Part shown: piece after piece, positions 1 through 64,000 of the stretch | Numbering within the stretch: the first letter of the stretch is position 1 | How the letters are laid out: the number at the start of each line of letters is the position of its first letter | NCBI GenBank assembly: GCA_964428655.1 | Contig: CAYRYE010000001.1 | Location: 73,328 to 137,327 of the forward strand | Origin: an uncultured Gammaproteobacteria bacterium | GTDB taxonomy: Bacteria > Patescibacteriota > Microgenomatia > UBA12405 > JAHJSD01 | Direction: 5' to 3' | Length of the DNA: 64,000 nucleotides | Notes under the pieces: model-generated | Seen by the model: the letters and a program-made list of their open reading frames with translations, nothing else | Databases searched by the model: none | Told to the model about the DNA's origin: nothing | Made by a program: the position numbers and the translations under genes

Positions 1-1
1 A

Positions 2-700
2 GACAAGGTTGTTGCCGATAAAGATGAGTGTCAAGTAGTAGGCGGTAAAGGCAGTAAACCAGCCATTAAAGGTCGAATCAGCTTGATTGAGAATGAGATT
101 AGGAAAACTACTTCAGATTACGACAAAGAAAAATTAGAAGAGAGACTGGCAAAATTGGCCGGCGGAGTGGCTGTCATTAATGTTGGCGCCGCTACAGAAG
201 TGGAGTTAAAAGAGAAGCAGGAAAGAGTAAAAGATGCTGTTGGAGCTACTAAGGCAGCTGCCGAAGAAGGTATTTTACCGGGAGGGGGCATTGCTCTTCT
301 CCGGGCTCGAGATGCTCTAGATAATGTTAGTGTGGAGAATAAAGAAGAAGAAATTGGAGTCGCTATTGTTCGATACGCTCTAGAGCAGCCAATTCGTTGG
401 TTGGCCCGCAATGCCGGCAAAGACGAAGGTTATGTTGTCAGTAAGGTATTAGAGACAATTGAGAAAGGCAAAATTGACTATGGATTTAACGCCTTGACCG
501 GTGAGTTTGAATCAATGATTAAAGCAGGAATCCTTGACCCGCTTAAAGTGACTCGAACGGCGGTTGAGAATGCGGTTAGTGTTGGCTCCATGGTCCTTAC
601 TACCGAAGTAATGATCACTGATTTACCAGAGAAAGAAGAAGAAAAAATAGCCCCTGGCGCTCGAGCCGGTATGCCGGGTATGCCTGGTGGAGGCTATTAA
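2..700 (+). CDS. groL: Chaperonin GroEL, C-terminal part (5' end lies outside the window)
   Basis: Open frame from the window edge. The translation ...LAGGVAVINVGAATEVELKEKQERVKDA...GGGIALL... matches the GroEL equatorial/C-terminal region and ends in a Gly/Met-rich tail (GMPGMPGGGY). Confidence 0.9.
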   Translation, partial: DKVVADKDECQVVGGKGSKPAIKGRISLIENEIRKTTSDYDKEKLEERLAKLAGGVAVINVGAATEVELKEKQERVKDAVGATKAAAEEGILPGGGIALLRARDALDNVSVENKEEEIGVAIVRYALEQPIRWLARNAGKDEGYVVSKVLETIEKGKIDYGFNALTGEFESMIKAGILDPLKVTRTAVENAVSVGSMVLTTEVMITDLPEKEEEKIAPGARAGMPGMPGGGY

Positions 701-725
701 AAAGAAACTCCAAAATTTGTTATAA

Positions 726-1253
726 TTGGTTGTGAATCAATTCAAAAAAGTCTTGCTCATTATTGCTCCGGAGAATTTTCGCGATGAAGAATTGTTTGAA
801 ACAAAGAAAGTTTTGGACGCAGCTGGAATTAAGACAGAGGTAGCATCTACTAAGATAGGAATAATCAAGGGAATGTTGGGTGGAAGTCAAGAAGTCAAAA
901 AGACGATTTTAGATATTAGTATTGTTGATTACAGTGCGATTGTTTTTGTTGGCGGCGCAGGCGCTTCTGTTTATTTTGATGATCCAATTGCTTTAGCTAT
1001 TGCCGAGGAAGCGGTCAGACAAAACAAGTTAATTGCCGCTATATGTATTGCTCCATCAATTTTGGCCAACGCTGGCATTTTACGAGATAAAAAAGCAACC
1101 TCATTCCTTTCTGAGAAGGATAATTTAACAAAAAAAGGAGCCGAATTCACCGGTGATTCAGTTACTATTGACAATAGGATTATTACCGCTTCCGGACCTG
1201 AAGCGGCTCGTGACTTTGGTTGGAAAATTGTTGAATTCTTGCAGGAAAAATGA
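726..1253 (+). CDS. DJ-1/PfpI (ThiJ) family protein
   Basis: 175 aa with a class I glutamine amidotransferase-like fold signature: LLIIAPENFRDEE...AICIAPSILANAG has the conserved Cys in a nucleophile-elbow context. Confidence 0.7.
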   Translation: MVVNQFKKVLLIIAPENFRDEELFETKKVLDAAGIKTEVASTKIGIIKGMLGGSQEVKKTILDISIVDYSAIVFVGGAGASVYFDDPIALAIAEEAVRQNKLIAAICIAPSILANAGILRDKKATSFLSEKDNLTKKGAEFTGDSVTIDNRIITASGPEAARDFGWKIVEFLQEK

Positions 1254-2800
1254 TTGATTTCCTCGAATACAGTACATCTTCCAAGTGTCCTAGTTGATAT
1301 CTGTTGAACCTGGATGTCTCCCAAAGGAAAAATTGGGGGCAAATTTGACAAGCTATAGGCTTTGAATTACACTAATTCATCTGGGAAGGCAAGATATGCA
1401 GACTATAAAGATAGAAAGAATAACCGAGACTTTGGAGATGGCTGAAACATTTCCACTAAGGAAGTCTTCTTCTTTTGAGAGGTGTTTACTTCTAGCAAGA
1501 GGTAAGTGTCATAGTCCAAAAGCGAGTCTTCTTCCCTGTAACTCTTGTAAAGCTGCGAGAGAAGATCATATAAGGATTGTAACTCGGTTGCGAGAGGGAA
1601 TAGGCAATGCAGATACGTCTACTGTTAAGCCCGAAAGATGTCGTTGGACAAGAGCGAATGGAAAGAAGGGACGCGTAATTGTAAGGAATTTTAAGGGAGA
1701 AACAGAAGTGTTTTACCAGCCGTACAAGAGAACTCTCTAAGTGGCCTAGATACCACGGGTAGTTTGTTCCGCATCACTTCAAACTTTTAATAATAAAAAC
1801 CAAAATAAAATTTGTTATGCTCATCAAAATGAATGGGGCGCGAGACACTATTATGATAGAACTTATTAAAAGATACTGATTGTTTGGGTGAAAAATACAA
1901 AATTTTTTGCTATACTAACAAATAATAAAATGAAAGCAATGATAAGGGAAGTACAAAGGCCGTTTAGTATGCAAATTGTGGGGCATAATGGCTATGGCGA
2001 CCAAATAATTCATGCCTCCAGTGGTAGACATTTACTCTCAGTTGTTGTAGAACGACGAAAAGTAGGGGCAAGAGAAAGGGGTTTTCATTGCCAAACAACT
2101 TTGGAAGTTATGAAATTAAAGGGAAGAGAAAATGGAAGTGGTAGACCAACTTTAACTCTGGATCACGAGAGTCTTCGTCGGCTTAATGTCTCCGGAACGC
2201 CTGAACAAATAGGATGTCGCTTTAGGCAAATTGTAGGTGAGTTATCTGCGTAAATTTTGGTTAGACATCACTAGACACCTTACAAATTCCCATCACTCTT
2301 CTAGATGTTTTTCTACCGCTGGTTCATATTTTTTAACTATTAACTAAAAACAGAAATTGAGACAAAGTGGGATTTATAGGGGGTTAACATGATAAAATAC
2401 ATAGAAATGTTAGGAGAAAGAGATAATTGTTTCCGCTCAATTATTTATATTGGTGATCCAGAAGCCAGATGCTCCGCTTCCACTTTTGAAAGAACAAGAA
2501 AAAGGAGTGTAGTTGTAAGAATAACAAGAGTTGATGAGGTGGGTTGCCGTACTCAGAGAACTTCAGGCTCTTGCCCTAGATTAAAAAGACAAATGTCTAG
2601 AGTGCCTTCGTCAGGATAACAAAACGACAAAACCAGTTGAAACAGGACCGATACTTGGGACTTTCAAAAGACCCAGAAAAAAATGGCACAGCTTTTTGAT
2701 GAGTAGAACATGTCTTATAACAAGACCAAGATATGATTCGGCTACAAATTACTTATATTACTAGAGAAGGTGTATTATAAAATATAAGAAGGTAAAGATT

Positions 2801-3076
2801 ATGAGTATTAAAAAACACTTTAGTCTTGATGATGCCGAAAGAATTGGGAAAGAACTAGGAATCAATTGGGAAAAGTTTGATGTAGAACAGTTTAGAAGGG
2901 GAATGGATGTCGAGCTGGAACATGGGTTGGTTGACCCACATACTAACGTCAGTAATGATGATCCTTTAATAACAGGAAAGATTACTCTGGCCCACCTTAA
3001 AGAATTTCCTGATTATTATATTCGGCTGGAGAAAATGGAAAAAGAAGCCGAAAAATACTGGGAAAGTAGAAAATGA
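2801..3076 (+). CDS. small conserved hypothetical protein (91 aa)
   Basis: Clean ORF with coding-like composition and a GMDVELEHG motif; function unknown. Confidence 0.5.
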   Translation: MSIKKHFSLDDAERIGKELGINWEKFDVEQFRRGMDVELEHGLVDPHTNVSNDDPLITGKITLAHLKEFPDYYIRLEKMEKEAEKYWESRK

Positions 3077-3136
3077 GAGATTTTTCTATTGGCAATATCC
3101 GCTTCTGGACCGGTTAAGAGTTTTTTAAGGTGTTGA

Positions 3137-3526
3137 CTCAAGGTGGATAAATTGTGTTAAAATGCGTTTGTATCTAGAAGTACTGGTAAAAAATTGGCAA
3201 GAAGATTACGAAGTGGAGAAGGGGTTGGTAATGGCGAAGTCAAAGCCTACATGGGGCGCGTGAAGCCAGTTGTTGAAGGCAGAGCTCCAAGAGTCACAGT
3301 TACTTTGCGTCCCGAAATAGGAACAATCAGGAATGCCAGAGATATTAATTTGCTTACCGGGCAAAGGAGCGAAGCTAATCGCTTACACAAGAGGCTTCAT
3401 GTTTCATTGGAGAGAATCGTAGTAGATTAGAGAGACAAAGAGCTGGTCTTTAGGTAACTTCCGAATGCGAGTAATACTTAACGAAAATTATAATAACTAG
3501 GGCACTTTTGCTAGTGCTTTTTTATA
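3137..3526 (+). ncRNA. candidate small RNA unit bounded by a promoter-like element and an intrinsic terminator
   Basis: TTGACT-N19-TGTTAAAAT (3137-3172). Terminator GCACT-TTTGCT-AGTGC+T6 (about 3498-3526). The interior has only a compositionally odd 78-aa ORF. Confidence 0.25.
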
Positions 3527-3539
3527 GTAAAATTGGGTT

Positions 3540-3833
3540 ATGAAGAAAGCCTTGTTCTTATTGTTGGTTTTGTTGAGTATTTGGTTGTTTATTAGATTTG
3601 TCATTGGCGGAAATGAGGATTCATGGATATGTGTTGACAATCAATGGGTAAAGGATGGTAATCCCAGCTCACCAATGCCTGAAGAAGGTTGTGGACAAGA
3701 GAAATCTGAAAAATTAATAGGTGGCGACAAAGATGAACATGGCTGTTTGCTTATGGCTGGGTATACCTGGTGTGAGCCGAAGCAGAAATGTTTGCGGGAA
3801 TGGGAGGAAAACTGTGATGGAATCAGGGACTAG
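3540..3833 (+). CDS. small secreted/membrane-anchored Cys-rich protein
   Basis: N-terminal hydrophobic signal/TM (LFLLLVLLSIWLFIRFVIG) followed by 6 Cys in about 70 aa. Confidence 0.45.
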   Translation: MKKALFLLLVLLSIWLFIRFVIGGNEDSWICVDNQWVKDGNPSSPMPEEGCGQEKSEKLIGGDKDEHGCLLMAGYTWCEPKQKCLREWEENCDGIRD

Positions 3834-4295
3834 AAAATTTACCGAGGAGATCTTTTGGGTGCTACATATATACCAACAACATTTGAGTTAAGTTCAATTG
3901 GCCCTTGTTCTCTTCTACTTCTGACGATGTGCCCCCTTACTCCTGGAGCCACTCTTACGTCCATTTTACCCCTTCCTTGCTCTTGTCTTGTTTGAATGGC
4001 TTCTTGAATCATCCGTCGATTATCTCTAGAAACATGGCCAACTAAAGCTCAGTTTCTTGGATCTCCCTCTAGGTTTACGCAAACCCTTTGGAAACCATGT
4101 TTATGTTCCATCTGTTTTCCACTTGCGTTTACATATGTTCTTGACGTAAAAACTCTTTTTATTAAATTTTCCTGCATGTTTTTTTGTGTTTAATAATCTT
4201 TATCTTTGTCCTTAATTAGGGGAATTTTACTATAAGTTTTTCTATTTTGCAATTGCTGCCAAGCGCCTTGTTGTTATAATGAGTAAATTGACTTA

Positions 4296-5123
4296 ATGGA
4301 TAGCAGAAGAATAGACTATTCGAAAATTTATTCTCCGAGCAGGTTGAGTATGTTTGCTCAGTGTCCCAAGCAATACTATTTTTACTATCTTGACCCTACT
4401 TATAGCCGAATGAAAAATGAGCTTAAAAAGCTGCCGGAGAATATTTGGAGCTTTCACACTTTGGGAAAAGCTGTTCATAATGCCATTACCCTTTTTTATC
4501 ATTCTCCTCCAGAACAAAGAACACTAGCGCAACTCAAAGAATATCTTAAGCAGGCTTGGCGCAGCGAAGTGATGTGGAATAAGAAGCCGCCCTTGGGGGA
4601 ATGGGGCGGATTTGAAAGCCTTGAACAAGAAAGAAAAATTTATGGAGAGGCGCTTCTAATGCTGGAAAACTTCTTTAAAATGGCAGAAATTGATTCTGAA
4701 TTGGAATACTTACCCACCCGAGATTTTAGACAGTCAATTGAAGATTACCAAAAATTAATCATTCCCCTTTCAGAAAATTTTGATATCAGTGGCAAGTTCG
4801 ACTTAATAGTTGGGGATAATAATTGCCTTCACATAATTGACTTTAAAACCAGCAAAAGAGAGGGTGATGATCATTTTCAATTAAGATTTTATAAACTCCT
4901 GGCTGAAAAGAATTTTAAAAAAGCGGTCAAAAAAGCCAGCTTTTACTTTTTGAGAGCTGGTAAGAAAAAAGAATTCGATTTGGAAAAAGAGGCAGAAAGA
5001 ATCAAAGAAGAAATATTAAATAAAATTAACCAGATAAAATTAACCAAAGATTTTGAGCAAAGACCAGGAAAACTTTGTAAGTTTTGCTTATTTAGAACTT
5101 TTTGTTCTGAGCAAGAAGGGTAA
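4296..5123 (+). CDS. PD-(D/E)XK nuclease, RecB/Cas4-like with Fe-S cysteines
   Basis: Has the Cas4/AddB-type arrangement: N-terminal Cys (FAQCPKQYY), a C-terminal CxxC...C (CKFCLFRTFC), a nuclease core GKFDLIV...HIIDFKTSK (D...D-x-K) and a QxxxY motif (FQLRFY). Confidence 0.7.
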   Translation: MDSRRIDYSKIYSPSRLSMFAQCPKQYYFYYLDPTYSRMKNELKKLPENIWSFHTLGKAVHNAITLFYHSPPEQRTLAQLKEYLKQAWRSEVMWNKKPPLGEWGGFESLEQERKIYGEALLMLENFFKMAEIDSELEYLPTRDFRQSIEDYQKLIIPLSENFDISGKFDLIVGDNNCLHIIDFKTSKREGDDHFQLRFYKLLAEKNFKKAVKKASFYFLRAGKKKEFDLEKEAERIKEEILNKINQIKLTKDFEQRPGKLCKFCLFRTFCSEQEG

Positions 5124-5136
5124 AAATAAATTAGTT

Positions 5137-5397
5137 TTATTTGTCTCGTTTGCTAAAGAGGGCTTGGATAAGAGAAAGTTGGTAGGGTTGATTTCTTATC
5201 ATTCCCCTGGCTTCTTGGATAGCTCGAGGCAAGGAAACTCGGTGAGGATTCCCTAATCGTATTCTTGAAACTTGGGGGCTAAGAGGAAATCCGCGAAGTG
5301 CCCCATCTCCTCTGCTTTCTATCCATTCACCTGTTCTCTTATCAACATGGCTGGTGTTGGTTGTTGTTAATCGCCATGCTCGATGCTCTCTAGACAT
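5137..5397 (-). CDS. hypothetical small basic protein (alternative start at MSREH)
   Basis: ORF sits in a 360-bp gap between co-directional genes. It is basic and Thr/Arg-rich with no recognisable family, so it may be spurious. Confidence 0.2.
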   Translation of the reverse strand: MSREHRAWRLTTTNTSHVDKRTGEWIESRGDGALRGFPLSPQVSRIRLGNPHRVSLPRAIQEARGMIRNQPYQLSLIQALFSKRDK

Positions 5398-5482
5398 TTT
5401 TAGTAAAAAAACAAAATAATTTTCTTTGATAATTTGTTGCAAACTTCGGTGATAGACTATTTTCTATGTTATCATTATTTTA

Positions 5483-6238
5483 ATGCGGTTGAGAGAGGTT
5501 TTAAAAAAACAAACTGTTTTTGCTTTTAATTGTGATGATTTTGTTATTTATCGGGGAGTGGTGGAGGCGGTTAGGGAGACTAATACTCCGGCCATTGTTC
5601 AGGTTTCGCCAGGAGAGCTTAATTTTTGGGGGCTAGAAAGATTTGTTGTTTTGGCCAAAAATGAGGGCATCCCTATTTTTCTTAATTTTGATCATAGCAG
5701 GGATTTATCTTTGGTGAAGAAGATTGTTAATTTAGGGGTGGATATGATTCATTTTGACGGTTCAAGCTTGTCTTGGCAGGAGAATATTGATTTAACGAGA
5801 CAAGTAGTTAAATTGTGCCACGAAAATAATGTATTGGTTGAGGGAGAGCCGCAGCAAGACCAAACCGATCCGAAAAAGGCCGCCGAGTTTTCAGCAAAAA
5901 CAGGAGTTGATTTAATTGCCGTTTTTGTTGGCAATCGACATGGTATGGATTTAAAAAAACCAGAGAGAATAGATTTTGATTGCCTGCTGGCAATTAAAAA
6001 AGCGGTGAAAGAAAAGGGCTTGACTCTTCATGGCGGCTCGGGAGTTCATCAGAGTGATATCGATCAAGTTATTAAACGAAAATTAGTTTCAAAAATTAAT
6101 ATTAATTCTCGTTTGCGTTTTGTTTATCTGAAAAAATTAAAAGAGGAACTGGAAACTTATCGGGGGAACAAAATTTATCACATAATGGAGTCTATAGTTT
6201 TAGCAATTAAAGAAGAGGTTAAGAAATGTTTGACGTGA
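5483..6238 (+). CDS. fba: class II fructose/tagatose-bisphosphate aldolase family protein
   Basis: Motifs NFDHSRDLSL...GVDMIHFDGSSLSWQENI...VEGE...HGGSG are typical of class II (metal-dependent) ketose-bisphosphate aldolases. Confidence 0.75.
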   Translation: MRLREVLKKQTVFAFNCDDFVIYRGVVEAVRETNTPAIVQVSPGELNFWGLERFVVLAKNEGIPIFLNFDHSRDLSLVKKIVNLGVDMIHFDGSSLSWQENIDLTRQVVKLCHENNVLVEGEPQQDQTDPKKAAEFSAKTGVDLIAVFVGNRHGMDLKKPERIDFDCLLAIKKAVKEKGLTLHGGSGVHQSDIDQVIKRKLVSKININSRLRFVYLKKLKEELETYRGNKIYHIMESIVLAIKEEVKKCLT

Positions 6239-7110
6239 TTACTTTTGGTTCAGCCATTGTTGATGTTTTTTTGAAATCTTCTCATATTTTCAAGCGGGAC
6301 AAAGAAAAAATAAACATTGATGAAAGAGTAATTTGCGCCGGCGGCGGCGGCACCAATACGGCAGTAAGTTTTGTCAGATTGGGATTGAATTGCGCTGCAG
6401 TCGTTCGGTTGGGAGATGATTTATTCGGCCAATTAATAGTTGAAGAACTAGAACAAGAAAAAGTAAATATTAATTTTTTAGTTCAAAAAAATGAAGAGAC
6501 TGATAGTTCAGTGATTCTAATTGGACCAAATGGCAAACGGATAATTTTGATTTATCGAGGGCCGACTCGACTGGAAGATAAGAATATTAATTGGGATAAA
6601 CTCAATGCTAAGTGGTTTTATTTGGCTTCTTTAGAAGGCAATTTGGATTTGGCCGAAAAATTAATTAGTTTTGCCAATAAAAAAAATATTAAAGTCGCTT
6701 GGAATCCGGGGAAAAAAGAACTAACCCGGAGCAGCCGTGTTTTTCAGTTGGCCAACAATGTCGAGCTATTCAATCTTAATCGTGAGGAAATGGAAGAACT
6801 GATTGGTGAAAAATTTAGAGACAAACAATTTTGGGAAAAGGTAAAAAAAGTAGGCGCAAAACTAACAATAGTAACTGATGGTCGTAGTGGAGCCTATCTT
6901 TTAAATGAAAAGAAACTTTTATTCAAATCAACTCCAAAGACAATCCCAATTGATGAAACCGGGGCCGGAGATGCTTTTGGAAGCGGCTTTGTTGCCGGAT
7001 TAATTAAGGGTATGAGTTTAGAGAGTGCTTTTGATTTGGCAATGAAGAATGGTGCTTCAGTTGTGCAGAAGATTGGCGCGAAAGCGGGATTATTAAAAAT
7101 TAGTAATTAG
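6226..7110 (+). CDS. PfkB-family carbohydrate kinase (ribokinase-like)
   Basis: N-terminal Gly-rich motif GGGGTNTAVSF and the C-terminal anion-hole motif ETGAGDAFGSGFVAG (DTxGAGD). Overlaps the fba stop. Confidence 0.8.
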   Translation: MFDVITFGSAIVDVFLKSSHIFKRDKEKINIDERVICAGGGGTNTAVSFVRLGLNCAAVVRLGDDLFGQLIVEELEQEKVNINFLVQKNEETDSSVILIGPNGKRIILIYRGPTRLEDKNINWDKLNAKWFYLASLEGNLDLAEKLISFANKKNIKVAWNPGKKELTRSSRVFQLANNVELFNLNREEMEELIGEKFRDKQFWEKVKKVGAKLTIVTDGRSGAYLLNEKKLLFKSTPKTIPIDETGAGDAFGSGFVAGLIKGMSLESAFDLAMKNGASVVQKIGAKAGLLKISN

Positions 7111-7120
7111 GTTAATTTGT

Positions 7121-8083
7121 ATGCGTGCTTCTCAGCTTGAAATATTGCCCAAAATTGAGAAAGAAAAAAATCAGAAAGAAACTAGATTGTGGACAGCGAT
7201 TTTTCTGGTTATTACTTTCCTGCCTAGTTTCCTTTTTTGGTTAATTGCTGGTTTTAAAGAAAACAAAATTAAACTTGGCAGTTTTCCAGTTAAAGTCAGC
7301 GTTCCCAGAATAGATCTTTCCTACCAAGCCAGTGAGGATATATCAGTGAAGCTTGGCCAGTGGGCAGCAAAAAACTTGTCTGATTTGCCAGGCGAGTGGG
7401 CGATTGAAGTGAGATTTTTAAATAGTGATTTTAGTTGGGGGCTTAATGAAAATGATCAATTTACAGCCGCTTCGTTAATAAAATTGCCGGTAGTGGCCGC
7501 TTTTTATTATCAAGTTGGATTGGGTGAATTAGATCTTGATGATGTTTATGTTCTTAAGGAGGCAGACAAGAGTCCTGGGGCCGGCAGTTTGCAAAATAAA
7601 CCAGTTGGTTTTAAATCAACTTTGGCCCAGTTGGCAAGCTTGGCCTTTTCTCAGTCGGATAACACTGCTCTTAATATCTTAAGAACACTAGTTAGCGATG
7701 AGATAATTAACGGATTGATAATCCAATGGGGGATGGTAAAAACCGATTTGGAGGAAAATTTAACTACTGCCGAAGATGTGGCCCGCTTTTTCCATTTACT
7801 TTATCAAGGTCAGATTGTTAACGAGGAATTTAAAGAGAAAATGTTAACTGATTTGACAGGCACTATATTTGAAGATCAAATTCCAGCCGGAGTTCCCGAG
7901 GGGATTAAAGTAGCTCACAAGGTGGGGATTGAAGTTGGTGTTATTTCTGATGCCGGTATTATTTTTATTCCAGGGAAACCGTTTGTTTTAGCAATTTTGA
8001 GCCAAAACACGAATGTTTCAGTTGCCAAGGAAAGATTTCCTCAATTAGTTAATGATCTCTACTGGTTAATTTCAAATCCATGA
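7121..8083 (+). CDS. class A beta-lactamase-fold serine hydrolase (membrane-anchored)
   Basis: N-terminal TM, then SxxK (AASLIKL), SDN (SQSDNTA) and a K[T/V]G-like motif (HKVG). Confidence 0.65.
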   Translation: MRASQLEILPKIEKEKNQKETRLWTAIFLVITFLPSFLFWLIAGFKENKIKLGSFPVKVSVPRIDLSYQASEDISVKLGQWAAKNLSDLPGEWAIEVRFLNSDFSWGLNENDQFTAASLIKLPVVAAFYYQVGLGELDLDDVYVLKEADKSPGAGSLQNKPVGFKSTLAQLASLAFSQSDNTALNILRTLVSDEIINGLIIQWGMVKTDLEENLTTAEDVARFFHLLYQGQIVNEEFKEKMLTDLTGTIFEDQIPAGVPEGIKVAHKVGIEVGVISDAGIIFIPGKPFVLAILSQNTNVSVAKERFPQLVNDLYWLISNP

Positions 8084-8122
8084 CTTTCAACAAGGTAGAA
8101 ATAATCTGGAGGTTATTGCGGC

Positions 8123-10411
8123 TTATGGGATGAGAGTTGGAGCTGGAGTGGGCATGAGCTGACAATGTTTAGTTGGCTGAGTTCCGGCAATAAAATATTC
8201 CTCAATAATTTTGGGACAATTAAAACAGGGCAAGGTACCAGTTGTTTGGCAAATAGCGGTTTTAACAACATTATCTGGCACTAGCCAATCTTCTTGGGGA
8301 TAGCTGTTAAGAAGTTGTTTCATAATTTGATGCCAAATCGGAGTAGCGCCGGTAACGCCGGAAGCAACATGACTCATGGGTGAGTTGTCATTGTTGCCTA
8401 CCCAAACAGCAGTCAGAAGAGATGGAGTATAACCGATACACCAATTATCCCGTAAGTTATTAGTAGTTCCTGTTTTAACAGCCACTTTATAATTTGGGAT
8501 TTGCAAAAATGAGTTATTGCCGAAGGCTAAAGCTCTAGCCTGATTATCAGTTAGAATATCAGTGAGAGTAAAAGCGATTCCTGGATCTATAACCTGTTGG
8601 TTGGGACAGGAATTGTTTGTTAGGCAAGGGTTTTGAAAGATAGTTTTGCCCCGATGATTTTTAATTTCTAAAATGGGGTTGATATCTACCTTTTTTCCTA
8701 GATTGGCAAGGATGGAGTAAACCTGGGCTAGGTCAATCATTTTTACCTCTCCTCCACCTAAAGTCAAAGAAAGACCAAATCTTGAAGGATCATCCCAAGT
8801 GGTGATTCCTAAAGTTTGACCCATTTTGATCATCCTATCAACCCCGTAAGAAGAAAGCACTTTTACGGCTGGAACATTAAATGAAGAAGCTAGAGCTGTT
8901 CTAAGGGGTAAATTGCCATGAAATTGGTTGTCATAGTTTCGAGGTGAATATGGCGGCTGTCCTGGTATTCGATAGGTAATTGGTGTGTCGGGAATAATTG
9001 TTGCCGTTGTGTAGCCCATTCCCAGGGCAACAGCATAATTGATCACCTTGATTGCTGACCCAGGTTGGCGGGGTCTGAGAACAACATTAACATTGCCATC
9101 ATTTTCAAAATTAAAGTAATCTCTAGAGCCAGCCATAGCTAATACCCCGCCCGTTTTAGGATTAATTATCAGAGCCGCGCCATTTTTAATGTTAAGGTGG
9201 GTTAGCTTATTCAGTTCGTCCCTCACTGTTTTTTCAACCAGTTGTTGAACTGTCCAGTCTAGGCTAGTGGTTACTTCCAATCCTCCTTGTTCAACTGCTT
9301 GCTGACCATAGTAATCAACTAATAAATCTTTGATATAGAAAACAAAGTGGGGGGCCTTTATTGAGTCTCGTTTTGGAATGAACCGAAGAGGGGTGGTAAT
9401 AATTTCAGCCGCTTCTGAGGGATTAATATAATTTGTTTTAACCATTTCTCTGATAACTTGCTCTTGCCGCTTTTTTGCAAATTCAGGATAAGCGCCAAAT
9501 GGTGAATATTTGGTTGGGGCTCGAGTGAGACCAGCCAAAAGAGCCGCTTCAGCAGGATTAATTTCCCAAACATGTTTGCCAAAATATTTTTGGGCTGCCT
9601 CTTCCGACCCGTAAGCAGTGCCTCCATATGGTACTTCGTTAAAATACATTTGGAGAATTTCGTTTTTAGAAAATTTCATCTCTACTAATAGAGCCAGAAT
9701 AGCTTCTCTTATCTTTCTTTTCCAAGTTTTTTCTGAGTTTAATAAAGCATTTTTAACTAATTGTTGGGTTAAAGTTGATCCACCCATTTGAGGTTTATCG
9801 GGGTTTAAAAAGTTATGCTTAAGCGCCCGCAAAATTCCTCGCCAAGAGAGGCCGCTATGAGAGTAAAATTCTTTATCTTCAATGGCTATTGTAGCAGCTA
9901 TCAGATGTTGAGAAATGTTTTCCAAAGGAACCAGAGTTCGGTTTTGATCTCGATAAATTTTATAGAGAAGAATCCCTGACCGATCGTAGATTTTAGTAGT
10001 TAAAGAGGGCCTTCTTTGAATCAGATGATCTGGCGATGGAAGATCGCGAAAGAGACTAATAATGATTCCAGCCAAGATTAAGATAATCCCTATAATAATT
10101 AAAATCAGGGCGAGCTTTTTGTTTCTTAAAATTATTTTTTCTTTTTTTCTCGGCCGACCTCTTTTTCTCTTTTTTAATTTTTTAAATATTTTTTGAATTT
10201 TAAGTTTTATTTGTTTTCTGAAATTTCTTGGCCGACCCGGACCTCTTTTTTTGCCTAGCTTAATTTTGGGCCAAAGATCAGTAAGAAGATAACTTCTTAC
10301 TGAATTAAGAAGATTTTTCAAGAATTTAATCAGTTTTCCAAAAATAGTCAGGGAAAAGATTATTAATTGATATCCGGGCTTACCTAAGAAAATAAGAATT
10401 TCTCGAACCAT
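8123..10411 (-). CDS. class A penicillin-binding protein (PBP1A-type transglycosylase/transpeptidase)
   Basis: GT51 motifs EDKEFYSHSG and GGSTLTQQLVKN. Transpeptidase motifs SxxK (GSAIK), SFN and KTGTT. N-terminal Lys/Arg-rich cytoplasmic tail with RGRP repeats, then a TM. Confidence 0.9.
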   Translation of the reverse strand: MVREILIFLGKPGYQLIIFSLTIFGKLIKFLKNLLNSVRSYLLTDLWPKIKLGKKRGPGRPRNFRKQIKLKIQKIFKKLKKRKRGRPRKKEKIILRNKKLALILIIIGIILILAGIIISLFRDLPSPDHLIQRRPSLTTKIYDRSGILLYKIYRDQNRTLVPLENISQHLIAATIAIEDKEFYSHSGLSWRGILRALKHNFLNPDKPQMGGSTLTQQLVKNALLNSEKTWKRKIREAILALLVEMKFSKNEILQMYFNEVPYGGTAYGSEEAAQKYFGKHVWEINPAEAALLAGLTRAPTKYSPFGAYPEFAKKRQEQVIREMVKTNYINPSEAAEIITTPLRFIPKRDSIKAPHFVFYIKDLLVDYYGQQAVEQGGLEVTTSLDWTVQQLVEKTVRDELNKLTHLNIKNGAALIINPKTGGVLAMAGSRDYFNFENDGNVNVVLRPRQPGSAIKVINYAVALGMGYTTATIIPDTPITYRIPGQPPYSPRNYDNQFHGNLPLRTALASSFNVPAVKVLSSYGVDRMIKMGQTLGITTWDDPSRFGLSLTLGGGEVKMIDLAQVYSILANLGKKVDINPILEIKNHRGKTIFQNPCLTNNSCPNQQVIDPGIAFTLTDILTDNQARALAFGNNSFLQIPNYKVAVKTGTTNNLRDNWCIGYTPSLLTAVWVGNNDNSPMSHVASGVTGATPIWHQIMKQLLNSYPQEDWLVPDNVVKTAICQTTGTLPCFNCPKIIEEYFIAGTQPTKHCQLMPTPAPTLIP

Positions 10412-10492
10412 AATAAGTTAATTATATCTCATTATATAGGTTTTAGAAAGAAGATGATTACGTCGATTTCACGCTTGGTGTGAAACGGGTGA

Positions 10493-10972
10493 CTATTTTT
10501 TATTTAGAGCGATTTTAATAATTTCTTGTAGATAACCTCCGTCTTTGCCAAAATCCAGTTGATCTATTTCGTTCTCTTTTATCCATCGGTAAGTTTGGTG
10601 TTCGCTTAAAGTAATTTGAGGTAGAGCCGGATCGGGCCATTGCAATTTCCAGCCGAGCAAGACGGTATATTTTAATTTGCCAGGATCAAAACCGCTTAAT
10701 ACTGTATTTACCAAAAGTTGTGAAGGATTTGTTTCAAGCCCAGTCTCTTCCTTAATTTCCTTGACAATATCTAACAAATGAGGATTTTCCAGCAAGTTAT
10801 CTGTTTCAGGCCAATTTGAGTTTCCACCCGGCAAATCCCAAGCATTTGGTCTGGAATATTCATCTGACTTTCTTTGTAAAACTAATACTTTATCTCCACA
10901 AACAATTGCCACCTTGTGAAGAAATTTAACATGGTTTGTAAGCATAAATTCTTTTTTATCTGGATCTATCAC
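10493..10972 (-). CDS. Nudix hydrolase
   Basis: Nudix box GGNSNWPE...VKEIKEETGL (GGx5E...[RK]ExxEExGu). Confidence 0.7.
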   Translation of the reverse strand: MIDPDKKEFMLTNHVKFLHKVAIVCGDKVLVLQRKSDEYSRPNAWDLPGGNSNWPETDNLLENPHLLDIVKEIKEETGLETNPSQLLVNTVLSGFDPGKLKYTVLLGWKLQWPDPALPQITLSEHQTYRWIKENEIDQLDFGKDGGYLQEIIKIALNKK

Positions 10973-11070
10973 TCTTTTTTTTTGGCCTTTATTTTGATTT
11001 ATATTTTACACCAAGATATCCTAGGAGTATACAAAATTTTCTCTATTGGGGATTTTTCCCGGTGTTGAAC

Positions 11071-13278
11071 TTATTGGGCGTTTACTCTTACTGTTTCTTC
11101 GCGGGGAGGACAGTCAAAGCAGATGATTGTGCCTAGGGGATCAGTGACAATCTGATGCTCTTGCCATTCAAGGTTTCCTGCCTCGCCGGCCGGCAGGTCT
11201 TTTTGTTCTCCAGGTTGAACTGGCCAGCCAGTATCTTTATCAATTAAAACCGCTTGACGAATTGGTTTTGATTTAGGAACTGTGCCTTGAATGAAAAATT
11301 CATAGCGCGATTCGCAACCTTCTTCCGGCGGAAGAGTCCCAGTTAGATTGCAAACGCTGGCGCCGGTGATATTATTCGGCTTAGTAGCCCATTCTTGCTT
11401 TTCGTCTTTTAAGATATATGTCATCACTTTATTCCATATTGGTGAAGCGCCGGTAATTCCGGAAGCAACCCAACCCATAGGAGTATTGTCATTGTTTCCT
11501 ACCCAAACAGCAGCCACATAGCTTGGAGTGTAACCAATAGTCCAATTATCTCTTTTGTCATTAGTCGTTCCTGTTTTAACTGCTACTTCAGGGTGATTTT
11601 TAACAACTAATAGTGAACTGGATCCAAAAGCCGCTGATCTGGCATTATTATCAAGAAGAATATGGCCGACTAAGTAGGCGGCTTCCATTGGCAAAACTCG
11701 CTTACCGGTTGACTCTTGGCGTTCTTCAAGAATTTTACCTTGACGATTTTCAATCTTAAGAATAGAAACTAAGTTTTTTCTCACTCCTAGGTTGGCTAAG
11801 GTACCAAAAGCCGTGGCCATCTCAGTCATTTTTACTTCTCCGCCGCCCAGTGTTAAAGAAAGGCCAAATTCTGAGGATTCTCTAGCGCTTAAATTATCTA
11901 ATCCCATCGCCGAAGCAGAGGTGATAAAAGTTTTGATCCCATTCAAAGCGAGGACTCTGACTGCTGGAATGTTGAAAGAATTGCCTAAGGCAAAACGAGC
12001 CTGGGCTGGACCATGGAAAAGGCCGTCGTAATTTCTAGGACAATATAGCTTTGGCCCGCCAGTGAAACAGGTTGGAACATCAGCTAAAACGGTTGAGGGA
12101 GTGATTTTTTTCAAAGCAAAACCAGTGGCATAATTTAAAGGTTTAATAGCTGATCCGGGTTGACGCAGGGCCGTGGTGACATTAAATTTCCCATCAATAT
12201 CATCGGCAAAATAATCTTTTGAACCTACCATGGCCAGAATCTCGCCGCTTTTAGGATTAGTGACCAGGACGGCGCCGTTGGAAACCTTGGCTGTTTTTAA
12301 TTTAGCCATTTCGGAAGCCACAGTGGCTTGGGCAAATTCTTGAGTATCAAGGTCTAAAGTAGTAGTGACTTTAAATCCGCCCTGAGTAGCCATTTGCTGG
12401 CCGTATTTTTCAGTTAATTGTTCCTTGACATAAAAAACAAAATGGGGTGCTTTTATCTTGGTTCCCGGACTGGCAAAGTTTATTTTTTTTTCTTTAGCTT
12501 TTTGATAAGTTTCTTGGTCAATTTTCTCTAAGTCTTTCATTAGTGATAAAACTACTGTCTGTCGATTTTTGGCTCGATCAGGGTGAATAAACGGAGAGTA
12601 GGTGGTTGGGGCGGCTGGTAGCCCGGCTAAAAGAGCTGCTTCAGCCAAAGTTAATTCTTTGGCGCTTTTACCAAAAAAGGTGCGGCTGGCGGTTTCGATT
12701 CCGTATGAAGTTCCTCCGTAAGGAATTTGATTAAAGTACATTTCTAAGATTTGATCTTTAGAATAAAGGGCTTCAGTTAGGGCCGTTAAAATAGCCTCTT
12801 TGATTTTTCTAGTTAGAGTTCTTTTAGGAGTCAGAAGGACATTTTTAACTAACTGTTGGGTGATAGTTGACCCACCTTGAAGTTTACGGCGAAAAACGAT
12901 ATTGATGAAAGCTCGACTGATTCCTCTTAGGTCAAAGCCAGAATGCTGATAGAAATTCTTATCCTCAATTGCTAAAGTGGCATCAATTAGATGTTGGGGC
13001 AGTTCATCTAATTTGATTAGAATTCGATTTCGCTCACTGTAGATTTCATAAAGCAGTTCTTCGTTACGATCATAAATCTCTGTTGAAGCCGGATAGGGGA
13101 AATCGCTCAGTCGTCGTGGTGAGGGCAAGGAATTAAGGATAAAAATAAAAAAACCTGTTCCCAACAAGAAAAGACCAACCAGTATTGGTTTTTTAAAATA
13201 GCCAATTAATTTAACAATTTTAATTAAAATTGACCTTTTGATAATTCTCCTTTTTTTCTTAGATTTCTTTTTGGCCAT
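11071..13278 (-). CDS. class A penicillin-binding protein (second PBP1A paralog)
   Basis: EDKNFYQHSG, GGSTITQQLVKN, RQPGSAIKP, GNSFN and KTGTT motifs, plus a C-terminal extension of about 100 aa. Confidence 0.9.
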   Translation of the reverse strand: MAKKKSKKKRRIIKRSILIKIVKLIGYFKKPILVGLFLLGTGFFIFILNSLPSPRRLSDFPYPASTEIYDRNEELLYEIYSERNRILIKLDELPQHLIDATLAIEDKNFYQHSGFDLRGISRAFINIVFRRKLQGGSTITQQLVKNVLLTPKRTLTRKIKEAILTALTEALYSKDQILEMYFNQIPYGGTSYGIETASRTFFGKSAKELTLAEAALLAGLPAAPTTYSPFIHPDRAKNRQTVVLSLMKDLEKIDQETYQKAKEKKINFASPGTKIKAPHFVFYVKEQLTEKYGQQMATQGGFKVTTTLDLDTQEFAQATVASEMAKLKTAKVSNGAVLVTNPKSGEILAMVGSKDYFADDIDGKFNVTTALRQPGSAIKPLNYATGFALKKITPSTVLADVPTCFTGGPKLYCPRNYDGLFHGPAQARFALGNSFNIPAVRVLALNGIKTFITSASAMGLDNLSARESSEFGLSLTLGGGEVKMTEMATAFGTLANLGVRKNLVSILKIENRQGKILEERQESTGKRVLPMEAAYLVGHILLDNNARSAAFGSSSLLVVKNHPEVAVKTGTTNDKRDNWTIGYTPSYVAAVWVGNNDNTPMGWVASGITGASPIWNKVMTYILKDEKQEWATKPNNITGASVCNLTGTLPPEEGCESRYEFFIQGTVPKSKPIRQAVLIDKDTGWPVQPGEQKDLPAGEAGNLEWQEHQIVTDPLGTIICFDCPPREETVRVNAQ

Positions 13279-13304
13279 TTATTTCTTTCGCAGTGTAGCG
13301 AAGG

Positions 13305-13390
13305 CGGAGGAGGCGGGATTCGAACCCGCGTAGCCCAATTAGGGCTCAGGATTAGCAATCCTGCGCAATTGACCTCTATGCGACTCCTCC
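13305..13390 (-). tRNA. tRNA-Ser (anticodon GCU), type II with long variable arm
   Basis: Reverse complement folds as acceptor GGAGGAG/CTCCTCC, anticodon stem CAGGA/TCCTG with loop TTGCTAA, variable arm GCCC/GGGC, and T-arm GCGGG-TTCGAAT-CCCGC. No encoded CCA. Confidence 0.85.
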
Positions 13391-13429
13391 CGTTTGACTT
13401 AGGATTAGCGTTATTCTATCATTTTCTCA

Positions 13430-13984
13430 GTGTCTAAATCAAAAACTCCCAGGCCAGAAACTGTTGATCGCCAACCGCTAGAGGTACTCCCAGTAAAAGA
13501 GGAAAGGGTTCTTTTTGAGTGGAAGGCCTTAGAAAGGCCATATCAGCGGAAAGATAAGGAATTTTGGACTACAGTTTTGTCTGTTCTTGGTCTAGTTTCT
13601 TTGATTTTATTTTTTGTTAAAGAATGGTTCCTAATTGCTGCCTTGGTAGCTCTGGTTTTTCTTTATTATGTTTTAACAACAGTTCCTCCTCAGAAGGCGA
13701 AATACAAACTAACTACTCGGGGGATATATTTTTCTCCTAGTCAGAGAATTGATTGGGAAGTGCTTCGCCGGTTTTGGATTGACGAAAAATGGGGACATTC
13801 TCTTTTGCACCTTGAAACTTGGCTCAAATTTCCCCGAGTGATTAGTTTGGTATTTTCCAAAGCAGAAGGGAAGAAAATTCTTGAGATTTTAAGAAAATAT
13901 ATTCCTCAAGAAAAGACTTCACCCAATTTCCTTGATAAATTCTCCTCTTGGCTTTCTAAAAAATTTCCTCTAGAAACCAAATAA
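13430..13984 (+). CDS. hypothetical membrane protein
   Basis: 184 aa with two central hydrophobic helices and no recognisable family. Confidence 0.5.
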   Translation: MSKSKTPRPETVDRQPLEVLPVKEERVLFEWKALERPYQRKDKEFWTTVLSVLGLVSLILFFVKEWFLIAALVALVFLYYVLTTVPPQKAKYKLTTRGIYFSPSQRIDWEVLRRFWIDEKWGHSLLHLETWLKFPRVISLVFSKAEGKKILEILRKYIPQEKTSPNFLDKFSSWLSKKFPLETK

Positions 13985-14001
13985 ATGATAAAATAGGCTA
14001 T

Positions 14002-14073
14002 GTCCCTGTAGTTCAATGGATAGAACATCGGTTTCCGGAACCGAAAATGGGGGTTCGATTCCCTTCAGGGATA
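14002..14073 (+). tRNA. tRNA-Arg (anticodon CCG)
   Basis: Acceptor GTCCCTG/CAGGGAT, D-arm GTTC...GAAC, anticodon stem TCGGT/ACCGA with loop TTCCGGA, and T-loop TTCGATT. Confidence 0.85.
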
Positions 14074-14130
14074 CTATTTCTCCTTTCATTTAGGAGCTCT
14101 GCTAGAGAGGTTGATAGATAGGGGTAATTA

Positions 14131-15186
14131 ATGTATAGTGACTTTATGAAAAGGGTTTTTCTTAAAAAACATGTTCGTGAAGTGTACTTTAAGAAAATAA
14201 AGGATGTTTCTAGGATAAGTTGGAGTATTTTAGCCAGAAAGTTGGGTTATTCAGAAAGGAATTTATTTGATTGGCGCATTGGAAAATATAGCATGCCAAA
14301 AAAGGTCATCACCGAGATAGAAAATTTATTTAGTGTTTTCCCCAAAGAATTAAGCGAGAAGTCAGAGTATTGGCACACAAAGATGGCTGGGAGATTGGGA
14401 GCGGTTACTAGAAATAAAAAGTATGGTAACCCGGGAACCAAAAAGGGTAGAAAAAAAGGTGGAGAGAGATCAATGATCACTCATAAACGTGATAATACTG
14501 GTTTTGTTATAGAAAAAAATATTGTTATCCCTAGAAGATCAACAATTCTTTCTGAATTCATTGGTATTGTGCTAGGTGATGGAAGTATTTCTAATTACCA
14601 GGTTACAATTTATCTAAATCTGTCTGATGATTATAACTATGCACTTAGTCTAATTTCTCTGGTCAAAGATTTATTTGGCATTGACGTTTCTGTCTTAAAA
14701 AGAAAAGAAATGTCTGTGATTGCTTTAATTATCTCTTCGAAGCAGTTAGTGAAATTTTTAGTTGGAAAAAACGATTTAACTATAGGTAATAAAGTTAAAA
14801 ACCAGATAAGGATTCCATCATGGATAATGACCAAGAAGTGCTGGCAAGCAGCTTGTTTACGGGGGCTTTTTGACACTGACGGTTGTGTCTATCTTGATAA
14901 TCATGTAATAAATAAAAAAGTCTATAAAAATTTAGGTTTGGTTTTTAGTTCTTCATCTCGGCCGCTACTTGAAGATATTAATGCTAGTTTGATTGTAAAT
15001 TGCTTTTCTCCTACCGACTCGCATGGTGGGAACAAAATAATGTTAAGGAGGGAAAATGAAATAACCAGATTTTTTGCTAAAATAAAACCTAGAAATCCCA
15101 AGCATACAAAAAGGTTTAGAAAGTTTATGAGGGAGAGGTACCGAAGTGGACACAACGGGACTGCCTCGAAAGCAGTTAGAGATTAA
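14131..15186 (+). CDS. LAGLIDADG homing endonuclease (double-motif) with N-terminal HTH-like region
   Basis: Two LAGLIDADG-type motifs about 100 aa apart, IGIVLGDGSI and LRGLFDTDGCVYLD. The last 55 nt of the ORF overlap tRNA-Ser(CGA). Confidence 0.75.
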   Translation: MYSDFMKRVFLKKHVREVYFKKIKDVSRISWSILARKLGYSERNLFDWRIGKYSMPKKVITEIENLFSVFPKELSEKSEYWHTKMAGRLGAVTRNKKYGNPGTKKGRKKGGERSMITHKRDNTGFVIEKNIVIPRRSTILSEFIGIVLGDGSISNYQVTIYLNLSDDYNYALSLISLVKDLFGIDVSVLKRKEMSVIALIISSKQLVKFLVGKNDLTIGNKVKNQIRIPSWIMTKKCWQAACLRGLFDTDGCVYLDNHVINKKVYKNLGLVFSSSSRPLLEDINASLIVNCFSPTDSHGGNKIMLRRENEITRFFAKIKPRNPKHTKRFRKFMRERYRSGHNGTASKAVRD

Positions 15187-15222
15187 TTCTCTACGTGGGT
15201 TCGAATCCCACCCTCTCCGCCA
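15132..15222 (+). tRNA. tRNA-Ser (anticodon CGA), type II, CCA encoded
   Basis: Acceptor GGAGAGG/CCTCTCC, anticodon stem ACTGC/GCAGT with loop CTCGAAA, long variable arm TAGAGA/TCTCTA, T-arm GTGGG-TTCGAAT-CCCAC, then G-CCA. Confidence 0.85.
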
Positions 15223-15271
15223 ATCAATGTTAGGCTCGCGCTTTGTGAAAGATTGGTATAATTGATGTCAT

Positions 15272-16345
15272 ATGACTCTTTTTTTTAATGCCGTTTTCCT
15301 TTTGGCCGGTGCTATTATTGGTGCCGGAGTTTTTGCTCTTCCTTATGTTTTTTCCCGTTCAGGTTTTTTACCAAGTTTAGTGGGAGTTTTGTTTTTAGGG
15401 GCGCTGATGACGGTTTTAAATCTTTTTTATTGTCAAATTATTCTTAAAACTAAAGGCGATCATCAGCTGCCTGGTTATGTTAAAAAATATCTGGGAGAAA
15501 AGACAGCTAAACTGGCTGTTTTGGCAATGTTGATTTCTATCAATGGGGCCTTACTGGCCTATGTTATTTTAGGTGGTGATTTTTTAGCTTTATCATTTGG
15601 GCAGTTAGCAGCCAGCTTTTATAATCTTTGTTTTTATGTTTTAGGAATTTGGTTTTTTTGGCGAGGATTTAAATTTTTGACAAAAATAGAATTTTGGCTA
15701 ACAGTTGGCCTGATTGTTTTAATGATTGCAATTCCAATTTCCTTGACTGGATTTATTCATGCAGAAAACTATGTTTTAATTACCAGCAAACCTTTGTTTT
15801 TTTGGGGAACAGCTTTGTTTGCCTTGACTGGTTTTTCTGTTATTCCTGAAGTTGAAGAAATTTTGTGCAAAAAGCGCCATTTATTAATACCAACAGTGAT
15901 TGTTGGCAGTTTGATTCCAATTATTCTTTACTTTGCTTTTGGCTTTAGTGTTTGGGGTGTTAGCGGCGCGATGACCACCGCTGATGCTCTTTCCGGCCTA
16001 GTTACTTTTTTTCCGTCTTTAATTCGTTTCGGAGCAGTTGTTGGTTTATTAGCCTTAATGACTTCGTTTTTAGCTTTGACTAATGTTGCTAAAGAGGTTT
16101 ATTTTCGTGATTTAAAATTTAAGGAGAAAAAGGCTAAATTTTTAGCTGTTCTTCCATCGTTTTTTGGTGTCTTTTTGTCAATCGAGGGTTTTATTAAAAT
16201 AATTTCTTTCACTGGCGCAGTTGGTCTGGTAATTTCAGGCAGTTTAATCTGTTTGATGTTTGCCAAACTACAGCCAAGATTTAAATGGCTGGCCTGGCTG
16301 GTTAGTTTATTTTTTATTTTAGGTGCGATAGCGAGTTCGCAATAG
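15272..16345 (+). CDS. amino-acid permease-like membrane transporter (HAAAP/aromatic amino acid permease-like)
   Basis: About 10-11 TM segments. The N-terminal motif AGAIIGAGVFALPY is typical of Trp/Tyr/Ser-type HAAAP permeases. Confidence 0.55.
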   Translation: MTLFFNAVFLLAGAIIGAGVFALPYVFSRSGFLPSLVGVLFLGALMTVLNLFYCQIILKTKGDHQLPGYVKKYLGEKTAKLAVLAMLISINGALLAYVILGGDFLALSFGQLAASFYNLCFYVLGIWFFWRGFKFLTKIEFWLTVGLIVLMIAIPISLTGFIHAENYVLITSKPLFFWGTALFALTGFSVIPEVEEILCKKRHLLIPTVIVGSLIPIILYFAFGFSVWGVSGAMTTADALSGLVTFFPSLIRFGAVVGLLALMTSFLALTNVAKEVYFRDLKFKEKKAKFLAVLPSFFGVFLSIEGFIKIISFTGAVGLVISGSLICLMFAKLQPRFKWLAWLVSLFFILGAIASSQ

Positions 16346-16347
16346 AA

Positions 16348-17064
16348 ATGAATCAAAAGATTCCTGAATTATCAATTATTATTCCTGCCTACAATGAAGA
16401 GAAGTTTATTTCAAAATGTTTGGATTGTGTTTTGAAACAGAAAACAAATATTCCTTATGAAGTGATTGTTGTTAACAATAATTCTAGTGACAGAACCGGG
16501 GAAATAGCGATTGGTAAAGGAGTGAAAGTTGTTGATGAAAAAAAACAGGGAGTGACGGTGGCAAAAAATACTGGGGCAAAAGTGGCCCGCGGAAAAGTTT
16601 TAGTTTTTGTGGATGCTGATTGCTTGGCCCCTTCAAGCTATATAGGGAGAATAATAAAAAATTTTTCCACTCATCCTGAGGCAGACGTTGTTGGCGGCCC
16701 TTATATTTATTATGACGGAGGGGTGTTTATTAGGTGGATAACAGAAAGACTCAATTATTATTATTGGTACTTTAGGCTAATTAAATTGTTTTTTGGTGTT
16801 GAAGCATGTTCGGGTGGAAATATGGCGATAAAAAAGAATGTATTTGATAAAATTGGTGGCTTTAATGAAAAACTCGAAGAACTTACTGACATTGTTCCTC
16901 CCGATGATCTGGAGATTTGCATAAGGCTTAAAAAATCAGATTTTAAACTTTATTATGACAAAAACAATAAAGTTTTAAGCTCTTTTAGAAGGGCTAAAAG
17001 ATCGCCAATAAAAGATTCTTTGAAAAGAGCCTGTTTATCATTAAGACTTCTAATATCGGGTTGA
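16348..17064 (+). CDS. family 2 glycosyltransferase
   Basis: LSIIIPAYNEE...VIVVNNNSSDRT...VFVDADC (GT-A fold with DxD). Confidence 0.8.
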   Translation: MNQKIPELSIIIPAYNEEKFISKCLDCVLKQKTNIPYEVIVVNNNSSDRTGEIAIGKGVKVVDEKKQGVTVAKNTGAKVARGKVLVFVDADCLAPSSYIGRIIKNFSTHPEADVVGGPYIYYDGGVFIRWITERLNYYYWYFRLIKLFFGVEACSGGNMAIKKNVFDKIGGFNEKLEELTDIVPPDDLEICIRLKKSDFKLYYDKNNKVLSSFRRAKRSPIKDSLKRACLSLRLLISG

Positions 17065-17085
17065 TGAAAGTGATAAAATATCTTA

Positions 17086-18867
17086 ATGGATCAAGTTGAA
17101 GAGATTAAGACAAGGATAGACATTGTTGCTTTGATTTCTGAATATTTGCCTTTAAAAAAAGCTGGCCGAAATTTTAATACCCTATGTCCCTTTCATAGTG
17201 AGAAAACGCCTTCTTTCATCATTTCTCCAGAGCTGCAGATTTTTAAATGTTTTGGTTGTGGCGAATCAGGCGATGCTATTAAATTCTTACAGCTTTATGA
17301 AAAAATGGATTTTTGGGAAGCGCTTGAATTTTTAGCTCGGAGAACAGGGATAAAATTGATCCGCCGCCGACTTTCAGGGGACGAAAAGTTTAAAAAACGA
17401 CTCTATGAAATTAATCATTTAGCCACGGAGTTTTATCACTTTCTTTTAGTTGAGCATGAAATTGGCAAGAAAGCCTTAGATTATGTTCTGAAAAGAGGTT
17501 TTAAAAAAGAAACGATCGAAAAGTTTCAGCTAGGTTTTTCACCGGCCAAACCGGACGCAGTGACTGATTTTTTAACAAAGAAAGGCTATTCCACTCCCGA
17601 GATTTCCCAAGCGGGTTTGATTTTTCCAGCCAGGAATGGGGGTTATTGGGATAGGTTTCGCCAACGGTTGATATTTCCTCTTCACGACCATCGAGGTAAT
17701 ATTATTGGTTTTTCCGGTCGAGTGATTCCCGGAATTTCCCCTTCTAAAATAGCAAAATATATTAATACTCCGGAAACCAAACTCTATCATAAAGGAAGAA
17801 GCCTTTATGGGTTTTGGTTAAATAGAGATCAGATTCGTGAAAAAAAAGAAATAGTAGTGGTCGAAGGAGAAACTGATGTAATTTCTTCCTACCAGGCTGG
17901 GGTAAAAAATGTGGTGGCTATCAAGGGAACTGCTTTTACCAATGATCAAGCAAAATTAATCCGTCGTTTTGCTGAGACAGCAATCTTAGCCTTGGATGCG
18001 GATGCGGCTGGCGGCGAGGCAATTAAGAGAAGCGCCCAAGTTGCTGAAACAGTTGGCTTGGATGTTAAGATTGGTGTTTTGCCAAAAGGGTTTCACGATT
18101 TAGACGAGTTAGCCCAAAGGGCCCCTAAGACTTTAAAAAAACTAATTGCGAAGCCAGTAGCGGTTTGGGATTTTGTTGTTGATCTTGCTTTTGTTAAAAA
18201 AGATTTAAGAGATCCTGGAGCTAAAAAGAGAGTTCTTATTGAAGCACTGCCGTTTTTAGTTGAGATTGAAAATGAAGTAGTCAAGAATCATTATTTCCAA
18301 AAGCTGGCTCGAAGATTGGGAGTTGATCTTGAGGCGATTCTAATTGAGGTAGAAAAGATTAAAAGCAAAAGCGATTCAACTAGAGGGCAAGAATATCTGG
18401 ATATTACCAAAACTTCACAAACAAGGAGGTATTTATTAGAGAGGTATTTGTTGACACTCATCTTTTCTCAACAGAAATGGAAATGGTTTAAAGACAAATC
18501 ATGGTTTGACCTGATTGCTAATCCTTTATTTAAGCGGATTATTAGTTTGGCTCATAAATCTCTTGGTAAAAAAAGAAAATTAGCTGTTAGGGACTTTTTT
18601 ACTGGTCTCCCTGGGGAGTTAAGGGCTGGTTTTGAAAGAATTTATCTCGATTCTCAGCAAGAGAGAAAAGAGGAAGAGGATATTGATAAGGTTATCCTTT
18701 CCTTGAAAGAAGAGAATTTGCGTCAAAGATTATCAGAGCTTGCTTTAGAAATCTCTTGTTCCGAGAAGGAAGGTAAACCTAAAAGGCTTAATAAACTAGA
18801 AAGGGAATTTGTCAACATTGGCCGCCAGATAGTGAATTTGCAGAAAAATGCAAAAGTGGTGATATAA
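17086..18867 (+). CDS. dnaG: DNA primase DnaG
   Basis: CHC2 zinc finger CPFHSEKTPSF...CFGCGESGD and the Toprim motif VVVEGETDVIS...ALDADAAG. Confidence 0.9.
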   Translation: MDQVEEIKTRIDIVALISEYLPLKKAGRNFNTLCPFHSEKTPSFIISPELQIFKCFGCGESGDAIKFLQLYEKMDFWEALEFLARRTGIKLIRRRLSGDEKFKKRLYEINHLATEFYHFLLVEHEIGKKALDYVLKRGFKKETIEKFQLGFSPAKPDAVTDFLTKKGYSTPEISQAGLIFPARNGGYWDRFRQRLIFPLHDHRGNIIGFSGRVIPGISPSKIAKYINTPETKLYHKGRSLYGFWLNRDQIREKKEIVVVEGETDVISSYQAGVKNVVAIKGTAFTNDQAKLIRRFAETAILALDADAAGGEAIKRSAQVAETVGLDVKIGVLPKGFHDLDELAQRAPKTLKKLIAKPVAVWDFVVDLAFVKKDLRDPGAKKRVLIEALPFLVEIENEVVKNHYFQKLARRLGVDLEAILIEVEKIKSKSDSTRGQEYLDITKTSQTRRYLLERYLLTLIFSQQKWKWFKDKSWFDLIANPLFKRIISLAHKSLGKKRKLAVRDFFTGLPGELRAGFERIYLDSQQERKEEEDIDKVILSLKEENLRQRLSELALEISCSEKEGKPKRLNKLEREFVNIGRQIVNLQKNAKVVI

Positions 18868-18876
18868 TTAGTCACT

Positions 18877-19965
18877 ATGCCAGCTAAGATTGATTTCAAA
18901 AGTATTGTTCGTAAACTGGTTGCTCGGGGAAGGAGAAAAGGCTATTTAACTCAGGATGAAATTCTTAGTTTAATTCCTAGGCCTGAGCTTTATATTAACG
19001 AATTAGATAGTATTTATGACAACATTTTTACCAAAGGCATTGATGTTTTTGATGGTATTAGCGCGAGCGAAGTTCGCGAAGTTGAGGCAAGCAGCAGAAA
19101 GTCAACCATCTCCGCCTTAGCTTTTTTATCAGGGACAAAATCAGCAGACCCAGTGAGAATGTATCTTCGAGAGATTGGTAAGGTTTCTCTTTTGGTTGCT
19201 GAGGATGAAGTAAGGTTAGCGCAGCAGATAGAAAAAGGTTCTGACAGAGCGAGGAAGGAATTGACTCAAGCTAATTTGAGGCTAGTTGTTTCTATTGCCA
19301 AGAAATACATTGGTCGTGGTTTGTCCTTTTTAGATTTAATTCAGGAAGGCAACCAAGGGTTAATGAGAGCGGTAGAAAAATTTGATTGGCGAAGAGGCTT
19401 TAAATTCTCTACCTATGCCACCTGGTGGATCAGACAAGCGATCACTCGAGCTATTGCCGATCAGGCTAGGACAATTCGAATCCCGGTTCATATGGTGGAA
19501 ACAATTAACCGGGTGTATAAAGCCTCCAGAAGGTTAACTCAAGAACTTGGCAGAGAACCTGAAATTGAGGAAATTGCCAAGAGGGCTGAATTACCAATTG
19601 AAAAAATCAGAGATATTTATCGAATTTCTCAAAACACTACTTCTTTGGCAACACCAGTTGGGGATGATGAGGACTCGTTTTTAGGTGATTTTATTGAGGA
19701 TGTTACCCAGCCTTCTCCATACGAGGAAACTTCAAAAGAGTTACTCAAGGAGTCAATTGAGGATGTTTTGAATAGTCTTGATTCTCGAGAGGCAGAGGTT
19801 TTAATTTTACGATTTGGTCTTAGAAACGAGTCGCCAAAAACACTTGAAGAAGTGGGAAGAGTTTTTGGTGTTACTAGAGAAAGGATTCGCCAGATTGAGG
19901 CAAAGGCGATTCGTAAACTTCGTCATCCCTCAAGGCGTAAGGGTCTCAGAGATTTTTTGGATTGA
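18877..19965 (+). CDS. rpoD: RNA polymerase primary sigma factor (sigma-70 family)
   Basis: Region 2 [18 protein letters not shown]...[17 protein letters not shown] and region 4 [19 protein letters not shown]. Classic dnaG-rpoD synteny. Confidence 0.9.
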
Positions 19966-19975
19966 TCATAAAAAA

Positions 19976-20554
19976 ATGATAATAAGAAGTTTTATCGCCG
20001 TACCCTTGCCGGTTAAGACCAGAAATTTTTTAGCTAAGATTCAGGAACAGCTAAAACAGAAAGTATCCAAAAAAAGATTTAAGTGGGTGGAAAAGAAGAA
20101 TTTCCATCAGACATTGATCTTTCTTGGAAATGTTGATGAGAAGAGAATTCCCGAAATTAAGAATTTTATGAAGCAGTTGAGTAAAAATCGCCCCTTAGAG
20201 CTATCATTAGCACGGGTGAGTTTTTTCCCCGATCAGCGAAGGATAAAAATTGCCTGGGTTAGTTTGAGTGGTCAGACAGCCAGGCTTTCTCGGTTATGTC
20301 ATAAATTAAGAATGTCTCTTCAATTGGCGGGTTTCAGTTTTGACACTCGATTTTCACCTCATATTACTTTAGGCAGAACGCGTTCATTAAGTGCGAAATT
20401 GATTTTCTCTAAAAAATGTTTATCTGGAATTTATGATTTTCTTCATGAGAATGACACTTCTTTTATAGCCAACAAGGTGGTTTTTTATAAGAGTGAATTA
20501 ACACCCAGAGGTCCAGTCTATACTCCGATTTTTCAGGTGAAATTGACAAGTTAA
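19976..20554 (+). CDS. thpR: RNA 2',3'-cyclic phosphodiesterase / 2'-5' RNA ligase (ThpR/LigT, 2H family)
   Basis: Two H-x-T motifs (FHQTLIFLG and PHITLGR). The tracked ORF is extended upstream by read-through into the rpoD 3' end. The in-frame ATG at 19976 (MIIRSF...) is the likely start. Confidence 0.7.
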   Translation: MIIRSFIAVPLPVKTRNFLAKIQEQLKQKVSKKRFKWVEKKNFHQTLIFLGNVDEKRIPEIKNFMKQLSKNRPLELSLARVSFFPDQRRIKIAWVSLSGQTARLSRLCHKLRMSLQLAGFSFDTRFSPHITLGRTRSLSAKLIFSKKCLSGIYDFLHENDTSFIANKVVFYKSELTPRGPVYTPIFQVKLTS

Positions 20555-20584
20555 AACAATGTGATAGAATATATCCAAAAGCGC

Positions 20585-20864
20585 TGAGTTGGGAGAATGG
20601 GCCCAGCAAGTAAGGATTTTTCTTACGCGCTGCTTGGTGAATCGGTCCCGATAAGTGAATAGTATCGGGGAAAGTAGTCAAGCCGGCAGGAATCCGTGAT
20701 CATATTTCAGACCGATGTCAGTCCTGATGTTAGATCGGGAAATTAACGGAGTCGGTTACAGAGTCTGATACTGCAAAGTATTAGGAGAAGCAAGGTGGTA
20801 CCGTCTTCAAAAAAAGAAGGCCCTTGTCAGTCCCGATAAAATCGGGATTAGCAAGGGCTTTTTT
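20585..20864 (+). promoter_or_regulatory. candidate T-box riboswitch leader (Trp-specific)
   Basis: UUAGG...GGUGGUACCG (20794-20803) resembles the T-box/antiterminator core, with a UGGU bulge matching the A discriminator of the adjacent tRNA-Trp. The upstream stem holds an AAUGGG loop, a possible UGG specifier. It ends in an intrinsic terminator. Downstream lie tRNA-Trp and trpS. Confidence 0.45.
20820..20864 (+). terminator. intrinsic terminator (imperfect long hairpin + T6)
   Basis: GCCCTTG...TCCCGAT-AAAA-ATCGGGA...CAAGGGC followed by TTTTTT. The sequence CAAGG also occurs just upstream, giving an alternative antiterminator pairing. Confidence 0.7.
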
Positions 20865-20868
20865 ATTT

Positions 20869-20939
20869 GGGAACGTAGCTCAAGGGTAGAGTGCTCGTCT
20901 CCAAAACGAGTGGTGAGGGTTCAAGTCCCTCCGTTCCTA
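20869..20939 (+). tRNA. tRNA-Trp (anticodon CCA)
   Basis: Acceptor GGGAACG/CGTTCCT, anticodon stem CTCGT/ACGAG with loop CTCCAAA, T-arm GAGGG-TTCAAGT-CCCTC, discriminator A. No encoded CCA. Confidence 0.85.
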
Positions 20940-21033
20940 CTTATGAGAGAAAGATATATTTCATTACCAGAGCTAGTTACCGGTTCAAACAAAAATCCGG
21001 TTAGAGATACTCCAAGAAGGGAGGAGGTTTGGC

Positions 21034-22428
21034 ATGGCTTTATTGGTTTTCGGTCAAGCAATTGAAGCATCTAGAGTAACAGATAGTGATTTAATGAGAA
21101 CTATGCTTGCTCAGGTTGCTAAGCGGACAGATGAAAGAAGAATTCTGCAAGATTTTCTATTAACGGAGTCTACTAGAGGCACTAAGAGATTTTCTGAGAT
21201 TGAAACTGATTCTAGAGCTGTTGCTTTGCAAAGGGGAGACAATAGTTTTTCCTTTGATAAAGACCCTGTCTTTGATTTTTATATTGCCGAGATGAAACGG
21301 CAAAAAACAACAACTGGACTCTCTCTTTATCATGATTTGGTTTGTCAATTAATGCCGGCTGGGAACAAAAAACAGCGAAATCTTTTTCGCAAATTTTGTT
21401 TGGACAAAATTGAGCCTACTGATTTGCCAAGCACTTTTCCCAGCCAATTTAGAGCAGCTGAAATTTTAATTGCCGGTAAACTTCGAAGTGAAATTGGCAT
21501 TAGAGAGTACCGCGAACATGAATTGAGAAAAGAGGTTTTAAAGCAATTAAGGCAGGTTGCTCGAGATATGTTTTTTGCGATTAACAATGGTTTGCAAAGA
21601 GAACAAGCCCTTAACTTTATTTCTTTGATGTATGAATTAAGGAAAACACAAACAGCTTTACCAACAAATGAAGCAATGCTTAAAAAGAACATAATTAAGT
21701 GTTTACAACAGGATTCTCGATTGGATTTAATTCATATTAAATGTTTAAGGTATACTTATCCGCATGGTAGTCAAGTGGTTATTCTTGACCATTTTGAAGA
21801 TATTGAGGTGCCGGATAAGTTTGGCGGCAGTTATAAACCTCGAAGCGAAAAAAATATCTTTTCTCGTTTGCAAAAGCTTGTTTCTCTGTTCGAGAGATAT
21901 GGAGTATCAACAAACTTGTTAATATTAATAGCAGATCAGGATCTATATGATTATTTCCCTGATGGCGGCGGAGTTTTTTCAGGCAATGAAATAGAAGAGA
22001 TGTATAGAGCTATGGCCAGATACAGAAACGCGATTGTTGAAAAAGTAGGACCCAGTCATGTTGATTATTTACGTAGTTATCTGGAAAAAATTGATAGATT
22101 AGTACAATTTGATAAAACGAGATCAAAGGTAATTTTGGAGCTAGAATCTGGAGAAGGCAGGTTACCTGAAAGGTTTGTTGAAGAGAAAGTTGATTATCGC
22201 CATCGGTCCAACGCCGATATTTTAATAAAGAATTTAAAAAGGCGAGACATTAGAAAAAGGGTTTACGCTCAACTGGCGAGTATGCAGGCATTGAGGATAC
22301 TGGGGAATGAAAATGACCCTATCATAGTAATTGAGGATGATCGCGGAAATGATAACCAGTTTATTGGCGGCCATCGCAATTCCGCTTTGCCAGTTTATTT
22401 CACGAAATTACGAGACAAATTTGATTAG
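21034..22428 (+). CDS. large hypothetical protein (464 aa), no recognisable domain
   Basis: Long clean ORF with a good RBS (GGAGGAGG) 8 nt upstream. Located between tRNA-Trp and trpS. Confidence 0.6.
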   Translation: MALLVFGQAIEASRVTDSDLMRTMLAQVAKRTDERRILQDFLLTESTRGTKRFSEIETDSRAVALQRGDNSFSFDKDPVFDFYIAEMKRQKTTTGLSLYHDLVCQLMPAGNKKQRNLFRKFCLDKIEPTDLPSTFPSQFRAAEILIAGKLRSEIGIREYREHELRKEVLKQLRQVARDMFFAINNGLQREQALNFISLMYELRKTQTALPTNEAMLKKNIIKCLQQDSRLDLIHIKCLRYTYPHGSQVVILDHFEDIEVPDKFGGSYKPRSEKNIFSRLQKLVSLFERYGVSTNLLILIADQDLYDYFPDGGGVFSGNEIEEMYRAMARYRNAIVEKVGPSHVDYLRSYLEKIDRLVQFDKTRSKVILELESGEGRLPERFVEEKVDYRHRSNADILIKNLKRRDIRKRVYAQLASMQALRILGNENDPIIVIEDDRGNDNQFIGGHRNSALPVYFTKLRDKFD

Positions 22429-22495
22429 ATTTATATAAGTATTTAATTTTTAAACAGAGAAAAATGATGTTAAAATTTATTGCCGAGATGTAATT

Positions 22496-23518
22496 ATGAA
22501 TAAAGAAAGAATTTTTTCCGGAATTAAGCCGAGTGGTAGTTTGCAGGTTGATAGTAAAAACAAAACAATTGGCACTTTACATCTAGGTAATTACATCGGG
22601 GCAATTAAACAGTGGATAACTTTACAAAATGCTTATGATTGTGTTTATTGTGTTGTTGATCTTCATGCAATTACTGTTCCTCAGGATCCAAAAACCCTGA
22701 AAGAACGGATAAAACAAATTGCCGCTCTATTTATTGCTTCTGGAGTTGATCCCAAAAAGGCGGCCTTGTTAGTTCAGTCTCATAATCCTGATCACTGTGT
22801 TCTTGCTTGGATTTTAGATTGCGTTGCTTCGGTGGGTCAATTATCAAGGATGACCCAATACAAGTCAAAATCAAAAGAATTAAAGGGAAAAACTAGCGTT
22901 GGCCTTTTTAATTATCCAGTTTTGATGGCTGCAGACATTCTTTTATACCAAACTGACCTTGTTCCTGTTGGTGAAGACCAGGTCCAGCATGTTGAATTAA
23001 CCCGGGATCTAGCCCAAAAGTTTAATTCCCGGTTTGGCAAAGTCTTTAAATTGCCCAAAGTTAAAACTTTAAAAGTTGGGGCAAGGATTATGTCGTTGCA
23101 GAATCCAATGAGCAAAATGGATAAGTCTGACGAAGATCCTAATGGTACTGTTGATCTTTTAGATTCTGTCGATGAGATAAGAAGAAAGATTAAAATTGCT
23201 GTGACTGATTCGGGTAGAGAAGTACTTTTTCAAGAAGACAAGCTGGCGATTGCCAATTTGCTAACTATTTATTCTCACTGTTCTGGTTTATCAATTAAAG
23301 AAATTGAAAAAAAATATGCTAGCAAGGGATATAAAGAATTTAAAGAAGATTTGGCTGAAGTGGTAGTTGAAGCCTTAAGGCCGATTCAAAAAAAATATCA
23401 TCGGATTCGCAAGGATGAGAAGTATTTGAATCAAATTTTGGCAGAAGGGTTGCGAAAAGCAAAATCTATTTCTGAGAAAACTTTAAAGCAAGTTTATCAA
23501 GCAGTGGGATTGGGTTAA
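22496..23518 (+). CDS. trpS: tryptophan--tRNA ligase
   Basis: Class I HIGH-type motif TLHLGNYIG, the KMSKS-type motif MSKMDKS, and overall TrpRS length (340 aa). Confidence 0.85.
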   Translation: MNKERIFSGIKPSGSLQVDSKNKTIGTLHLGNYIGAIKQWITLQNAYDCVYCVVDLHAITVPQDPKTLKERIKQIAALFIASGVDPKKAALLVQSHNPDHCVLAWILDCVASVGQLSRMTQYKSKSKELKGKTSVGLFNYPVLMAADILLYQTDLVPVGEDQVQHVELTRDLAQKFNSRFGKVFKLPKVKTLKVGARIMSLQNPMSKMDKSDEDPNGTVDLLDSVDEIRRKIKIAVTDSGREVLFQEDKLAIANLLTIYSHCSGLSIKEIEKKYASKGYKEFKEDLAEVVVEALRPIQKKYHRIRKDEKYLNQILAEGLRKAKSISEKTLKQVYQAVGLG

Positions 23519-23742
23519 TTTGACTTGTTGCCTTCGGACTGTAATTTTTGTTTTAATTCAGAAACTTTAATTTTGGTGGAAGTAATTAAACTTTCTAAAA
23601 CTCTCATTTGATTGTCAAAATGCTCATCATGCCACCAGCGGCCGGGGGATTGTTGACGGAGTTCATCATAACGTTTTTGATGTTTTTTTAGTTTTTTCCG
23701 CCAAAATTTAAGCTTTTCTTTTAACGAAATTGGGATTTTCAT
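23515..23742 (-). CDS. small hypothetical coiled-coil protein (75 aa)
   Basis: Fills the trpS-tpiA gap on the opposite strand. Charged, helical composition. Low confidence. Confidence 0.3.
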   Translation of the reverse strand: MKIPISLKEKLKFWRKKLKKHQKRYDELRQQSPGRWWHDEHFDNQMRVLESLITSTKIKVSELKQKLQSEGNKSN

Positions 23743-23780
23743 GAGAGAATTTTATCTAAAAGTTATGCTATTATCAAATT

Positions 23781-24497
23781 ATGATTTGGGTGAATTTTAA
23801 GATTTACAAACAGAGTTTTGGCAGCGGCGCTTTGGATTTGGCGAAAATTTGTCGTGAAGTTTCTGAAAAAACTAAAGTCAAAATAATTCCTGTTGTTTCT
23901 GCTTTAGATCTACGTGAGGTTAAAGAAAAAATTGGTGGTGAAGTTTGGCTTCAACACTTGGATTTGTTTTTTGAGGGCAAGCATACTGGTTGGGTTTCAC
24001 CACTGGCCGCGCTTTGCGCGGGCGCTGATGGGGCTCTTCTAAATCATTCTGAACATGAAATTCCTCCCGGTAAAATTCGCCAAATCTTGGCTTATTTGAA
24101 AAAAGATAAATGGCAGAAACACTGGCAGAAAGAATTAAAAAATGATAAATTGCAAATTTTAAATGATAAATTTAGGCTGATGCTTTGTTTTAAAACCAAA
24201 GGTCAAATTCAATGGTTAAAGAAATTAAAGCCAAAGCCGGATTTTGTTGCTTACGAGTCGCCGGAATTAATTGGCGGTGAGATTTCTGTGGCTGAAGCAA
24301 AACCTGAAGTGGTTCGCCGAGCAGTAGAGTTATTACCTAATTATCAAGTTATTGTTGGAGCCGGAGTTAAGGATGGCCATGATGTAAAAAAGTCTTTGGA
24401 GCTTGGGGCAAAAGGCATTCTGGTTAGTTCGGACATAGTTAAAGCTAAAGAGCCTAAAAAAGAATTGATAGAATTGGCAGAAGCATTTAAAAAATAA
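23781..24497 (+). CDS. tpiA: triose-phosphate isomerase, archaeal-type
   Basis: NFKIYKQS N-terminus, LNHSEHE catalytic region, GAGVK...ILVSSDI C-terminal barrel motifs. Length (238 aa) and motifs resemble archaeal TIM rather than bacterial TIM. Directly upstream of pgk. Confidence 0.65.
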   Translation: MIWVNFKIYKQSFGSGALDLAKICREVSEKTKVKIIPVVSALDLREVKEKIGGEVWLQHLDLFFEGKHTGWVSPLAALCAGADGALLNHSEHEIPPGKIRQILAYLKKDKWQKHWQKELKNDKLQILNDKFRLMLCFKTKGQIQWLKKLKPKPDFVAYESPELIGGEISVAEAKPEVVRRAVELLPNYQVIVGAGVKDGHDVKKSLELGAKGILVSSDIVKAKEPKKELIELAEAFKK

Positions 24498-24507
24498 ACA
24501 ATTCTTA

Positions 24508-25599
24508 TTGACCTTTATCGTGAACGAAGCGAACACTTATCTATATTTATCTAATTCTAAGTTTGATTTTAAGAGCAAAATTGTCCTTCTCCGTATTGAC
24601 TGTGATGTTGATCTACGCAGTGAGGATGGTAAATTAATTGCTGATGAAGATTTTCGCTTAAAATCTGTTGTTCCGACAATTAACTTTTTGCAAGATAAAG
24701 GAGCAAAAAGAATTATTCTTTTAGGTCATCTTGGCCGCCCCGGAGGGAAGGTAGTTTCAGAACTTAGTTTACAACCCGTTGCCGATTGGTTTACTAAAAA
24801 CGTTTCTTTTTGCAAATTGATAGGGCTCTCTCGGAGTGGCCGAATGCCCGCCTGCCGGATGGGCAGGGACTCTCCAGGAGTGACCGAAGGGACAAGTGAG
24901 CTTTTCCTCCTTGAAAACCTCCGTTTTAATCCCGGTGAAAAACTCAACGATCAAAAATTTGCCAAAAACCTGACTCAACTCGGCGATGTTTATGTTAATG
25001 ACGCTTTCGGCGCTTCTCACAGAAATAATGTTTCCATAGTGAGCTTGCCGGATCTATTGCCTTCATTTCTTGGTTTGCGCTTTGAGGCGGAAATAAAAAC
25101 TCTTTCTTGGATTAAGAAGAAAGCCAAAAGGCCATTAGTTTTTATTTTGGGTGGAAGTAAAAAAGGAAAGCTTGATAATATTTCATTTTTGGCCAATTGG
25201 GCTGATTATTTATTGATTGGAGGAAAATTGCCTCTGTTGATTAAAAACAAAATGACCAGTTCTAAAGTTAAAATTGCTCAGTTAGAAAAAAGCGGGAAAG
25301 ATCTGGACGGGGAAAGTGTTAAGAAATTTAAAGAGATCATTAAGGGGGCGAAAAGCATTGTTTGGGTAGGACCTTTAGGTGTTTATGAAGAGGAAAAATA
25401 CAAAACTGGCACTTGGGAAGTTGTTAAGGCAATTGCCAATACTAAAGTTTTCAAAATTGCTGCTGGTGGTGATACTCACCGCGTTTTATCTTGGCTGAAT
25501 TCTTGGCAAAAATTTGATTTTGTCAGTGTTGGCGGCGGTGCCATGCTTCAATTTTTAAAAGATGAAACTCTACCCGGAATTGAAGCAGTAAAAAAGTGA
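24508..25599 (+). CDS. pgk: phosphoglycerate kinase
   Basis: KSKIVLLRIDCDVDL (compare KGKRVLVRVDFNVP), LLENLRFNPGE, VNDAFGASHR and a C-terminal GGGA motif. The true start may be slightly downstream of 24508. Confidence 0.85.
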   Translation: MTFIVNEANTYLYLSNSKFDFKSKIVLLRIDCDVDLRSEDGKLIADEDFRLKSVVPTINFLQDKGAKRIILLGHLGRPGGKVVSELSLQPVADWFTKNVSFCKLIGLSRSGRMPACRMGRDSPGVTEGTSELFLLENLRFNPGEKLNDQKFAKNLTQLGDVYVNDAFGASHRNNVSIVSLPDLLPSFLGLRFEAEIKTLSWIKKKAKRPLVFILGGSKKGKLDNISFLANWADYLLIGGKLPLLIKNKMTSSKVKIAQLEKSGKDLDGESVKKFKEIIKGAKSIVWVGPLGVYEEEKYKTGTWEVVKAIANTKVFKIAAGGDTHRVLSWLNSWQKFDFVSVGGGAMLQFLKDETLPGIEAVKK

Positions 25600-25608
25600 T
25601 TTGCTAAA

Positions 25609-27033
25609 ATGGAAAAGATGGCTAAAAAAACTAAAACTCGCTTATTGCCAAAAATACCAAGGATTTTAACCATGCTTGGTCCGGCTTTTGTTTGGGCGGC
25701 GATTGCCCAGGGCAGTGGCGAGCTAATCTGGTGGCCTTATTTTGCCGCCAAATACGGAACTGCCTTTTTAGGACTTTTACTGCCTGCCTCTTTAATTCAA
25801 TTTTTTGTTAATCGAGAAGTCAGTCGCTACACTGCCTTAACCGGACAGGGAATTTGGCATGGATTTTTGAGTTTGGGTAAATATTTTGCCTTGCCTTTAT
25901 TTTCCCTTTGTTTTCTGAGTTTTCTTTGGCTTGGTGGTTATGCCTCAGCTGGCGGTACTGCCTTATTTGAATTAACCCATTTTCCTTCAGGGGTTTCAGC
26001 GAGAATAGGTACTCTTTTTTGGGCTTATCTTTTAATTGCTGCCTTCTCTCTAGTTTTTATTTTTTCTAAAGTGGTTTACCAGACAATTGAAAAATTCATG
26101 AAATTAGTTTCAGTGGTAACCGTTTTGGGTCTTTTGTTTTCTGTCACTAATCCGGTAGTAGTTAAAGTAATTCCCGAATTTCTTGAGTCATTTTTAAATC
26201 CTTTAACCATTCGTTGGCCTGAGAATTGGGATTTTGCTGACAGTTCTCATTTAACTACAGCCATTGCTTTTGCAGGTATGGGTGGATTTTTAAACCTGCT
26301 TTACTCTTACTGGATGAAGGATAAGGGCGTTGGGATGGCAAAATATACGCCTAAAATTAGCGGTTTGTTGGTGAAGAGTAATTCTTCAGATGAAACTAGT
26401 AAAACCCTAAGATTTAGTGATTCTTCCATTAATGAAAAAAGATGGAAAAAATGGATGGGATATCTTAACTTTGATGCTTTTTTAGCGGTTTTGATTAATG
26501 CTTTTACAGCCGCAATGACTACTCTTTTAGCTTTAGCCATTCTGCGTCCTCAAGGCAAATATCCTACTGGTTGGAAAATTGCTGTGGTTCAGGCAGAGTT
26601 TTTTCGAACCAGTTTTGGCAAAATTGGAGTTCTGGTTTTTTTAGCTATTGCCGCTTTCTTTATGATTGATACTTGGTTGGGCTTGGTTGACGGAGTGGCT
26701 CGCCAATTTGCTGATTTCTTTTATCAAGTTAAGAAGAAAAAAACTTTTCGTTTTTGGTATTACCTTTGGCTTGGCTTTTTGGTTTTGGCCTCGTTGATTA
26801 CCATTGCTTTGGCTCAGCCGGGAATTTTGATTACTATTATTGGCGTTATTTCTATTTTTGCTTTTGTCTTTTATATTCCTGCCTTGTGGTACTTAAATCA
26901 TGTTAAACTCCCCAAAGAATATCCGGCCTTCACTAAACCCAAGAAATGGGAAACTTTCACGCTGGGTTTCACTTGGCTTTTTTATCTTGTAACAGCTGTA
27001 GGCTATCTTCTAGTATCTTCCAATATCTTCTAA
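25609..27033 (+). CDS. NRAMP-related membrane transporter family protein
   Basis: About 11 TM segments. The N-terminal LGPAFVWAAIAQGSGELIW aligns with the Nramp GPGFL...DPGN region, but the DPGN motif is replaced. Assignment is tentative. Confidence 0.45.
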   Translation: MEKMAKKTKTRLLPKIPRILTMLGPAFVWAAIAQGSGELIWWPYFAAKYGTAFLGLLLPASLIQFFVNREVSRYTALTGQGIWHGFLSLGKYFALPLFSLCFLSFLWLGGYASAGGTALFELTHFPSGVSARIGTLFWAYLLIAAFSLVFIFSKVVYQTIEKFMKLVSVVTVLGLLFSVTNPVVVKVIPEFLESFLNPLTIRWPENWDFADSSHLTTAIAFAGMGGFLNLLYSYWMKDKGVGMAKYTPKISGLLVKSNSSDETSKTLRFSDSSINEKRWKKWMGYLNFDAFLAVLINAFTAAMTTLLALAILRPQGKYPTGWKIAVVQAEFFRTSFGKIGVLVFLAIAAFFMIDTWLGLVDGVARQFADFFYQVKKKKTFRFWYYLWLGFLVLASLITIALAQPGILITIIGVISIFAFVFYIPALWYLNHVKLPKEYPAFTKPKKWETFTLGFTWLFYLVTAVGYLLVSSNIF

Positions 27034-27097
27034 TTTTGTTGTGCCAACCAGAGGCGTTCGCTACACGCCTGTGTTATAATTCTTACGTACTTTAAAA

Positions 27098-27172
27098 TCC
27101 CCGGTAGCTCAATGGTAGAGCGTCCGGCTGTTAACCGGCAGGTTGCTGGTTCGAGTCCAGCCCGGGGAGCCA
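27098..27172 (+). tRNA. tRNA-Asn (anticodon GUU), CCA encoded
   Basis: Acceptor TCCCCGG/CCGGGGA, D-arm GCTC-AATGGTA-GAGC, anticodon loop CTGTTAA, T-arm GCTGG-TTCGAGT-CCAGC, then G-CCA. Confidence 0.85.
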
Positions 27173-28642
27173 ATCCCTACTTACTCTAACTTTTCTCGAG
27201 TTAAGTAGTTTTTGAAAGAGTGGCGTATAGGTAACTTTCGCCACTTTTTTGTTTTTAATATCAAACCTCTCAAAGAATATAGCTAAGTAGTGTCTTTTAG
27301 CTTCAAAGCCAGCATTACAGTAGACTTCGTAAATGTTGTTGGTGAGCTTTAAGACTTCCTCTATAACGTCTACGTCAAAGCCTCTTTGGTTTTCGATAGT
27401 GGCTATCTCATTCTCCAGGTTTTGAATTTGAAAGTTAAGGTCTTGGTGTTTACGTTTGAAGGACTCTTTATCAATAGTTTTATCTAAGAGATTATCCTCC
27501 AAGATATTACGTTTATCCTCAAACTTTTTAATAGCATTGCGTACACCTTGAATTTCACTGTCTCTTGATTGTCGAGACTGTTTAACCAAGCTCTTTGCTT
27601 TGTCTAATACTGCTTGGGTAAACTCTTCTGATAACTCTATCTTCTTAAACTCTTTAGCTACTGCGTCTTCAAGCTCATCTAGAGGTATATAGTGGCTACA
27701 GCCATTTCTAGCACTACCATGATAATAAGCTTTGTTTTTAGCGTGAACACCATCACCATATAGGCGGGCGTCACATTCTTGGCAGTAGGCGAAGCCATTT
27801 AAGAGCCATTTATACTTTCTTCTTCTACAAGCATTATGGTTATGACGAGCCATTATCTTTTGACAGGTTTCAAATATTTCTGGTGTCGTTAAGGGGTCGT
27901 GTTTGCCTTTGTAAAGTTGGTCTTTATACTTCATCCACTTAATGTAGAAGGGGTTTTTAAGCATTTCATAAACTATACTTCGGTACATTTTTTTACCAGT
28001 TTTGCTTCTTAAGCCTTTGTCATTAATATGGTCAACTAACTCATCAACAGAGTAGTTGCCTGTAGAGTAAAGGCGAAATAACTCACTAACGAGGGAACTT
28101 TTTTCTTTATCCATCTTTATGACACGTTGAGGTTTGTCTTCGGAGCCGAGATTGACGTTTTTATAGCCAAGTGGAGCCCAGCCAGGCCAATCACCATTTT
28201 GGAGCTTCTTTTCTAAGCTTTTTTTCACCTTTCTACCCAACAATCGACTATAAAAAGCATTGGTCCCAGCAAGGATTGTTTCAAAAAACATCCCCTCTGG
28301 AGAATCATTTATCATTGGTTGATTAACTGCAATATATTTGGTCCCTGCTTTTTTAAGAGAATCTATGATATTAAAATGGTCTAGCTCGTTTCTAGCAATT
28401 CTATCCGTGTCAATTGTTAGAGCAACATCTATTTTTTCTTCTTGGCAATTAATAATCATATCGTCTAAAGCTTCTCGCCCAACTGTTTTTGTGCCTGATT
28501 TTCCACCGTCTTCAAATATACCCACTACTTGATAGCCATTCTTTTTGGCCCACTCGGCACATCTTTCCTTCTGAACGTCAAGAGAAAATCCGCCCACTTG
28601 TCCTGGGTCTGATACTCTAGAATAAATAACTGCTTTCTTCAT
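27131..28642 (-). CDS. large serine recombinase (phage-type integrase)
   Basis: N-terminal resolvase catalytic domain (AVIYSRVSDPGQ...DRIARN), central recombinase domain, and a Cys-rich zinc-ribbon region. The last 14 codons (LPGLDSNQQPAG) are encoded by the antisense of tRNA-Asn. Confidence 0.85.
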   Translation of the reverse strand: MKKAVIYSRVSDPGQVGGFSLDVQKERCAEWAKKNGYQVVGIFEDGGKSGTKTVGREALDDMIINCQEEKIDVALTIDTDRIARNELDHFNIIDSLKKAGTKYIAVNQPMINDSPEGMFFETILAGTNAFYSRLLGRKVKKSLEKKLQNGDWPGWAPLGYKNVNLGSEDKPQRVIKMDKEKSSLVSELFRLYSTGNYSVDELVDHINDKGLRSKTGKKMYRSIVYEMLKNPFYIKWMKYKDQLYKGKHDPLTTPEIFETCQKIMARHNHNACRRRKYKWLLNGFAYCQECDARLYGDGVHAKNKAYYHGSARNGCSHYIPLDELEDAVAKEFKKIELSEEFTQAVLDKAKSLVKQSRQSRDSEIQGVRNAIKKFEDKRNILEDNLLDKTIDKESFKRKHQDLNFQIQNLENEIATIENQRGFDVDVIEEVLKLTNNIYEVYCNAGFEAKRHYLAIFFERFDIKNKKVAKVTYTPLFQKLLNSRKVRVSRDWLPGLDSNQQPAG

Positions 28643-28896
28643 ACTTTATGACTCCTTTCTTCAAATTCACGAACACCGTTTATGATGCTATTACACATTT
28701 TGCTTTCTGGGGTTGAGTCCTCTATGGTTTGGGAGTTTGCCTTAACAATCCTTCCCCTTGATTCAATAATCTGCTTAACATGTTTCCAGGCAGGATAGAC
28801 GCCATGAACAAAACGAAAGCCAACTTCAGACAGTCTAACCTCAGCTAGTTTTTGAGCCATTAATTCTAACCAGTTGTTTGATGTTTGTTTAGTCAT
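28639..28896 (-). CDS. hypothetical protein (85 aa), translationally coupled to the integrase
   Basis: Its start overlaps the upstream gene's stop and its stop overlaps the integrase start. Confidence 0.45.
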   Translation of the reverse strand: MTKQTSNNWLELMAQKLAEVRLSEVGFRFVHGVYPAWKHVKQIIESRGRIVKANSQTIEDSTPESKMCNSIINGVREFEERSHKV

Positions 28897-29720
28897 AGGT
28901 GTGCAAGTAGTCCTTCAATTTGTTTAATATCTTTTTGCTCTTTTTTCACCTGGTGTGTGTATTTATCTATATTAATGTTGGCTTTAATAGCCGTCTCAAT
29001 CTTGTTTACTAACACGTCTGGGGGGAGAGCATCTAATTCGGTGGCAATATCGCCATACTTTTTTACAATTTTTTTTGCTCTTTTATCTGTTGATTTAGTT
29101 GGGTCTGTTGGTAGTTTGTGATTGACAATATCATCGTAAGTTAAAGCAATAACTTCTATATCAGGGTGCAAGTTAAAATGTTTTTCAAACCTATCTTGAA
29201 TATCTCTGGGTATATCTACTCCAGTGGGGTCAAAGTCTCCGAGGTATAAAATCTTGGTATTATCGTCAATTCGACTTGAAGCTTCGTAGATAGCGGATAA
29301 ACTTGGATAACCTCTGCTGATTTGTAAGTAAACATCATATCTTGCAGTTATCGGTTCCAATACGCTGGCTAAAGCATCTTTTTCGCACCACACTTCTAGA
29401 TGGAAGCCTTGGTCAATCAAAAGCCTTCTTTTGTAGGCTTTTTTAACTGTTTTGAAAAAGTCTTTGGGATTGGTCCAAGAAGAGGGTTTAATAGGGTTTC
29501 TGGTTCTATCGACTATGCGGTCGTAGGAAATGAGTCCTGACTCTCTTGCCCTAGAAATTAGCCTACCTAAGTTTTTGTATGACCTGTTGGTATTGGGGAG
29601 TAGTTGTTTGACTACAAAGCGATAATATAACTGTCTAAGTGTTAGCGGCATTGAATATTCAGCAATTATCTTATTGGCTTCGCTGATTTTTTGCAGTGAA
29701 CTTGGTATAAAATTATGCAT
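28893..29720 (-). CDS. minimal topoisomerase VI subunit A / Spo11-like protein (Mini-A-like)
   Basis: Winged-helix region with adjacent tyrosines (TLRQLYYRFV, resembling the 5Y-CAP catalytic-Tyr region) plus a Toprim domain with EKDA...GYP...LGDFDPTGVDI (the E...DxDxxG acidic triad). Only 275 aa and no B subunit nearby. Confidence 0.6.
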   Translation of the reverse strand: MHNFIPSSLQKISEANKIIAEYSMPLTLRQLYYRFVVKQLLPNTNRSYKNLGRLISRARESGLISYDRIVDRTRNPIKPSSWTNPKDFFKTVKKAYKRRLLIDQGFHLEVWCEKDALASVLEPITARYDVYLQISRGYPSLSAIYEASSRIDDNTKILYLGDFDPTGVDIPRDIQDRFEKHFNLHPDIEVIALTYDDIVNHKLPTDPTKSTDKRAKKIVKKYGDIATELDALPPDVLVNKIETAIKANINIDKYTHQVKKEQKDIKQIEGLLAHL

Positions 29721-29789
29721 TTTAGATATACTCAGATATTACTAGATGTTACCATTATACACCAGGACGTACACTCAGTCAAGACTGGG

Positions 29790-29818
29790 TTGACTTAGAA
29801 CGCACCAGATACTATAAT
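29790..29818 (+). promoter_or_regulatory. near-consensus sigma-70 promoter (TTGACT-N17-TATAAT) with an overlapping inverted repeat
   Basis: TTGACT at 29790-29795, TATAAT at 29813-29818. The palindrome AGTCAAGACTGGGTTGACT (29777-29795) overlaps the -35 box. The ATG of the downstream gene is 9 nt after the -10 box. Confidence 0.55.
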
Positions 29819-29827
29819 AACTAACTA

Positions 29828-30076
29828 ATGAGTGAAATAGCATATGTTCATACCATAGAAGACGTAGCGAAAATGTTTGGAGTTAATCCAGAAACAGTTA
29901 GGCGCTGGTGTCGTAGTGGGAAGCTTAAGTTTTTCAAGCTTCCAGGGAAAAAAGGTGAATATCGTATTTCTATGGAAGACATAAAAGATTTTATAGCAAG
30001 ACAGAACACTGAAGGTTTTAGTGATGATGGGGTGGCCCAGGGTTTAGGAACTCACATTTCAAAGAAGGATAGCTAA
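29828..30076 (+). CDS. helix-turn-helix DNA-binding protein, excisionase/AlpA-like
   Basis: VEDVAKMFGVNPETVRRWCRSGKLKFFKL is an MerR/Xis-type HTH. Divergent from the integrase module. Confidence 0.65.
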   Translation: MSEIAYVHTIEDVAKMFGVNPETVRRWCRSGKLKFFKLPGKKGEYRISMEDIKDFIARQNTEGFSDDGVAQGLGTHISKKDS

Positions 30077-30839
30077 CTATCAACTATTTACTCTTATTCT
30101 CTTATAACCCCACTTATGATTTTACTTGTTTGCTAAATATGGCTTTCATATAAGTGGAGTTGTATATTTAAGCGGCTCCTGACTTGAAGAAAATCCTTAA
30201 CTCTTCTTTTTAGCCTTGTTTTCATTGAATAGACTCTTTTTTGCATAGAGTCGTTGCTAACTTTTGAGTGGCATATATTGCCGTATCTTTGGATTCTTTT
30301 TATGTATTATTCCTATTGATACCATCCTGAATGATTCATCAGGAAATTAAGCCCCTCCCACAAAAAGTAGGTTCTTTTAATCTTTAGTCGGAATAGAGGT
30401 GATGTGCGGGTAAAAAAATACCATCCCGAACGACAACTCTTCCTCGCCGAGTTGCAGGCGACAGGTTTCTTACTACTACTCAAACTTGCCCAGGCCCGAT
30501 TACCAAGTGCTTTGCTCTAGCGTTGTAGTAGCCCCCAATACGGTGCTGTTTCTCTTGCGGCTTCTTATAAATGAGCAAAGAAGCCACAAAGATGAGCCAT
30601 GACTGGCTGACCCTCTGGGTTTGCACATCCAGGAAGTCTCGTTTGAGCTTCCTTACACCAATTTAGGTGTCAAAATGCCTCTATTCTATTTTTAACGTCC
30701 AACATATCGCTTTTAGGACGAGGTCTAAAGACCACAATTAGATATGTGGCAAGTAGCTTTACCTAAGCTAGTCTTGCTTTGTGACTAAAACTTGGTCTTT
30801 TACGACCTCTCGACTTAAAGTCGGACTTTGACTAATGAA

Positions 30840-31472
30840 TTAGTTATTTGCTAAGCAATTTTGATATTTCTCAACAAACAACTGGTTATACTTTTCCTCT
30901 TCCTTTGAACTAAACTTTTTATCTTTTATTAGTGATAGCTTGTGTCGATGAAATTTTGAATTTTTACCCAAGCCTGGACTTACGCCTCCATAACCACATT
31001 TTTTAGCTGGTATGACCCAAACCTCAGTTGGAATTAAAGGGCTGATGTTGTCTATATAAAACAAACAAACATAATAAGCGACTTTGTGTCTTAAATCTTT
31101 GTTTTTTATCCTAAAAACAGGCTTTTTGAAGTGGGATGTTTTGACATTAACTTTGTCTCCACGCCAGATTAAATCAACGGCATGCTTATCATCAATAAGC
31201 TCAATATCTACAACATTTTCTCTAAAGTATGGGTGTCCGAGAATATAAAGCTCTCCAAGTCTACCCTTACCAGAATTGTTGTTATAAAGATGAAGTTTGG
31301 GGATTCTAGGAAGCCCGTATTTGCGCATCCAGTAAATGATTGTTCCATTGAATACGCCGAAGTAGTTGCCAACTCTTCTAGTTGAGCCTAACTCGTCGTA
31401 TTTAGTTTTAAGAACATCTTTGTTTTTGTATTCCATTGAATCTCCTGGACATGACAGAATTAAACCTGACAC
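30840..31472 (-). CDS. hypothetical protein with N-terminal HTH-like segment (possible nuclease)
   Basis: 210-aa ORF. The likely real start is at MEYKNKD (around 31436). No confident family assignment. Confidence 0.45.
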   Translation of the reverse strand: MSGLILSCPGDSMEYKNKDVLKTKYDELGSTRRVGNYFGVFNGTIIYWMRKYGLPRIPKLHLYNNNSGKGRLGELYILGHPYFRENVVDIELIDDKHAVDLIWRGDKVNVKTSHFKKPVFRIKNKDLRHKVAYYVCLFYIDNISPLIPTEVWVIPAKKCGYGGVSPGLGKNSKFHRHKLSLIKDKKFSSKEEEKYNQLFVEKYQNCLANN

Positions 31473-31692
31473 TCAGGAGATTCTTTTCTCCATTACCTAA
31501 AAACTAGACGGAAATATGGAGGGGCACAAAAAAAGGAGCCCTTTTACCCATATTCTTGGGTCTATGACTCCTACAAAGAGGTACTTAAACTAAAACTTTT
31601 ACTATATCTAGTATATCGACTCCCTTCCTTTTGTCAATAAGGAGCTGTATAATTAAGTATAGTTCCTCATTTATGAGTAAAGTAGAGGTAGT

Positions 31693-31875
31693 ATGAAAAA
31701 ACTGTTGACCATACGCCAAGCGGCGGAGTTATTAAGCGTAAACATTGAAACCCTTAGACGGTGGGATAGAAAAGGTAAATTAAAGGCTGTTAGGGTTGGC
31801 AGTCGTCACGGTGTTGGTGACCGTCGTTATAAACAAGAAGACATTGAAAAATATATAAAGAAAAACAGTAAATAA
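31693..31875 (+). CDS. helix-turn-helix excisionase-family DNA-binding protein
   Basis: LTIRQAAELLSVNIETLRRWDRKGKLKAVRVG is a classic MerR-like/Xis HTH. Confidence 0.6.
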   Translation: MKKLLTIRQAAELLSVNIETLRRWDRKGKLKAVRVGSRHGVGDRRYKQEDIEKYIKKNSK

Positions 31876-31898
31876 GTTAAAAGAAAATTAAGAGAATT

Positions 31899-33437
31899 AT
31901 GACAAAAAAATCTACAGCTAATCTTGGTTTTGAAAAGAAATTGTGGGCCGCCGCAGATAAACTTCGTGGCAATATGGACTCGAGCGAGTATAAACATGTT
32001 GTTTTGGGTCTGATTTTTCTTAAATACATATCCGATTCTTTTGAAGATACTTACCAATCAATTAAATCTGATAAAGACGCTTTTGATGGCGAGTGGGAAG
32101 ATAAAGACGCTTACAAGGCTAGAAACGTCTTCTGGGTGCCAGAAAAGGCACGTTGGGATTATCTCAAGCAAAACGCCAAGAAACCTGAAATAGGAAAAAT
32201 CGTAGACGATGCCATGATAGCCATTGAGAAGGATAACCCTACTCTCAAAGGTGTATTACCTAAAAGATTTGCCCGTCCAGACTTAAATAAACAGCGTTTG
32301 GGCGAGATTGTTGATATTTTTAGCTCTCTTGGTCTAGGAGACAAAGAATCCAAGGCTCAAGATATTCTAGGTAGGGTTTATGAATACTTTATTGGTAGAT
32401 TTGCCAGTGCTGAGGGCAAAGGTGGCGGTGAGTTTTACACTCCAGCTTCGGTGGTCAAACTTTTAGTGCAGATGATAGAGCCCTACAAGGGCAGAGTTTA
32501 TGACCCCTGCTGTGGTAGTGGGGGTATGTTTGTGCAAAGCGAAAAGTTTGTCGAAGAACATGGGGGCAAGACTAACGATATTGCAGTCTATGGACAGGAA
32601 AGTAACCCCACAACTTGGCGTCTCTGTAAGATGAATCTAGCCATACGAGGTATTGAGGGGAACCTTGGTTCATCTGATGCTGATAGCTTCCACAATGACC
32701 AACATAAAGACTTAAAAGCTGACTTTATTCTAGCCAATCCTCCTTTTAACGACAGCGATTGGGGTGGAGAAAGATTAAGAGATGATGTGCGCTGGAAATA
32801 TGGCACGCCTCCAACTGGTAGTGCTAACTATGCTTGGATTCAGCATTTTATCCATCATTTATCCCCTTCGGGTATTGCTGGCTTTGTAATGGCCAATGGG
32901 GCTTTGTCTTCAAACACTTCTAATGAAGGAAAGATAAGAGAAAGCTTGATAAAAGCTGGTTTAGTGGATTGCATTGTGGCTTTACCAGATAAGCTTTTTT
33001 ATACCACGGGTATCCCAGCCTCTTTATGGTTTGTATCTAGAGATAGACATAATCATAAATTCCGTGACCGCCACAATGAAATTCTTTTTATCGATGCCCG
33101 CAAGCTAGGTAAAATGATAGACCGTAGGCATAGAGAATTGACAGAAGCTCAACTCAAACAAATTTATGACACATATCACAACTGGAGAAATAAAAACGGC
33201 AAATATGAGGACGTCAAAGGATTCAATAAAGCCGCCAAGATTGAAGAAGTAGAAAAGAATGGCTTTGTATTGACTCCTGGTCGCTATGTGGGTACAGATT
33301 TTGAAATGGAGGATGACGAATTTTTCGAAGAGAAAATGAAAAGACTCACCAATGAGTTAAGTCAACAGTTCAAAGAGTCAAAGGAATTAGAAAAGAAAAT
33401 TAAAGAAAATTTAACAAAAGTTGGATTTAAGCTATGA
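31899..33437 (+). CDS. hsdM: type I restriction-modification system methyltransferase subunit HsdM
   Basis: N6-adenine MTase motif I ([12 protein letters not shown]) and motif IV (ILANPPFN). HsdM N-terminal domain is present. Confidence 0.9.
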
Positions 33438-34003
33438 AACAAAAATTAATACTTTTCCATAAGAGAATTGAAAGATTAAAGCTGAATAAGGACTTCTTTG
33501 TTAGTAGTCGTGTGAATATTAACTATGAGAAAGACAGAGGAACGTACACTTCTTTTAAGGGCCCTGATACTAAGACGGTGAAGGCATTTCTTTTAGATTT
33601 TAGGCCATTTGTATTAAATGATGAGCCGATAAATTTTGACCATATCAGTAACTTGGTTTACAAAACAAGTCCTGACAATAAAGTCAAAGAAAATACTGCC
33701 AAAGCAAAAGATGGTTGGAATAAACTACTGGAGCGTAAGAAATCATCCCCCGTTGGTGGATTAAGGCTTCAGATTGATGGGAAACAACTTTTATCTCAGG
33801 AGAACTTGGATATGTGGTTAAATGCCGACTATTTTCATCTAGATGAAAATAAACGAGATTTAATGACAAGGATTAGCAGTAACCCAATGGGTCAAATTTC
33901 TTATTTTGTTTTTGTTGATTTATTGCAACGTCTGAGTCAAATGTTGTTTTGGTTTGATAACAAAGTAATAAATCCAATTTTAGGTAAACACAAATCTAAA
34001 TAA
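33434..34003 (+). CDS. hypothetical protein nested between hsdM and hsdS
   Basis: Its start overlaps the hsdM stop (ATGA). 189 aa, no recognisable domain. Confidence 0.5.
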
Positions 34004-34007
34004 AACT

Positions 34008-34514
34008 ATGGACAATTTTTTTATAAAAATTTATACAGAGCAGATAAAAGACCAGCTTAGTGAGGCTGAACTTTGTTTTGAGAAAATTAAAAACAACTTA
34101 AAAAATAGCCCTGTTGTGTTTGGTGCAATCCATCACTTTTTGGTGCACGTCTCTAATGTAGCTAAATTGATACAACCGAAAACTAAGGAAGATAATGATT
34201 TTCGAAAATACAGAGCCATCTCACTTAAGAGAGCATACCCCAATTTGCCAACCCTTAATCCAAATGAAATCCATGTTCGAAATGATTATGAACATTACGA
34301 TGAAAGAATTGACCATTGGGTTATTAACTCTAAAAAACACAATTATGCAGATAAAAACATTGGTCCAATCACGGCAATTAAAGGTTTAGAACCAAAAGAT
34401 AATTTTAGGTGGTTTGACGATACAAAAATGACACTTTATTTCTGTGGCAGAGAATATCATCTGGACGATTTGTTTTCATACATTCAAAAAGTTAAAAAAG
34501 CAATAAATGAATAA
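34008..34514 (+). CDS. hypothetical protein, possible HEPN-like (Rx4H motif) accessory protein
   Basis: 168 aa. Contains RNDYEH (an Rx4-6H motif) in a predicted helical context. Its stop overlaps the hsdS start. Confidence 0.4.
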   Translation: MDNFFIKIYTEQIKDQLSEAELCFEKIKNNLKNSPVVFGAIHHFLVHVSNVAKLIQPKTKEDNDFRKYRAISLKRAYPNLPTLNPNEIHVRNDYEHYDERIDHWVINSKKHNYADKNIGPITAIKGLEPKDNFRWFDDTKMTLYFCGREYHLDDLFSYIQKVKKAINE

Positions 34515-35790
34515 TAAACAAGTTAATTACAAGCAGACAGAAATTGGTGAGGTTCCTAAAGACTGGCAAGTGGAACCAGTTTCCAGAGCTTCAGAAATAA
34601 TAAGTGGCGGTACTCCCAAAACATCTAAAGCTGAATACTGGGGCGGAAAAATACCCTGGTTGTCAGTTGCAGATTTCAATAATGAGCAAAGATATGTTTA
34701 TGATTCAGAAAAAACTATAACGGAAAAGGGATTAAACGGTAGTAGCACAAATATCCTTAAAAAGGAAATGTTGATTATCTCGGCGAGAGGTACAGTAGGT
34801 GTGTTGGCTCAAGTTGGCAGAGACATGGCCTTTAACCAATCCTGTTACGGCTTGAATTCAAAACAAGGTTATATTAACGATTTTCTTTACTACTCTCTTA
34901 AAAGTCGCATGGGCGCTATAAGACAAAAAACTCATGGTTCCGTTTTTTCAACTATCACGAAAAGAACTTTTGATGATATTTTTTTACCCAAACCAAAAGT
35001 TGAAGAACAACAACAAATAGCCTCAGTTCTTTCTTCTCTCGATGACAAAATTGAGCTGAATCGCAAAATGAACCAGACCCTTGAAGAAATGGGTAAAGCT
35101 CTTTTTAAGAATTGGTTTGTAGACTTTGAATTCCCTAATAATGAGGGAAAACCATATAAATCAAGCGGTGGCAAAATGGTGGAGAGTGAGCTCGGAGAGA
35201 TACCAAAAGGATGGGATGTTGCACAATTAAAAGAATTTGGAGAAATAGTTTGTGGTAAAACACCTCCAAAAAAGAAAAGTGAGTATTTTGGCGGAAATGT
35301 TCCGTTTATCAAAATACCAGATATGCACAGTCAAATGTTTATAGTTAAGACGGAAGACTCTCTAACTAAGGAAGGTATGGATTTTCAAAAACAGAAAAAT
35401 TTGCTAAAAGATTCTATCTGTGTAAGTTGTATTGCCACAGTAGGGTTAGTTTGCATCACAAGCCAGGTGTCTCAAACCAATCAACAAATTAATTCAATTG
35501 TTCCAAGTGAGAGATTTTATAGGGAATATTTGTATTTCACACTGAGTTCAATGGACAGGACTTTAAGAGATTATGCAAGCGGAGGCTCGGCAACGCTAAA
35601 TCTAAATACAGGTAGTTTTTCGAAAATATATATCCTAAAACCAAGCAAGGAGACTTTACAACTGTTTAATGAGCACAACTCAAATTTATTTGAAAAAGTT
35701 TTAATGAATGAAAAGGAAAACATAAACCTTGCTCAAGCTCGAGACTCTCTTCTACCAAGATTAATGAGTGGGAGGTTGAGAGTAAATTAA
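34507..35790 (+). CDS. hsdS: type I restriction-modification system specificity subunit HsdS
   Basis: Two target-recognition-domain halves separated by a central conserved region (LDDKIELNRKMNQTLEEMGKALFKNWFVDFEFP) and a C-terminal conserved repeat (LLPRLMSG). Confidence 0.85.
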   Translation: MNNKQVNYKQTEIGEVPKDWQVEPVSRASEIISGGTPKTSKAEYWGGKIPWLSVADFNNEQRYVYDSEKTITEKGLNGSSTNILKKEMLIISARGTVGVLAQVGRDMAFNQSCYGLNSKQGYINDFLYYSLKSRMGAIRQKTHGSVFSTITKRTFDDIFLPKPKVEEQQQIASVLSSLDDKIELNRKMNQTLEEMGKALFKNWFVDFEFPNNEGKPYKSSGGKMVESELGEIPKGWDVAQLKEFGEIVCGKTPPKKKSEYFGGNVPFIKIPDMHSQMFIVKTEDSLTKEGMDFQKQKNLLKDSICVSCIATVGLVCITSQVSQTNQQINSIVPSERFYREYLYFTLSSMDRTLRDYASGGSATLNLNTGSFSKIYILKPSKETLQLFNEHNSNLFEKVLMNEKENINLAQARDSLLPRLMSGRLRVN

Positions 35791-35792
35791 GT

Positions 35793-36932
35793 ATGAAAAA
35801 ATATCAATTAACCAGAGTATCAAGTAACGTAGCCAGAACAGATGACATTGTTATTGAGGAAAGCGGTACTTTTAGAAAAGTGTTTCGTGGAATTGTTATT
35901 AAAGACAATCCAAAAGACCCCAAGGCGACACTGAAAGGCTACATTATTGTTCAAAGAAAGGGGCCTAGGGACGAATGGAAAGACTTGTCTTCAATAAAGT
36001 TGAATGAGTTGAAAAAAGATGAAGGTATAAAATTTGAATTAAAAAGTTTAGCATTACAAAATTTATTTGAGGCATTAAATAACTTATATCGTATTTCAAA
36101 ACAAGAATTGCCCTGGTTAGAGGAGAGCTATGTTGTAGCTAAGGAAGAAGAAATTATCAGGGTTAGTGAAAAGAGGAAAAGTTTTGTAAAAAAATTGCTC
36201 AAACAGGATTATGGAAATGAAGTTTGGGAACAATTGATTGAAACTGAACCCCATCTAGCCACAAGATTAGCTCATTCAAGGATACAAACAGAGCGAGAGT
36301 CTGCTCTCGCTGAATTTGAGGCATCATTGAGCGAAGAAAAGGGTGAAGCGTACTGGCAAACATTCTTTCAAGAAAATGAATGGATTTTTGGGCTGGGTCT
36401 AAAATACCAATATCTACATTTAATTACAGCTCAACCAGATTATGGTGGTGGTAATGTTTTTGGTTCTGGTAGTCAAAGAGGCGACTATCTTATGGACACC
36501 ACGTCTGATAGCAAATTTACAGTTTTGGTAGAAATTAAGAAGCCAGAAACGCCGCTTCTCGGTAGTGATGAGTATAGAAATGGAGCATGGGAATTGGGAG
36601 AAGATTTAGTTGGTGGTGTTTCTCAAATTCAAGTGAATGCTAATAAGTGGGAGGTGGCTGGTTCAAGAACCGATGAAAACAGAGAAGCGTTAGAAGACGT
36701 GACGACATGTAGTCCAAAGGGTCTTTTAATAATTGGGCATTGTGACCAGCTTGATAGTGCCTCAAAAAAGAAAACCTTTGAATTGTATAGGCAAAATTTA
36801 GTTAATCCAGAAGTAATTACCTTTGACGAACTGCATGAAAGGGCAAAATTTATAGTTAACAACTCATCAGATGAAACTTCACCTGAGCCTGTAGAAGTTG
36901 ATATTTCAGAGGATGAAAAAATACCTTTTTAA
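35793..36932 (+). CDS. Shedu-like DUF4263 family PD-(D/E)xK nuclease (SduA-like) nested in the type I R-M operon
   Basis: C-terminal region [16 protein letters not shown]...RGDYLMDTT...[15 protein letters not shown]...VSQIQVN...LLIIGH matches the DUF4263 pattern (WQxFF..N.WIFG, D...vEiK, Q). Confidence 0.55.
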
Positions 36933-36934
36933 GT

Positions 36935-39900
36935 ATGACTAAATACACAGAAACAGACCTAGAATTAGCAACATTAGACTGGCTTGAAGAGCTTGGTTAT
37001 ACCATTGTGGGTGGTCCAGAAATTGCACCACCTCCAGATGGGGAAAGACCAGAGCGCAAAAGCTATTCTGATGTTGTTTTGGAAGACAGGCTCCGTTCTG
37101 CTATTGAGCAATTCAACCCTGGTATTCCAGAAGATGCCAAAGAAGAAGCTTTTAAGAAGGTCTTGCAGGCCACTAATACCACACCCAGCCTTGTACTTAA
37201 CAACAAAATATTTCACTCATATTTGAGGGATGGTGTGGATGTTGAGTATATGCGAGATGATGGTTCTGTTGCTGGAGATAAAGTAAAACTAGTTGACTTC
37301 AAAAATATTGATAAGAATGATTTTCTGGCAGTTAACCAGTACACAGTTATTGAAAACAACGTAAACAGACGCCCTGATGTGGTGGTATTTATAAATGGGT
37401 TGCCTGTAGTTGTTATTGAACTTAAAAACCCAGGTGACGAGAAGGCCACAGTTAAAAGTGCCTTTAACCAGATTCAGACCTACAAGCAAGATATTCCCTC
37501 ACTCTTTGTATATAACGAGCTATCAATTATTAGCGATGGCCTAGAGGCTAAAGTAGGCACCATTAGTGCTGATATTGAGTGGTTTACTCGCTGGAGAACA
37601 GTTGATGGTGAAGAATTGGCCCCCAATGCTGTACCTCAGCTAGAAGTTTTACTAAAAGGTATTTTTGATAAAACAAGACTTTTGGATTTAATAAGCAATT
37701 TTATTGTTTATGAAACCGATGGTGAGAAAACAATTAAAAAGGCCGCCGCCTATCATCAATACTTTGCAACTAATAAAGCTATTGAAAGCACCATTAAAGC
37801 AACCATGGAGGAGGGAGATAGAAGGGCTGGTGTAGTTTGGCATACTCAAGGGTCTGGCAAGAGTTTAACCATGACCTTTTATGCAGGCAAGGTGATACAA
37901 GCTCTAAACAACCCCACTCTGGTAGTTTTGACCGATAGAAATGACTTGGACAATCAGCTTTTCGGTACATTCTCCAGGTGTTCAGATTTACTTAGGCAAG
38001 CACCTAAGCAGGCTAATGATAGAGATGAGTTGCAAGAACTTTTAAGTGTTGCTTCTGGTGGTGTGGTATTTACGACAATACAGAAGTTTTTACCTGAAAA
38101 TGGACATAATACTTACCCACAACTTTCTGACAGAAAAAACATTGTTGTTGTAGCCGATGAAGCTCATAGAAGCCAATATGAATTTATCAAAGGCTTTGCT
38201 CGTCACATGCGTGATGCTCTGCCCAATGCTTCGTTTATTGGTTTTACAGGTACTCCAGTTGAATTGATGGATAGGAATACAAGAGCAGTTTTTGGTGAGT
38301 ATGTTGATGTTTATGATGTAACCAGAGCAGTTGAAGATAAGGCCACGGTGCCTATTTATTACGAAGCTAGACTAGCAAGAATAGAACTGAAAAAAGATGA
38401 GCAACCTAAGATTGACCCTGAATTTGAAGAGTTAACCGAAGGTGAAGAGGTAGAACGTAAGGAAAAACTAAAGAGTAAATGGGCCAGGCTTGAGGCTATG
38501 GTTGGCTCAGAAAAAAGAATTAGTTTGGTGGCCCGTGACTTAGTTGAGCATTTTGAGAATCGATTAACTGCAATTGAAGGAAAAGGAATGATAGTTGCCA
38601 TGAGCAGAAGGATTGCGGTGGACCTGTATAACGAGATTATTAAACTTCGACCTAACTGGCATAGTGACGATGATAAAAAGGGTGTATTGAAGGTAGTTAT
38701 GACTGGTTCAGCCTCTGACCCTTTGATTTTCCAACCACATATTAGACCCAAACACGCCTTAAATGAATTAGCTGGTAGGATGAAAGACCCAGATGATGAG
38801 ATGAAGTTAGTGATTGTTAGAGATATGTGGCTAACTGGTTTTGATGTTCCTTGTCTTCACACTATGTATATAGATAAACCAATGAAAGGTCATGGTTTGA
38901 TGCAGGCTATTGCTCGGGTAAACAGAGTTTACAAAGACAAGCAAGGTGGTTTGATAGTTGACTACATTGGCATAGCTCCCCAACTAAAAGAAGCCCTTTC
39001 TTATTACTCGGCAAGTGACAGGCAAGAAACAGCTATACCGCAAGACAAGGCAGTTTCTCTGATGCTTGAAAAATACGAAGTGGTTAAGGGCATGTATCAC
39101 GGCTTTGACTATCAAAAATACTTAACAGGTACTCCAGCAGAGCGAACCCAGACTATTTCAGGCGCTACAGACTATATATTGGGGCTTAAAGATGGCAAGA
39201 AACGCTACTTAAAGGCAGTTTCTGAGCTATCTAAGGCATTTTCTTTGGCTGTTCCTCATGATGAGGCAATTAAGATTAGAGATGAGGTTTCTTTCTTCCA
39301 GATTGTACGAAGCGGGATTGTAAAAATGGAGCCTGTAGGCGGTGGTCCAACTGATGATGACTATGATGTGGCTATCAAACAAATAGTATCTTCTGCGGTT
39401 GCTTCAGACCATGTGATTGATATTTACTCTGCCGCTGGGATAAAAGCCCCAGATATTTCTATATTTTCAGAAGAGTTTTTAGCTGAAGTTAGGAACATGA
39501 AGCACAAGAATGTGGCTTTGGAATTGTTAAAGAAACTTTTGAATGATGAGCTTAGAACCATGACTAAAAAGAACTTGGTTATGTCTCGGTCCTTTTCTGA
39601 CATGCTGGCTGAGACTATCCGTAAATACCAGAATAGAACCCTTGAAGCGGCTCAAGTGATAGCCGAACTTTTAGAACTTGCTAAAAAGATACGAGATGAA
39701 AAAGATAAGGGTAAGGATTTAGGTTTGAGTGAAGACGAAGTGGCTTTTTATGATGCTTTGGCAAATAACGAAAGCGCAGTAAAAGAGCTGGGAGACAAAA
39801 CGCTCAAAGCTATGGCAATAGAGTTGGTTGATATGCTTCGCAAGAATACCACGATTGACTGGACTATAAAGGAAAGTGTCCAGGCTAAGCTGAGAGTTTA

Positions 39901-40015
39901 CATTAAAAGATTGCTGAAGAAATATAAGTATCCGCCAGACAAGCAAGAGGGAGCTACTAAGATAGTATTAGAACAGGCAGAGTTACTAGCTAAAGATTGG
40001 ACAGGAGAAAAATAA
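36935..40015 (+). CDS. hsdR: type I restriction enzyme R subunit HsdR
   Basis: 1026 aa with SF2 helicase motifs TQGSGKS (Walker A), VADEAHRSQ (DEAH), and a C-terminal HsdR domain. Confidence 0.9.
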
Positions 40016-40393
40016 ATGACTCAACTACAAATATATCCCATCAAATGTGAATGCGGTAACTTGATAGATGTTAACCTCTATCAAAGTGTAAATGTCACGG
40101 TAGACCCATCGCTTCTTGGAAAAGTAAAGAAAAGAAAAATAAACAACTATAAGTGTGATAAGTGTGGTGCAGAAAGTGAGCTTGCATATCAATTTTTATT
40201 TGTTGATATGAAAAAAGGAATCTGGGTATGGTGTTATCCAGAAGCGGAAAGAAAAAACAAAGACAAAATTGAGGAAGAACTTCTAAAAACGCAAGCTTTG
40301 GAAAATATGTTACAGAAACTCGGACAGCCCAAGCCCACAATAGTATTTGGCTACGATGAGCTTTTAGATAAATTAGATTCAAACAAAAAATAA
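40016..40393 (+). CDS. zinc-ribbon small protein (two CxxC-type pairs)
   Basis: CECGN...CDKCG. Its start abuts the hsdR stop. Confidence 0.45.
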   Translation: MTQLQIYPIKCECGNLIDVNLYQSVNVTVDPSLLGKVKKRKINNYKCDKCGAESELAYQFLFVDMKKGIWVWCYPEAERKNKDKIEEELLKTQALENMLQKLGQPKPTIVFGYDELLDKLDSNKK

Positions 40394-41151
40394 TGTCTCA
40401 ATACTACAACGCCAAACGTTCAATAAAATATTGCTACCAGCCAGGGTCTAAACAACCTTTTAAGTTTAGTCGTTCAAAGATTGACCTATTTTTACAATGT
40501 CCAAGGTGTTTTTATATGGATAGGCGCCTGGGTGTTGCTAGACCTCCTGGATTCCCTTTTGCCTTGAATAGTGCCGTAGATAAGCTTCTAAAGCTCGAGT
40601 TTGACGCTCACAGGGTCAATGGCACCCAACATCCTCTACTTGAGAAATATGACGTGGATGCTAAACCAGTAGCTCACGAAAAACTAGATGACTGGAGACA
40701 AAACTTTGTAGGGGTTCAGTATTTGCACAAACCCACTAACTTATTAGTCTTTGGAGCAATTGATGACTTATGGATTAACTCTAAGGATGAATATATTGTG
40801 GTTGATTATAAATCTACAAGTAAAGGTGAAGCGATAACTGAACTAGATAAGGATTGGCACGAAGGCTATAAACGCCAGATGGAGATTTACCAGTGGTTGT
40901 TAAGGCAGAATGAGTACAAAGTTTCCGATACTGGTTACTTTGTTTACTGTAATGGCATTACTGACAAGAAAGCCTTTGATGCCAAGCTTGAATTTAATGT
41001 GACCTTAATCGCTTATGAGGGAAATGATAACTGGGTTGAGAAAGCTATTAAGGGCGCACACAAATGCTTAAACGGTGACTCAATCCCTGAAGCTGGTGAA
41101 GATTGTGACTATTGTGCTTATAGGGAAGCGGTAAAGGAGATTGAGTCTTAA
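40393..41151 (+). CDS. PD-(D/E)XK nuclease, Cas4/RecB-like with Fe-S cysteines (second paralog in window)
   Basis: N-terminal LQCPRCFY, nuclease core GAIDDL...EYIVVDYKS, QxxxY-like RQMEIYQ, and C-terminal HKC...EDCDYC. Confidence 0.65.
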   Translation: MSQYYNAKRSIKYCYQPGSKQPFKFSRSKIDLFLQCPRCFYMDRRLGVARPPGFPFALNSAVDKLLKLEFDAHRVNGTQHPLLEKYDVDAKPVAHEKLDDWRQNFVGVQYLHKPTNLLVFGAIDDLWINSKDEYIVVDYKSTSKGEAITELDKDWHEGYKRQMEIYQWLLRQNEYKVSDTGYFVYCNGITDKKAFDAKLEFNVTLIAYEGNDNWVEKAIKGAHKCLNGDSIPEAGEDCDYCAYREAVKEIES

Positions 41152-41230
41152 ATACGGATGCTTGGTTAACTGTTTAGATGCGAACACTTTTTATAAAAAT
41201 CTTTAACTTAAGCAAAAGATGGTAAAAGGT

Positions 41231-41947
41231 TTATATTTCCAACAAAAACTTGATTAAAAACTGCAAATAATAAACTCCCGTCAAGATAAAAATCGAAGCT
41301 ATTACTTTTCTACCTACCTTTTCAATTTTTTGCACAACAGAGAAAGCTTGACCAACCCTTTTCATACTAAAGGCTATTAGAAAAGAGAAAACAATTACTG
41401 GCAGACCAGTGCCTAGACCAAATAAAGGTGGCAATAAAAGGGCTTCGTTGGATTTCAAAACTAAAGGGATAAGGACTCCAAAAAACAAAACTCCGCTATA
41501 AGGACAAAAAGCCAAAGCAAAAAGACAACCTAAAAGAAAAGAGCCGAGATAGCCTTTAGTAGCGAGTTTTTCTTTGAGACGCTCCACTTTGTCATTTTTA
41601 GTTTTGATGTTTAACTTGATAGCATCAAACATGACTAAGCCAATTATTATCAGTATTGGCCCCAATATTTTTTCTCCCCAGCCTTGAAAAATACGTGAGA
41701 CTTCAAAAGAAGAGAAGCCAAGGTAAATTAGAGAGGCCAAAACCGTGTAGCTAAGGCCACGGCCAATGGTATAACAAAGGCCATTTAGAAGTGTATTCTT
41801 AGGGTTTTTAATCTCTTTGGAAATATAAGCAATAGCAGTAATGTTGGTAGCCAATGGGCAAGGACTGATAGAGGTAAGAATTCCAGTTAGAAAAGCGGTT
41901 AAGAGCGGAATGTTGTATTGGTCAATAAGCAGATTAATATAATCCAT
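41231..41947 (-). CDS. CcdA/DsbD-family transmembrane thiol-disulfide electron transfer protein
   Basis: 6 TM segments with Cys in TM1 (SISPCPLATN) and a second conserved Cys (LAFCPYSG). Confidence 0.6.
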   Translation of the reverse strand: MDYINLLIDQYNIPLLTAFLTGILTSISPCPLATNITAIAYISKEIKNPKNTLLNGLCYTIGRGLSYTVLASLIYLGFSSFEVSRIFQGWGEKILGPILIIIGLVMFDAIKLNIKTKNDKVERLKEKLATKGYLGSFLLGCLFALAFCPYSGVLFFGVLIPLVLKSNEALLLPPLFGLGTGLPVIVFSFLIAFSMKRVGQAFSVVQKIEKVGRKVIASIFILTGVYYLQFLIKFLLEI

Positions 41948-41950
41948 GGT

Positions 41951-42466
41951 TTACTTTCCCAATAAGGTATCAAGTTTGTCTTCGAAATAATCAGTAAATT
42001 TTTCTTGATTATTAACCAGTCGCCAAACTGTTGTATCCTCTTCGATATTGTATTTGTCATCGCTAATAGCATTAATAAACAAAGACGAGCCCCTAGCCTG
42101 ATACTTAACAACAATCTCTTTGTTTTCTGGTAATTCAATATTAATATCCTTGAAGACTACTTTTCCTGATTGATATTCTTCTGGAAACTTATCTTTGATG
42201 GTTTGTAAGGCGTATTTACCAACAGTGATACAAGAAAAGCACTGGTGAGTAGCATGGAAATGAACCACTTCGATTTTATCCGCTGGTATTGTCTCTTGAC
42301 TTGCTAATGAGGAATTATTTTCTTTTTGCGGTTCAATTGAAGTTGGTTGAGTTGAACCTAGAATAGAGGAGCTTTTAATCTCTTTATTAGAAAAGCCTTT
42401 TAAGCCAAAAAACAGGGCGATTATTATTAAGATTACACTGATAAAGAAAATTATTTTTTTATTCAT
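41951..42466 (-). CDS. secreted CxxC protein (thioredoxin-like?)
   Basis: Signal/TM, then a HFHATHQCFSC motif. Confidence 0.4.
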   Translation of the reverse strand: MNKKIIFFISVILIIIALFFGLKGFSNKEIKSSSILGSTQPTSIEPQKENNSSLASQETIPADKIEVVHFHATHQCFSCITVGKYALQTIKDKFPEEYQSGKVVFKDINIELPENKEIVVKYQARGSSLFINAISDDKYNIEEDTTVWRLVNNQEKFTDYFEDKLDTLLGK

Positions 42467-42475
42467 TTTTTTGTT

Positions 42476-43633
42476 TTAGCCAGTTAGACCATAGATAAAA
42501 CCAGCTAAAGTGGTTAAGACAACAATTGAACCTGCATAAACCAGCATTTTTTTAGTACCGATTAGCTTTCTGATAACCAAAAGCCCTTGTAGTGACAAAA
42601 CGGGGTCGGCTAGCATGTAAGCCATTAAAGGGCCTTTACTCATACCTAGCTTCATAAAGTTTTCAGCTATTGGTACTTCTACTAAAGCTGGAAAGTAGGC
42701 CAAGGCTCCAAACATAACAGCAATAAAGTTGGTAAGTAAATTGTTTTGACTGGCTATAGCCTGGAATTGTTCTTTGGGAATAAGATGGGTAATAGTAGCC
42801 GCAAAAAACACACCCACTAAAAGTAAGGGTACAATCTGACTGACAAATTTAATTGTTTCATTCCACCAATCACCTCTTTTTTCTTTAGATAGCCAGGAAA
42901 AAGTCATTATCAACTGCAACAATACTAGGGGAAGAATTAAGATATATCTTAAATTACTGCCGATAGGGGCTGTGCCAACTACCAGAATTGCCAGCATTAT
43001 TCCCCAGAACCAGACATTTTTGGGACCTTTAAGGCTACTAGCGTCTTGATTTACCACCTGAAGGTTTCCGTCTTCTTTGCCATTTCCAAAAACAAGTTCC
43101 ATTATCAAGCCAACCGAAATAGCAAATATAACTGAGAGGATAAATCTGACAATACTAAATTCCCAGCCGATTCTCTGGCCAGTAAAAAGGATAGTGACAA
43201 TATTAAAGGCAGGGCCAGCGTAAAGAAGAGTAATAGCAATTCCCAAGCCAGCGCCTTTTTTCCAGATACCAGCAAATAAAGGCAAAATCGTGCAGGAGCA
43301 AACTTCAATTAAAAAACCTGTGGTGACAGCGATTAAATAGGCCAGCCATTTTTTGGTTTTACCGCTTAGATATTTTAGGATTGACTGTGAATCAATGAGG
43401 CTATTGATAGCTCCAGCAATAAAAAAGGCAGGAACTAAACAAAAAAGAACATGAGCAGAGAGATAGTCAACTAAGCCTAGCCAGCCTTGATAAACCGCAC
43501 CACCGATTAGGTTTTGAACTGATTCTTGAGCTAAAAAACCGCCTATTTGTTTCTGCCATAAATAGATGATTAAATAGGCACCTCCCAAAAGGCCCAAGAC
43601 CCAGTTTTTCTTAATGATTTTCATAAGATTCAT
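42476..43633 (-). CDS. DUF318/ArsP-like permease
   Basis: Many TM segments plus the family-typical CxC motif (EVCSCTILP). Usually paired with a small thioredoxin. Confidence 0.65.
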   Translation of the reverse strand: MNLMKIIKKNWVLGLLGGAYLIIYLWQKQIGGFLAQESVQNLIGGAVYQGWLGLVDYLSAHVLFCLVPAFFIAGAINSLIDSQSILKYLSGKTKKWLAYLIAVTTGFLIEVCSCTILPLFAGIWKKGAGLGIAITLLYAGPAFNIVTILFTGQRIGWEFSIVRFILSVIFAISVGLIMELVFGNGKEDGNLQVVNQDASSLKGPKNVWFWGIMLAILVVGTAPIGSNLRYILILPLVLLQLIMTFSWLSKEKRGDWWNETIKFVSQIVPLLLVGVFFAATITHLIPKEQFQAIASQNNLLTNFIAVMFGALAYFPALVEVPIAENFMKLGMSKGPLMAYMLADPVLSLQGLLVIRKLIGTKKMLVYAGSIVVLTTLAGFIYGLTG

Positions 43634-43636
43634 AGT

Positions 43637-43888
43637 TTATTTTTTCTCTTTCTGAATAAGTTTTTTAATTTTCTCTACATCGTCTACAGAACCTGCTATT
43701 GCTGGCTTACCATTTATTGCCAGCACAGGACTGGACATTACTCCCATATCTATCATTTTTTGAACACCTTCTTGACCTGTTAGATATTCAACTTCCTCTT
43801 TTAAGCCAGTTTCTTCAACAGCTTGTTTAGTTAGTTCGTATAGTTTTTTACAGGTTGGACAACCTGAGCCTAAGACTTGAATTTTCAT
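43637..43888 (-). CDS. thioredoxin-family 'redox-active disulfide protein 2'
   Basis: 83 aa with an N-terminal CPTC active site, about 80 aa long. The canonical partner of DUF318 permeases. Confidence 0.7.
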   Translation of the reverse strand: MKIQVLGSGCPTCKKLYELTKQAVEETGLKEEVEYLTGQEGVQKMIDMGVMSSPVLAINGKPAIAGSVDDVEKIKKLIQKEKK

Positions 43889-44226
43889 TTTTTAACACCC
43901 CCTGCTTTAAGAAAGATTTGTAATTTATTAAGACCATCTTTAGTGAGGGAGTAAAAAACCTGACGAGCATCTTTGCCTTGACGTTTCTTAATCCAGCCAG
44001 TTTCAACTAAATCTGATAAATGGTGGGAGATAAGGCTTTGTTCTTTTTCCAGGCAGTTTTGAATTTCGCAAACACAATGTTCTCTGTTTAAGAGAATAAG
44101 AAGAATTTTTAGTTTAGTCTTTGTAGATAAAGTTTTGGCTACCGTTAACAAAGACTCTGTTGTTTTAGGGTCTAGTAAACCACAATTACATGAACAGTTA
44201 TTCATATAATCTATTATATTACTCAA
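43885..44226 (-). CDS. ArsR/SmtB-family metalloregulator
   Basis: HTH with the metal-site motif EHCVCEI (ELCVCDL-like). Confidence 0.75.
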   Translation of the reverse strand: MSNIIDYMNNCSCNCGLLDPKTTESLLTVAKTLSTKTKLKILLILLNREHCVCEIQNCLEKEQSLISHHLSDLVETGWIKKRQGKDARQVFYSLTKDGLNKLQIFLKAGGVKK

Positions 44227-44295
44227 GCTGGATTAGTCAACACACGTTGGTTTTAACAGAGGGAAGTACTGTAGTTTGAGTGTTGTTATTTTGAA

Positions 44296-44448
44296 TTAAA
44301 GTCTTACAAACTCTCCATTACTTACTTTCACCACTGCATACTTTGGTTTAGACACTAAGACCCTGTTAAGAACCTCTAACTGGTTTTTCACTCTTGCCAA
44401 AGACTCACCAGAGAAGATGTCATAGAGAACAAATGGGGAACCTGGGAG
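44296..44448 (-). repeat. copy 1 of a 150-bp duplicated gene-3' module (encodes ...PGSPFVLYDIFSGESLARVKNQLEVLNRVLVSKPKYAVVKVSNGEFVRL)
   Basis: About 80% nt identity to 46026-46178. The tracked ORF 44296..44622 extends it upstream with unrelated sequence antisense to the HIT gene. Confidence 0.6.
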
Positions 44449-44526
44449 CTCTGTATTTTTCCTCAAGTAGTGTGGATGACCCGAATGGGATGCTCGAACC
44501 TTTGGTTGGTGTAGAATTGAGGAAAT

Positions 44527-44961
44527 ATGGTGAAAAGAATTTGGGATAAAGAAAACAAATATCTTGGTGGGTTGGTGAAAGAGTTTGATCATTGGGTGTG
44601 GGAGGTGAGTTATCGTCAGCACACTTTGGGATGCTTTATTTTATTTGCTAAGCGATCAGTTGAGAGGATCAGTGAGTTAAGACCCAAAGAGTTAATTTCT
44701 TTGGGGGGTGTGATGAGAGAAGTAGAGGATGCGCTAAGTAAGATTAAGGTGTTTAGACCCGATAGGTTTAATTACTGGCAGATGGGAAATGGTCTTCCTC
44801 ACCTACATTTTCATGGATTCCCTAGATATGAGAAGCCGAGATACTTTGATGGCAAAAAATGGATAGATAAAACTTGGGGAACTGTGCCTATGTGGTTGAG
44901 AAAAGATGTTAGTCGCTCTTTAGTTGAGAAGATTAAAGAAGAGATTGTGTTTCATTTGTAG
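44527..44961 (+). CDS. HIT-family (histidine triad) protein
   Basis: HLHFHGFPR histidine triad, 144 aa. Confidence 0.65.
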   Translation: MVKRIWDKENKYLGGLVKEFDHWVWEVSYRQHTLGCFILFAKRSVERISELRPKELISLGGVMREVEDALSKIKVFRPDRFNYWQMGNGLPHLHFHGFPRYEKPRYFDGKKWIDKTWGTVPMWLRKDVSRSLVEKIKEEIVFHL

Positions 44962-45054
44962 ATGTGACCGCTGATTTTAAGCAAAGCAGGTTCTTACTTC
45001 CTCTATTGCGGGGAGCAGTAATGACATTTTGGGTAGTCTTTTAACGCCTCAATC

Positions 45055-46020
45055 TTAATAAAAATAATACCCATCCTCTTTTTTTATAACCGCATAAGTA
45101 TTACAGTAAGTTCTATTTCCCAGCCAAGGACCTGTCGGCTGGTCTTGGGTTCGTTCCCAATTTATTCCATCAGTTGAAATAGCTTTTACAGGGTACCTTA
45201 AATTAGAACCTGGCTTATTATCGGCAGGAACATGGCCTCCGTATGCGGAGTAATAATCTCCTTCATCAACTATCGCAAACTGGAAACTAAAAGGTGTTTG
45301 TATTCTAAATCTTTTAGTGAAGTATCTTCCGTCTGCTGATTCCAAAACATCAGCCTCATCAAGATTTTCCGTGCGGGTATAAATATAATACCTTTTGGAA
45401 TTTTTTTCATAAAGAACAGTAAAATCCACAGCTTCCAAATCAATCCCTTGTGCCCCAGTAATTTTTCCTTCAAAAAAATAGGTGTGACCATCTTGTGAAT
45501 ATGCGCTTAATAAGAAAGCGGTACCGTGACAACCATCTTTTCCATCAGTAAAATACATCCTGTAACCACCTTCCGGAAGCTCAACAAGGGTTGGGTCTCC
45601 ACACGCTATTATGTCTTGGTCAAGGTTGTTTATTTCGGGTTTGAACTTTGAGAAGTTCCAACCGTCACGACTTTGCAAGAAGCCAACACCTTTTATACCA
45701 TGGCCAGTTTGTTTGTCTTCAATCCCATTGCGGTCGGAAAAATCAAGTCCAGCCAAAATAATTGTGCCGTCTCTTAAGAGAATCCCGCTTGAGCCACCCC
45801 AAAGGCATCCCACAGCGCCTCGTTTTTCAAAATTAATTCCATTGGAACTATAGCAAGCTCCTATTACTTTAAAATTCCCCGGTAAATATCTTAAAAATAT
45901 CCTGAATATAGAATGATGAGAATTACTAGTTAAAAAAATTTCAACTATAACAAAACAAAAAACAATTACTAAAAAAATAATTATGCTGTATAGATTTTTT
46001 ATTTTTTTAGACATTGGCAA
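45055..46020 (-). CDS. secreted beta-propeller protein, glycoside-hydrolase-like (GH43/GH32-like fold?)
   Basis: N-terminal TM/signal. Repeated Gly/Asp-rich blade-like segments (GDPTLVELPEGGYRMYFTDG, ISTDGINW). Confidence 0.35.
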   Translation of the reverse strand: MPMSKKIKNLYSIIIFLVIVFCFVIVEIFLTSNSHHSIFRIFLRYLPGNFKVIGACYSSNGINFEKRGAVGCLWGGSSGILLRDGTIILAGLDFSDRNGIEDKQTGHGIKGVGFLQSRDGWNFSKFKPEINNLDQDIIACGDPTLVELPEGGYRMYFTDGKDGCHGTAFLLSAYSQDGHTYFFEGKITGAQGIDLEAVDFTVLYEKNSKRYYIYTRTENLDEADVLESADGRYFTKRFRIQTPFSFQFAIVDEGDYYSAYGGHVPADNKPGSNLRYPVKAISTDGINWERTQDQPTGPWLGNRTYCNTYAVIKKEDGYYFY

Positions 46021-46025
46021 ATCAA

Positions 46026-46178
46026 TTATAGTCGAACAAGCTCTCCATTGCTAACTTTTACCACCGCATACTTTGGTTTTGCAATTAAGACTCTATTAAG
46101 AACTTCTAACTGATTCTTTACCCTCGCTAAAGACTCTCCAGAGAAGATGTCATAGAAGACAAATGGGGAACCTGGAAA
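46026..46178 (-). pseudogene. copy 2 of the duplicated 3' module, in frame with the upstream membrane-protein ORF and separated from it by a single TAG
   Basis: Translation FPGSPFVFYDIFSGESLARVKNQLEVLNRVLIAKPKYAVVKVSNGELVRL*. Frame continuity checked codon by codon across the TAG at 46179-46181. Confidence 0.5.
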
Positions 46179-46646
46179 CTAGAGAGAGGTTGTTTTGAAT
46201 TTTTTTTCGTCTACCCAAGACAGAATGGAAAATAGAATAATTAAAATAAAGCCAGGAAGCAGGTGGTTTCTCCACCCAGGACCTAGAAGTTTCTGAACAC
46301 CAAATGTTACAGGAACCATAAAAAGTATTGCTATTACTGCAATATGATTATCTCCTTTAACATTAGATTTTTTATCAAGACTTAGGAGTTTTCCAACAAT
46401 TTTCAGAAACACAAATAGCAAAACTAAATATATTGGGAGGGCAAAAATAAAATATGAACGATAGCTGATTGCGAAAATTTCAGAAAATCTTGTTGCTAAA
46501 AAATGGTCCCACGGTTGTTCTGTGGCGAAGGCACTAAAGTCTTTTTGAAAGAAAATTACTCTAAGCCAGTTAAAAAGAATTAAAGAAACATTTATGACAT
46601 AAAGAAGAAGAAAGGGAATCTTGGCAATTTTGGAATTTATGCCCAT
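46179..46646 (-). CDS. hypothetical membrane protein (155 aa)
   Basis: 4 predicted TM helices. The C-terminus ends at a TAG that is in frame with the downstream 50-codon conserved module. Confidence 0.5.
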   Translation of the reverse strand: MGINSKIAKIPFLLLYVINVSLILFNWLRVIFFQKDFSAFATEQPWDHFLATRFSEIFAISYRSYFIFALPIYLVLLFVFLKIVGKLLSLDKKSNVKGDNHIAVIAILFMVPVTFGVQKLLGPGWRNHLLPGFILIILFSILSWVDEKKFKTTSL

Positions 46647-46789
46647 TAATTAATTTATACAACATTAATGATAATTTTTCTACTTAAATTGTTGCCTTGG
46701 GGGAAATTAGGTACTAAAGAGGTTCGAACATTTTCCATTACCCTGAGCAAAGTGTACGAACTTAGAAGCTATTTTGATATACTTCAGGT

Positions 46790-47524
46790 GTGAACAAAGT
46801 TTATCGCCAAGGACTAATAAACAAGATAGATAAAGCGATCAAAGACGCCTCGCTCGTATCACCAGAGTTGGAACATAAGTATCTAATTGGCAAGTATAAA
46901 GAGATTCTCTTAGGTCAACTGATCAACCCTTTTTTGGCCTCTCAGTATAACACCGGATCGGGAAAGATAGTCGATTTCCAAAATCATATCTCTAGCGAAG
47001 TTGATATTGTGATTTATTCGAAAGGATTAATTCCACCTCAACTATTCTCATCAGGTTTTGGTGTTTATCCTTCAGAAAGTGTTTTGTCTTGCATTGAAGT
47101 AAAGAGTAATCTAGACGGCGCCGAACTAAAAAGCGTTTTTGATAAATATAAAAAAATTAAAAATGAAATAAAATACTCAGCCGGCAAATTTGATAAACAC
47201 GACAAACCTATCAATCATCTTCTTTCAAACTTCTCTAGAGATGTTTTTGCCTTTAAATCAATAGATAATATTTTTAATAAGTACAAGGAAATAGATACTG
47301 CTTGGGATAGCGATGAACCAATAGTAAATAGTTTTTGTGTTGTTGGTCGGGGTTGGTGGGGGTTTTGTGATAAGAAGTGGAAATTTGTACCGGCAGATGA
47401 ACACCACGAAGAAGTTATTAAATTTCTTTCTACATTAATCAATACCCTACCTAAAGTAGCAAAAAGTAGAGGATGTCCTAGGATAGACCAATACTTAAAT
47501 GTTGGTGAGGCAAAGGAACTATAA
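46790..47524 (+). CDS. hypothetical protein, possible PD-(D/E)xK-like nuclease fold
   Basis: 244 aa. SSEVDIVIY...SCIEVKSN resembles a D...E-x-K arrangement. Otherwise unassigned. Confidence 0.4.
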   Translation: MNKVYRQGLINKIDKAIKDASLVSPELEHKYLIGKYKEILLGQLINPFLASQYNTGSGKIVDFQNHISSEVDIVIYSKGLIPPQLFSSGFGVYPSESVLSCIEVKSNLDGAELKSVFDKYKKIKNEIKYSAGKFDKHDKPINHLLSNFSRDVFAFKSIDNIFNKYKEIDTAWDSDEPIVNSFCVVGRGWWGFCDKKWKFVPADEHHEEVIKFLSTLINTLPKVAKSRGCPRIDQYLNVGEAKEL

Positions 47525-47588
47525 ATTGTAAAAGTTGATTATTCTCAATTATCCAGTTTCGAAGACTGTATACTGTCGGGAGCCAGCG
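47522..47588 (+). repeat. intergenic repeat motif, copy A (TAAATTGTAAA...ATCCAGTTTCGAAGACTGTATACTGTCGGGAG)
   Basis: Shares its terminal 11-mer and a roughly 33-nt 3' block (about 85% identity) with 50171-50237. Both copies start at a gene stop codon. Confidence 0.55.
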
Positions 47589-47703
47589 TACTTTTAGCAA
47601 AACTTCAGAAAATAATGAATACCACGGCCAATTAGAACATAAGATTTGAAAAGATGTTTGAAAAAGTTTAGTTTGAGAGATTATTGTTTGGTAAAATTGA
47701 GAC

Positions 47704-49155
47704 ATGAAAAGTTTCCTGAAAAAGCATTCCTTTTTAATTGCGGTATTTGCTATTTTGTTACTTAGTGCTTTTTTCAGATTTCGAAGTTACACAAAAAGAA
47801 TTGCTTTTGATTCCGATCAGGGCAGAGATGCCCTAATTTCGCGTCAAATTGTGGAAGGAAAAAGTTTTCCTCTTGTTGGATCGCCTTCTTCTGGAGGACC
47901 TTTTTCGTATGGCCCTTGGTATTACTGGATTCTATCTTTATCTTTTGTTTTCAACCAAAATTTTCTATTAGCTCCATGGCTTATTACCACAATAATCTCA
48001 ATTTTTTTTGTTCTGGTTATGATCATTGTTGGCCGTTACTTAGATGGGAAAATACTGGCTTTGGTTTCAGGTTTGTTGGCATCATTCTCTATGGCGGAAA
48101 TAAGGGTTTCTGCTCATCTGGCCAATATTTCTATGGTAAGTCTTTTTTCGGCATTATCAGTTTTAAACGTTATTTTGCTAATTAGATTTAAAAACTCTCT
48201 TTATTCTTTTTTTATTGGATTTTTTTGTTCAATGGCAATTAATATGCACTTTTCAGCACTTTTATTCGTGCCTATATTAATAGCTCCAATTTTTGCTGGT
48301 AAAAAAAGGGTTTTTGTCAATACTCTCTTTTCATTTTTCGGCTTTTTAATTCCCTTTGTGCCTTTGATTATTGTGAACGCTAATCATTCCTGGGTAATGT
48401 TAAGGAATATGGTAGATTTTTTTCTTCATGGAAAATCTAATCTTTGGGTTAGTAATCGTTGGTTAACTTATGCTTTACAATTTTGGCCTCAGCAGTGGGC
48501 AGATATTGTTGGGGGAACAAAACTAACTTCTTTTTTAATTATTTTCTTTTTGGGATTTTTTTTGTTGAAAGACATTACAAAAAAGGGGCTAAAGCAAAAA
48601 ATCGTTCCTTTTATAGTAATTTTTTTCCTTCAAGTTGTTCTTCTCAGGTATTGGACTGGTGAAAGGCAGGCAGTTTGGCTATTGTTTTTTAATCCTCTGG
48701 TAATTATTTTTACTAGTTGGGTTATTCTTAAATTAATAAAAGCAAATGTTTTTTTAGGCTTTCTTTTTATTGGCCTTCTTGTATTTAGAAGTTATGAAAA
48801 CAATCTCTATCATTGGAATTATGTCAATCAGCTTGAGAAAATATCTCTTCTAAAAGAGAATATTCTTTCCGATAAACCAGAAGGCAAAATTTCTCTCTAC
48901 GAGTGTCCCGGACATAGTGCTGGTCGGGACACAACATTACCCTTGCTTTATTTACTTGAAATTGAGGATAAAATTGACCAGAGGGGATTTCCAGTAGTTG
49001 TTAGTTCTAATGATTTTGAAGATGAGAGATTTTTAGAAAGCAAAAAGGCTTCATCAAATATTTTCATTTTTCAGGACAAGAAATTTTTACCTCAAGATTG
49101 TTATTTTATAGATCAAGAGCGCATATATAAAGAAACAATAGAAATAAATCTTTGA
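47704..49155 (+). CDS. GT39/GT83-like (ArnT/PMT-family) polytopic membrane glycosyltransferase
   Basis: About 12 TM segments with an acidic motif in the first extracytoplasmic loop (RIAFDSDQGRDAL). Confidence 0.55.
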   Translation: MKSFLKKHSFLIAVFAILLLSAFFRFRSYTKRIAFDSDQGRDALISRQIVEGKSFPLVGSPSSGGPFSYGPWYYWILSLSFVFNQNFLLAPWLITTIISIFFVLVMIIVGRYLDGKILALVSGLLASFSMAEIRVSAHLANISMVSLFSALSVLNVILLIRFKNSLYSFFIGFFCSMAINMHFSALLFVPILIAPIFAGKKRVFVNTLFSFFGFLIPFVPLIIVNANHSWVMLRNMVDFFLHGKSNLWVSNRWLTYALQFWPQQWADIVGGTKLTSFLIIFFLGFFLLKDITKKGLKQKIVPFIVIFFLQVVLLRYWTGERQAVWLLFFNPLVIIFTSWVILKLIKANVFLGFLFIGLLVFRSYENNLYHWNYVNQLEKISLLKENILSDKPEGKISLYECPGHSAGRDTTLPLLYLLEIEDKIDQRGFPVVVSSNDFEDERFLESKKASSNIFIFQDKKFLPQDCYFIDQERIYKETIEINL

Positions 49156-49781
49156 TAACAGTTTTTTATTATTGCTGGATATAGGGATCTCTTTTATGGG
49201 TTATCTAATTCGAAAACCGTCCCCTTCCAGAGGCGAGCAGGGGCTGGTAGACTTTGTTAAAACCCCATATTTGGTATAATAGGACTAAAATGTCACCACT
49301 AGAAATAATAGAGGATGGGCGAGTAGTTAAGAGATATTCTAACGATGAAGGATTGAATCAAAACCGTTGGGCAGGAACGTTTGGATGTTTTTCTGTCCAA
49401 TGTGTCTCCTCAGCAATTTGCCGTGGTGGGGCAGAAAGGCAAAGAGTTGAATCACCCCATCCAAGACAACCAAAGAGGGTCGTTACTCCCGTTGGAAATT
49501 TTCCTAGAATAATAAGGGGATTTCAGGAAACAGAGAAGAGGCCAGATGGTCATCATTTTCACGGGTGGTCCCTGGGTGTAGAAACTACCGATCGAACTTT
49601 TGAAGTAACTCCTCGCGGGAAAAAAAGAACACTCCGGTTTACTAGGGAATAAAGTGCCCAACCTTCCACGCTTTTGCTCGTAAATGCAGGCATCGGGTGA
49701 ACAGAACTTCATTAATCAACCACAAACGAGGTTCTGACTTGGTCTAATGCAGGGAGCATCTAGGTATGCTAAAATGAACTA

Positions 49782-50180
49782 GTGGAGCTTCAAGTAGGGG
49801 TTAAGATTTTACTTAAGAATAATGAGGGAAAATATCTTATTGTTCACAGATTGTTAGAAAAGTATCCTGGTGCGAAAGGGTCTTGGGATATTCCCGGAGG
49901 AAGAATTAATAGGGGAGAAACTCTCTTGGCAAACCTAAAAAGAGAGGTTAGAGAAGAGACAGGACTAGCTCTTATTGAAACACCGGAAATATTTGGTGTT
50001 CAAGACATCCTAAGAGTGAAGAACAAACATATAATAAGATTGACTTATCAGGGCTTAACTAACGGAAAAGTGAATCTTAGCGAAGAGCATGATGATTATC
50101 TCTGGTTGTCTTTAGATAAGTTAAAATTTTTTCCAGACCTTGATGTTTATTTAAAAAATCTTCTAATTAGTAAATTGTAA
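49782..50180 (+). CDS. Nudix hydrolase
   Basis: Canonical Nudix box GGRINRGETLLANLKREVREETGL. Confidence 0.75.
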   Translation: MELQVGVKILLKNNEGKYLIVHRLLEKYPGAKGSWDIPGGRINRGETLLANLKREVREETGLALIETPEIFGVQDILRVKNKHIIRLTYQGLTNGKVNLSEEHDDYLWLSLDKLKFFPDLDVYLKNLLISKL

Positions 50181-50237
50181 AGGCGATATCATTTCTAACA
50201 ATCCAGTTTCGAAGCTTGTATGCCGTGGGGAGTAAAT
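50171..50237 (+). repeat. intergenic repeat motif, copy B
   Basis: TAAATTGTAAA...ATCCAGTTTCGAAGCTTGTATGCCGTGGGGAG. Confidence 0.55.
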
Positions 50238-50263
50238 TTTCAAATTGATCTTTCCAAAGTGCA

Positions 50264-51199
50264 TCAGGTTTCTCTGATGCACTTCCCGACGGTAAATAGC
50301 GTGTCGCCAGTTCGTACTAAATCCCTGTCCTTAAGAACAATTAGCTGCCCCGTAAAGGGTGATTTAACTTTGCTTTTCTCAAAATTCTTAATAGAGACTA
50401 TTTCACCTATAATCTCGTTCTTTTTAACCTTATCCATTAAATTCTTTCTTGGGATGAAAAGCCCGGCGGTGTCTGTTTGTACCTGGTGCCTTTCAAAAAC
50501 TGGAATTTTGTTCTGTGCTAATCTGACTTTCTGATCTGTCATCCCAAGTGATGATAAGACATTGATTAATCCCCTTACGACTTTATCTAGCTGTTCCTCT
50601 CTAATTCGAAAATGTTCAGGCATCTCAAGAGCAAAATTAGTAATGCCTTTCTCTGCTAATTTTGGACCCAGCGACCCGGACAGCTTTATTTCCCTTTTTG
50701 TTTTAGAATCCAAACGCCAAATTATGTCCGGCTTGAAAGTCTTAATGAATCTTAGTGACTCTTTTTTTGTTTTACTACTGCCGTGATTCATGAAAATGGC
50801 TACGATTGGCGAGGGATCCTCAAAAGTGTGAAGATCAATAACCAGATTGCATTTTTGTGCTTCGACAAAAATTTTGGCCGCCAATCGAGACGTGAACTCC
50901 TTCTCTATTTTTCCCGGAAAAGCGCGATTTAGATCTTTGAGGCCAATCGGGTCCATTCTCTTTTTTAAACCCTGAGCTAATGGATTAGCAGCAGCGATGA
51001 TATTCAGCTCTCCAGTTTTTAGATCGAGTTTTTCTAATACCCTTCTAATTACGAATAATCCGCTAATTTCGTTTCCGTGAATTCCACACAGTAAAAGCAC
51101 CTTCGGTTTGCCCGAGCCAATTTTTATCAATGGAATGTTGATATCAATCGTTCCTATCTCACCAATTTTAAGTTTTGAAATTTTCTTTTCCATTTTCAT
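50264..51199 (-). CDS. succinylglutamate desuccinylase/aspartoacylase (AstE/AspA) family zinc hydrolase
   Basis: CGIHGNE zinc-binding motif near the N-terminus. 311 aa. Confidence 0.65.
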   Translation of the reverse strand: MKMEKKISKLKIGEIGTIDINIPLIKIGSGKPKVLLLCGIHGNEISGLFVIRRVLEKLDLKTGELNIIAAANPLAQGLKKRMDPIGLKDLNRAFPGKIEKEFTSRLAAKIFVEAQKCNLVIDLHTFEDPSPIVAIFMNHGSSKTKKESLRFIKTFKPDIIWRLDSKTKREIKLSGSLGPKLAEKGITNFALEMPEHFRIREEQLDKVVRGLINVLSSLGMTDQKVRLAQNKIPVFERHQVQTDTAGLFIPRKNLMDKVKKNEIIGEIVSIKNFEKSKVKSPFTGQLIVLKDRDLVRTGDTLFTVGKCIRET

Positions 51200-51843
51200 G
51201 TTTACGCTTGCTATAATGAAAAACCGCCCTCGTGAAAACGCCTCGTTTGGGTGTTCTCTTCAAGGACGGTTTTACCGTGATACCACCTCGATTTCCTCAA
51301 ATGTCACCACTTGAGGCTCACAGAGTGCTTTGCTTCTAGACCTAAACAACACACTCTTGCTCTATTACGGGAGCCCCCGTTCCAGCTTACTGCAAATGCT
51401 CTTCAGCTGGACAGCTCAAGAGGGGTAATTCGATTAGTTTATTCGTCAAGCTTGCAACAACCGCTTGATCTCTAAATGTCACTAAACCTTTCTACTTAGC
51501 CTTCTGTCAATGCTTTTGATTATTTTCGTATTCATTCTACACTAACTAAGTTCCTTGTCAAGGAACTTGCAACTGGGGCTTTATGATTTGGGCAGGGAGG
51601 ATTGGGTTTATAGGGATGGTTTGGTTTCCCATGATTCAGAAGCAGGTTTGCTAGACTATCTGGCGAGATGGCTCGTTGTCTAAGGCAAGGCAGTGTTCTA
51701 TTGCCTTCCGAGCAAACATCCTATAGTTTGACAATGATGATTAGACGTGTTATTATTCTTTTTGTTAGCTTTAAATATTGATCAGTAGTTAATACTGATT
51801 TGAGTCGGTTTATTTGGTTTAGGTATTCGTATCTTCTCCTTTT

Positions 51844-53094
51844 TTGAATCGTCTCCTTTTAAAAGCCGTTAGTATATTAAAGATGAGAAATTTTAAGCGT
51901 GGTCGTTCTCGTGGTTTTCGCGGGAAAAATAACAGATCATTTGGTCAACATCGATCAAACAGATCAGGTGGTCAAAGTAGATATCAAAACAGAGGTGTTT
52001 TTTTGAACCCACTCATGTTCGTCAAGAAGGCTGTTGATGTTGTCGAAACGCCATATGTGCCAGTAAACAGTTTTTCGGATTTTCCTTTGGGTGAAACTGT
52101 AAAAAAGAATATACTGGCGCATGGCTTTGACAAACCGACCGCAATTCAAGATCAGGCAATACTTCCCGTACTAAAAGGAAGGGACTTGGTTGGCATTGCC
52201 AACACAGGAACTGGAAAAACAGCGGCTTTTTTGCTGCCTTTGATTACAAAAGTGTCAAAAGATCGAAACCAAAAAGTTTTGATCGTGACGCCCACCCGTG
52301 AACTAGCGGTACAGATTCAAGACGAATTCAAACTGTTTAGTTCGGGTTTGGGAGTTTTTTCAGTACTATGTATCGGTGGTGCCTCGTTGAACAATCAAGC
52401 GCGCGGGTTGTCAAGACAACCTAATTTTGTGATTGGAACCCCTGGAAGAATCAAAGATCTAGAAAGACGACGGATTTTGAACCTTAACCACTTTGGAAAT
52501 GTAGTGTTAGATGAGGTTGACCGCATGTTGGACATGGGATTTATCCATGATGTCCGACACATTATTTCGTTTTTACCAAAGAATCGCCAATCTTTATTCT
52601 TCTCGGCAACGGTGCCAAGGGAAACCAAGGTGATAATGCAAAATTTTTTAACTGACCCAGTAACAGTGTCGGTAAAAACCGGCGTGACTCCTCAAAATGT
52701 TGATCAAGACATAATTCGAACACGGGGCAAAAACAAACTTGAGATTCTTCACCAGCTATTGATCAAAGGGGAATTTGAGAAAGTTTTGGTTTTTGGCCGA
52801 ACCAAATGGGGAGTGAACAAACTTGAGACAAGTCTAACCAGGAGAGGTTTTAAGGCCGTGGCAATTCATGGTAACAAAAGCCAGAGACAGAGGCTGCAGG
52901 CCTTGAAGATGTTAAAGAATAATGAGGTTCAGATTTTGCTGGCCACAGATGTGGCCTCTAGGGGGATTGACATAGAGGACATAACCCATGTCATCAACTA
53001 TGATGTGCCAGGAACATACAATGACTATGTGCATCGAATAGGTCGAACAGGAAGAATGGGGAAAAAGGGTGTGGCACTGACTTTTGTTGACTGA
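51844..53094 (+). CDS. DEAD-box ATP-dependent RNA helicase with Arg/Gly-rich N-terminal extension
   Basis: Q-motif (PTAIQDQAILP), motif I ANTGTGKTAAF, DEVD, SAT, HRIGRTGR. The first about 55 aa are RG/RS-rich. The true start could be an internal Met. Confidence 0.85.
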   Translation: MNRLLLKAVSILKMRNFKRGRSRGFRGKNNRSFGQHRSNRSGGQSRYQNRGVFLNPLMFVKKAVDVVETPYVPVNSFSDFPLGETVKKNILAHGFDKPTAIQDQAILPVLKGRDLVGIANTGTGKTAAFLLPLITKVSKDRNQKVLIVTPTRELAVQIQDEFKLFSSGLGVFSVLCIGGASLNNQARGLSRQPNFVIGTPGRIKDLERRRILNLNHFGNVVLDEVDRMLDMGFIHDVRHIISFLPKNRQSLFFSATVPRETKVIMQNFLTDPVTVSVKTGVTPQNVDQDIIRTRGKNKLEILHQLLIKGEFEKVLVFGRTKWGVNKLETSLTRRGFKAVAIHGNKSQRQRLQALKMLKNNEVQILLATDVASRGIDIEDITHVINYDVPGTYNDYVHRIGRTGRMGKKGVALTFVD

Positions 53095-53650
53095 ATATAA
53101 TCTATACACGTGTTTGGAACGAGAGATATTGTATATCGGGGTTGTGGAATGGCAGTACTCCACAAAATAGATCAAAACTACGCAGGAATTTGAGGTAGTT
53201 TAAGGGCTTCAAAAAGATTTCTTAATTCGCTTAAATCATCAATTTTTCTTGTTGCGGAATAAGTCCTTTAAGGGGAGTAAAATCCATAAAAAAGACTGTT
53301 ATATTGCCTTTCTTGTTTACAGAGATTTTTTGTGCCGCTTTGTTTTTTGGCAATTTTTTCGCTATTTACAAATTCATCTTTCTTGAAACCTAGCTTTTTT
53401 AAATTTAGCTCTTTACTTTTGACTGCGCCAGAGCCCGCTTCAGAAACTCCGATTTATTGGGTTTTTTTGGTTGCACAAAATTGATATGTTTTGACATCTT
53501 GACAAAGTGTTTTGAAAAGTTTTATATAAAGCTCAGGTTTAACTTTTATTTAAACCTAAAACGTGCCCAAAAATTTAATAAGTATTAGTTTGCAAATCCA
53601 AGGCCTTCAACAAACTTCTCTAGAGAGTTTTTTTAGTGGATGGAGAGGAG

Positions 53651-53707
53651 GTGATGATTGTGGCCAATAAAAAAAAGAAGAAGAAGGGAGGCAAGAAAAA
53701 AAAGTAA
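53651..53707 (+). CDS. tiny poly-lysine ORF (M)MIVANKKKKKKGGKKKK with strong RBS
   Basis: GGAGAGGAGG immediately upstream of GTG/ATG. 18 codons, 12 of them Lys (A-rich run). Followed by a strong intrinsic terminator. Confidence 0.35.
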   Translation: MMIVANKKKKKKGGKKKK

Positions 53708-53723
53708 ATGCCTCCCAGTGAGA

Positions 53724-53755
53724 AGCGGTGCTTCCAAAGGCACCGCTTTCTTTTT
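53724..53755 (+). terminator. intrinsic terminator
   Basis: AGCGGTGC-TTCCAAAG-GCACCGCT followed by TTTCTTTTT. Confidence 0.7.
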
Positions 53756-53973
53756 AGCAAAAATTAAAGATATTTTCAAGGCAACTAGTCCAAACTTCGC
53801 TCCGGGCAAAGTGTTTGGTTATGTTAAAATTACGCTTCGGAGCTAGTTGGAACTTAATATACCAATTAGTCTTTTTTAAAACTTCAATAGAGATGAGTCT
53901 TAAAATGCTTCTATTCTAATAAATTCCCTTTTTCTCAGCCATTTCTCAGAAAATTGATATAATATACCTCAAG

Positions 53974-54657
53974 ATGAGGATTCTAGTTGTTGAAGATGAG
54001 CATAAAATAGCCAATTCCATAAAAAAGGGGCTGGAACAGGAATCCTATGCCGTTGATGTGGCTTATGATGGCGAGCAAGGTTTTGATTTAGCAGTAACTG
54101 AAGACTACGATGTGATTGTTTTAGATTTAATGCTTCCTAAGGTGGGTGGAATGGATATCTGTAAAAAACTTAGAAAAGAAGAAAATATCCATACTCCTAT
54201 ATTGGTGTTAACTGCCAAAGGGCAACTGGATGATAAGGTTAAGGGCTTAAATGCGGGCGCCGATGATTATTTGGTTAAACCATTTGCATTTGCGGAGCTT
54301 TTGGCTCGAATTAGAGCTTTAACTCGAAGACCCAAAAATAGCTTAAATCCTGTTTTAGAGGCCAAGGATTTAACCCTAAATACTTTGACCTTTGAAGTGA
54401 AACGGGCGGGAAAACAGACAAAGCTATCAAAAAAAGAATATGCCCTTCTTGAGTACCTTTTGAGACATAAAGACAAAATTCTCACCAAAGAGCAAATTAT
54501 TAACCATGTTTGGGACTATGATTCTGATGTTTTATCTAACACAGTCGAGGTTTATATTGGTTATTTAAGAAATAAAATTGACAAACCATTTAAAAATAAA
54601 AAGCCTCTTATTCAAACCATAAGAGGCTTTGGATATAAAATAGGAGGCAAAGAGTAA
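53974..54657 (+). CDS. OmpR/PhoB-family response regulator
   Basis: Receiver domain (VVEDEH, DVIVLDLMLP, K) plus a winged-helix C-terminal domain (IRGFGYKI). Confidence 0.9.
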   Translation: MRILVVEDEHKIANSIKKGLEQESYAVDVAYDGEQGFDLAVTEDYDVIVLDLMLPKVGGMDICKKLRKEENIHTPILVLTAKGQLDDKVKGLNAGADDYLVKPFAFAELLARIRALTRRPKNSLNPVLEAKDLTLNTLTFEVKRAGKQTKLSKKEYALLEYLLRHKDKILTKEQIINHVWDYDSDVLSNTVEVYIGYLRNKIDKPFKNKKPLIQTIRGFGYKIGGKE

Positions 54658-55715
54658 TGTTTCGTTCAGCACGAGTAAAACTGACTGGCTGGTATCTTCT
54701 TATCATTATGCTTATTAGCGTGGTTTTTAGTGCGGTGATTTATACTTCCACCACTAGAGAATTGGAGCGTGGTTTTAGACGAGCGGAAATGCGCTTTAGG
54801 GGAGAAGAATTAGACACTCCATTCCACCGACAGTGGCCTGGGCGCTGGGAAAACATAAACCCAACTCCAAGAGAAACAGACTTGAGTTTTTCTTTTATTG
54901 AGGATATAGAGGCGGCCAAGAAAAGAGTTGCTTTGAATTTGTTAATGATAAACGGGGCGATTTTAGCTATCTCGGCTGCGGCTGGATATTTCTTGGCAGG
55001 TAAGACCCTAACACCAATAGAGGTAGCTCTGGACGAACAGAAGCGATTTGTGGCCGATGCTTCTCATGAACTGCGAACTCCGTTGACTGCTCTCAAGACT
55101 TCAATAGAGGTAGCTTTAAGAAAGAAAAGACTGGTAGATAAAGATGCTAGGGCAATAATGGAAAGCAGCCTTGAAGATATAGACGGCCTGGAATCTTTGG
55201 CAAATAATCTCTTAAGTCTAACTCAGTATCAGCAAGGAAACAGCGCTTTTGTTTTTCAACCAACTGATATTAACGAGGTGGTAGAAAATGCACACAAGAA
55301 AATTTCTCCTTTGGCTAAGAAAAAGAACATAAAAATTAGCTTGAGGACTTCAAGTCAAGTACTAGAAGCCAATAGACAAAGTTTGGCAGAGATGATGCTT
55401 ATTTTTCTTGACAATGCGGTTAAATACACACCTAAAAGCGGCAAGGTTGTGGTAACAACAAAATCAGACAGAAAAAACCTTATTGTTGAAGTTAATGATA
55501 CAGGTATTGGTATTTTAAAAGAAGATATTCCCCATATATTTGATAGATTTTATCGAATTGACCAATCTCGTTCTAAAGACAGTGTGGCTGGTTTTGGATT
55601 AGGCTTGTCATTGGCTAAAAGAATTATTGAATTACACAAGGGGTTTGTTGAAGTAGAAAGCGCTGAGGGTGAGGGCACGACTTTCACCGTTAAGCTTCCC
55701 TTCAAACACTCCTAG
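54657..55715 (+). CDS. sensor histidine kinase
   Basis: Two TM segments, H-box ADASHELRTPLTAL, N/G boxes (LDNAVKYT, DTGIGI, GFGLGLSLAK). Confidence 0.9.
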   Translation: MFRSARVKLTGWYLLIIMLISVVFSAVIYTSTTRELERGFRRAEMRFRGEELDTPFHRQWPGRWENINPTPRETDLSFSFIEDIEAAKKRVALNLLMINGAILAISAAAGYFLAGKTLTPIEVALDEQKRFVADASHELRTPLTALKTSIEVALRKKRLVDKDARAIMESSLEDIDGLESLANNLLSLTQYQQGNSAFVFQPTDINEVVENAHKKISPLAKKKNIKISLRTSSQVLEANRQSLAEMMLIFLDNAVKYTPKSGKVVVTTKSDRKNLIVEVNDTGIGILKEDIPHIFDRFYRIDQSRSKDSVAGFGLGLSLAKRIIELHKGFVEVESAEGEGTTFTVKLPFKHS

Positions 55716-55762
55716 CGATTCTTTCTCAGCGTTTTCTCAGCTTTTATTATTAGAATTGCAGC

Positions 55763-57124
55763 ATGGCGAAGAAAGAGAGTTTGTCTAAATCCAAAAAAGA
55801 GCGGTTTATAAATATCATTGGGGGTTTATTGAACAACCGCAAGAGAGTCGCAGTTTTCCTGGTTTTACTATTAATTGTAGGTTTTGCTGGGTGGAAAGTT
55901 TTGGGCAATAAACAGCAGGAGCCGCAGTACCAAACGGCGCAGGTAGAAAAAGGAACACTTGTTGTTTCAATATCAGCTTCAGGAACAATATCGTCTGCAA
56001 ATAGTATAGACGTAACGACTAAAGCTGGTGGTACTGTGACTCAAGTTTACGTTGAAGATGGAGACACTGTTACAAAGGGTCAAAAATTAGCTGAAATCGA
56101 TTTAGATGATGAAGCAAAAGAAAGGCAAGCAGCAAGTTGGGTAAGTTATCTTAACGCTCTTGAAGGTATTAAGACGGCCGAGGCGGAGAAGATAACCGCC
56201 GACATTGAGATGTGGGAGGAGCGACAGGCCATCTTTAATGCCATAGATGATATTGATTACAAAAACAACAACAGCACAAATCCTGATACTGGGGAAGAGT
56301 ACTCTGACTCAGAGAGAATAATAATCGACAAAACCTTGGAAGAGGCTCAAAAGACTTTTGCGGCCTTGGAGCTTAAATACAAAAATGCGGACGCTGATAT
56401 AGTTTATGCCAAGACAAAAATAGCCTCTTCATTGAGTTCTTATCAGCAACTATCATCCACAATTGCCGCCCCTGCCTCTGGAAAATTAACTAACTTTAGC
56501 CTTTCGCCAGGGGTTTATATACAATCTTCTTCAACTACAAGCAGTGAGACTGGGGCTGTAACAATATCTTCACAAAAAATCGGAGTTATTAAAAGCCCTG
56601 AAGGCAGACTCCAAGCAACCATTAACTTATCAGAAATAGACGTTATCAAAGTTAAGCCTGGCCAAAAATCGACTTTAACGATTGACGCTTATCCTGATAA
56701 AACATTCACAGGCTCGGTACTTTCCGTAGATACCAGTGGCAAAGTTAGCTCAGGTGTCACTACATACACAATTATCATCTTGTTAGACTCAACTACCATA
56801 GACATCTATCCGAATATGGCGGTGAACGCAAATATCATTCTCGATTCAAAAAGCGATATTTTATTAGTTCCTTTAAACGCAATTCAGTCACAAAATGGAC
56901 AAGCAACAGTTCGTGTCATGCAAAATGGACAGGTGGAAAATATTCCAATTAAGACAGGGCTTTCTTCGGATACCCAGACAGAAATTGTCTCTGGAATAGC
57001 TGAAGGAGACGAGATAATTACTAATATTATTACCCCAACTGCCCCAAGTAGTGGCTCTCAAACAACAGGCACTTCACCATTTGGAGGAGCTGGTGCGGGT
57101 GGCATGTTGAGGATGGGTCGTTAG
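55763..57124 (+). CDS. efflux transporter periplasmic adaptor subunit (HlyD/MacA family)
   Basis: N-terminal TM, biotinyl/lipoyl-like domain, a long Ser/Thr-rich coiled region, and a beta-barrel C-terminus. Confidence 0.75.
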   Translation: MAKKESLSKSKKERFINIIGGLLNNRKRVAVFLVLLLIVGFAGWKVLGNKQQEPQYQTAQVEKGTLVVSISASGTISSANSIDVTTKAGGTVTQVYVEDGDTVTKGQKLAEIDLDDEAKERQAASWVSYLNALEGIKTAEAEKITADIEMWEERQAIFNAIDDIDYKNNNSTNPDTGEEYSDSERIIIDKTLEEAQKTFAALELKYKNADADIVYAKTKIASSLSSYQQLSSTIAAPASGKLTNFSLSPGVYIQSSSTTSSETGAVTISSQKIGVIKSPEGRLQATINLSEIDVIKVKPGQKSTLTIDAYPDKTFTGSVLSVDTSGKVSSGVTTYTIIILLDSTTIDIYPNMAVNANIILDSKSDILLVPLNAIQSQNGQATVRVMQNGQVENIPIKTGLSSDTQTEIVSGIAEGDEIITNIITPTAPSSGSQTTGTSPFGGAGAGGMLRMGR

Positions 57125-57135
57125 CTAACCACAAT

Positions 57136-57849
57136 ATGATAATTAAGATTTCTCATATCTCCAAAATATATAAAACAGGAGAGATAGAAGTTAAAGCCTT
57201 GGATGATGTATCTTTTGAGGTTAAAAAGAGTGAGTTTGTGGCCATCATGGGCCCATCAGGTTCGGGCAAATCCACTCTGATGCATCTTTTGGGAGCGCTT
57301 GATAAACCCACGAAAGGTAACTATTTTTTGGATGGGGATAATGTGGGCAAGCTTGATGATGACGAACTGGCTGAGATTAGAAATAAAAAAGTTGGTTTTG
57401 TTTTTCAGGCATACAATTTGTTACCTCGAACCACAGCTTTGAAAAATGTCATGGTGCCGATGATTTATGGAGATACTTCAAGAGAGGGAAGAATAAAAAA
57501 GGCCAAGAAATATCTTCAGATGGTGGGTTTAGGTGACAGACTTTATCACACCTCTAGTCAATTATCAGGAGGAGAGCAACAGAGGGTAGCGATTGCTAGA
57601 GCCCTTTCTATGAACCCGAGTATTTTACTGGCTGATGAGCCAACTGGCAATATTGCTACCAAACAAGCCGTGGAAATTATGGGAATTTTCCAGGACTTAA
57701 ATGAACAAGGACACACAATAGTGATGATTACTCATGAGAAAGAGATTGCTGAATATGCCAAACGAACAATCCATCTAAGAGATGGACAGATAGTAATAGA
57801 TAAGGAGAATGGCAATCAGCGTTTATTAAAAACCCATAAAGGGAAATAG
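57136..57849 (+). CDS. ABC transporter ATP-binding protein (MacB/LolD-like)
   Basis: Walker A GPSGSGKST, signature LSGGEQQRVAIARAL, Walker B LLADEPTGN. Confidence 0.9.
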   Translation: MIIKISHISKIYKTGEIEVKALDDVSFEVKKSEFVAIMGPSGSGKSTLMHLLGALDKPTKGNYFLDGDNVGKLDDDELAEIRNKKVGFVFQAYNLLPRTTALKNVMVPMIYGDTSREGRIKKAKKYLQMVGLGDRLYHTSSQLSGGEQQRVAIARALSMNPSILLADEPTGNIATKQAVEIMGIFQDLNEQGHTIVMITHEKEIAEYAKRTIHLRDGQIVIDKENGNQRLLKTHKGK

Positions 57850-57851
57850 TC

Positions 57852-59075
57852 ATGGATTACAAAGAACTAGTTTTAGAAAGTTTTAGCACTCTTGCCTTGA
57901 ATAAAGTCAGAACTGGTTTGGCCATGTTGGGAGTAGTAATTGGCATTGGCAGTGTGATTACTTTGGTTTCTTTGGGTCAGGCGAGCCAGCGTTCAATCGA
58001 AGAGCAGATAAAAACTTTGGGTTCAAACTTATTGACGGTGTCGCCAGGAGCACAAAGAAGCGGTGGAGTTCGTGGGGCAGCAGGAGGGGGTCAAACTTTG
58101 ACTTATGATGATGCCAAGGCCATTATCACTTCTCTACAGATTACCACTGTTAAAAAAGTTTCTCCCGAATATTCTGGTCGGGAGCAGATAGTGGCTGGGC
58201 GCAACAATACTAATACTCAAGTAGTGGGGGTAACTCCAGAATATACAGAGGTGAGAAACGTAGGCGTGTCGTCAGGTTTTTTTATTAGCCAGCAGAATCT
58301 TGATGGCATGTCTAAAGTGGCTGTATTGGGACCTCAAACTGCGGTAGATTTGTTTGGAGAAGGAGTTGACCCCGTTGGTAAAGATATAAGAATAAAAGGA
58401 TTGACTTTTAGAGTTGTGGGGACAACAGTCAGTAAAGGTGGAAGCGGTTTTATGAATCAAGATGATAGAGTATATGTACCTTTGACGACAGCTCAAAAAC
58501 AATTGTTTGGCGTTGGTTATCTAAGTTCAATTTCTATTGAAGTTGTGAATCAAGATGTTATGGTTGAGGCTCAAAACCAAGTAGGATACTTATTACTTGA
58601 CAGACATAAATTGAATGACCCAGCACAAGCAGATTTTTCGATTATGTCTCAAGCAGATATTATAGGGACTGCCACTGAGGTGACTGGTACATTTACCACT
58701 CTTTTATCAGGAATAGCTGCTATATCATTGATAGTTGGTGGCATTGGCATTATGAATATTATGTTGGTAACTGTGACGGAAAGGACTAGGGAAATTGGTT
58801 TGAGAAAAGCTCTGGGAGCCAAGAAAAGGGTTGTTAACGCCCAGTTTTTACTGGAAGCGGTGATGGTAACCTTTGTTGGCGGATTGATTGGAATAGTTTT
58901 AGGGGTGAGTGTGGCTTATGTGCTTTCCCACTCTATGGGGTTGCCGTTTGCGCTTTCAGCCCCATCTATCCTTTTGGCTTTTGGGGTATCAGCGGCTATA
59001 GGAGTTTTATTCGGCTGGTACCCAGCTCAAAAAGCGGCGAATCTACAACCAATTGAAGCGTTAAGATATGAATAA
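57852..59075 (+). CDS. ABC transporter permease (FtsX/MacB-type)
   Basis: N-terminal TM, large periplasmic domain, and a C-terminal 3-TM FtsX-like region. Confidence 0.8.
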   Translation: MDYKELVLESFSTLALNKVRTGLAMLGVVIGIGSVITLVSLGQASQRSIEEQIKTLGSNLLTVSPGAQRSGGVRGAAGGGQTLTYDDAKAIITSLQITTVKKVSPEYSGREQIVAGRNNTNTQVVGVTPEYTEVRNVGVSSGFFISQQNLDGMSKVAVLGPQTAVDLFGEGVDPVGKDIRIKGLTFRVVGTTVSKGGSGFMNQDDRVYVPLTTAQKQLFGVGYLSSISIEVVNQDVMVEAQNQVGYLLLDRHKLNDPAQADFSIMSQADIIGTATEVTGTFTTLLSGIAAISLIVGGIGIMNIMLVTVTERTREIGLRKALGAKKRVVNAQFLLEAVMVTFVGGLIGIVLGVSVAYVLSHSMGLPFALSAPSILLAFGVSAAIGVLFGWYPAQKAANLQPIEALRYE

Positions 59076-59101
59076 ACAAAAACAAAGGAGGTGAATAGGT
59101 T

Positions 59102-59530
59102 ATGAAACAATCAAACTATATTATTATCGTTGTATTATTGATTCTTATTGGCGCAGGCTTTTTTTATGGTGGAATGAAATATCAACAAGGTAAGCAACCC
59201 TCAAGAGCTGATTTTCAACCTAGAGCAGAAATGAGACAACAAAATTTACCAGCTGGGGCTCAGCAACGAATGGGAGCAGGAACAGTTAGGGGAGAAATAA
59301 TCAGCCGAGATGAAACAAGCATTACTGTTAAACTACCTGATGGTAGCAGTAAAATTGTGTTGATTTCAGAAAGTGCGAAGATAAATAAGGCAATTGAAGC
59401 TACGGTTGATGATTTGGAAACTGGTGAACAAGTGATGGTTATTGGACAGGTAAATTCTGATGGAAGTATAACGGCACAAAATATTCAATTAAGCCCTGAG
59501 CCTAGAGGAATACCCAATAGGGAATCTTAG
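59102..59530 (+). CDS. hypothetical secreted/anchored protein
   Basis: Signal anchor followed by a small beta-rich domain. Its RBS (AGGAGG) is placed correctly. Confidence 0.5.
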   Translation: MKQSNYIIIVVLLILIGAGFFYGGMKYQQGKQPSRADFQPRAEMRQQNLPAGAQQRMGAGTVRGEIISRDETSITVKLPDGSSKIVLISESAKINKAIEATVDDLETGEQVMVIGQVNSDGSITAQNIQLSPEPRGIPNRES

Positions 59531-59881
59531 AAGCGCAGAAAGCAGCATTTCACTTTATGATAAGTAAACTAAGTAGTCAAAACTAGGCGAGGCTTCACTT
59601 TTGCGATTTCTTTTCTCAAATCCTGCACCAGCTTAAAGTCCTGAAAGACTTGAATTATCTGATTAAATTGCTTGTTTATATTAAGGTTACGCCCCTCGAA
59701 CAAGAAAGGACAGAGCCAAACCAATTTTTTCTGACGAAAAGGAGCTAGGCAGTGGAAGCATAAAGGTTTTCTCTAACTATGATTCTGCCGAGAAAAAGAG
59801 CAGCTAAATGATAGAGGAATTCTTGAGGGGCCAATTTTTCTTGGCTTCTTTAGTTTGGTAAAATAGAAGAAAAATCTAACA

Positions 59882-60313
59882 ATGATAGTTGTAGTATTTT
59901 GGGCTTTAGTAGGAACTTTTGTTTTAGTAGTGAGTCAACTTTTCATTCCGGCAATTGGAGAGTTGTTCAAAGGCTCGCTTCTTTTTTTGTTGCCATTTGC
60001 TATATTCTCTTTACTAGGTGCAGTGTTAACATTTTTGACACTGAGGAAGAAAGTAAAAGGCAAGCTTAGAAAATTTCTAATTTTAACAGGAGTTTCGGCA
60101 ACAGGATTCTTTATTAGTGTTTTGCTGCATAATTTCTTTTATGCTTTAGGAGTAATAGCTAGCCGTATTATTATATTAAAATATTTGATGGAATTTTTTC
60201 ATGGAGCATTTTTCATTATTGCAATCTTCGTTTGCCCAATTGGGTTTTTGATTGGTGCTGTGAGAAGCGGGATACTGTTTATCAAGGAAACCCAGGGGAA
60301 CTGGAGAAAATAA
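59882..60313 (+). CDS. hypothetical membrane protein (4 TM)
   Basis: 143 aa, strongly hydrophobic. Confidence 0.45.
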   Translation: MIVVVFWALVGTFVLVVSQLFIPAIGELFKGSLLFLLPFAIFSLLGAVLTFLTLRKKVKGKLRKFLILTGVSATGFFISVLLHNFFYALGVIASRIIILKYLMEFFHGAFFIIAIFVCPIGFLIGAVRSGILFIKETQGNWRK

Positions 60314-60431
60314 CTGCCTATTTCCTTTTTTTAAAATTTTTGTTAATATCTGTCTTGTTAATGTTTATAAGTGGTTTTTCTTTTGGTCTCCTGTTGGTCT
60401 CCAAAGAAATTTCTACAATCCAAAAAAGGGG

Positions 60432-60695
60432 GTGAATAAATTGAATACTAAACTTTACGTTGGTAATTTAGACTATACTGTTACTGGGGATCAGCTAGGC
60501 GAATTGTTTGCTCAAGCTGGCAAGGTATTAAGCGCTGTTGTTATTAGTGATAAATACTCTGGTCGGTCAAAAGGATTTGGTTTTGTTGAAATGGGTGATG
60601 AAAAAGAAGGAGCAAAGGCAATTGAGATGTTTAACGAAAAAGATTTTCAAGGACGAAAGATGATCGTTAATGAGGCTCGACCACAGAAGACATAA
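60432..60695 (+). CDS. RRM-type RNA-binding protein
   Basis: RNP-2 LYVGNL and RNP-1 KGFGFVEM. 87 aa. Confidence 0.8.
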   Translation: MNKLNTKLYVGNLDYTVTGDQLGELFAQAGKVLSAVVISDKYSGRSKGFGFVEMGDEKEGAKAIEMFNEKDFQGRKMIVNEARPQKT

Positions 60696-60871
60696 AATCG
60701 ATTATTCCGAACTTTTGTAGTATAAGTATAAGAGAGCTTAAAAATTCCTAAGTTTAATAGGGGCTTTTGTGCCAGAGTTGGTTTGTTTATTTACTGGCCC
60801 AGGAGAGAGGCAGCCGTTATTCATTTTATTGGTTTTTTAATTAGTGTAGTAGATGAGGAGGTGAAGGAGAA

Positions 60872-60973
60872 ATGGCAAAAAAGAAAAAGGGGTGGCTTTG
60901 GGGTTTAGTAGGAGTGGTGGCAGCTGTTCTAGCGGCAATTGGTTTAATAAAGAAAAAGAAATCAGAGGAATAG
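60872..60973 (+). CDS. small membrane protein (33 aa) MAKKKKGWLWGLVGVVAAVLAAIGLIKKKKSEE
   Basis: GAGGAGG RBS 8 nt upstream. Single TM helix flanked by Lys runs. Not in the ORF track (under 60 aa). Confidence 0.35.
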   Translation: MAKKKKGWLWGLVGVVAAVLAAIGLIKKKKSEE

Positions 60974-60994
60974 AGGAAAATTAGATTTAATTTT

Positions 60995-61789
60995 ATGCTA
61001 AATCAATTAATTTTGGGCTCCATCCAAGGTATGTTTGAGTGGCTGCCGGTAAGCTCAGAAGGGTTATTGGTTTTAACCAGTATTCACTTTTTTAATCAGG
61101 GTCAGGCATTAAAAGATATTGCCCGGGAAGCGTTGTTTCTTCATTTTGGTACATTTTTAGCGGCCTTAGTTTACTTTCGTAAAGACATAGTCAAGCTTTT
61201 TAAATGTTTGTTTCACTATAAGACTGATAAGACCGAGACTAAGAATATTCTTCAGTTTCTTATCTTGACCAGTTTCATTACTGGTGCAATTGGACTCCTA
61301 AGCCTTAGGTTTATAGACAGTATTGAAAAACAGATTAATGTTACCGGTAAGGTTGTTACTGTTAGTATTGGTCTATTGCTTTTGGGAACAGGCTGGATAC
61401 AAATTAAAACTAAGCGGAATGGGCGCAGAACAATGAAAGATTTAAAAATTACTGATGGTATTTTTTTGGGACTTGTTCAAGGTTTGGCAACTCTGCCTGG
61501 CTTTTCAAGATCAGGCCTAACTATTTCCGTTTTACTTTTAAGAAAATTTAATGATCACTTGGCTCTAAAACTTAGTTTTCTAATGAGCTTGCCGGTTGTT
61601 TTTATTGGCAACATTGTTTTGAATCTAGGTTACTTTTCGCCCAATTCCGGACTTTTATTGGGTTTGCTAACTTCTTTTGTTTTTGGCCTGGCCACGATTC
61701 ATTTTTTGCTTTCCCTGGCCCGAAAAATTAATTTCGGCTATTTTGTTTTGTTATTTGGTTTACTGACAATTATTTCGACTTTGATTTGA
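60995..61789 (+). CDS. uppP: undecaprenyl-diphosphate phosphatase
   Basis: BacA family motifs: the N-terminal SEGLL region and SRSGLTISVLLL. Confidence 0.85.
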   Translation: MLNQLILGSIQGMFEWLPVSSEGLLVLTSIHFFNQGQALKDIAREALFLHFGTFLAALVYFRKDIVKLFKCLFHYKTDKTETKNILQFLILTSFITGAIGLLSLRFIDSIEKQINVTGKVVTVSIGLLLLGTGWIQIKTKRNGRRTMKDLKITDGIFLGLVQGLATLPGFSRSGLTISVLLLRKFNDHLALKLSFLMSLPVVFIGNIVLNLGYFSPNSGLLLGLLTSFVFGLATIHFLLSLARKINFGYFVLLFGLLTIISTLI

Positions 61790-62364
61790 ATTCTAAAATG
61801 ACTGATTTTTATGAGCTTGAAATTTGTGGATTAAAAAGGAAATTGCCAATTAAAGCGATTGGTAAAAGGACTAAACTGGCAAATTTTAATATTTTGGGTG
61901 ATGTGGAGTTGGTAAAAAAATTAGCTGATGCTTTAGTAGAAAGATTAAAAAAATACCAATTTGATTATTTAGTTGGGCCAGAGGTTAAAGTTGTTCCTCT
62001 GCTTTATGAATTGGCTAAGAAGTTGGACCATCAACAATACGTAGTTTGTCGGAAAACTATTAAACCATACATGGTCTCACCAGTAGTTTTAAAACCTCTT
62101 TCTTATTTTCCTAAGCATATTAAATCACTAGTGATTGATGGGCGTGATCGACAATTACTTAGTGATAAAAAAGTGGCTATTGTTGATGATGTGGTTTCAA
62201 CTGGAGTAACCATGCGGATGATGAAAAAATTAATGGAAAGAATTGGTGCAAAAGTTGTGGTTTGCGCGGCAGTGATTCGTCAGGGAGAAAAACAGTTTGA
62301 TGAAATAAAAAACTTTATTTATTTAGCTACATTGCCAATTTTCAAGGATCTTTCTGAAAGATAA
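61786..62364 (+). CDS. phosphoribosyltransferase-family protein
   Basis: Type I PRTase PRPP-binding motif VAIVDDVVSTGVTM. Its start overlaps the uppP stop. Confidence 0.65.
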   Translation: MNSKMTDFYELEICGLKRKLPIKAIGKRTKLANFNILGDVELVKKLADALVERLKKYQFDYLVGPEVKVVPLLYELAKKLDHQQYVVCRKTIKPYMVSPVVLKPLSYFPKHIKSLVIDGRDRQLLSDKKVAIVDDVVSTGVTMRMMKKLMERIGAKVVVCAAVIRQGEKQFDEIKNFIYLATLPIFKDLSER

Positions 62365-62520
62365 AAGAGTGAAATTAACCCTTGACAGTAGACTAAAAGG
62401 GCCTTATAGTGAAAGTAGTTAGACAGCGTAGTACCTCAAAAGAGCTGGAGGTAAAATATATGAATCAGAGCTCTAAAAAAAGATTAATTAAGGATATTTT
62501 TGTTTTTGCAAATAATGATG

Positions 62521-62546
62521 CCCGAGGTTCGGCCTCGGGTTTTTTA
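62521..62546 (+). terminator. intrinsic terminator
   Basis: GCCCGAGG-TTCGG-CCTCGGG followed by TTTTTT. Confidence 0.75.
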
Positions 62547-62869
62547 ATGGAGTTTTTTAGACCATCTCAAACTACTTTTGCGTATTTTGGAGATGGATAA
62601 TTAAAAAAAGGGAGAGACCCAACGCGAAGAAACTAGAATCAAGGGCGATTCAATATTTCTTATGGCGTTTTTACATCTCTCCCAGGGTTTATTTTACCAC
62701 ATTCGTGGTAAGGCACCTTGAAATATCGATAGTTCCAAAATTGCAAACAGAATGTTGAGGAAGTAAATTACTGCTGGGCAGTTTTTTAGGGCCAAGTTTT
62801 GGCTTTAGAAAGCTGCCTAGCAGGGACAGCATTTCTGAACAGACAACCTAAACCAAGGAGGAAAATCAA

Positions 62870-63895
62870 ATGTTACGCTTTAACGTGCGGTACCTAATCG
62901 GCATCCTGGTCGTTGCGGTCTTGCTGGCTGGCTGCGGGCTAGCGTCTGGGCCTTACGCAGTTTCGATCGTGCTCCAGTGGCTCCCGAATGTCGAATTCTC
63001 CGGGCTTTGGTGGGGTATTGAGCATGGAGATTTCGAGCAGAACGGCGTTGTGATTGATGACTACCTTCCCTGGGCGCCTGGAGTGGATCCGATGATTTTG
63101 GTCGCCTCTGGTGAGTATGAGTTTGGCGTTAACGACGGCGCGGCTGTGGTGATCGCCCGAAGTCGTGGATTGCCACTCAAGTGCGTCTATGCATCGTTCC
63201 AAATGACGCCTTTCGGCTTTGCTACACTTCAGGATCGACCCGATGGTAGACAGCTCACCCGTATGGAGGACTTGGGTGGTCTCATCGTCGGCTACCAAAG
63301 TCACGAGCTGTATCTTCTCGAGCATATGCTGGCCGAAGCAGGTATGACCTTGGAGGATGTCACCCCGGTCGAGGTCGGCTTTGATCCGACGCTGCTCGTG
63401 GTCGGCGAAGTGGACGCGTTTCTGGTCTACAAGAGCAACGAACCCATCTCGTTGCACCTTCATGGCGTTGAGACCTACATCATCGACGCTGCCGACTACG
63501 GCTTTGACTTCTACGGCGGATGCTTGTTCACCACCGACAAAATGATCGAAGAGCATCCTGAGGTGGTTCGCGGCTTTGTCCAGGCCTTCCGCGATGGCTG
63601 GGTTTACGCCAACGAGCATCCTTTCGAGACGGTCGACATGGTCATCGGGAAATACTTTACAGCCGAAAGCGCTGACCCAGTTGCTCGGTTGAATCATGCT
63701 GTTCACCAGCAGGGGGAAATGCTAGTTTTCCAGCAACAGTCGCAAGGGGATCTAGCGTCGCTGGACGAGTTGGGTAGCATGACCGCTGAGCGGTGGCAAC
63801 GCGGCATTGACATTCTCTACGAACAAGGCCAGATTGATTCCCGGCCGGATGTCAGTGTTCTATTCACCAACGAATTTCTGGAACTGGAACAATAG
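62870..63895 (+). CDS. ABC transporter substrate-binding lipoprotein, NMT1/SsuA/THI5-like. Compositionally foreign (about 58% GC)
   Basis: Lipobox LLAGC. NMT1-like periplasmic binding fold. GC content far above the window average. RBS AAGGAGG upstream. Confidence 0.75.
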   Translation: MLRFNVRYLIGILVVAVLLAGCGLASGPYAVSIVLQWLPNVEFSGLWWGIEHGDFEQNGVVIDDYLPWAPGVDPMILVASGEYEFGVNDGAAVVIARSRGLPLKCVYASFQMTPFGFATLQDRPDGRQLTRMEDLGGLIVGYQSHELYLLEHMLAEAGMTLEDVTPVEVGFDPTLLVVGEVDAFLVYKSNEPISLHLHGVETYIIDAADYGFDFYGGCLFTTDKMIEEHPEVVRGFVQAFRDGWVYANEHPFETVDMVIGKYFTAESADPVARLNHAVHQQGEMLVFQQQSQGDLASLDELGSMTAERWQRGIDILYEQGQIDSRPDVSVLFTNEFLELEQ

Positions 63896-63969
63896 AGTCA
63901 ACGTCTGTTTCTGTTGAGGATAGCATGTTCCTGCTAGGCGGCTATCCTAAAACCTGATAGGAGGAAACG

Positions 63970-64000
63970 ATGAGTAAAAAGAAAAAAAATAATGGTGTTC
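63970..64000 (+). CDS. start of an unidentified gene (MSKKKKNNGV..., truncated by window end)
   Basis: GGAGG RBS 6 nt upstream of the ATG. Only 10 codons are visible. Confidence 0.3.
   Translation, partial: MSKKKKNNGV

What the first reader, a model, noticed from the sequence alone, without database searches (positions are those of the whole stretch)
28893..29720. Minimal topo VI-A / Spo11-like (Mini-A-type) protein next to the integrase
The 275-aa protein carries both halves of a type IIB topoisomerase A-subunit catalytic core. One is a winged-helix segment with adjacent tyrosines (LRQLYYRF) where Spo11/Top6A has its catalytic Tyr. The other is a Toprim domain with the EKDA glutamate and a DFDPTG acidic pair. 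No B-subunit (GHKL ATPase) gene is nearby. Small Top6A homologues without B subunits ('Mini-A') have been described on plasmids and integrated elements, and their function is unknown. Here it is operonic with a small unknown ORF and the serine recombinase, which suggests a role in element DNA processing (excision or replication nicking) or in defence (compare Wadjet JetD, also Top6A-like).
Basis: partly seen in the sequence, partly recalled or inferred. Interest (0 to 1): 0.7.

Follow-up and report, generated by a model that had tools for sequence, protein, structure and literature searches.

The report
Mini-A topoisomerase-like gene in defence island
The gene encodes a genuine "Mini-A", a small stand-alone relative of the DNA-cutting subunit of topoisomerase VI/Spo11, which belongs to a large, already described family of unknown function and here sits in a 14-kb mobile island beside its integrase.

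Summary
The ORF at 28893-29720 (-) encodes a 275-aa protein with LRQLYYRF, EKDA and DFDPTG.

It belongs to the published Mini-A family (Takahashi 2020):
- It is 34% identical over 99% of its length (E 1e-41) to the Pseudomonas phage NP1 protein, one of the paper's example Mini-As.
- It matches phrog_6247 "DNA topoisomerase" at E 1.7e-67.
- Arg29, Tyr33, Glu113, Asp162, Asp164, Gly167 and the ELDAL box are conserved in every aligned sequence of 166 relatives.
- No B subunit is encoded in the 64-kb window.

The gene lies in a ~14-kb island at tRNA-Asn. The operon is Mini-A, orf85 and a serine integrase, joined by ATGA overlaps. The cargo is a type I restriction-modification system plus Shedu, with no virion genes detected.

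Two sister islands, with integrases 86% and 71% identical, keep orf85-integrase but lack Mini-A. Mini-A is therefore an accessory gene, not an obligate integrase partner.

Elsewhere the family sits mainly in phage replication modules. Its likeliest role is Tyr/Mg2+-dependent cleavage and rejoining of DNA for the element's own replication, which is inferred, not shown. This is a new member of a known kind.

The parts
28893..29720 (-). Mini-A gene: 275 aa, a stand-alone Top6A/Spo11-like protein made of an N-terminal winged helix carrying the Tyr and a Toprim domain
29622..29636 (-). Codons for R29-Q-L-Y32-Y33, the RxxYY motif. Y33 is the predicted catalytic tyrosine and R29 its partner arginine.
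   Evidence: Codon mapping. R29 and Y33 are present in 165/166 relatives, with one gap. The profile alignment places TLRQxYY on TLREAYY of 1d3y, ending at chain residue 35, but that aligned stretch is not significant on its own. PMC7671362 names R99 and Y103 as the 5Y-CAP residues of that protein. Matching chain residue 35 to Y103 assumes that the crystallised construct starts at residue 69, which is from my own knowledge.
29220..29384 (-). Toprim metal-binding residues: E113 (29382-29384) and D162-x-D164-P-x-G167 (29220-29237)
   Evidence: All are 166/166 conserved. In the model E113 follows strand 107-112 and the DxD follows strand 155-160, the canonical Toprim positions from general knowledge of the fold. 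GDFDPTG aligns to TDGDPYG of Top6A 1d3y.
29025..29045 (-). T2BI-type box ATELDAL (residues 226-232), the signature that separates Mini-A from Topo VI and Topo VIII
   Evidence: E228 and D230 are 166/166, A231 162/166 and L232 160/166. Position 227 is W in 137/166, and T only in this protein. The box is defined as xWELDAL in PMC7671362.
28639..28896 (-). orf85, a small ORF of unknown function that is translationally coupled between Mini-A and the integrase
   Evidence: ATGA overlaps at both ends. Only 3 relatives were found among 5.8 billion proteins. For the two whose contigs were examined (P0266 and P0267), the gene lies upstream of and co-oriented with the homologous integrase, separated from it by a 54-aa ORF. 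No Pfam, PHROG, NCBIfam or PADLOC hit.
27131..28642 (-). Large serine recombinase (integrase), 503 aa; its last 42 nt overlap the 3' part of tRNA-Asn
   Evidence: Resolvase E 6e-29, Recombinase and Zn_ribbon_recom. phrog_95 integrase E 2.7e-88.
27098..27172 (+). tRNA-Asn(GTT), at the left edge of the island
   Evidence: ARAGORN. Rfam tRNA 70.6 bits. The sister island L177 sits at tRNA-Asn in the same way.
29754..29818 (.). Back-to-back promoter-like sites (TTGACT-17-TATAAT on each strand) in the 107-bp gap between Mini-A and the divergent HTH_17 gene
   Evidence: Two 11/12 consensus matches, at 29782-29754 (-) and 29790-29818 (+). These are consensus matches only. The total count in the region is no higher than in shuffles.
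29828..30076 (+). HTH_17 / excisionase-family DNA-binding protein (82 aa), divergent from the Mini-A operon; a candidate regulator or excision factor
   Evidence: PF12728 E 2.4e-15. TIGR01764 excisionase family, 33.6 bits against a cut-off of 28.8. Homologues occupy the same position in L176 (59% identical) and L177 (47%).
27131..41151 (.). The ~14-kb integrative island. Backbone: integrase, orf85 and, at the far end, a PD-(D/E)XK nuclease at 40393-41151. Variable middle: Mini-A, two HTH_17 genes, ORF210, hsdM, two unknown genes, hsdS, Shedu sduA, hsdR and CpXC.
   Evidence: Pfam. DNA homology to sister island L177 is limited to 27096-28649, 28758-28887 and 40393-41144. The exact right-hand junction was not found.

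Best explanation
[quoted passage not shown] It lacks the N-terminal B-subunit-binding part and has no ATPase partner.

Shown here:
- It has a winged-helix plus Toprim fold.
- The full catalytic set is conserved in every aligned sequence of 166 relatives: Arg29/Tyr33, Glu113, Asp162/Asp164, and the ELDAL dimer-interface box.
- It is the first gene of an operon with orf85 and a large serine integrase.
- It sits in a ~14-kb island at tRNA-Asn whose cargo is a type I restriction-modification system plus Shedu.
- Mini-A is an accessory insertion into a conserved integration module.

Inferred:
- By analogy with Top6A, it acts as a homodimer. Tyr33 of one protomer and the Mg2+ site of the other would attack the DNA backbone, forming a 5'-phosphotyrosyl link and a free 3'-OH, and could then reseal the break.
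- Because it is co-transcribed with the integrase, it would be made when the island mobilises and would act on the island's own DNA.
- The most likely job is starting or supporting replication of the excised circle. That could be a Rep-like nick that primes rolling-circle synthesis, or ATP-independent relaxation or decatenation. Taking part in recombination is less likely.
For: Family identity:
- phrog_6247 E 1.7e-67.
- E 1e-41 to the phage NP1 protein, one of the Mini-As shown in the defining paper.
- E 3e-33 to archaeal records annotated 'Topo mini-A'.
- 14,362 cluster representatives (50% identity clusters) match the family profile.

Fold:
- AF2 pLDDT 94.
- Foldseek's best three hits are Top6A chains.
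- Top6A 1d3y is the only PDB hit of the family profile, and the Tyr and DxD motifs are in register.

Catalytic residues are conserved in every aligned sequence.

Operon: ATGA overlaps and a promoter-like site upstream.

Replication context in relatives:
- Neighbours are primase, DnaB, DNA polymerase, Gp2.5-like SSB, exonuclease and excisionase-like HTH proteins. Others are a DnaG zinc ribbon, Phage_rep_O, DUF3854 and G2P Rep.
- In two small circular replicons Mini-A is the only recognisable DNA enzyme: the 15.1-kb Paenibacillus durus plasmid with a Zot ATPase, and the 8.8-kb archaeal P-7H_11.
- Medvedeva et al. proposed the same initiator role for skuldviruses.
- No other replication gene was recognised in this island.
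Against: - No Mini-A has been tested biochemically, and the function was still called unknown or unexplored in 2024-2026 texts.
- In some relatives Mini-A sits beside a rolling-circle Rep (G2P-type in L004; WyrdV4), so it is not simply a Rep substitute.
- Nothing here shows that the island excises or replicates. No circular junction or empty site was found.
- Dimerisation and in-trans active sites are assumed from Top6A, not modelled.
- The signature Trp of the T2BI box is Thr in this protein alone, so altered regulation or activity is possible.
- Sister islands do without Mini-A, so it is dispensable for the island's basic life cycle.
Confidence: 0.55

Rival explanations
1. Mini-A is an accessory or directionality factor of the adjacent serine integrase. 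It would bind or bend att DNA, or contact the integrase, to drive excision.
For: It shares an operon with the integrase through coupled start and stop codons. A Mini-A, then small ORF(s), then a serine recombinase on the same strand recurs in W, L002, L005, L008, L150, L165 and L170. In addition, 6 of the 10 sequences in the window's Mini-A clade have a serine recombinase within 2.5 kb, against 3 of 156 elsewhere. Known directionality factors of serine integrases are unrelated to one another, and some also act in replication, for example Bxb1 gp47 (own knowledge).
Against: The closest integration modules lack Mini-A altogether: L177 (integrase 86% identical, same tRNA-Asn target) and L176 (71%). 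Conservation of the Tyr and metal site in every aligned sequence would be needless for a purely architectural factor. Only 10 of 160 relatives' loci have any serine recombinase within 10 kb, and many relatives are in virulent phages. Better candidates sit in the same module: the excisionase-family HTH_17 protein and orf85, which travels with the integrase in the relatives examined.
Confidence: 0.07
2. Mini-A is a defence or counter-defence nuclease, comparable to JetD/MksG of Wadjet. It would be carried as cargo alongside the type I restriction-modification system and Shedu.
Against: No jetABC/mksBEF or any SMC-type gene was found in the window. The JetD similarity covers only the Toprim core. 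From my own knowledge, JetD/MksG cut by hydrolysis without a catalytic Tyr, whereas Tyr33 is conserved here in every aligned sequence. Mini-A lies in the integration operon, not in the cargo block. The family sits mostly in phage replication modules, including virulent phages. A counter-defence role in phages is not excluded.
Confidence: 0.1
3. It is the A subunit of a split type IIB topoisomerase. Its ATPase partner (a 'Mini-B') would be encoded elsewhere in the genome or by a helper phage.
For: In about 6 of 160 relatives' loci a protein of roughly 480 aa with GHKL-like N-box and G1-box motifs lies within about 0.3-0.8 kb of Mini-A. Its HATPase_c hits are sub-threshold (E 8e-4). Another 476-aa family and a 631-aa protein in L004 also neighbour Mini-A, but they have no Pfam hit. 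Takahashi et al. left this possibility open.
Against: Nothing of the kind was found in this window. Its only GHKL domain is a HisKA sensor kinase 25 kb away. Mini-A lacks the N-terminal 5Y-CAP segment through which Top6A binds Top6B, and it is 275 aa long. The great majority of relatives' loci have no such neighbour.
Confidence: 0.1
4. It is a Toprim ribonuclease of the RNase M5 type, as some databases name its relatives.
Against: The similarity covers the Toprim core only. Top6A, MksG and Spo11 score higher and match the two-domain order. The conserved winged-helix RxxYY motif has no counterpart in RNase M5 (own knowledge). The gene is carried by a mobile element and lies among DNA-replication genes.
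Confidence: 0.02

Closest known systems
Mini-A (Topo mini-A) subfamily of type IIB topoisomerase A subunits (Takahashi et al. 2020, PMC7671362)
   Same: Size (275 aa against about 300). It has the second half of 5Y-CAP plus Toprim, RxxYY, E...DxDxxG, a C-terminal ELDAL box, no B subunit, and a mobile-element location. It shows direct homology to the phage NP1 Mini-A (E 1e-41) and to records annotated 'Topo mini-A'.
   Different: The signature Trp of xWELDAL is Thr, unique among 166 sequences. The host element is not a recognisable virus or provirus. It is a 14-kb tRNA-Asn island with restriction-modification and Shedu cargo, in what is probably a CPR bacterium, and the gene sits inside the serine-integrase operon.
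Topoisomerase VI subunit A (Top6A) and eukaryotic Spo11
   Same: Same two-domain fold and order. The catalytic Arg/Tyr, Toprim Glu and DxD, and the T2BI Glu are all present. Top6A is the best structural match, and Top6A 1d3y is the only PDB hit of the family profile.
   Different: About 100 residues shorter, lacking the N-terminal segment that binds Top6B. No Top6B or Top6BL partner. Pfam PF21180 scores only 16.7 bits against a cut-off of 24.1. It is carried by a mobile element rather than being a chromosomal housekeeping gene.
Topo VIII (plasmid-borne type IIB topoisomerase)
   Same: Carried by mobile elements, lacks the first part of 5Y-CAP, and has the same catalytic residues.
   Different: Topo VIII carries a fused or adjacent GHKL ATPase and transducer, and its box reads RVELNAM. 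This protein has neither.
JetD / MksG nuclease of Wadjet / MksBEFG
   Different: No SMC-like JetABC partners here. Mini-A keeps a conserved catalytic Tyr. The similarity is limited to about 70 residues.
HUH rolling-circle replication initiators (functional analogy only)
   Same: The predicted chemistry, a 5'-phosphotyrosyl link that leaves a 3'-OH primer, is what a rolling-circle initiator needs. Mini-A is the only recognisable DNA enzyme in some small circular replicons.
   Different: Unrelated fold. No nicking site or origin has been identified. Some elements carry both a Rep and a Mini-A.

Membership tests
Mini-A (Takahashi 2020) | Stand-alone protein of about 300 aa made of the C-terminal part of 5Y-CAP (winged helix) followed by Toprim, without the N-terminal Top6B-binding segment | tested here: met
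Mini-A (Takahashi 2020) | R-x-x-(Y/F)-Y with a conserved catalytic Tyr | tested here: met
   R29-Q-L-Y32-Y33. R and Y33 are present in 165/166 (one gap). Position 32 is Y in 153 and F in 12.
Mini-A (Takahashi 2020) | Toprim E followed by DxDxxG | tested here: met
   E113 and D162-F-D164-P-T-G167, all 166/166.
Mini-A (Takahashi 2020) | C-terminal T2BI box of the xWELDAL type, which discriminates Mini-A from Topo VI and Topo VIII | tested here: inconclusive
   ATELDAL: ELDAL is present, with E228 and D230 at 166/166. The Trp (137/166; Val in 24) is Thr only here. The box is clearly of the Mini-A type rather than RVELNAM, but the signature residue is substituted.
Mini-A (Takahashi 2020) | Significant sequence homology to a published Mini-A | tested here: met
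   Pseudomonas phage NP1: 34.4% identity, 99% coverage, E 1e-41. NP1 is one of the Mini-As in the paper's Figure 2. Archaeal P-7H_11, annotated 'Topo Mini-A': E 3e-33.
Mini-A (Takahashi 2020) | No adjacent B subunit (Bergerat/GHKL ATPase) | tested here: met
   No GHKL gene was found among the ORFs scanned in the 64-kb window apart from a HisKA sensor kinase at 54657-55715.
Mini-A (Takahashi 2020) | Encoded by a mobile genetic element (described as viruses and proviruses) | tested here: met
   It is carried by an integrase-bearing island at tRNA-Asn. No virion genes were detected in or next to the island, so the element is mobile but not demonstrably viral.
Mini-A (Takahashi 2020) | DNA cleavage or topoisomerase activity | not testable with these tools
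   According to the literature read here, this has not been established for any family member.
Canonical Top6A / Spo11 | Full 5Y-CAP including the N-terminal B-binding segment; Pfam Top6A/Spo11 models above threshold | tested here: not met
   PF21180 scores 16.7 bits against a cut-off of 24.1, and there is no TP6A_N hit. The protein is about 100 aa shorter. The family profile gives only E 0.12 against 1d3y.
Canonical Top6A / Spo11 | Partner Top6B / Top6BL encoded alongside | tested here: not met
   None found in the window.
JetD / MksG (Wadjet) | Operon with jetABC / mksBEF SMC-like genes | tested here: not met
   No such genes were found. PADLOC hits are limited to residues 136-219, best E 1.5e-5.
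Recombination directionality factor of this serine integrase | Co-inherited with the integrase in related elements | tested here: not met
   L177 (integrase 86% identical) and L176 (71%) have orf85-integrase but no Mini-A by tblastn.

The most novel reading that the evidence does not exclude
Mini-A is the island's only replication initiator. After the serine integrase excises the 14-kb circle, a Mini-A dimer would nick it through a 5'-phosphotyrosyl link and the free 3'-OH would prime rolling-circle copying. A Spo11/Top6A-type active site would then be doing the job of a HUH Rep protein. This would give the stand-alone ancestor-like A subunit a concrete function. The Mini-A-plus and Mini-A-minus sister islands would form a natural experiment.
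Probability: 0.2. Interest if true: 0.7.

Novelty: new member of a known kind. Interest (0 to 1): 0.35.

Why it matters
Mini-A is the only type IIB A subunit that occurs alone. It bears on how topoisomerase VI and the meiotic enzyme Spo11 arose, and on whether the A-subunit active site can work without an ATPase. Its function is still unknown.

This locus does not answer that question, but it offers a compact setting for a test:
- a 14-kb island with few genes, where Mini-A is the first gene of the integrase operon;
- near-identical backbones elsewhere that lack the gene.

The locus also shows that Mini-A is not confined to recognisable viruses. It is very abundant as well: more than 14,000 clusters at 50% identity match the family profile.

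Tried and rejected
- Single-sequence phmmer against the PDB found nothing. Only the family profile reached Top6A, at E 0.12.
- Foldseek against BFVD viral models gave no useful full-length match.
- NCBIfam gave nothing relevant for Mini-A.
- Search for the island's right-hand junction: no copy of the tRNA-Asn 3' half at up to 3 mismatches anywhere in the window, no long direct repeat bounding the island, and only chance-level blastn-short matches. A shared GTTAAC at 41165-41170 is too short to mean anything.
- Search for an empty site or a syntenic genome without the island: exact 31-mer of the left flank in metagenome contigs, 0 hits. Relatives of the 474-aa flank protein in metagenome contigs, none. 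An exact look-up of that protein returned only island-bearing contigs or contigs that break at the tRNA.
- orf85: no family hit and only 3 homologues. I did not predict its structure because no fold search remained.
- Prophage hypothesis for the island: PHROG and Pfam scans of the unknown ORFs between 33 and 50 kb found no terminase, portal, capsid or tail proteins. Rejected.
- The RNase M5 naming of homologues reflects similarity of the Toprim domain only. Rejected.
- Literature searches for a demonstrated Mini-A function found only the family description and the rolling-circle-initiator suggestion.
Full report
**Observation.** The minus-strand ORF 28893-29720 is intact and ATG-started, and it encodes 275 aa. 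LRQLYYRF lies at residues 28-35, EKDA at 113-116 and DFDPTG at 162-167. A fourth motif, ATELDAL, lies at 226-232. The Mini-A stop overlaps the start of an 85-aa ORF (28639-28896) in ATGA. That ORF's stop overlaps the start of a 503-aa large serine recombinase (27131-28642) in the same way.

**What the protein is.**
- Curated general libraries barely detect it. Pfam gives only sub-threshold hits to DUF2399 (E 0.0034) and to the Top6A/Spo11 Toprim model PF21180 (16.7 bits against a cut-off of 24.1). NCBIfam gives nothing relevant. PADLOC gives weak JetD hits confined to residues 136-219.
- The phage library matches it end to end: phrog_6247 'DNA topoisomerase', E 1.7e-67, residues 3-267.
- A database search found 3,440 homologues. 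A profile of 44 of them matched 14,362 cluster representatives (50% identity clusters), of which 4,021 were at E <= 1e-30. This is a very large family.
- Against phage genomes the protein matches 79 records. One is Pseudomonas phage NP1 (34% identity, 99% coverage, E 1e-41), and many records are annotated 'DNA topoisomerase'.
- NP1 is one of the example Mini-A proteins in the paper that defined the family, Takahashi et al. 2020 (PMC7671362).
- Against plasmid records it matches two 8.8-kb archaeal circular elements annotated 'Topo mini-A' (E 3e-33).

**Family features.** The paper defines Mini-A as follows:
- about 300-aa stand-alone homologues of Top6A;
- lacking the first part of 5Y-CAP;
- carrying RxxY/FY, E...DxDxxG and a C-terminal xWELDAL 'T2BI' box;
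- having no B subunit.

All of these are present here, with one deviation. In 166 aligned relatives:

| Residue(s) | Conservation |
|---|---|
| R29, Y33 | 165/166 (one gap) |
| E113, K114, D162, D164, P165, G167, K209, D212, E228, D230 | 166/166 |
| Signature Trp (position 227) | W in 137/166; Thr only in this protein |

**Structure.**
- AlphaFold2 with the 44-sequence alignment gives pLDDT 94.2 and pTM 0.86. The model has three N-terminal helices and a wing, followed by a beta-alpha Toprim core. E113 follows the first strand and the DxD follows the third.
- Foldseek's three significant hits are Top6A chains, including the 2026 DNA-bound cleavage complex 9o0g.
- The family profile's only PDB hit is 1d3y (E 0.12). 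It aligns TLRQxYY to TLREAYY and GDFDPSG to TDGDPYG. The first of those two aligned stretches is not significant on its own.
- The paper names R99 and Y103 as the 5Y-CAP residues of that protein. The aligned Tyr is chain residue 35. That equals Y103 if the crystallised construct starts at residue 69, which I take from my own knowledge and did not check here.

**Surroundings.**
- tRNA-Asn(GTT) lies at 27098-27172, and the integrase's last 42 nt overlap its 3' part.
- Upstream of Mini-A, a 107-bp gap holds two back-to-back near-consensus promoter-like sites. An excisionase-family HTH_17 gene (29828-30076) is transcribed divergently from it.
- Next come a 763-bp gene-free stretch, ORF210, a second HTH_17 gene, hsdM, two unknown genes, hsdS, a Shedu sduA gene, hsdR, a CpXC gene and a PD-(D/E)XK nuclease ending at 41151.
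- No terminase, portal, capsid or tail gene was detected here or further right.
- The remaining window is host-like. It encodes PBPs, aldolase, DnaG, RpoD, PGK and TIM on the left, and a two-component system, MacAB and BacA on the right.
- The only GHKL domain found in the window is the sensor kinase at 54657-55715.
- The identical protein occurs on a 548-kb contig. The nearest named relatives are candidate-phyla-radiation (CPR) bacteria: Curtissbacteria, Nomurabacteria, Moraniibacteria and Pacebacteria.

**The most informative comparison.**
- orf85 has only three homologues among 5.8 billion proteins.
- Two of them lie in islands whose integrases are 86% (L177, a Pacebacteria MAG) and 71% (L176) identical to this one. 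Both have the same divergent HTH_17 gene. In L177 the target is the same tRNA-Asn and the terminal PD-(D/E)XK gene is 92% identical.
- DNA homology between the window and L177 is confined to tRNA plus integrase (27096-28649), orf85 (28758-28887) and the PD-(D/E)XK gene (40393-41144).
- Neither sister island contains a Mini-A (tblastn). In both, orf85 follows the divergent promoter region directly.
- Mini-A is therefore an accessory gene inserted at the head of a conserved orf85-integrase operon. The island is about 14 kb, with a conserved backbone and an exchangeable middle.
- This argues against Mini-A being the integrase's obligate partner. orf85 or the HTH_17 protein are better candidates for that role.

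**Is the integrase adjacency general?**
- Among 160 loci of relatives (80 genomic and 80 viral contigs), only 10 have a serine recombinase within 10 kb.
- In a neighbour-joining tree, 6 of the 10 sequences in the window's clade have a serine recombinase within 2.5 kb, against 3 of the other 156.
- Mini-A followed by small ORF(s) and a downstream, co-oriented serine recombinase is seen in L165, L170, L002 and L008 of that clade, and also in L005 and L150 outside it. The elements sit in ychF (L165, L002, L008) or at a tRNA-Arg (L005).
- The integrases in those elements are only distantly related to this one (E 1e-10 to 1e-16).
- The link is thus mostly lineage-restricted. It can be explained by CPR elements favouring serine integrases placed at the end of the early operon. 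A functional link is not excluded.

**What the family's context says.**
- Clustering of neighbours, with PHROG labels, shows tyrosine integrases, repressors, excisionase-like HTH proteins, DNA primase/helicase, DnaB, DNA polymerase, Gp2.5-like SSB and exonuclease.
- The closest relatives sit next to a DnaG zinc ribbon, Phage_rep_O, DnaB_C, DUF3854 primase-like and G2P Rep genes.
- Many carriers are phages I know as virulent, such as Xylella phages Sano and Salvo and the Pseudomonas NP1/PaMx25 group (hits; the lifestyle is from my own knowledge).
- In the 15.1-kb circular Paenibacillus durus plasmid, which carries a Zot-type ATPase, and in the 8.8-kb archaeal P-7H_11, Mini-A is the only recognisable DNA enzyme.
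- Medvedeva et al. proposed that Mini-A initiates rolling-circle replication in skuldviruses. The idea was repeated in 2026 without being tested. A 2024 review calls the role of these enzymes unexplored.

**Mechanism.**
- Shown: the fold, the conserved catalytic set, the operon, and the accessory status.
- Inferred from Top6A: a homodimer with composite active sites (Tyr33 and Arg29 from one protomer, Mg2+ on E113/D162/D164 of the other), a 5'-phosphotyrosyl intermediate, and resealing.
- Inferred from context: the enzyme acts on the element's own DNA at the time of mobilisation, most probably in replication initiation or topology.
- My confidence that it is a Mini-A is about 0.95. My confidence that its role is element replication or DNA processing rather than recombination or defence is about 0.5-0.6. 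For the specific rolling-circle-initiator version it is about 0.2.

**Rivals.**
- Directionality factor (0.07): contradicted by the Mini-A-less sister islands.
- Defence or counter-defence nuclease (0.1): no Wadjet partners, the Tyr is retained, and the gene lies in the integration operon rather than the cargo block.
- Split topoisomerase with a distant ATPase (0.1): nothing of the kind was found in this window. However, about 6 of 160 relatives' loci have a GHKL-like protein of roughly 480 aa within about 0.3-0.8 kb of Mini-A.
- RNase M5 (0.02): a naming artefact.

**Novelty and score.** The family, its motifs, the lack of a B subunit and even the replication-initiator idea are already published, so this is a new member of a known kind. 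The new points are modest:
- a non-viral defence-island carrier;
- placement at the head of a serine-integrase operon;
- natural sister islands with and without the gene;
- a unique Trp-to-Thr change in the signature box;
- a possible GHKL partner in a minority of relatives.

Interest: 0.35.

Noticed in passing
window 30077-30839 (hit at 30472-30585, minus strand): A 763-bp gene-free stretch inside the island contains a sub-threshold, full-length match to the EGFOA small-RNA family RF02955 (30.8 bits against a gathering score of 37.7; E 0.001-0.009). A 2026 preprint describes EGFOA RNAs as lying in unusually large intergenic regions and forming RNA oligomers. The folding z-score is only -1.37, so this may be a divergent member or chance.
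   Followed up: partly
L119:11758-13200, L150:7735-9201, L137:7722-9167, L035:2813-3772, L125:11441-12109; also L121:4946-6376 and L004:14252-16147: In some relatives' loci a protein of roughly 480 aa with GHKL-like motifs (ELLQNAWD, DDDPDGF; sub-threshold HATPase_c, E 8e-4) lies within about 0.3-0.8 kb of Mini-A. A second 476-aa family often accompanies it but has no Pfam hit. This could be the 'Mini-B' partner that the family's describers looked for and did not find. It is absent from the window.
   Followed up: partly
window 27131-27172; L177:11867-11896; L005:5734-5778; L002:13122-13189: The serine integrase ORF runs into the target gene. Its last 42 nt overlap the 3' part of tRNA-Asn here, and the same holds in sister island L177. 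In other relatives the integrase end overlaps tRNA-Arg (L005) or the 5' end of ychF (L002, L008). In L167 a 58-aa MMR_HSR1 fragment, possibly a displaced piece of ychF, lies near the far end of the element. No displaced tRNA-Asn fragment was found in the window.
   Followed up: partly
window 31899-41151: A Shedu sduA gene (35793-36932) is nested between hsdS and hsdR of a type I restriction-modification operon. The operon also holds two unknown ORFs between hsdM and hsdS, and ends with a CpXC gene and a PD-(D/E)XK nuclease.
   Followed up: no
L174 (SRR3095939_22492) end and L162 (SRR3095939_43519) end, equivalent to window ~27140-27170: In one public assembly, both the host-flank contig and the island contig stop within the tRNA-Asn 3' half, overlapping by about 31 nt. 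This looks like a branch in the assembly graph, as expected if integrated and empty or excised forms coexist, but it is not proof.
   Followed up: no
window 44294-44450 and 46024-46180; also 45252-45296, 47538-47582, 50188-50232: A 157-nt direct repeat (83% identity, 1,730 bp apart) and a three-copy 45-nt repeat lie to the right of the island, among unknown ORFs and a DUF6602 gene. They are unexplained.
   Followed up: no
L176:6072-6236 and L177:10236-10400: In the sister islands, a 54-aa ORF between orf85 and the integrase resembles the integrase's own N-terminus (about 30% identity, E 1e-4). It looks like a duplicated fragment and is absent from the window.
   Followed up: no
L179 (Paenibacillus durus plasmid NZ_CP009289.1, 15,151 bp): This small circular replicon carries a Zot-type ATPase (as in filamentous phages), a Mini-A (41% identical) and no recognisable Rep protein. 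A 519-aa protein remains unassigned.
   Followed up: partly
window 30840-31472 (minus strand): ORF210 has a weak N-terminal HTH match (HTH_50, E 4.6e-4; PHROG families labelled HNH endonuclease, matching the HTH part only). By eye its C-terminal half has a possible D...(D/E)xK pattern. Its function is unknown, and sister island L177 has a DnaA/IstB-like ATPase in the equivalent slot.
   Followed up: no

Follow-up and report, generated by a model that had tools for sequence, protein, structure and literature searches.

The locus considered here raises the question of whether the genes nested inside a type I restriction-modification (R-M) cluster are chance passengers, parts or controllers of the R-M system, or additional layers of defence. 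The cluster lies in a 64,000-nucleotide stretch of DNA (the window), and its open reading frames (ORFs) were assigned domains by Pfam, PADLOC, and NCBIfam profile searches, as follows.

31693-31875, + strand: HTH_17/MerR-like small DNA-binding protein, 60 aa (Pfam HTH_17 2.4e-12, MerR 8.3e-09)
31899-33437, + strand: hsdM, type I methyltransferase subunit, 512 aa (N6_Mtase 2.2e-110, HsdM_N 9.3e-30, PADLOC MTase_I 1.2e-231)
33434-34003, + strand: unk189, 189 aa, a rare unannotated family; slot 1 cargo, specific to the window
34008-34514, + strand: unk168, 168 aa, HEPN-like candidate RNase (motif R91-N-D-Y-E-H96-x-D-E-R100)
34507-35790, + strand: hsdS, specificity subunit, 427 aa (Methylase_S 4.2e-51 in two stretches, PADLOC Specificity_I 5.1e-136)
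35793-36932, + strand: SduA, Shedu nuclease, 379 aa (SduA_C 5.8e-27, SduA_N 1.7e-19, PADLOC SduA 2.9e-73 over residues 3-362)
36935-40015, + strand: hsdR, restriction/translocase subunit, 1026 aa (HSDR_N 3.4e-52, SWI2_SNF2 6.9e-82, T1RH-like_C 4.3e-132, TIGR00348 3.7e-195, PADLOC REase_I score 1159.8 over residues 2-1021)
40016-40393, + strand: CpXC-family four-cysteine zinc protein, 125 aa (PF14353 9.8e-20; 71 bits against a cut-off of 25)
40393-41151, + strand: Cas4/RecB-like PD-(D/E)xK nuclease, 252 aa (PDDEXK_1 1.3e-16, 62 bits against a cut-off of 22; PADLOC Cas4 4.7e-11)

From 31899 to 41151, eight co-directional genes are packed so closely that every junction, read from the sequence, is either an overlap or a gap of at most 4 nt. 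The hsdM and unk189 genes overlap by 4 nt (ATGA), unk189 and unk168 are separated by 4 nt, the unk168 stop lies over the hsdS start in an 8-nt overlap, 2-nt gaps separate hsdS from SduA and SduA from hsdR, CpXC abuts hsdR, and the Cas4-like gene overlaps CpXC by 1 nt. These junctions, together with the profile matches from all three collections, support the initial annotation, which had described a tightly packed type I R-M cluster with nested genes. All eight of its ORFs are present on the + strand at the coordinates listed above, but it overlooked the 60-aa HTH_17/MerR-like gene, the first of the cluster, located 23 nt upstream of hsdM; similarly, the overlaps and abutments that it listed were borne out, but the gap between unk189 and unk168 was missing from them. 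The nine-gene cluster is probably a single transcript, a reading based on spacing only, since a promoter scan gave no good sigma-70 match on the + strand ahead of either the HTH gene or hsdM, and no terminator was found after 41151. Within the cluster, terminator-like sites are not in excess (10, against 7.0 ± 2.5 expected in shuffled sequence).

The matches to HsdM, HsdS, and HsdR are full-length and high-scoring, indicating a complete type I set. Related metagenomic loci share the same chassis, in the order HTH gene, hsdM, slot 1, hsdS, slot 2, hsdR, CpXC, slot 3, and Cas4-like gene, and most sightings of this operon lineage come from groundwater or candidate-phyla-type metagenomes. In comparison with L060 and L061, identity reaches 86-87% for HsdM and 85-88% for HsdR, 60-61% for the Cas4-like nuclease, and only 33% for HsdS, whose target-recognition domains are variable and whose gene aligns at the DNA level only over its central conserved region (35002-35219). 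CpXC is 78-81% identical to its counterparts in L060 and L061/62, where it again directly follows hsdR (0-1 nt junction), and L060 carries a 57% identical HTH protein at the equivalent position. By comparison, slot contents differ wholly across L006-L010, L021, L060-L062, L065, and L066, in which the slots hold unrelated cargo (RhuM, DUF4145, KilA-N, AAA ATPase, DUF3644, pP_pnuc_1, and GmrSD). DNA homology blocks stop at 33437, the hsdM stop codon, and restart at 34002 or 35002, while a further block (36934-40392) covers hsdR and CpXC without interruption; the breakpoints of cargo exchange thus coincide with gene boundaries.

We consider it likely that this is a complete type I R-M operon with a conserved backbone and three fixed insertion points (between hsdM and hsdS, between hsdS and hsdR, and between CpXC and the Cas4-like gene), at which whole, unrelated defence genes are swapped. 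In the window, slot 1 holds unk189 followed by the unrelated unk168, slot 2 holds Shedu, and slot 3 is empty. The cargo would be co-expressed with the R-M genes, each acting as an independent extra layer of defence beside cleavage of unmethylated DNA by HsdMSR. As for expression, the HTH_17/MerR-like protein is probably a transcriptional controller, by analogy with RptR, which controls a type I R-M and DarTG2 island in EPEC (PMC12255303). Both clusters have a small DNA-binding first ORF and cargo between hsdS and hsdR; the regulator in the window is a 60-aa protein of HTH_17/MerR type, and a term search of the RptR paper found no occurrence of "HTH_17", "MerR", or "excisionase".

The cargo of slot 2 is the most readily identified. 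The initial assignment of this protein to Shedu/DUF4263 is confirmed by the SduA_N and SduA_C domains, the essentially full-length PADLOC match, and the PD-(D/E)xK motifs (E194/E196, D231, E247-x-K249, and Q278/Q280), and the protein is an E. coli-type Shedu. It is specific to the window, slot 2 of related loci being filled by unrelated genes. Shedu genes inside R-M systems, including type I, have been reported (602 of 5,499 Shedu genes; Gu et al. 2023, 10.1101/2023.08.10.552793), and the present one, a single-gene SduA with both domains and all PD-(D/E)xK motifs within an R-M operon, shows no essential difference from them, its position between hsdS and hsdR and its candidate-phyla-type host being details. 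As SduA senses free DNA ends and nicks DNA presenting them (Loeff et al. 2023, 10.1101/2023.08.10.552762), it may also act on DNA with ends made by restriction, a synergy that we infer.

The genes downstream of hsdR had been described as a zinc ribbon and an Fe-S Cas4/RecB-like nuclease, and both identifications hold, with PF14353 and PDDEXK_1 above their cut-offs. The zinc-binding pattern is not the double CxxC then proposed: it is C11-x-C13 plus C47-xx-C50, and these four cysteines are invariant in 14 homologues. The nuclease resembles the RecB-family Fe-S nucleases Cas4 and AddB in its PD-(D/E)xK core with D-x-K and QxxxY motifs and in its conserved N- and C-terminal cysteines (D138-x-K140, Q162xxxY166, C36, C39, C225, C238, and C241, invariant in three homologues). 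Canonical Cas4 has the cysteine spacing CxxCx5C, from which this protein differs; its scores fall short of the thresholds for the Cas4 families (Cas_Cas4, 18.4 against 22.7 bits; TIGR00372, 36.2 against 65), and neither cas genes nor a CRISPR array were found within the window. The proposal that this pair was an accessory added here does not stand: judged by their conservation in L060 and L061/62, CpXC and the Cas4-like protein belong with this hsdR lineage and are not casual additions. Tentatively, and with somewhat less than even confidence, we suggest that CpXC and a Cas4-like exonuclease act with HsdR on DNA ends created by restriction.

A competing view, which we regard as rather unlikely, is that CpXC, GmrSD, and the Cas4-like gene form a separate defence module parked after hsdR, with no HsdR partnership and with GmrSD lost in the window. 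It gains from the 828-831-aa GmrSD_N (DUF262) protein found between CpXC and the nuclease in L060 and L061/62, from the lower conservation of the Cas4-like protein compared with HsdR and CpXC, and from the known nesting of GmrSD-like genes within type I and Hma systems (PMC11411939; 10.1101/2024.01.29.577857). The type IV restriction system TgvAB (GmrSD type) on VPI-2 of Vibrio cholerae (PMC11411939) likewise places a modification-dependent restriction gene in a type I cluster; in L060 and L061, however, GmrSD_N occupies slot 3, downstream of hsdR and not between hsd genes, and it is absent from the window itself. Against a separate module, a single homology block runs through hsdR and CpXC, which meet at a 0-1 nt junction in each of the three lineages, and where GmrSD is missing, CpXC and the nuclease remain and close to a clean 1-nt overlap. 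Other CpXC homologues lie beside further helicases and nucleases (Pif1, a DUF4011 helicase, and ExoVII), which suggests a helicase-associated role. What tells against a tie to hsdR is that, in a small set of six informative CpXC loci, the more distant homologues (55-58% identity) do not adjoin it.

For slot 1, the initial annotation had called the 168-aa protein HEPN-like from an Rx4H motif. A HEPN motif is by definition Rx4H with a polar residue after R (PMC3710099), and the motif R91-NDYE-H96 is real and conserved, but the HEPN assignment fails in every profile search: unk168 has no match in Pfam, PADLOC, or NCBIfam, neither it nor its superfamily gains support from a HEPN profile, no superfamily member matches Pfam DUF4145 or DUF3644, and the hhalign probability against DUF4145 is 0.15%. 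Across this unannotated superfamily (1164 representatives at E ≤ 1e-3; the close family has 19 clusters), RNxxEHxDER is near-invariant, and R91, E95, H96, D98, R100, and W104 are at least 90% conserved among 106 divergent members. Foldseek of the predicted model places mostly HEPN toxins in the top PDB ranks, all sub-threshold, and the model around the motif (residues 97-126) has low confidence. From the motif and these sub-threshold ranks, unk168 is a HEPN-like candidate, a class that no profile or fold match proves, and with modest confidence we favour a metal-independent HEPN-type RNase using R91 and H96, which would serve as an abortive-infection back-up. It resembles the HEPN proteins DUF4145 and DUF3644 (HEC-08), small helical proteins bearing an R...H motif, which fill the corresponding slots of sister loci: L009 and L061 have DUF4145 in slot 1, and L061 also has DUF3644 in slot 2. 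As L009 carries DUF4145 and unk168 next to each other, neither stands in for the other.

The position of unk168 allows a different account, namely that unk168, and perhaps unk189, is a PrrC-like guard physically bound and held inactive by the HsdM2S complex until a phage anti-restriction protein disables the R-M enzyme and so frees a toxic RNase. Were this unlikely model true, the nested genes would be an R-M alarm rather than independent layers. The established precedent is PrrC, a HEPN-type anticodon nuclease kept in check by EcoprrI (PMC3710099), and the neighbourhoods fit: unk168 lies immediately 5' of hsdS in seven resolved, independent type I loci, and in six of these (all but L009, where a short gap intervenes) the end of unk168 runs 4-20 nt into hsdS, an arrangement that suggests translational coupling and production in matched amounts. 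The association spans type I families, since in L009, L019, and L021 unk168 is 52-60% identical while HsdM is only 27-53% identical to that of the window; no upstream partner is conserved among the loci compared, leaving hsdS as the sole constant neighbour, and a contiguous homology block (34002-34566) comprises unk168 and the 5' end of hsdS. Like PrrC and RloC, unk168 is a candidate Rx4-6H RNase nested in a type I locus and could come into play once restriction has failed. However, PrrC and RloC carry a large ABC-ATPase regulatory domain and lie between hsdS and hsdR, whereas unk168 is a bare 168-aa protein 5' of hsdS with no Pfam domain, and no sequence similarity to them appeared in the profile searches. 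Moreover, of some 15 close homologues with informative neighbourhoods, about 6 have no type I operon around them, and the protein can thus occur where HsdS is absent. Beyond the close clade, superfamily members occur mostly among housekeeping genes, which tells against the defence reading of unk168 favoured above.

The two slot 1 genes had been proposed as a single module, which is contradicted by their unrelated profiles (hhalign probability 0.6%) and by the other loci examined, none of which carries both. Each nevertheless recurs on its own immediately 5' of hsdS, including in type I loci whose HsdM or HsdR is only 27-29% identical. Among five informative unk189 loci, homologues lie directly 5' of hsdS in L065 and L066, and the order in L004 is HTH_17 gene, unk189, DNA methylase. 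The predicted model of the unrelated unk189 matches the same HEPN toxins as the unk168 model, at similar Z, which counts against the HEPN reading of unk168. Its position argues for a putative R-M-linked role in defence or control.

Control is the core of another account, which we judge quite unlikely, in which unk189 and unk168 are not effectors but control or assembly factors, for example setting the level or timing of HsdS or alleviating restriction in a new host. The fixed site 5' of hsdS with overlapping codons, the L004 arrangement, which is typical of regulated R-M genes, and the failure of either protein to match any PADLOC model would all agree with it. Conversely, both genes are absent from the near relatives L060 and L061/62 and are thus dispensable for this R-M lineage, slot 1 elsewhere carries defence- or toxin-type domains (DUF4145, RhuM, AbiTii-like, and KilA-N), and a near-invariant R..EH.DER in about 1,100 representatives suits an enzyme better than a chaperone. 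That the nested ORFs are spurious or decayed genes splitting a dead R-M system by chance is highly improbable given the intact Hsd subunits, full-length homologues of each nested ORF at 49-94% identity in other metagenomes, predicted models reaching pLDDT ~79, and the recurrence of equivalent architecture in other loci.

With the swapped-cargo backbone as the preferred reading, the locus represents a rich example of the known nesting of defence genes in restriction systems, not a new kind of system. The "guilt-by-embedding" study (Payne, Hughes, Fineran & Jackson 2024, 10.1101/2024.01.29.577857), which deals with defence genes nested within multi-gene defence systems, describes extra same-orientation genes between type I R-M genes, many of them known or candidate defence genes, including DUF3644/HEC-08 and GmrSD-like cargo of the kind that the relatives L061 and L060 carry. 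Its candidate models in PADLOC v2 match none of unk189, unk168, and CpXC; the terms CpXC, PF14353, Shedu, DUF4263, and PDDEXK_1 are absent from its supplementary files, and its term-matched passages contain no three-slot chassis with a conserved tail after hsdR. The earlier description of undescribed modules therefore holds for the cargo families but not for the nesting itself, which is already published, Shedu included. The new elements are the unk189 and unk168 cargo families and the hsdR-CpXC-Cas4-like tail.

To the left of the operon lie two further features.

27098-27172, + strand: tRNA-Asn (ARAGORN and Rfam)
27131-28642, - strand: large serine recombinase (Resolvase, Recombinase, and Zn_ribbon_recom), its 3' end overlapping the tRNA-Asn

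These possibly mark the left edge of an integrated island carrying the operon; as no att-type repeat was found for such an island, the link between recombinase and operon is inferred. The defence-island setting originally suggested agrees with the further defence-like genes present in the flanks.

The operon at 31899-41151 (+) belongs to a lineage of type I restriction-modification (R-M) operons with a fixed backbone and three cargo slots, which lie between hsdM and hsdS, between hsdS and hsdR, and between the gene for a CpXC protein and that for a terminal Cas4-like nuclease. The eight ORFs listed in the initial annotation (hsdM; unk189 and unk168, encoding unannotated proteins of 189 and 168 aa; hsdS; SduA; hsdR; CpXC; and the nuclease gene) are all present on the plus strand at exactly the coordinates it gave, and the cluster has a ninth gene that was absent from that list:

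31693-31875 (+): HTH_17/MerR-type DNA-binding protein of 60 aa (HTH_17, 2.4e-12), 23 nt upstream of hsdM

Read directly from the sequence, the hsdM/unk189 junction is a 4-nt overlap (ATGA), unk189 and unk168 are 4 nt apart, unk168 and hsdS overlap by 8 nt, gaps of 2 nt separate hsdS from SduA and SduA from hsdR, hsdR and CpXC abut in the window, and the CpXC and nuclease genes overlap by 1 nt. Terminator-like hairpins within the cluster show no excess (10 vs 7.0 +/- 2.5 in shuffled sequence). From gene spacing alone, it is very likely that the cluster forms one transcription unit, as initially proposed for the eight listed genes; the scans added no operon limits to these tight junctions, a sigma-70 consensus search yielding no convincing plus-strand promoter and a terminator search 3′ of 41151 yielding no terminator.

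Profile searches place the three core proteins in type I R-M, with methylation and restriction activity predicted. HsdM contains PF02384 N6_Mtase (2.2e-110) and PF12161 HsdM_N (9.3e-30) in Pfam and matches PADLOC MTase_I (1.2e-231), and HsdS contains PF01420 Methylase_S (4.2e-51) in two stretches, corresponding to two target-recognition domains, and matches PADLOC Specificity_I (5.1e-136). HsdR is full length, with HSDR_N nuclease, SWI2_SNF2 (SF2 translocase), T1R_D3-like, and T1RH-like_C domains; it matches TIGR00348 (3.7e-195; 650 bits, cut-off 285) and is covered by PADLOC REase_I across residues 2-1021. The assignment of the protein encoded between hsdS and hsdR to Shedu/DUF4263 was borne out in both Pfam and PADLOC, and the protein is a full-length SduA, comprising the C-terminal domain (PF14082 SduA_C, 5.8e-27; 95.3 bits, cut-off 27) and the N-terminal sensor domain of the E. 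coli type (PF21407 SduA_N, 1.7e-19; 70.3 bits, cut-off 27), with the PADLOC SduA model matching residues 3-362 (2.9e-73). PD-(D/E)xK motifs I-IV (E, D, ExK, Q) are present as E194/E196, D231, E247-x-K249, and Q278/Q280, matched by order and spacing to the motif list of B. cereus Shedu (10.1101/2023.08.10.552793). The same study reports 602 of 5,499 Shedu genes inside R-M systems, and the Shedu component of the window is ordinary.

The closest sister operons are found in two related metagenomic loci, L060 and L061/62. L060 has the order HTH_17, hsdM, a 267-aa unknown, hsdS, an AAA_15/AAA_21 ATPase, hsdR, CpXC, GmrSD_N (831 aa), and PDDEXK_1, and L061/62 has hsdM, DUF4145, hsdS, DUF3644, hsdR, CpXC, GmrSD_N (828 aa), and PDDEXK_1; the GmrSD_N (DUF262) gene between CpXC and the nuclease lies at 10376-12871 in L060 and at 8180-10666 in L061. 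Identity to the window in these loci is 86-87% for HsdM, 85-88% for HsdR, 78-81% for CpXC, and 60-61% for the nuclease (57% for the HTH protein), and only 33% for HsdS, as expected because recognition domains vary. Nucleotide homology blocks stop at gene boundaries: the hsdM block ends at 33437, the hsdM stop codon, the block at 34002-34566 consists of unk168 and the initial 60 nt of hsdS, and that at 36934-40392 runs unbroken through hsdR and CpXC. Relative to the sister loci as a group, then, the cargo peculiar to the window consists of unk189 (33438-34001) and SduA (35791-36933), and the third slot is empty in the window, closed up to the 1-nt overlap.

Other related loci carry further cargo. 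The L006-8 group has RhuM, a 97-aa product, and unk168 in the first slot and pP_pnuc_1 plus a 141-aa product in the second; L009 has DUF4145 and unk168, then an unknown of 276 aa; L010 has RhuM, two small ORFs, and unk168; L021 has an AbiTii-like gene and unk168; L065 has KilA-N, a 111-aa product, and unk189; and L066 reads unk189, hsdS, UvrD, hsdR. The sister loci, which share a backbone, differ in the cargo of three slots, and have their breakpoints at gene boundaries, amount to a natural experiment, usable for studying the exchange of defence cassettes and for asking if a nested gene cooperates with its host system or works alongside it. The gene directly 5′ of hsdM also differs among sisters (DUF8426/NucS-like in L006-8, at 1279-2184 in L006; RadC in L010, at 167-838), and the backbone may thus vary at a fourth position, its 5′ end. 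The nuclease gene of L061 is followed by one for a Trypsin_2 protease.

The position of unk168, whose close family comprises 19 clusters, was counted over about 15 independent loci with informative flanks. It stands immediately 5′ of hsdS in 7 of about 15 (the window, the L006 group, L009, L010, L013, L019, and L021), overlapping hsdS by 4-20 nt in six of these seven and separated from it by a short gap in L009; in L012 and L016, hsdM lies just 5′ of unk168 and the contig then ends. Six loci hold it elsewhere (L005, L015, L020, L023, L024, and L025), near type III R-M in L005 and adjoining an Mrr nuclease in L015. HsdM identity to the window's protein is 27-28% in L019 and L021 and 53% in L009, and unk168 identity in these three loci is 52-60%. 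The gene 5′ of unk168 differs in every lineage, which rules out a conserved antitoxin-like upstream partner and leaves hsdS as its sole constant partner. Members of the unk189 family (about 20 clusters) immediately precede hsdS in L065 and L066; the one in L004 is flanked by an HTH_17 gene and by an N6_N4 methylase gene, and a homologue stands alone in a Shapirobacteria MAG. For both families, one exact place across very different type I systems makes a stronger positional case than closeness to a defence island ordinarily does. The nested ORFs are thus distributed non-randomly, the pattern by which the initial annotation proposed to judge them, and the R-M association therefore stands for both. 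They do not form the pair it described: their profiles are unrelated (hhalign probability 0.6%, which also rules out diverged paralogues), and no other locus has both.

A HMMER family-profile scan of 1.84 billion representatives returned 1164 relatives of unk168 at E<=1e-3. Outside the close clade, housekeeping genes predominate among their neighbours, and Mrr, methylase, and ResIII genes and IS1595 transposases are few. Type I embedding belongs to the clade and not to the whole superfamily; a mere handful of R-M-like or transposase ORFs among 118 neighbours leaves a defence association of the wider superfamily unsupported. Viral contigs gave one distant match to unk168, and neither they nor species-representative genomes gave any relative of unk189. 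Two genes lie next to the unk168 homologue of L015, one encoding a LexA DNA-binding domain and S24 peptidase fused to an N6_N4 DNA methylase (3706-5403, -), the other a membrane-anchored Mrr_cat nuclease (8559-9119, +).

Neither nested protein has a match in Pfam, PADLOC, NCBIfam, PHROGs, or PDB sequences, and PADLOC, including its HEC/PDC embedded-candidate models, gave no match at E<=0.1 for unk189, unk168, or CpXC. For unk168, the motif R91-N-D-Y-E-H96 fits the HEPN signature, an Rx4-6H motif with a polar N, D, or H following R (PMC3710099). Across 106 divergent members (consensus RNHxEHFDERLDxW; mean column identity 12%), R91, E95, H96, D98, R100, W104, R134, and F145 are conserved at 90% or above. 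The AlphaFold model (pLDDT 78.6) contains a helical bundle, a low-confidence loop, a three-stranded sheet, and a final helix, with the motif located just after the third helix. HEPN toxins rank top in a Foldseek search of this model against the PDB (2hsb, 5yep, 7bxo, 6m6u, 7ae6, and 3jrt), but with E-values of at least 0.9; neither unk168 nor 106 of its relatives match any Pfam, NCBIfam, PADLOC, or PHROGs model; the family profile has no match among PDB sequences; a diverged DUF4145 is ruled out at the profile level (hhalign 0.15%); and the acidic residue of HEPN helix 2 (Ex3[KR]) has no conserved counterpart in helix 2 of unk168 (34-55), its conserved acidic residues being E95 and D98, beside the motif. 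For these reasons, namely the E-values, the absent profile matches, the null DUF4145 comparison, and the unconserved helix-2 acid, unk168 is not filed here as a HEPN member, and what survives of the initial HEPN-like label is the conserved Rx4H motif. As a description of how the protein works, "HEPN-like RNase" is on balance probably apt, the activity itself being predicted. The unk189 family profile also lacks a match among PDB sequences; inspected by eye as a PD-(D/E)xK or HNH nuclease, unk189 was rejected, its candidate residues being helical and its hairpin without a conserved histidine.

Behind hsdR, the zinc ribbon belongs to the CpXC family (PF14353, 9.8e-20; 71.2 bits, cut-off 25.4), although its cysteines, invariant in 14 sequences, are C11-x-C13 and C47-xx-C50 and not the two CxxC motifs first described. 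The close CpXC clade comprises 14 clusters. CpXC follows hsdR with a 0-1 nt junction in three independent lineages (the window, L060, and L061/62), and the same nuclease follows CpXC in all three, with or without GmrSD between them. More distant CpXC homologues (49-58%) are not neighbours of hsdR: in L063 the adjoining genes are those of a DUF4011 helicase and ExoVII, those in L067, from a WWE3 MAG, encode a Pif1-like helicase and DUF2130, and the neighbours in L068 are unannotated or unrelated. CpXC may be a small zinc-binding companion of DNA translocases. The alternative that CpXC, GmrSD, and the nuclease constitute a separate module from which the window has lost GmrSD is possible but rather unlikely.

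The last gene passed the PDDEXK_1 profile check (1.3e-16; 61.7 bits, cut-off 22), and by its motifs (D124/D125, D138-x-K140, and Q162xxxY166, with C36, C39, C225, C238, and C241 invariant in three homologues) the nuclease is of the RecB-family Fe-S type, for which cluster binding is predicted. It falls under the family cut-offs of Cas4 proper (PF01930, 18.4 vs 22.7 bits; TIGR00372, 36.2 vs 65). It adjoins hsdR/CpXC and a DsbD-like gene and lacks the cas or CRISPR association of Cas4 proper, no cas gene being among its neighbours and no CRISPR array or repeat within the 64-kb window. It may act on DNA ends produced by restriction, and the tail raises the question of whether some type I enzymes have their own end-processing nuclease, a capacity that could be important to bacteria with small genomes.

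PrrC, and RloF of Campylobacter jejuni, are embedded genes of type I R-M. TgvAB is likewise embedded in a type I R-M cluster (PMC11411939) and DarTG2 in a type I R-M operon (PMC12255303), and a guilt-by-embedding survey that includes type I systems describes cargo of the GmrSD-like and DUF3644 kinds (10.1101/2024.01.29.577857). Given these precedents, Shedu included, the kind of arrangement is known. What appears to be new is the unk168 and unk189 families, their fixed place 5′ of hsdS, and the conserved hsdR-CpXC-[slot]-nuclease tail. The two families seem undescribed because they have no match in PADLOC v2, which contains the survey's candidate models; "CpXC" is absent from the survey's supplements (10.1101/2024.01.29.577857), and a literature search for CpXC with restriction returned only unrelated uses of the term. 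Of the initially proposed accessory modules, the word "undescribed" holds only for the two cargo families, and the M-S pair lapses as a module; overall, the original observation is confirmed and its interpretation partly supported. Nesting within known defence operons now serves the discovery of new immune genes, and unk168 and unk189 are two candidate families named in no current library.

We propose that the genes would be co-expressed from one promoter under control of the HTH protein, by analogy with RptR, a precedent for DNA-binding control of a type I operon carrying DarTG2 (PMC12255303), and that each cargo gene would provide an independent defence layer. HsdMSR would cleave unmethylated DNA; SduA, which detects free DNA ends with an N-terminal clamp and nicks close to them (10.1101/2023.08.10.552762), would attack an invader's DNA when linear or broken; unk168 would serve as a back-up aimed at RNA; and the terminal nuclease would process DNA ends. 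Alternatively, unk168 might be restrained by HsdMS and freed by anti-restriction proteins, as PrrC is. The probable translational coupling of unk168 to hsdS fits such restraint, but this alternative is weakened by the six loci that carry unk168 without hsdS and by the size of the protein, 168 aa with no regulatory ATPase domain, whereas PrrC and RloC have an N-terminal ABC-type ATPase fused to the nuclease. Quite improbable is the combined view that unk168 is an unrecognised minimal HEPN-type RNase family acting as an HsdS-coupled alarm across unrelated type I systems, with CpXC and the nuclease as HsdR-lineage subunits; if true, the latter would degrade restricted DNA from its ends, which is RecBCD's job in model bacteria, and the operon, more than a carrier of passengers, would encode a type I enzyme extended by a clean-up nuclease and a suicide back-up of its own.

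The operon lies 4.7 kb from a tRNA-Asn gene (27098-27172, +). The 3′ end of a gene for a 503-aa large serine recombinase (27131-28642, -) overlaps tRNA-Asn by 42 nt, and between these and the operon lie two further HTH genes and a Toprim/JetD-like gene, the latter between the recombinase gene and an HTH_17 gene at 29828-30076. The flanking features are:

28893-29720 (-): 275-aa Toprim/DUF2399-, JetD-like protein (weak; Pfam 0.003, PADLOC JetD 1.5e-05)
46790-49155 (+): DUF6602 protein (244 aa; PADLOC PD_DExK 2.4e-28, NucC-type effector models 7e-15), then a 483-aa protein
49782-50180 (+): 132-aa ORF, phage-defence candidate PDC-S07 (PADLOC 1.7e-12)

The DUF6602 gene, 5.6 kb 3′ of the operon, may make up a two-gene defence module of its own with the gene 3′ of it, whose 483-aa product has no Pfam or PADLOC match. 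The recombinase/tRNA, DUF6602, and PDC-S07 neighbours support a mobile defence-island setting, but att-type direct repeats of the tRNA-Asn 3′ end were not found in 26900-50000. Relatives of the window's proteins were found in a Shapirobacteria MAG, a WWE3 MAG, and groundwater samples, which hints at an origin in the candidate phyla. A 157-nt direct repeat (83% identity) at 44294-44450 and 46024-46180 brackets a HIT-like ORF and a 321-aa ORF without Pfam or PADLOC match, and a T-box leader at 51259-51519 (-) (111 bits, gathering score 93) lies upstream of a 311-aa ORF at 50264-51199.

Follow-up and report, generated by a model that had tools for sequence, protein, structure and literature searches.

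Conserved 50-codon repeats in a Patescibacteria genome are probable orphan 3' ends of large serine recombinase genes that would mark the seams of a tRNA-associated island array

Introduction

In the SSV-type 'suicidal' tyrosine integrases of archaeal viruses and plasmids, the att site lies in the integrase ORF, and integration into a tRNA gene splits the integrase gene into pieces that flank the element (PMC8371274, PMC7253208). In Myxococcus phage Mx8, attP is in the 3' coding part of the integrase gene (IntP/IntX), and integration provides a new 3' end and yields an altered integrase (PMC6070905; also Tojo et al., 1996, as cited in PMC4383910). The locus described here, in a 64,000-nt stretch of Patescibacteria DNA (the window), resembles the SSV type in having a putative att site within an integrase ORF and a gene that would be partitioned by integration at a tRNA gene, and resembles Mx8 in having a putative attP in the 3' coding part of that gene, which would acquire a new 3' end upon integration. 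It differs from the SSV type in that the gene encodes a large serine recombinase (LSR) of Patescibacteria, of which only the last ~50 codons would be detached, leaving the catalytic and DNA-binding domains intact and the gene re-terminated in the tRNA rather than inactivated; Mx8, unlike the present case, involves the tyrosine integrase of a single phage, with no described orphan tail family or cassette array. The recombinase here has a Resolvase-type serine domain and not tyrosine chemistry, and would hence work like these systems without being a member of either. Integration-dependent immunity of mycobacteriophages, which Broussard and colleagues are said to have described in 2013, reportedly also involves an attP in coding sequence, where integration alters the C-terminus and the behaviour of the product. 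The coding-sequence attP and the changed C-terminus would be common to both cases, but in the mycobacteriophages the split gene is that of a repressor, the part lost is a degradation tag and the enzyme is a tyrosine integrase.

Arrays of islands have been described for other recombinases. SCC/SCCmec elements, mobilised by the CcrAB LSRs, line up in tandem at the 3' end of a single conserved gene, and their units often lack a recombinase and carry anti-phage defence (PMC11470126). Serine-recombinase tandem arrays, recombinase-less units and defence cargo all recur at the present locus, whereas the target of SCC/SCCmec is rlmH and not a tRNA gene. The ccr genes, moreover, are internal to the element, and integration is not known to split them. 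Classical tRNA islands with the Islander signature comprise an intact tRNA, a short repeat resembling its 3' end and an integrase beside the tRNA, and can form tandem arrays (PMC4383910, PMC12424338). The intact tRNA, the tRNA-3'-end repeat opposite, the adjacent integrase, the defence and accessory cargo and the tandem arrays are shared with our locus, but Islander-type islands use tyrosine integrases, while here the enzyme is a serine recombinase and the repeat is only ~9 nt. Integrons, too, consist of small units, mostly of one gene each, that are arrayed in one orientation and bordered by a conserved element linked to a recombination site; however, IntI is a tyrosine recombinase acting on folded attC sites, with neither a tRNA target nor a coding 'tail', and the junction elements here are coding tails plus a tRNA-like core rather than attC hairpins, so that the likeness is one of analogy only. 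According to a 2014 survey (PMC4383910), serine recombinases targeting tRNA genes were not known; we found no later paper reporting any, and no direct precedent in the literature for a serine integrase whose attB is in a tRNA gene or whose attP is within the integrase gene.

Results and discussion

Two detached copies of a coding repeat

The two repeat copies lie among the following features (other loci are numbered with the prefix L).

46179..46646, minus strand: gene for a 155-aa membrane protein, complete and ending with a genuine TAG; conserved chromosomal left border of the variable array
46171..46181, minus strand: degenerate junction core TAGTTTCCAGG, extending from the membrane-gene stop codon into tail 2, of which it covers the first 8 nt
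46026..46178, minus strand: type-1 tail, copy 2; orphan last ~50 codons of an LSR ORF plus stop
45055..46020, minus strand: single cargo gene, 321 aa, with an N-terminal hydrophobic segment
45009..45016, minus strand: core-like GCTCCCCG closing the cargo unit
44527..44961, plus strand: HIT-like gene, a narrow pass in Pfam (HIT, 22.8 bits against a cut-off of 21.5)
44441..44449, minus strand: junction core GCTCCCAGG, sharing 8 nt with the start of tail 1
44296..44448, minus strand: type-1 tail, copy 1; proposed distal end of an island whose other end is the LSR at 27131-28642

The copies form a direct repeat (44294-44450 and 46024-46180) of 157 nt with 83% identity and a spacing of 1730, slightly better than the ~80% over 153 nt given in the first-pass annotation, and their minus-strand translations are the 50-residue peptides quoted there as one and the same. 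Codons differ at 22 of the 50 positions, 18 synonymously and four by conservative replacement (L/F, V/I, S/A, F/L); the resulting dN of 0.05 and dS of 1.09 (NG86, common minus-strand frame) indicate a selected coding sequence and rule out chance similarity. Copy 2 retains an intact reading frame and has no start codon. Pfam gave no match for the tail or for a 108-aa open frame. We rejected a diverged tRNA or other RNA as the origin of the tail, as neither ARAGORN nor Rfam gave a match there and the substitution pattern is that of coding DNA. The DNA preceding copy 1 had been described as antisense to the HIT gene; such DNA is present, but 78 nt of intergenic DNA come between. A possible recombinase remnant upstream of copy 1, from tblastn extension, is weak (7/28 identities, with DNA likeness to L001 only from the core on). 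On the minus strand, tail 1 reads CTCCCAGGTTCCCC at 44448, and CTCCCAGGTTCCCCATTTG... from 44448 downward.

Direct repeats 1730 bp apart could have arisen if a ~1.7-kb segment had been duplicated locally in tandem and had then diverged. Yet the two sides have only the 157 nt in common, dS is 1.09 with each copy about as near to copies in other genomes as to its partner, and the tail-2 cargo unit stands alone in other genomes, all of which makes such a duplication very improbable.

The TAG ends a complete membrane protein gene

Copy 2 is, as first reported, in frame with the ORF at 46179-46646, with TAG 46179-46181 as the sole separator, and likeness to copy 1 starts at the first codon past this TAG or, by alignment, 1-2 nt earlier. 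A tail in frame and beginning right after a TAG is what TAG recoding or, as had been suggested, read-through or a recent nonsense mutation joining the membrane protein to a 50-aa C-terminal domain would produce. The orthologues, however, show the outcome named in the first-pass annotation as refuting: the 103 homologues match nothing of the fused query beyond its first ~155 residues, stop at most a few residues from TSL and in no case (0/103) carry the tail. Nearly all are 140-167 aa long (152-155 aa in a near-identical cluster of 12 members), and in the few longer ones inspected the extra length consists of N-terminal extensions. In L006, an independent metagenome contig with 96% nucleotide identity to the window up to and including the membrane-gene TAG, the same TAG is followed by unrelated DNA. 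TAG is also an ordinary stop in the window, ending 8 of the 45 long ORFs (TAA, 25; TGA, 12), an in-frame position has a prior of 1 in 3, and at every other locus the tail adjoins unrelated sequence. The orthologue comparison refutes read-through or nonsense mutation, to which we attach a negligible probability, and stop-codon usage speaks against TAG recoding. Judged from its orthologues, the TAG is the stop of a complete chromosomal gene that borders the array by chance, and the two copies are not part of the membrane protein. Pfam gave no match for this protein; the 3' end of its gene reads ..CTCTCTAG.

An insertion into the 3' end of a gene, bringing its own replacement 3' end, had also been considered. 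The insertion itself is borne out, since 1.93 kb (46178-44249) including both copies are absent from L006, where the ArsR operon comes directly after the same TAG; however, it sits downstream of a complete gene and brings no replacement 3' end, and both copies are inside the insert. Relatives have differing content downstream of the membrane gene; in L002, its orthologue is ~0.9 kb from a convergent tRNA-Asn. The HIT unit is absent from L012, with the breakpoint at a core. Such presence/absence polymorphism with breakpoints at putative att repeats (L006, L012) points to a tRNA island. An empty tRNA-Asn site was not found in a close relative, and the 54-bp spacer of L006 bears an unconvincing resemblance (GTTCGAAC) to a decayed tRNA-Asn T-arm.

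The tail matches the C-terminus of a large serine recombinase

The 50-aa peptide matches the C-terminus of P0104 (82% identity), an LSR fragment whose homologues have the Pfam domains Recombinase (PF07508) and Zn_ribbon_recom (PF13408), although Pfam on P0104 alone gave only noise; tail identity to P0104 is 90% for copy 1 and 80% for copy 2. By this homology, the peptide is the C-terminus of an LSR. Only in L001/L007 (P0104) and L030 (a 540-aa LSR) does an LSR ORF run into the tail, contiguous and in frame, and both copies in the window are detached. The tail occurs at 17 other loci, nearly always as an orphan; it begins at GCTCCCAGG, which is a tRNA 3' end read in antisense, and the DNA upstream is unrelated. 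In L021, a decayed LSR remnant precedes the tail with a stop between them, and the remaining loci have an in-frame stop 0-30 codons upstream or a contig end after a few unrelated codons. Conservation has a sharp left edge at GCTCCCAGG (17 sequences) and a right edge at the stop codon, and 11 intact tails have a median dN/dS of 0.10 with dS near 1. The sole exact match to GCTCCCAGG in the window is at 44441-44449; TAGTTTCCAGG of copy 2 aligns with the GCTCCCAGG of other tails. Of the readings first offered, a mobile C-terminal module thus came closest, in that the tail is the coding end of a mobile element's LSR, though not of the membrane protein.

Could the tail be an independent small gene of the elements, for example for a directionality factor or a regulator, with its own start and only occasional fusion to a recombinase? 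ATG, GTG or TTG precedes CTC in 6-7 of 16 copies, and gene callers returned P0156 and P0160 as ORFs standing alone. The core is preceded by varying codons, however, by TAG in four copies (copy 2, L009, L017 and L020, in each case in frame and directly before the core) and elsewhere GAG, CAG, AGG, GGG or TGG besides TTG, GTG and ATG, so that no start codon is conserved across loci. Neither is an internal in-frame start conserved (TTG/GTG in copy 1 correspond to TTA/GTA in copy 2), the unrelated upstream DNA at every locus leaves no conserved ribosome-binding site, promoter or other initiation region, and the left boundary is the recombinase/tRNA core. On these comparisons, an independent gene appears quite unlikely, and the earlier alternative of two small paralogues that each have a start codon is not supported either, as no start codon is conserved.

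In a profile search of 1.84 billion proteins, with a profile spanning all 220 columns of P0104 and so dominated by its recombinase part, homology of many LSRs stopped at position 172-173, and the best 150 matches included no LSR with the tail and only two orphan tail ORFs. Contiguous LSR and type-1 tail were seen only at junctions within chromosomal arrays (L001, L030) and in no element shown to be circular, no excised circle, empty attB or attP-type read turned up for these elements, and a scan of viral contigs found no tail. The AF2 model of P0104 shows a long coiled coil and places the core in a disordered segment (residues 136-185) between the confident coiled coil and the tail, itself modelled at low confidence (pLDDT ~50).

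The architecture could be as described and the tails still be non-functional relics, that is, 3' recombinase fragments left by past recombination or deletion, whose low dN/dS mirrors divergence gathered while each was still in an intact gene. Decaying copies (a frameshift in L009, no first 10 codons in L010, 7 codons missing in L021), a tail-2 unit without a recombinase and the occurrence of contiguous forms at array junctions (L001, L030) would all fit. We nevertheless find this unlikely: the 50-codon frame is intact in most orphans, with dS near 1 and dN/dS near 0.1, all copies are truncated at the one nucleotide where other LSRs enter tRNAs, and a contiguous gene, if it were the sole selected state, should be common, whereas none was among the best 150 profile matches.

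The recombinase of the window ends in tRNA-Asn

At the opposite end of the proposed island are the following features.

27098..27172, plus strand: intact tRNA-Asn(GTT), proposed attB (ARAGORN; Rfam tRNA, 70.6 bits)
27131..28642, minus strand: 503-aa large serine recombinase, Resolvase + Recombinase + Zn_ribbon_recom (PF00239, PF07508, PF13408 in 27134-28642)
28639..30076, unstranded: recombination module beside the LSR, with ORFs of 85 aa (overlapping the LSR start), 275 aa and 82 aa
29828-30076, plus strand: the 82-aa ORF, a candidate excisionase-like gene, HTH_17-like by eye only

The LSR has the complete domain set of its class (Resolvase catalytic domain, Recombinase and zinc-ribbon/coiled-coil). 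It ends with ...VSRDWLPGLDSNQQPAG and a stop, reading through TGGCTCCCCGG into the intact tRNA-Asn, whose 3' end overlaps the ORF by 42 nt and whose antisense provides the last ~13 codons; the core-equivalent there is GCTCCCCGG at 27162-27170, compared to GCTCCCAGG at 44441-44449. In alignments, LSR homology stops at 'LPG', after which many homologues have LDSNQEP, WDSNPQP, VDSDHEP or QDSNLRP, all antisense tRNA T-arm sequence, and others have alternative conserved tails. LSR genes of these families pass in the same codon phase through GCTCCCAGG into antisense tRNA, and the codon phase of the core is identical in LSRs and tails. The minus-strand stretch of the LSR at 27171-27230 reads ...AGTAGGGATTGG, running to ...GATTGG at 27171.

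Copy 1 and the LSR are on the same strand and in the same codon phase, 17.3 kb apart. A tail upstream of a tRNA-reading LSR on the same strand was found in four cases: the window, L023 (11.5 kb), L030 (~10 kb; its LSR enters tRNA-Asn) and L011 (a 1.4-kb remnant). L023 and L030 have the same island layout as the window, and the order reverse HTH_17 gene, small ORF, LSR also recurs in L023, L024, L025, L029 and L030. Divergence of the tails tracks that of the tRNA-reading LSRs (84%/82%, 60%/36%), and 493 + 47 aa is ~540 aa, the length of contiguous family members. With an intact tRNA at one end, a fragment mimicking its 3' end at the other and an integrase aboard, the segment has the make-up expected of a tRNA island, the short repeat being a weak indication alone.

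The common breakpoint at the core, the tRNA- versus tail-encoded ends and the single codon phase argue strongly, on comparative grounds, for an attP inside the LSR ORF. We propose, with a probability of roughly 0.7, that integration detaches the last 47-50 codons of the recombinase gene and that repeated integration builds an array. The tails would then be the last ~50 codons of LSR genes from islands inserting at a tRNA 3' end, here that of tRNA-Asn(GTT) 27098-27172, and the copies would mark seams in a stack of inserted gene islands. Crossover at attP would take place within the ORF at a 9-11-nt core (TGG CTC CCN GG, encoding W-L-P-G; TGGCTCCC(N)GG) that appears to mimic, in antisense, the CCA end, discriminator base and acceptor strand of the tRNA and probably encodes a disordered linker after the zinc-ribbon/coiled-coil domain. 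Integration would re-terminate the recombinase in tRNA antisense (...WLPG-LDSNQQPAG, then stop), while the leftover codons, with orientation and codon phase unchanged, would stay at the opposite end of the island, abutting the former downstream DNA of the tRNA. A recombinase of about 540 aa, again in frame, would be regained by excision or through an adjacent island of a tandem array, with the tail presumably translated as its C-terminus. Large serine recombinases normally do not target attL or attR, and array formation would thus require that specificity be relaxed or sites be regenerated. The 17.3-kb 'island' could also be a composite.

More tentatively, and at somewhat less than even odds, these sequences may represent a class of Patescibacteria LSRs that target tRNAs, carry attP in their own ORF, switch C-terminus with integration state and form integron-like co-oriented cassette arrays. 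In the integrated state, its members would end in a stub encoded by the tRNA, and in the excised state or within an array in a selected tail of 47-50 aa; this switch would provide built-in, integration-dependent control of recombinase activity or directionality, and the cassettes would be small defence or accessory units beside tRNA genes. If true, the split-integrase-gene design known from SSV-type and Mx8 tyrosine integrases exists in LSRs too, and serine recombinases use tRNA genes as targets. Their directionality makes large serine recombinases valued tools for genome engineering; a state-dependent C-terminus would be a natural way of controlling direction or activity that can be tested, and the type of attB, a tRNA 3' end, is universally conserved. 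It would also explain the cassette-wise shuffling of defence systems (type I R-M, Shedu, Gabija-like and CBASS-like parts) at one hotspot in the ultra-small genomes of Patescibacteria. For annotation, it would account for recurrent start-less, strongly conserved 50-codon ORF fragments and for recombinase ORFs 'ending in a tRNA'.

Cargo and further junctions

Read along the minus strand, the array would begin with the membrane gene and its TAG, followed by tail 2, one cargo gene and a core, then by the HIT unit and a core; next would come tail 1, the ArsR operon, the type I R-M/Shedu/nuclease genes, the LSR and a core, up to tRNA-Asn. Its remaining cargo and the further junctions in the window are:

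31693..41151, plus strand: defence cargo (Pfam, PADLOC), with an HTH_17-like small ORF, type I R-M, Shedu and a PD-(D/E)XK/Cas4-like nuclease
41231..44226, minus strand: ArsR, Thioredoxin_3, ArsP permease, 171-aa ORF and DsbD_2-like gene (Pfam)
47478..47585, minus strand: further junction, with an LSR-like remnant '..LLKVRW', core TGGCTCCCG and a type-2 tail (LPTVYSLRNWIIENN...); repeat family D3
50167..50235, minus strand: further junction, type-2 tail (LLPTAYKLRNWIVRNDIAFTIY, then stop)
59590..59706, minus strand: further junction, type-3 tail (..EGRNLNINKQFNQIIQVFQDFKLVQDLRKEI..), 59% identity to the P0265 tail (E 1e-11)

Within any one locus, all junction tails have the same orientation (five in the window, six in L009, five in L021 and three in L014). 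The 321-aa cargo gene had been taken for a secreted beta-propeller gene, but gave no Pfam, PDB-sequence or PADLOC match and nothing to bear this out. The tail-2 unit has no recombinase of its own; its arrangement of tail and cargo gene is also found in L009, L010, L014 and L015, and L012 has the order gene, core, tail. At the position homologous to 45009..45016, L012 has GCTCCCAGG and a type-1 tail, L014 has GCTCCCCC and L009 has '..RVSSNWLP' plus core. The HIT-like gene is in a ~560-bp unit (about 45008-44450); in L012, no such unit separates the cargo gene from the tail that follows. The window and L014 share 96-100% nucleotide identity in the cargo gene but only 80-88% in tail 2, which requires a second breakpoint, at the tail 3' end, that the simple model does not predict. 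The five genes from ArsR to the DsbD_2-like gene recur in L021 between two type-2 junctions. In the defence cargo, the type I R-M system consists of HsdM, HsdS and HsdR with Shedu SduA embedded, and the order of tail, PDDEXK and HsdR is kept in L008.

Repeat pair and its coding character

Features at and around the repeats:
44296-44448, minus strand: copy 1, referred to as tail 1
44527-44961: gene with a marginal Pfam HIT match
45055-46020, minus strand: 321-aa cargo gene
46026-46178, minus strand: copy 2, referred to as tail 2
46179-46646, minus strand: 155-aa membrane-protein ORF

The duplicated module reported in the first-pass annotation was recovered by repeat search and alignment as 157-nt direct repeats (44294-44450 and 46024-46180, 83% identity), and both copies translate on the minus strand to the 50-residue peptides it quoted; no other frame is open. 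The copies differ at 22 of 50 codons, by 18 synonymous changes and four conservative replacements (Nei-Gojobori dN 0.05, dS 1.09), and hence have long diverged under strong selection on the peptide. The 321-aa gene between them matched no family and no PDB sequence, so its beta-propeller label in the first-pass annotation is tentative. Another direct repeat in the window (family D1; 168 nt, 77% identity, 8320-8487 and 11421-11588) is carried by a pair of long ORFs on the minus strand, of about 765 and 736 aa, which are probably paralogous genes.

The tail as the probable C-terminus of a large serine recombinase

Large serine recombinase (LSR) gene and its tRNA in the window:
27131-28642, minus strand: 503-aa LSR with Resolvase, Recombinase and Zn ribbon domains, ending ...VSRDWLPGLDSNQQPAG*
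27098-27172: intact tRNA-Asn(GTT)

In a first search with a fused query (155 aa + Q + tail), only one subject matched the tail: P0104, a gene fragment of 220 aa truncated at the end of its contig, with 82% identity to the tail over its final 50 residues. Recombinase and zinc-ribbon domains, as in LSRs, are present in P0104 homologues, and the AF2 model of P0104 has an LSR coiled coil (pLDDT ~90) followed by disorder at residues 136-185, the tail region being modelled with low confidence as a helix and two short strands. Alignments show LSR-LSR homology ending at 'LPG' (P0104 residues 171-173), past which many homologues read LDSNQEP, WDSNPQP, VDSDHEP or QDSNLRP, the translated antisense of a tRNA T-arm. 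The last 42 nt of the window LSR gene overlap the tRNA-Asn, and 'W-L-P-G', encoded by the junction motif or core, is the reverse complement of CCA, discriminator base and acceptor 3' strand. Several recombinase C-termini ('..SVTKRSGLS..') are translated group I introns.

Tails in other loci

The module also occurs elsewhere, as the first-pass annotation had thought worth checking: scans of genome and metagenome contigs located the tail in 16 loci, and two were found later (L023 and, diverged, L030); L007 and L001 represent one and the same place. A recombinase ORF continues into the tail only in P0104/L001 and L030; in L021 a decayed recombinase remnant precedes it, and at the remaining loci an in-frame stop lies 0-30 codons upstream or the contig ends after a few unrelated codons. 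Three contigs (L009, L017 and L020) have, like copy 2, a TAG immediately 5' of the core. In the DNA alignment, upstream DNA is unrelated in every locus, conservation sets in sharply at GCTCCCAGG, and it stops at the stop codon except where the downstream gene is also common; no start codon is conserved across the aligned copies. In 11 intact tails, first, second and third codon positions account for 24, 11 and 45 variable columns, respectively (median dN/dS 0.10, dS near 1). An 80-nt recombinase 'remnant' upstream of copy 1 was not significant. In L008 a type-1 tail, the family of both window copies, adjoins an HsdR with 93.6% amino acid identity to the window's.

Pairing of tails with recombinases

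Four cases show a tail upstream of a tRNA-entering LSR, both on one strand.

Tail-LSR pairs
Window: tail 1 to LSR, 17.3 kb; cargo ArsR operon, type I R-M with embedded Shedu, PD-(D/E)XK nuclease
L023: 11.5 kb; identity 82% for the tail (against copy 1) and 84% for the LSR (against that of the window)
L030: diverged tail, DUF6602, SMODS, type I R-M, HTH_17, LSR; LSR 60% identical to the window's, entering tRNA-Asn
L011: 1.4-kb remnant

Gene order is common to the L001 island and L029, and the LSR at the end of L029 has 80% identity to that of the window. Core codon phase is identical in LSRs (TGG CTC CCC GGG) and tails (TTG CTC CCT GGT), and hence crossover in the core would give an in-frame product of 493 + 47, about 540 aa; family members whose tails are contiguous have this length. 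One such member, P0352, has a type-3 tail, and a TraG/TrwB-like gene on its contig suggests a plasmid or conjugative element.

The simplest account of these sequences places attP at the core, within the LSR ORF, and adds serial integration: insertion at a tRNA 3' end would detach the last 47-50 codons, and successive insertions would build a co-oriented array. The sequence relationships are observed; crossover position, excision and tail translation we infer. No circular or empty-site junction was seen in the comparative contig data, and the tail-2 unit has no recombinase. Since attL and attR are not expected as LSR targets, this is a weak point of the array model. An att site within the integrase ORF is known from archaeal SSV-type tyrosine integrases, a class described as confined to archaea (PMC8371274, PMC7253208), and is also documented for Mx8 IntP (PMC6070905; PMC4383910); the window LSR system would work alike but lies outside those tyrosine families. 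Tandem LSR-driven cassettes with defence genes are found at rlmH in SCCmec (PMC11470126), and a common core of 8 bp has been recorded for a serine-integrase prophage (PMC9303363).

Within window 31899-41151, the type I R-M operon comprises HsdM, two small ORFs, HsdS and HsdR, with Shedu SduA inserted between hsdS and hsdR, and is followed by the PD-(D/E)XK/Cas4-like nuclease. L023 cargo includes an OLD-family nuclease adjoining a UvrD helicase, a pair read as Gabija-like, and in L030 the DUF6602 gene (2280-2987) beside the SMODS-domain gene suggests a CBASS-like effector cassette. The L023 LSR runs into a tRNA containing a group I intron; such introns (Rfam RF00028) in recombinase-entered tRNAs of L011 (2243-2392, minus strand, 44.9 bits) and L023 (11520-11806, minus strand, 65.6 bits) explain why ARAGORN misses these tRNAs. 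An Rfam match to EGFOA RNA within the island, near the recombination module (30472-30585, minus strand; 30.8 bits, below the gathering score of 37.7) is probably due to chance.

Junction array and its border

Across the contigs compared, the membrane gene stays in place as the border of a region whose content varies. L006 matches the window at 96% identity through the TAG; only 54 bp of unrelated DNA follow before the match picks up again, at 85%, from the ArsR promoter (window 44248). The window hence carries an extra 1.93 kb (46178-44249), in which tails 2 and 1 enclose the 321-aa gene and the HIT gene. The drop from 96% (46752-46179, membrane side) to 85% (44248-42946, ArsR-operon side) indicates different histories for the two sides. 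After the membrane gene, L031 has a recombinase-remnant/core/other-tail junction at 110 nt, L003 a methyltransferase, a toxin-antitoxin pair and Fic, and L002 a single gene and then a convergent tRNA-Asn.

In the window, the 321-aa gene is followed by a core-like GCTCCCCG (45016-45009), and at the homologous position L012 has GCTCCCAGG leading directly into a type-1 tail, L014 has GCTCCCCC and then unrelated DNA, and L009 has '..RVSSNWLP' plus core; the HIT unit thus represents one more insertion at a core. Further same-strand junctions with other tail types lie at window 47585, 50235 and 59706, and L009, L014 and L021 have 3-6 co-oriented junctions each. Compared with L014 6001-7170, window 46178-45020 is a mosaic: identity is 96-100% over the cargo gene and its spacers but only 80-88% in the tail immediately before them, which implies a second breakpoint at or inside the tail 3' end, unexplained by the model.

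Terminator-like hairpins with T runs just 5' of L021 junctions (about 4120-4150, 5970-6000 and 10070-10100; e.g. AAAACCGCCaagaTGGCGATTTTTT) may mean that each cassette ends with its own terminator. Window 53974-59075 holds a two-component system (response regulator and histidine kinase) and then an export system with HlyD-like, ABC and MacB/FtsX-type components. Since these genes have the type-2 junction (50235) on one side and the type-3 junction (59706) on the other, they too may be array cargo. The DUF6602 protein at 46790-47524 (plus strand) matches PADLOC PD-DExK/NucC-type nuclease models. G+C is 0.46 at 62001-64000 and ~0.38 in the rest of the window.

The membrane gene and its TAG

Copy 2 is indeed in frame with the membrane-protein ORF, a TAG alone separating them, for which the first-pass annotation had considered read-through or a nonsense mutation. 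The fused query retrieved 103 membrane-protein homologues, all from Patescibacteria (Microgenomates, Shapiro-, Roizman- and Moranbacteria) and nearly all 140-167 aa long; every one covers only the first ~73-75% of the query, ending before the tail, and extensions in the longer ones inspected are N-terminal. Homologues cover the membrane part only, and long ORFs in the window end with TAA (25), TGA (12) and TAG (8) alike, which refutes a fusion of membrane protein and tail as well as read-through, recoding or a recent nonsense mutation. The membrane protein is complete. Its TAG is the natural stop of a chromosomal gene bordering the array. The shared frame is a coincidence with odds of 1 in 3, and TAG occupies this site in several other loci as well.

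A 27-nt motif, GCTCAGG(A/G)TAATGGAAAATGTTCGAAC, whose start looks like a degenerate core, lies upstream of the membrane gene in the window (46722-46748, minus strand) and on both sides of it in L006 (1160-1186 and ~591-617); part of it occurs 23 nt past the type-1 tail in L013 and L016.
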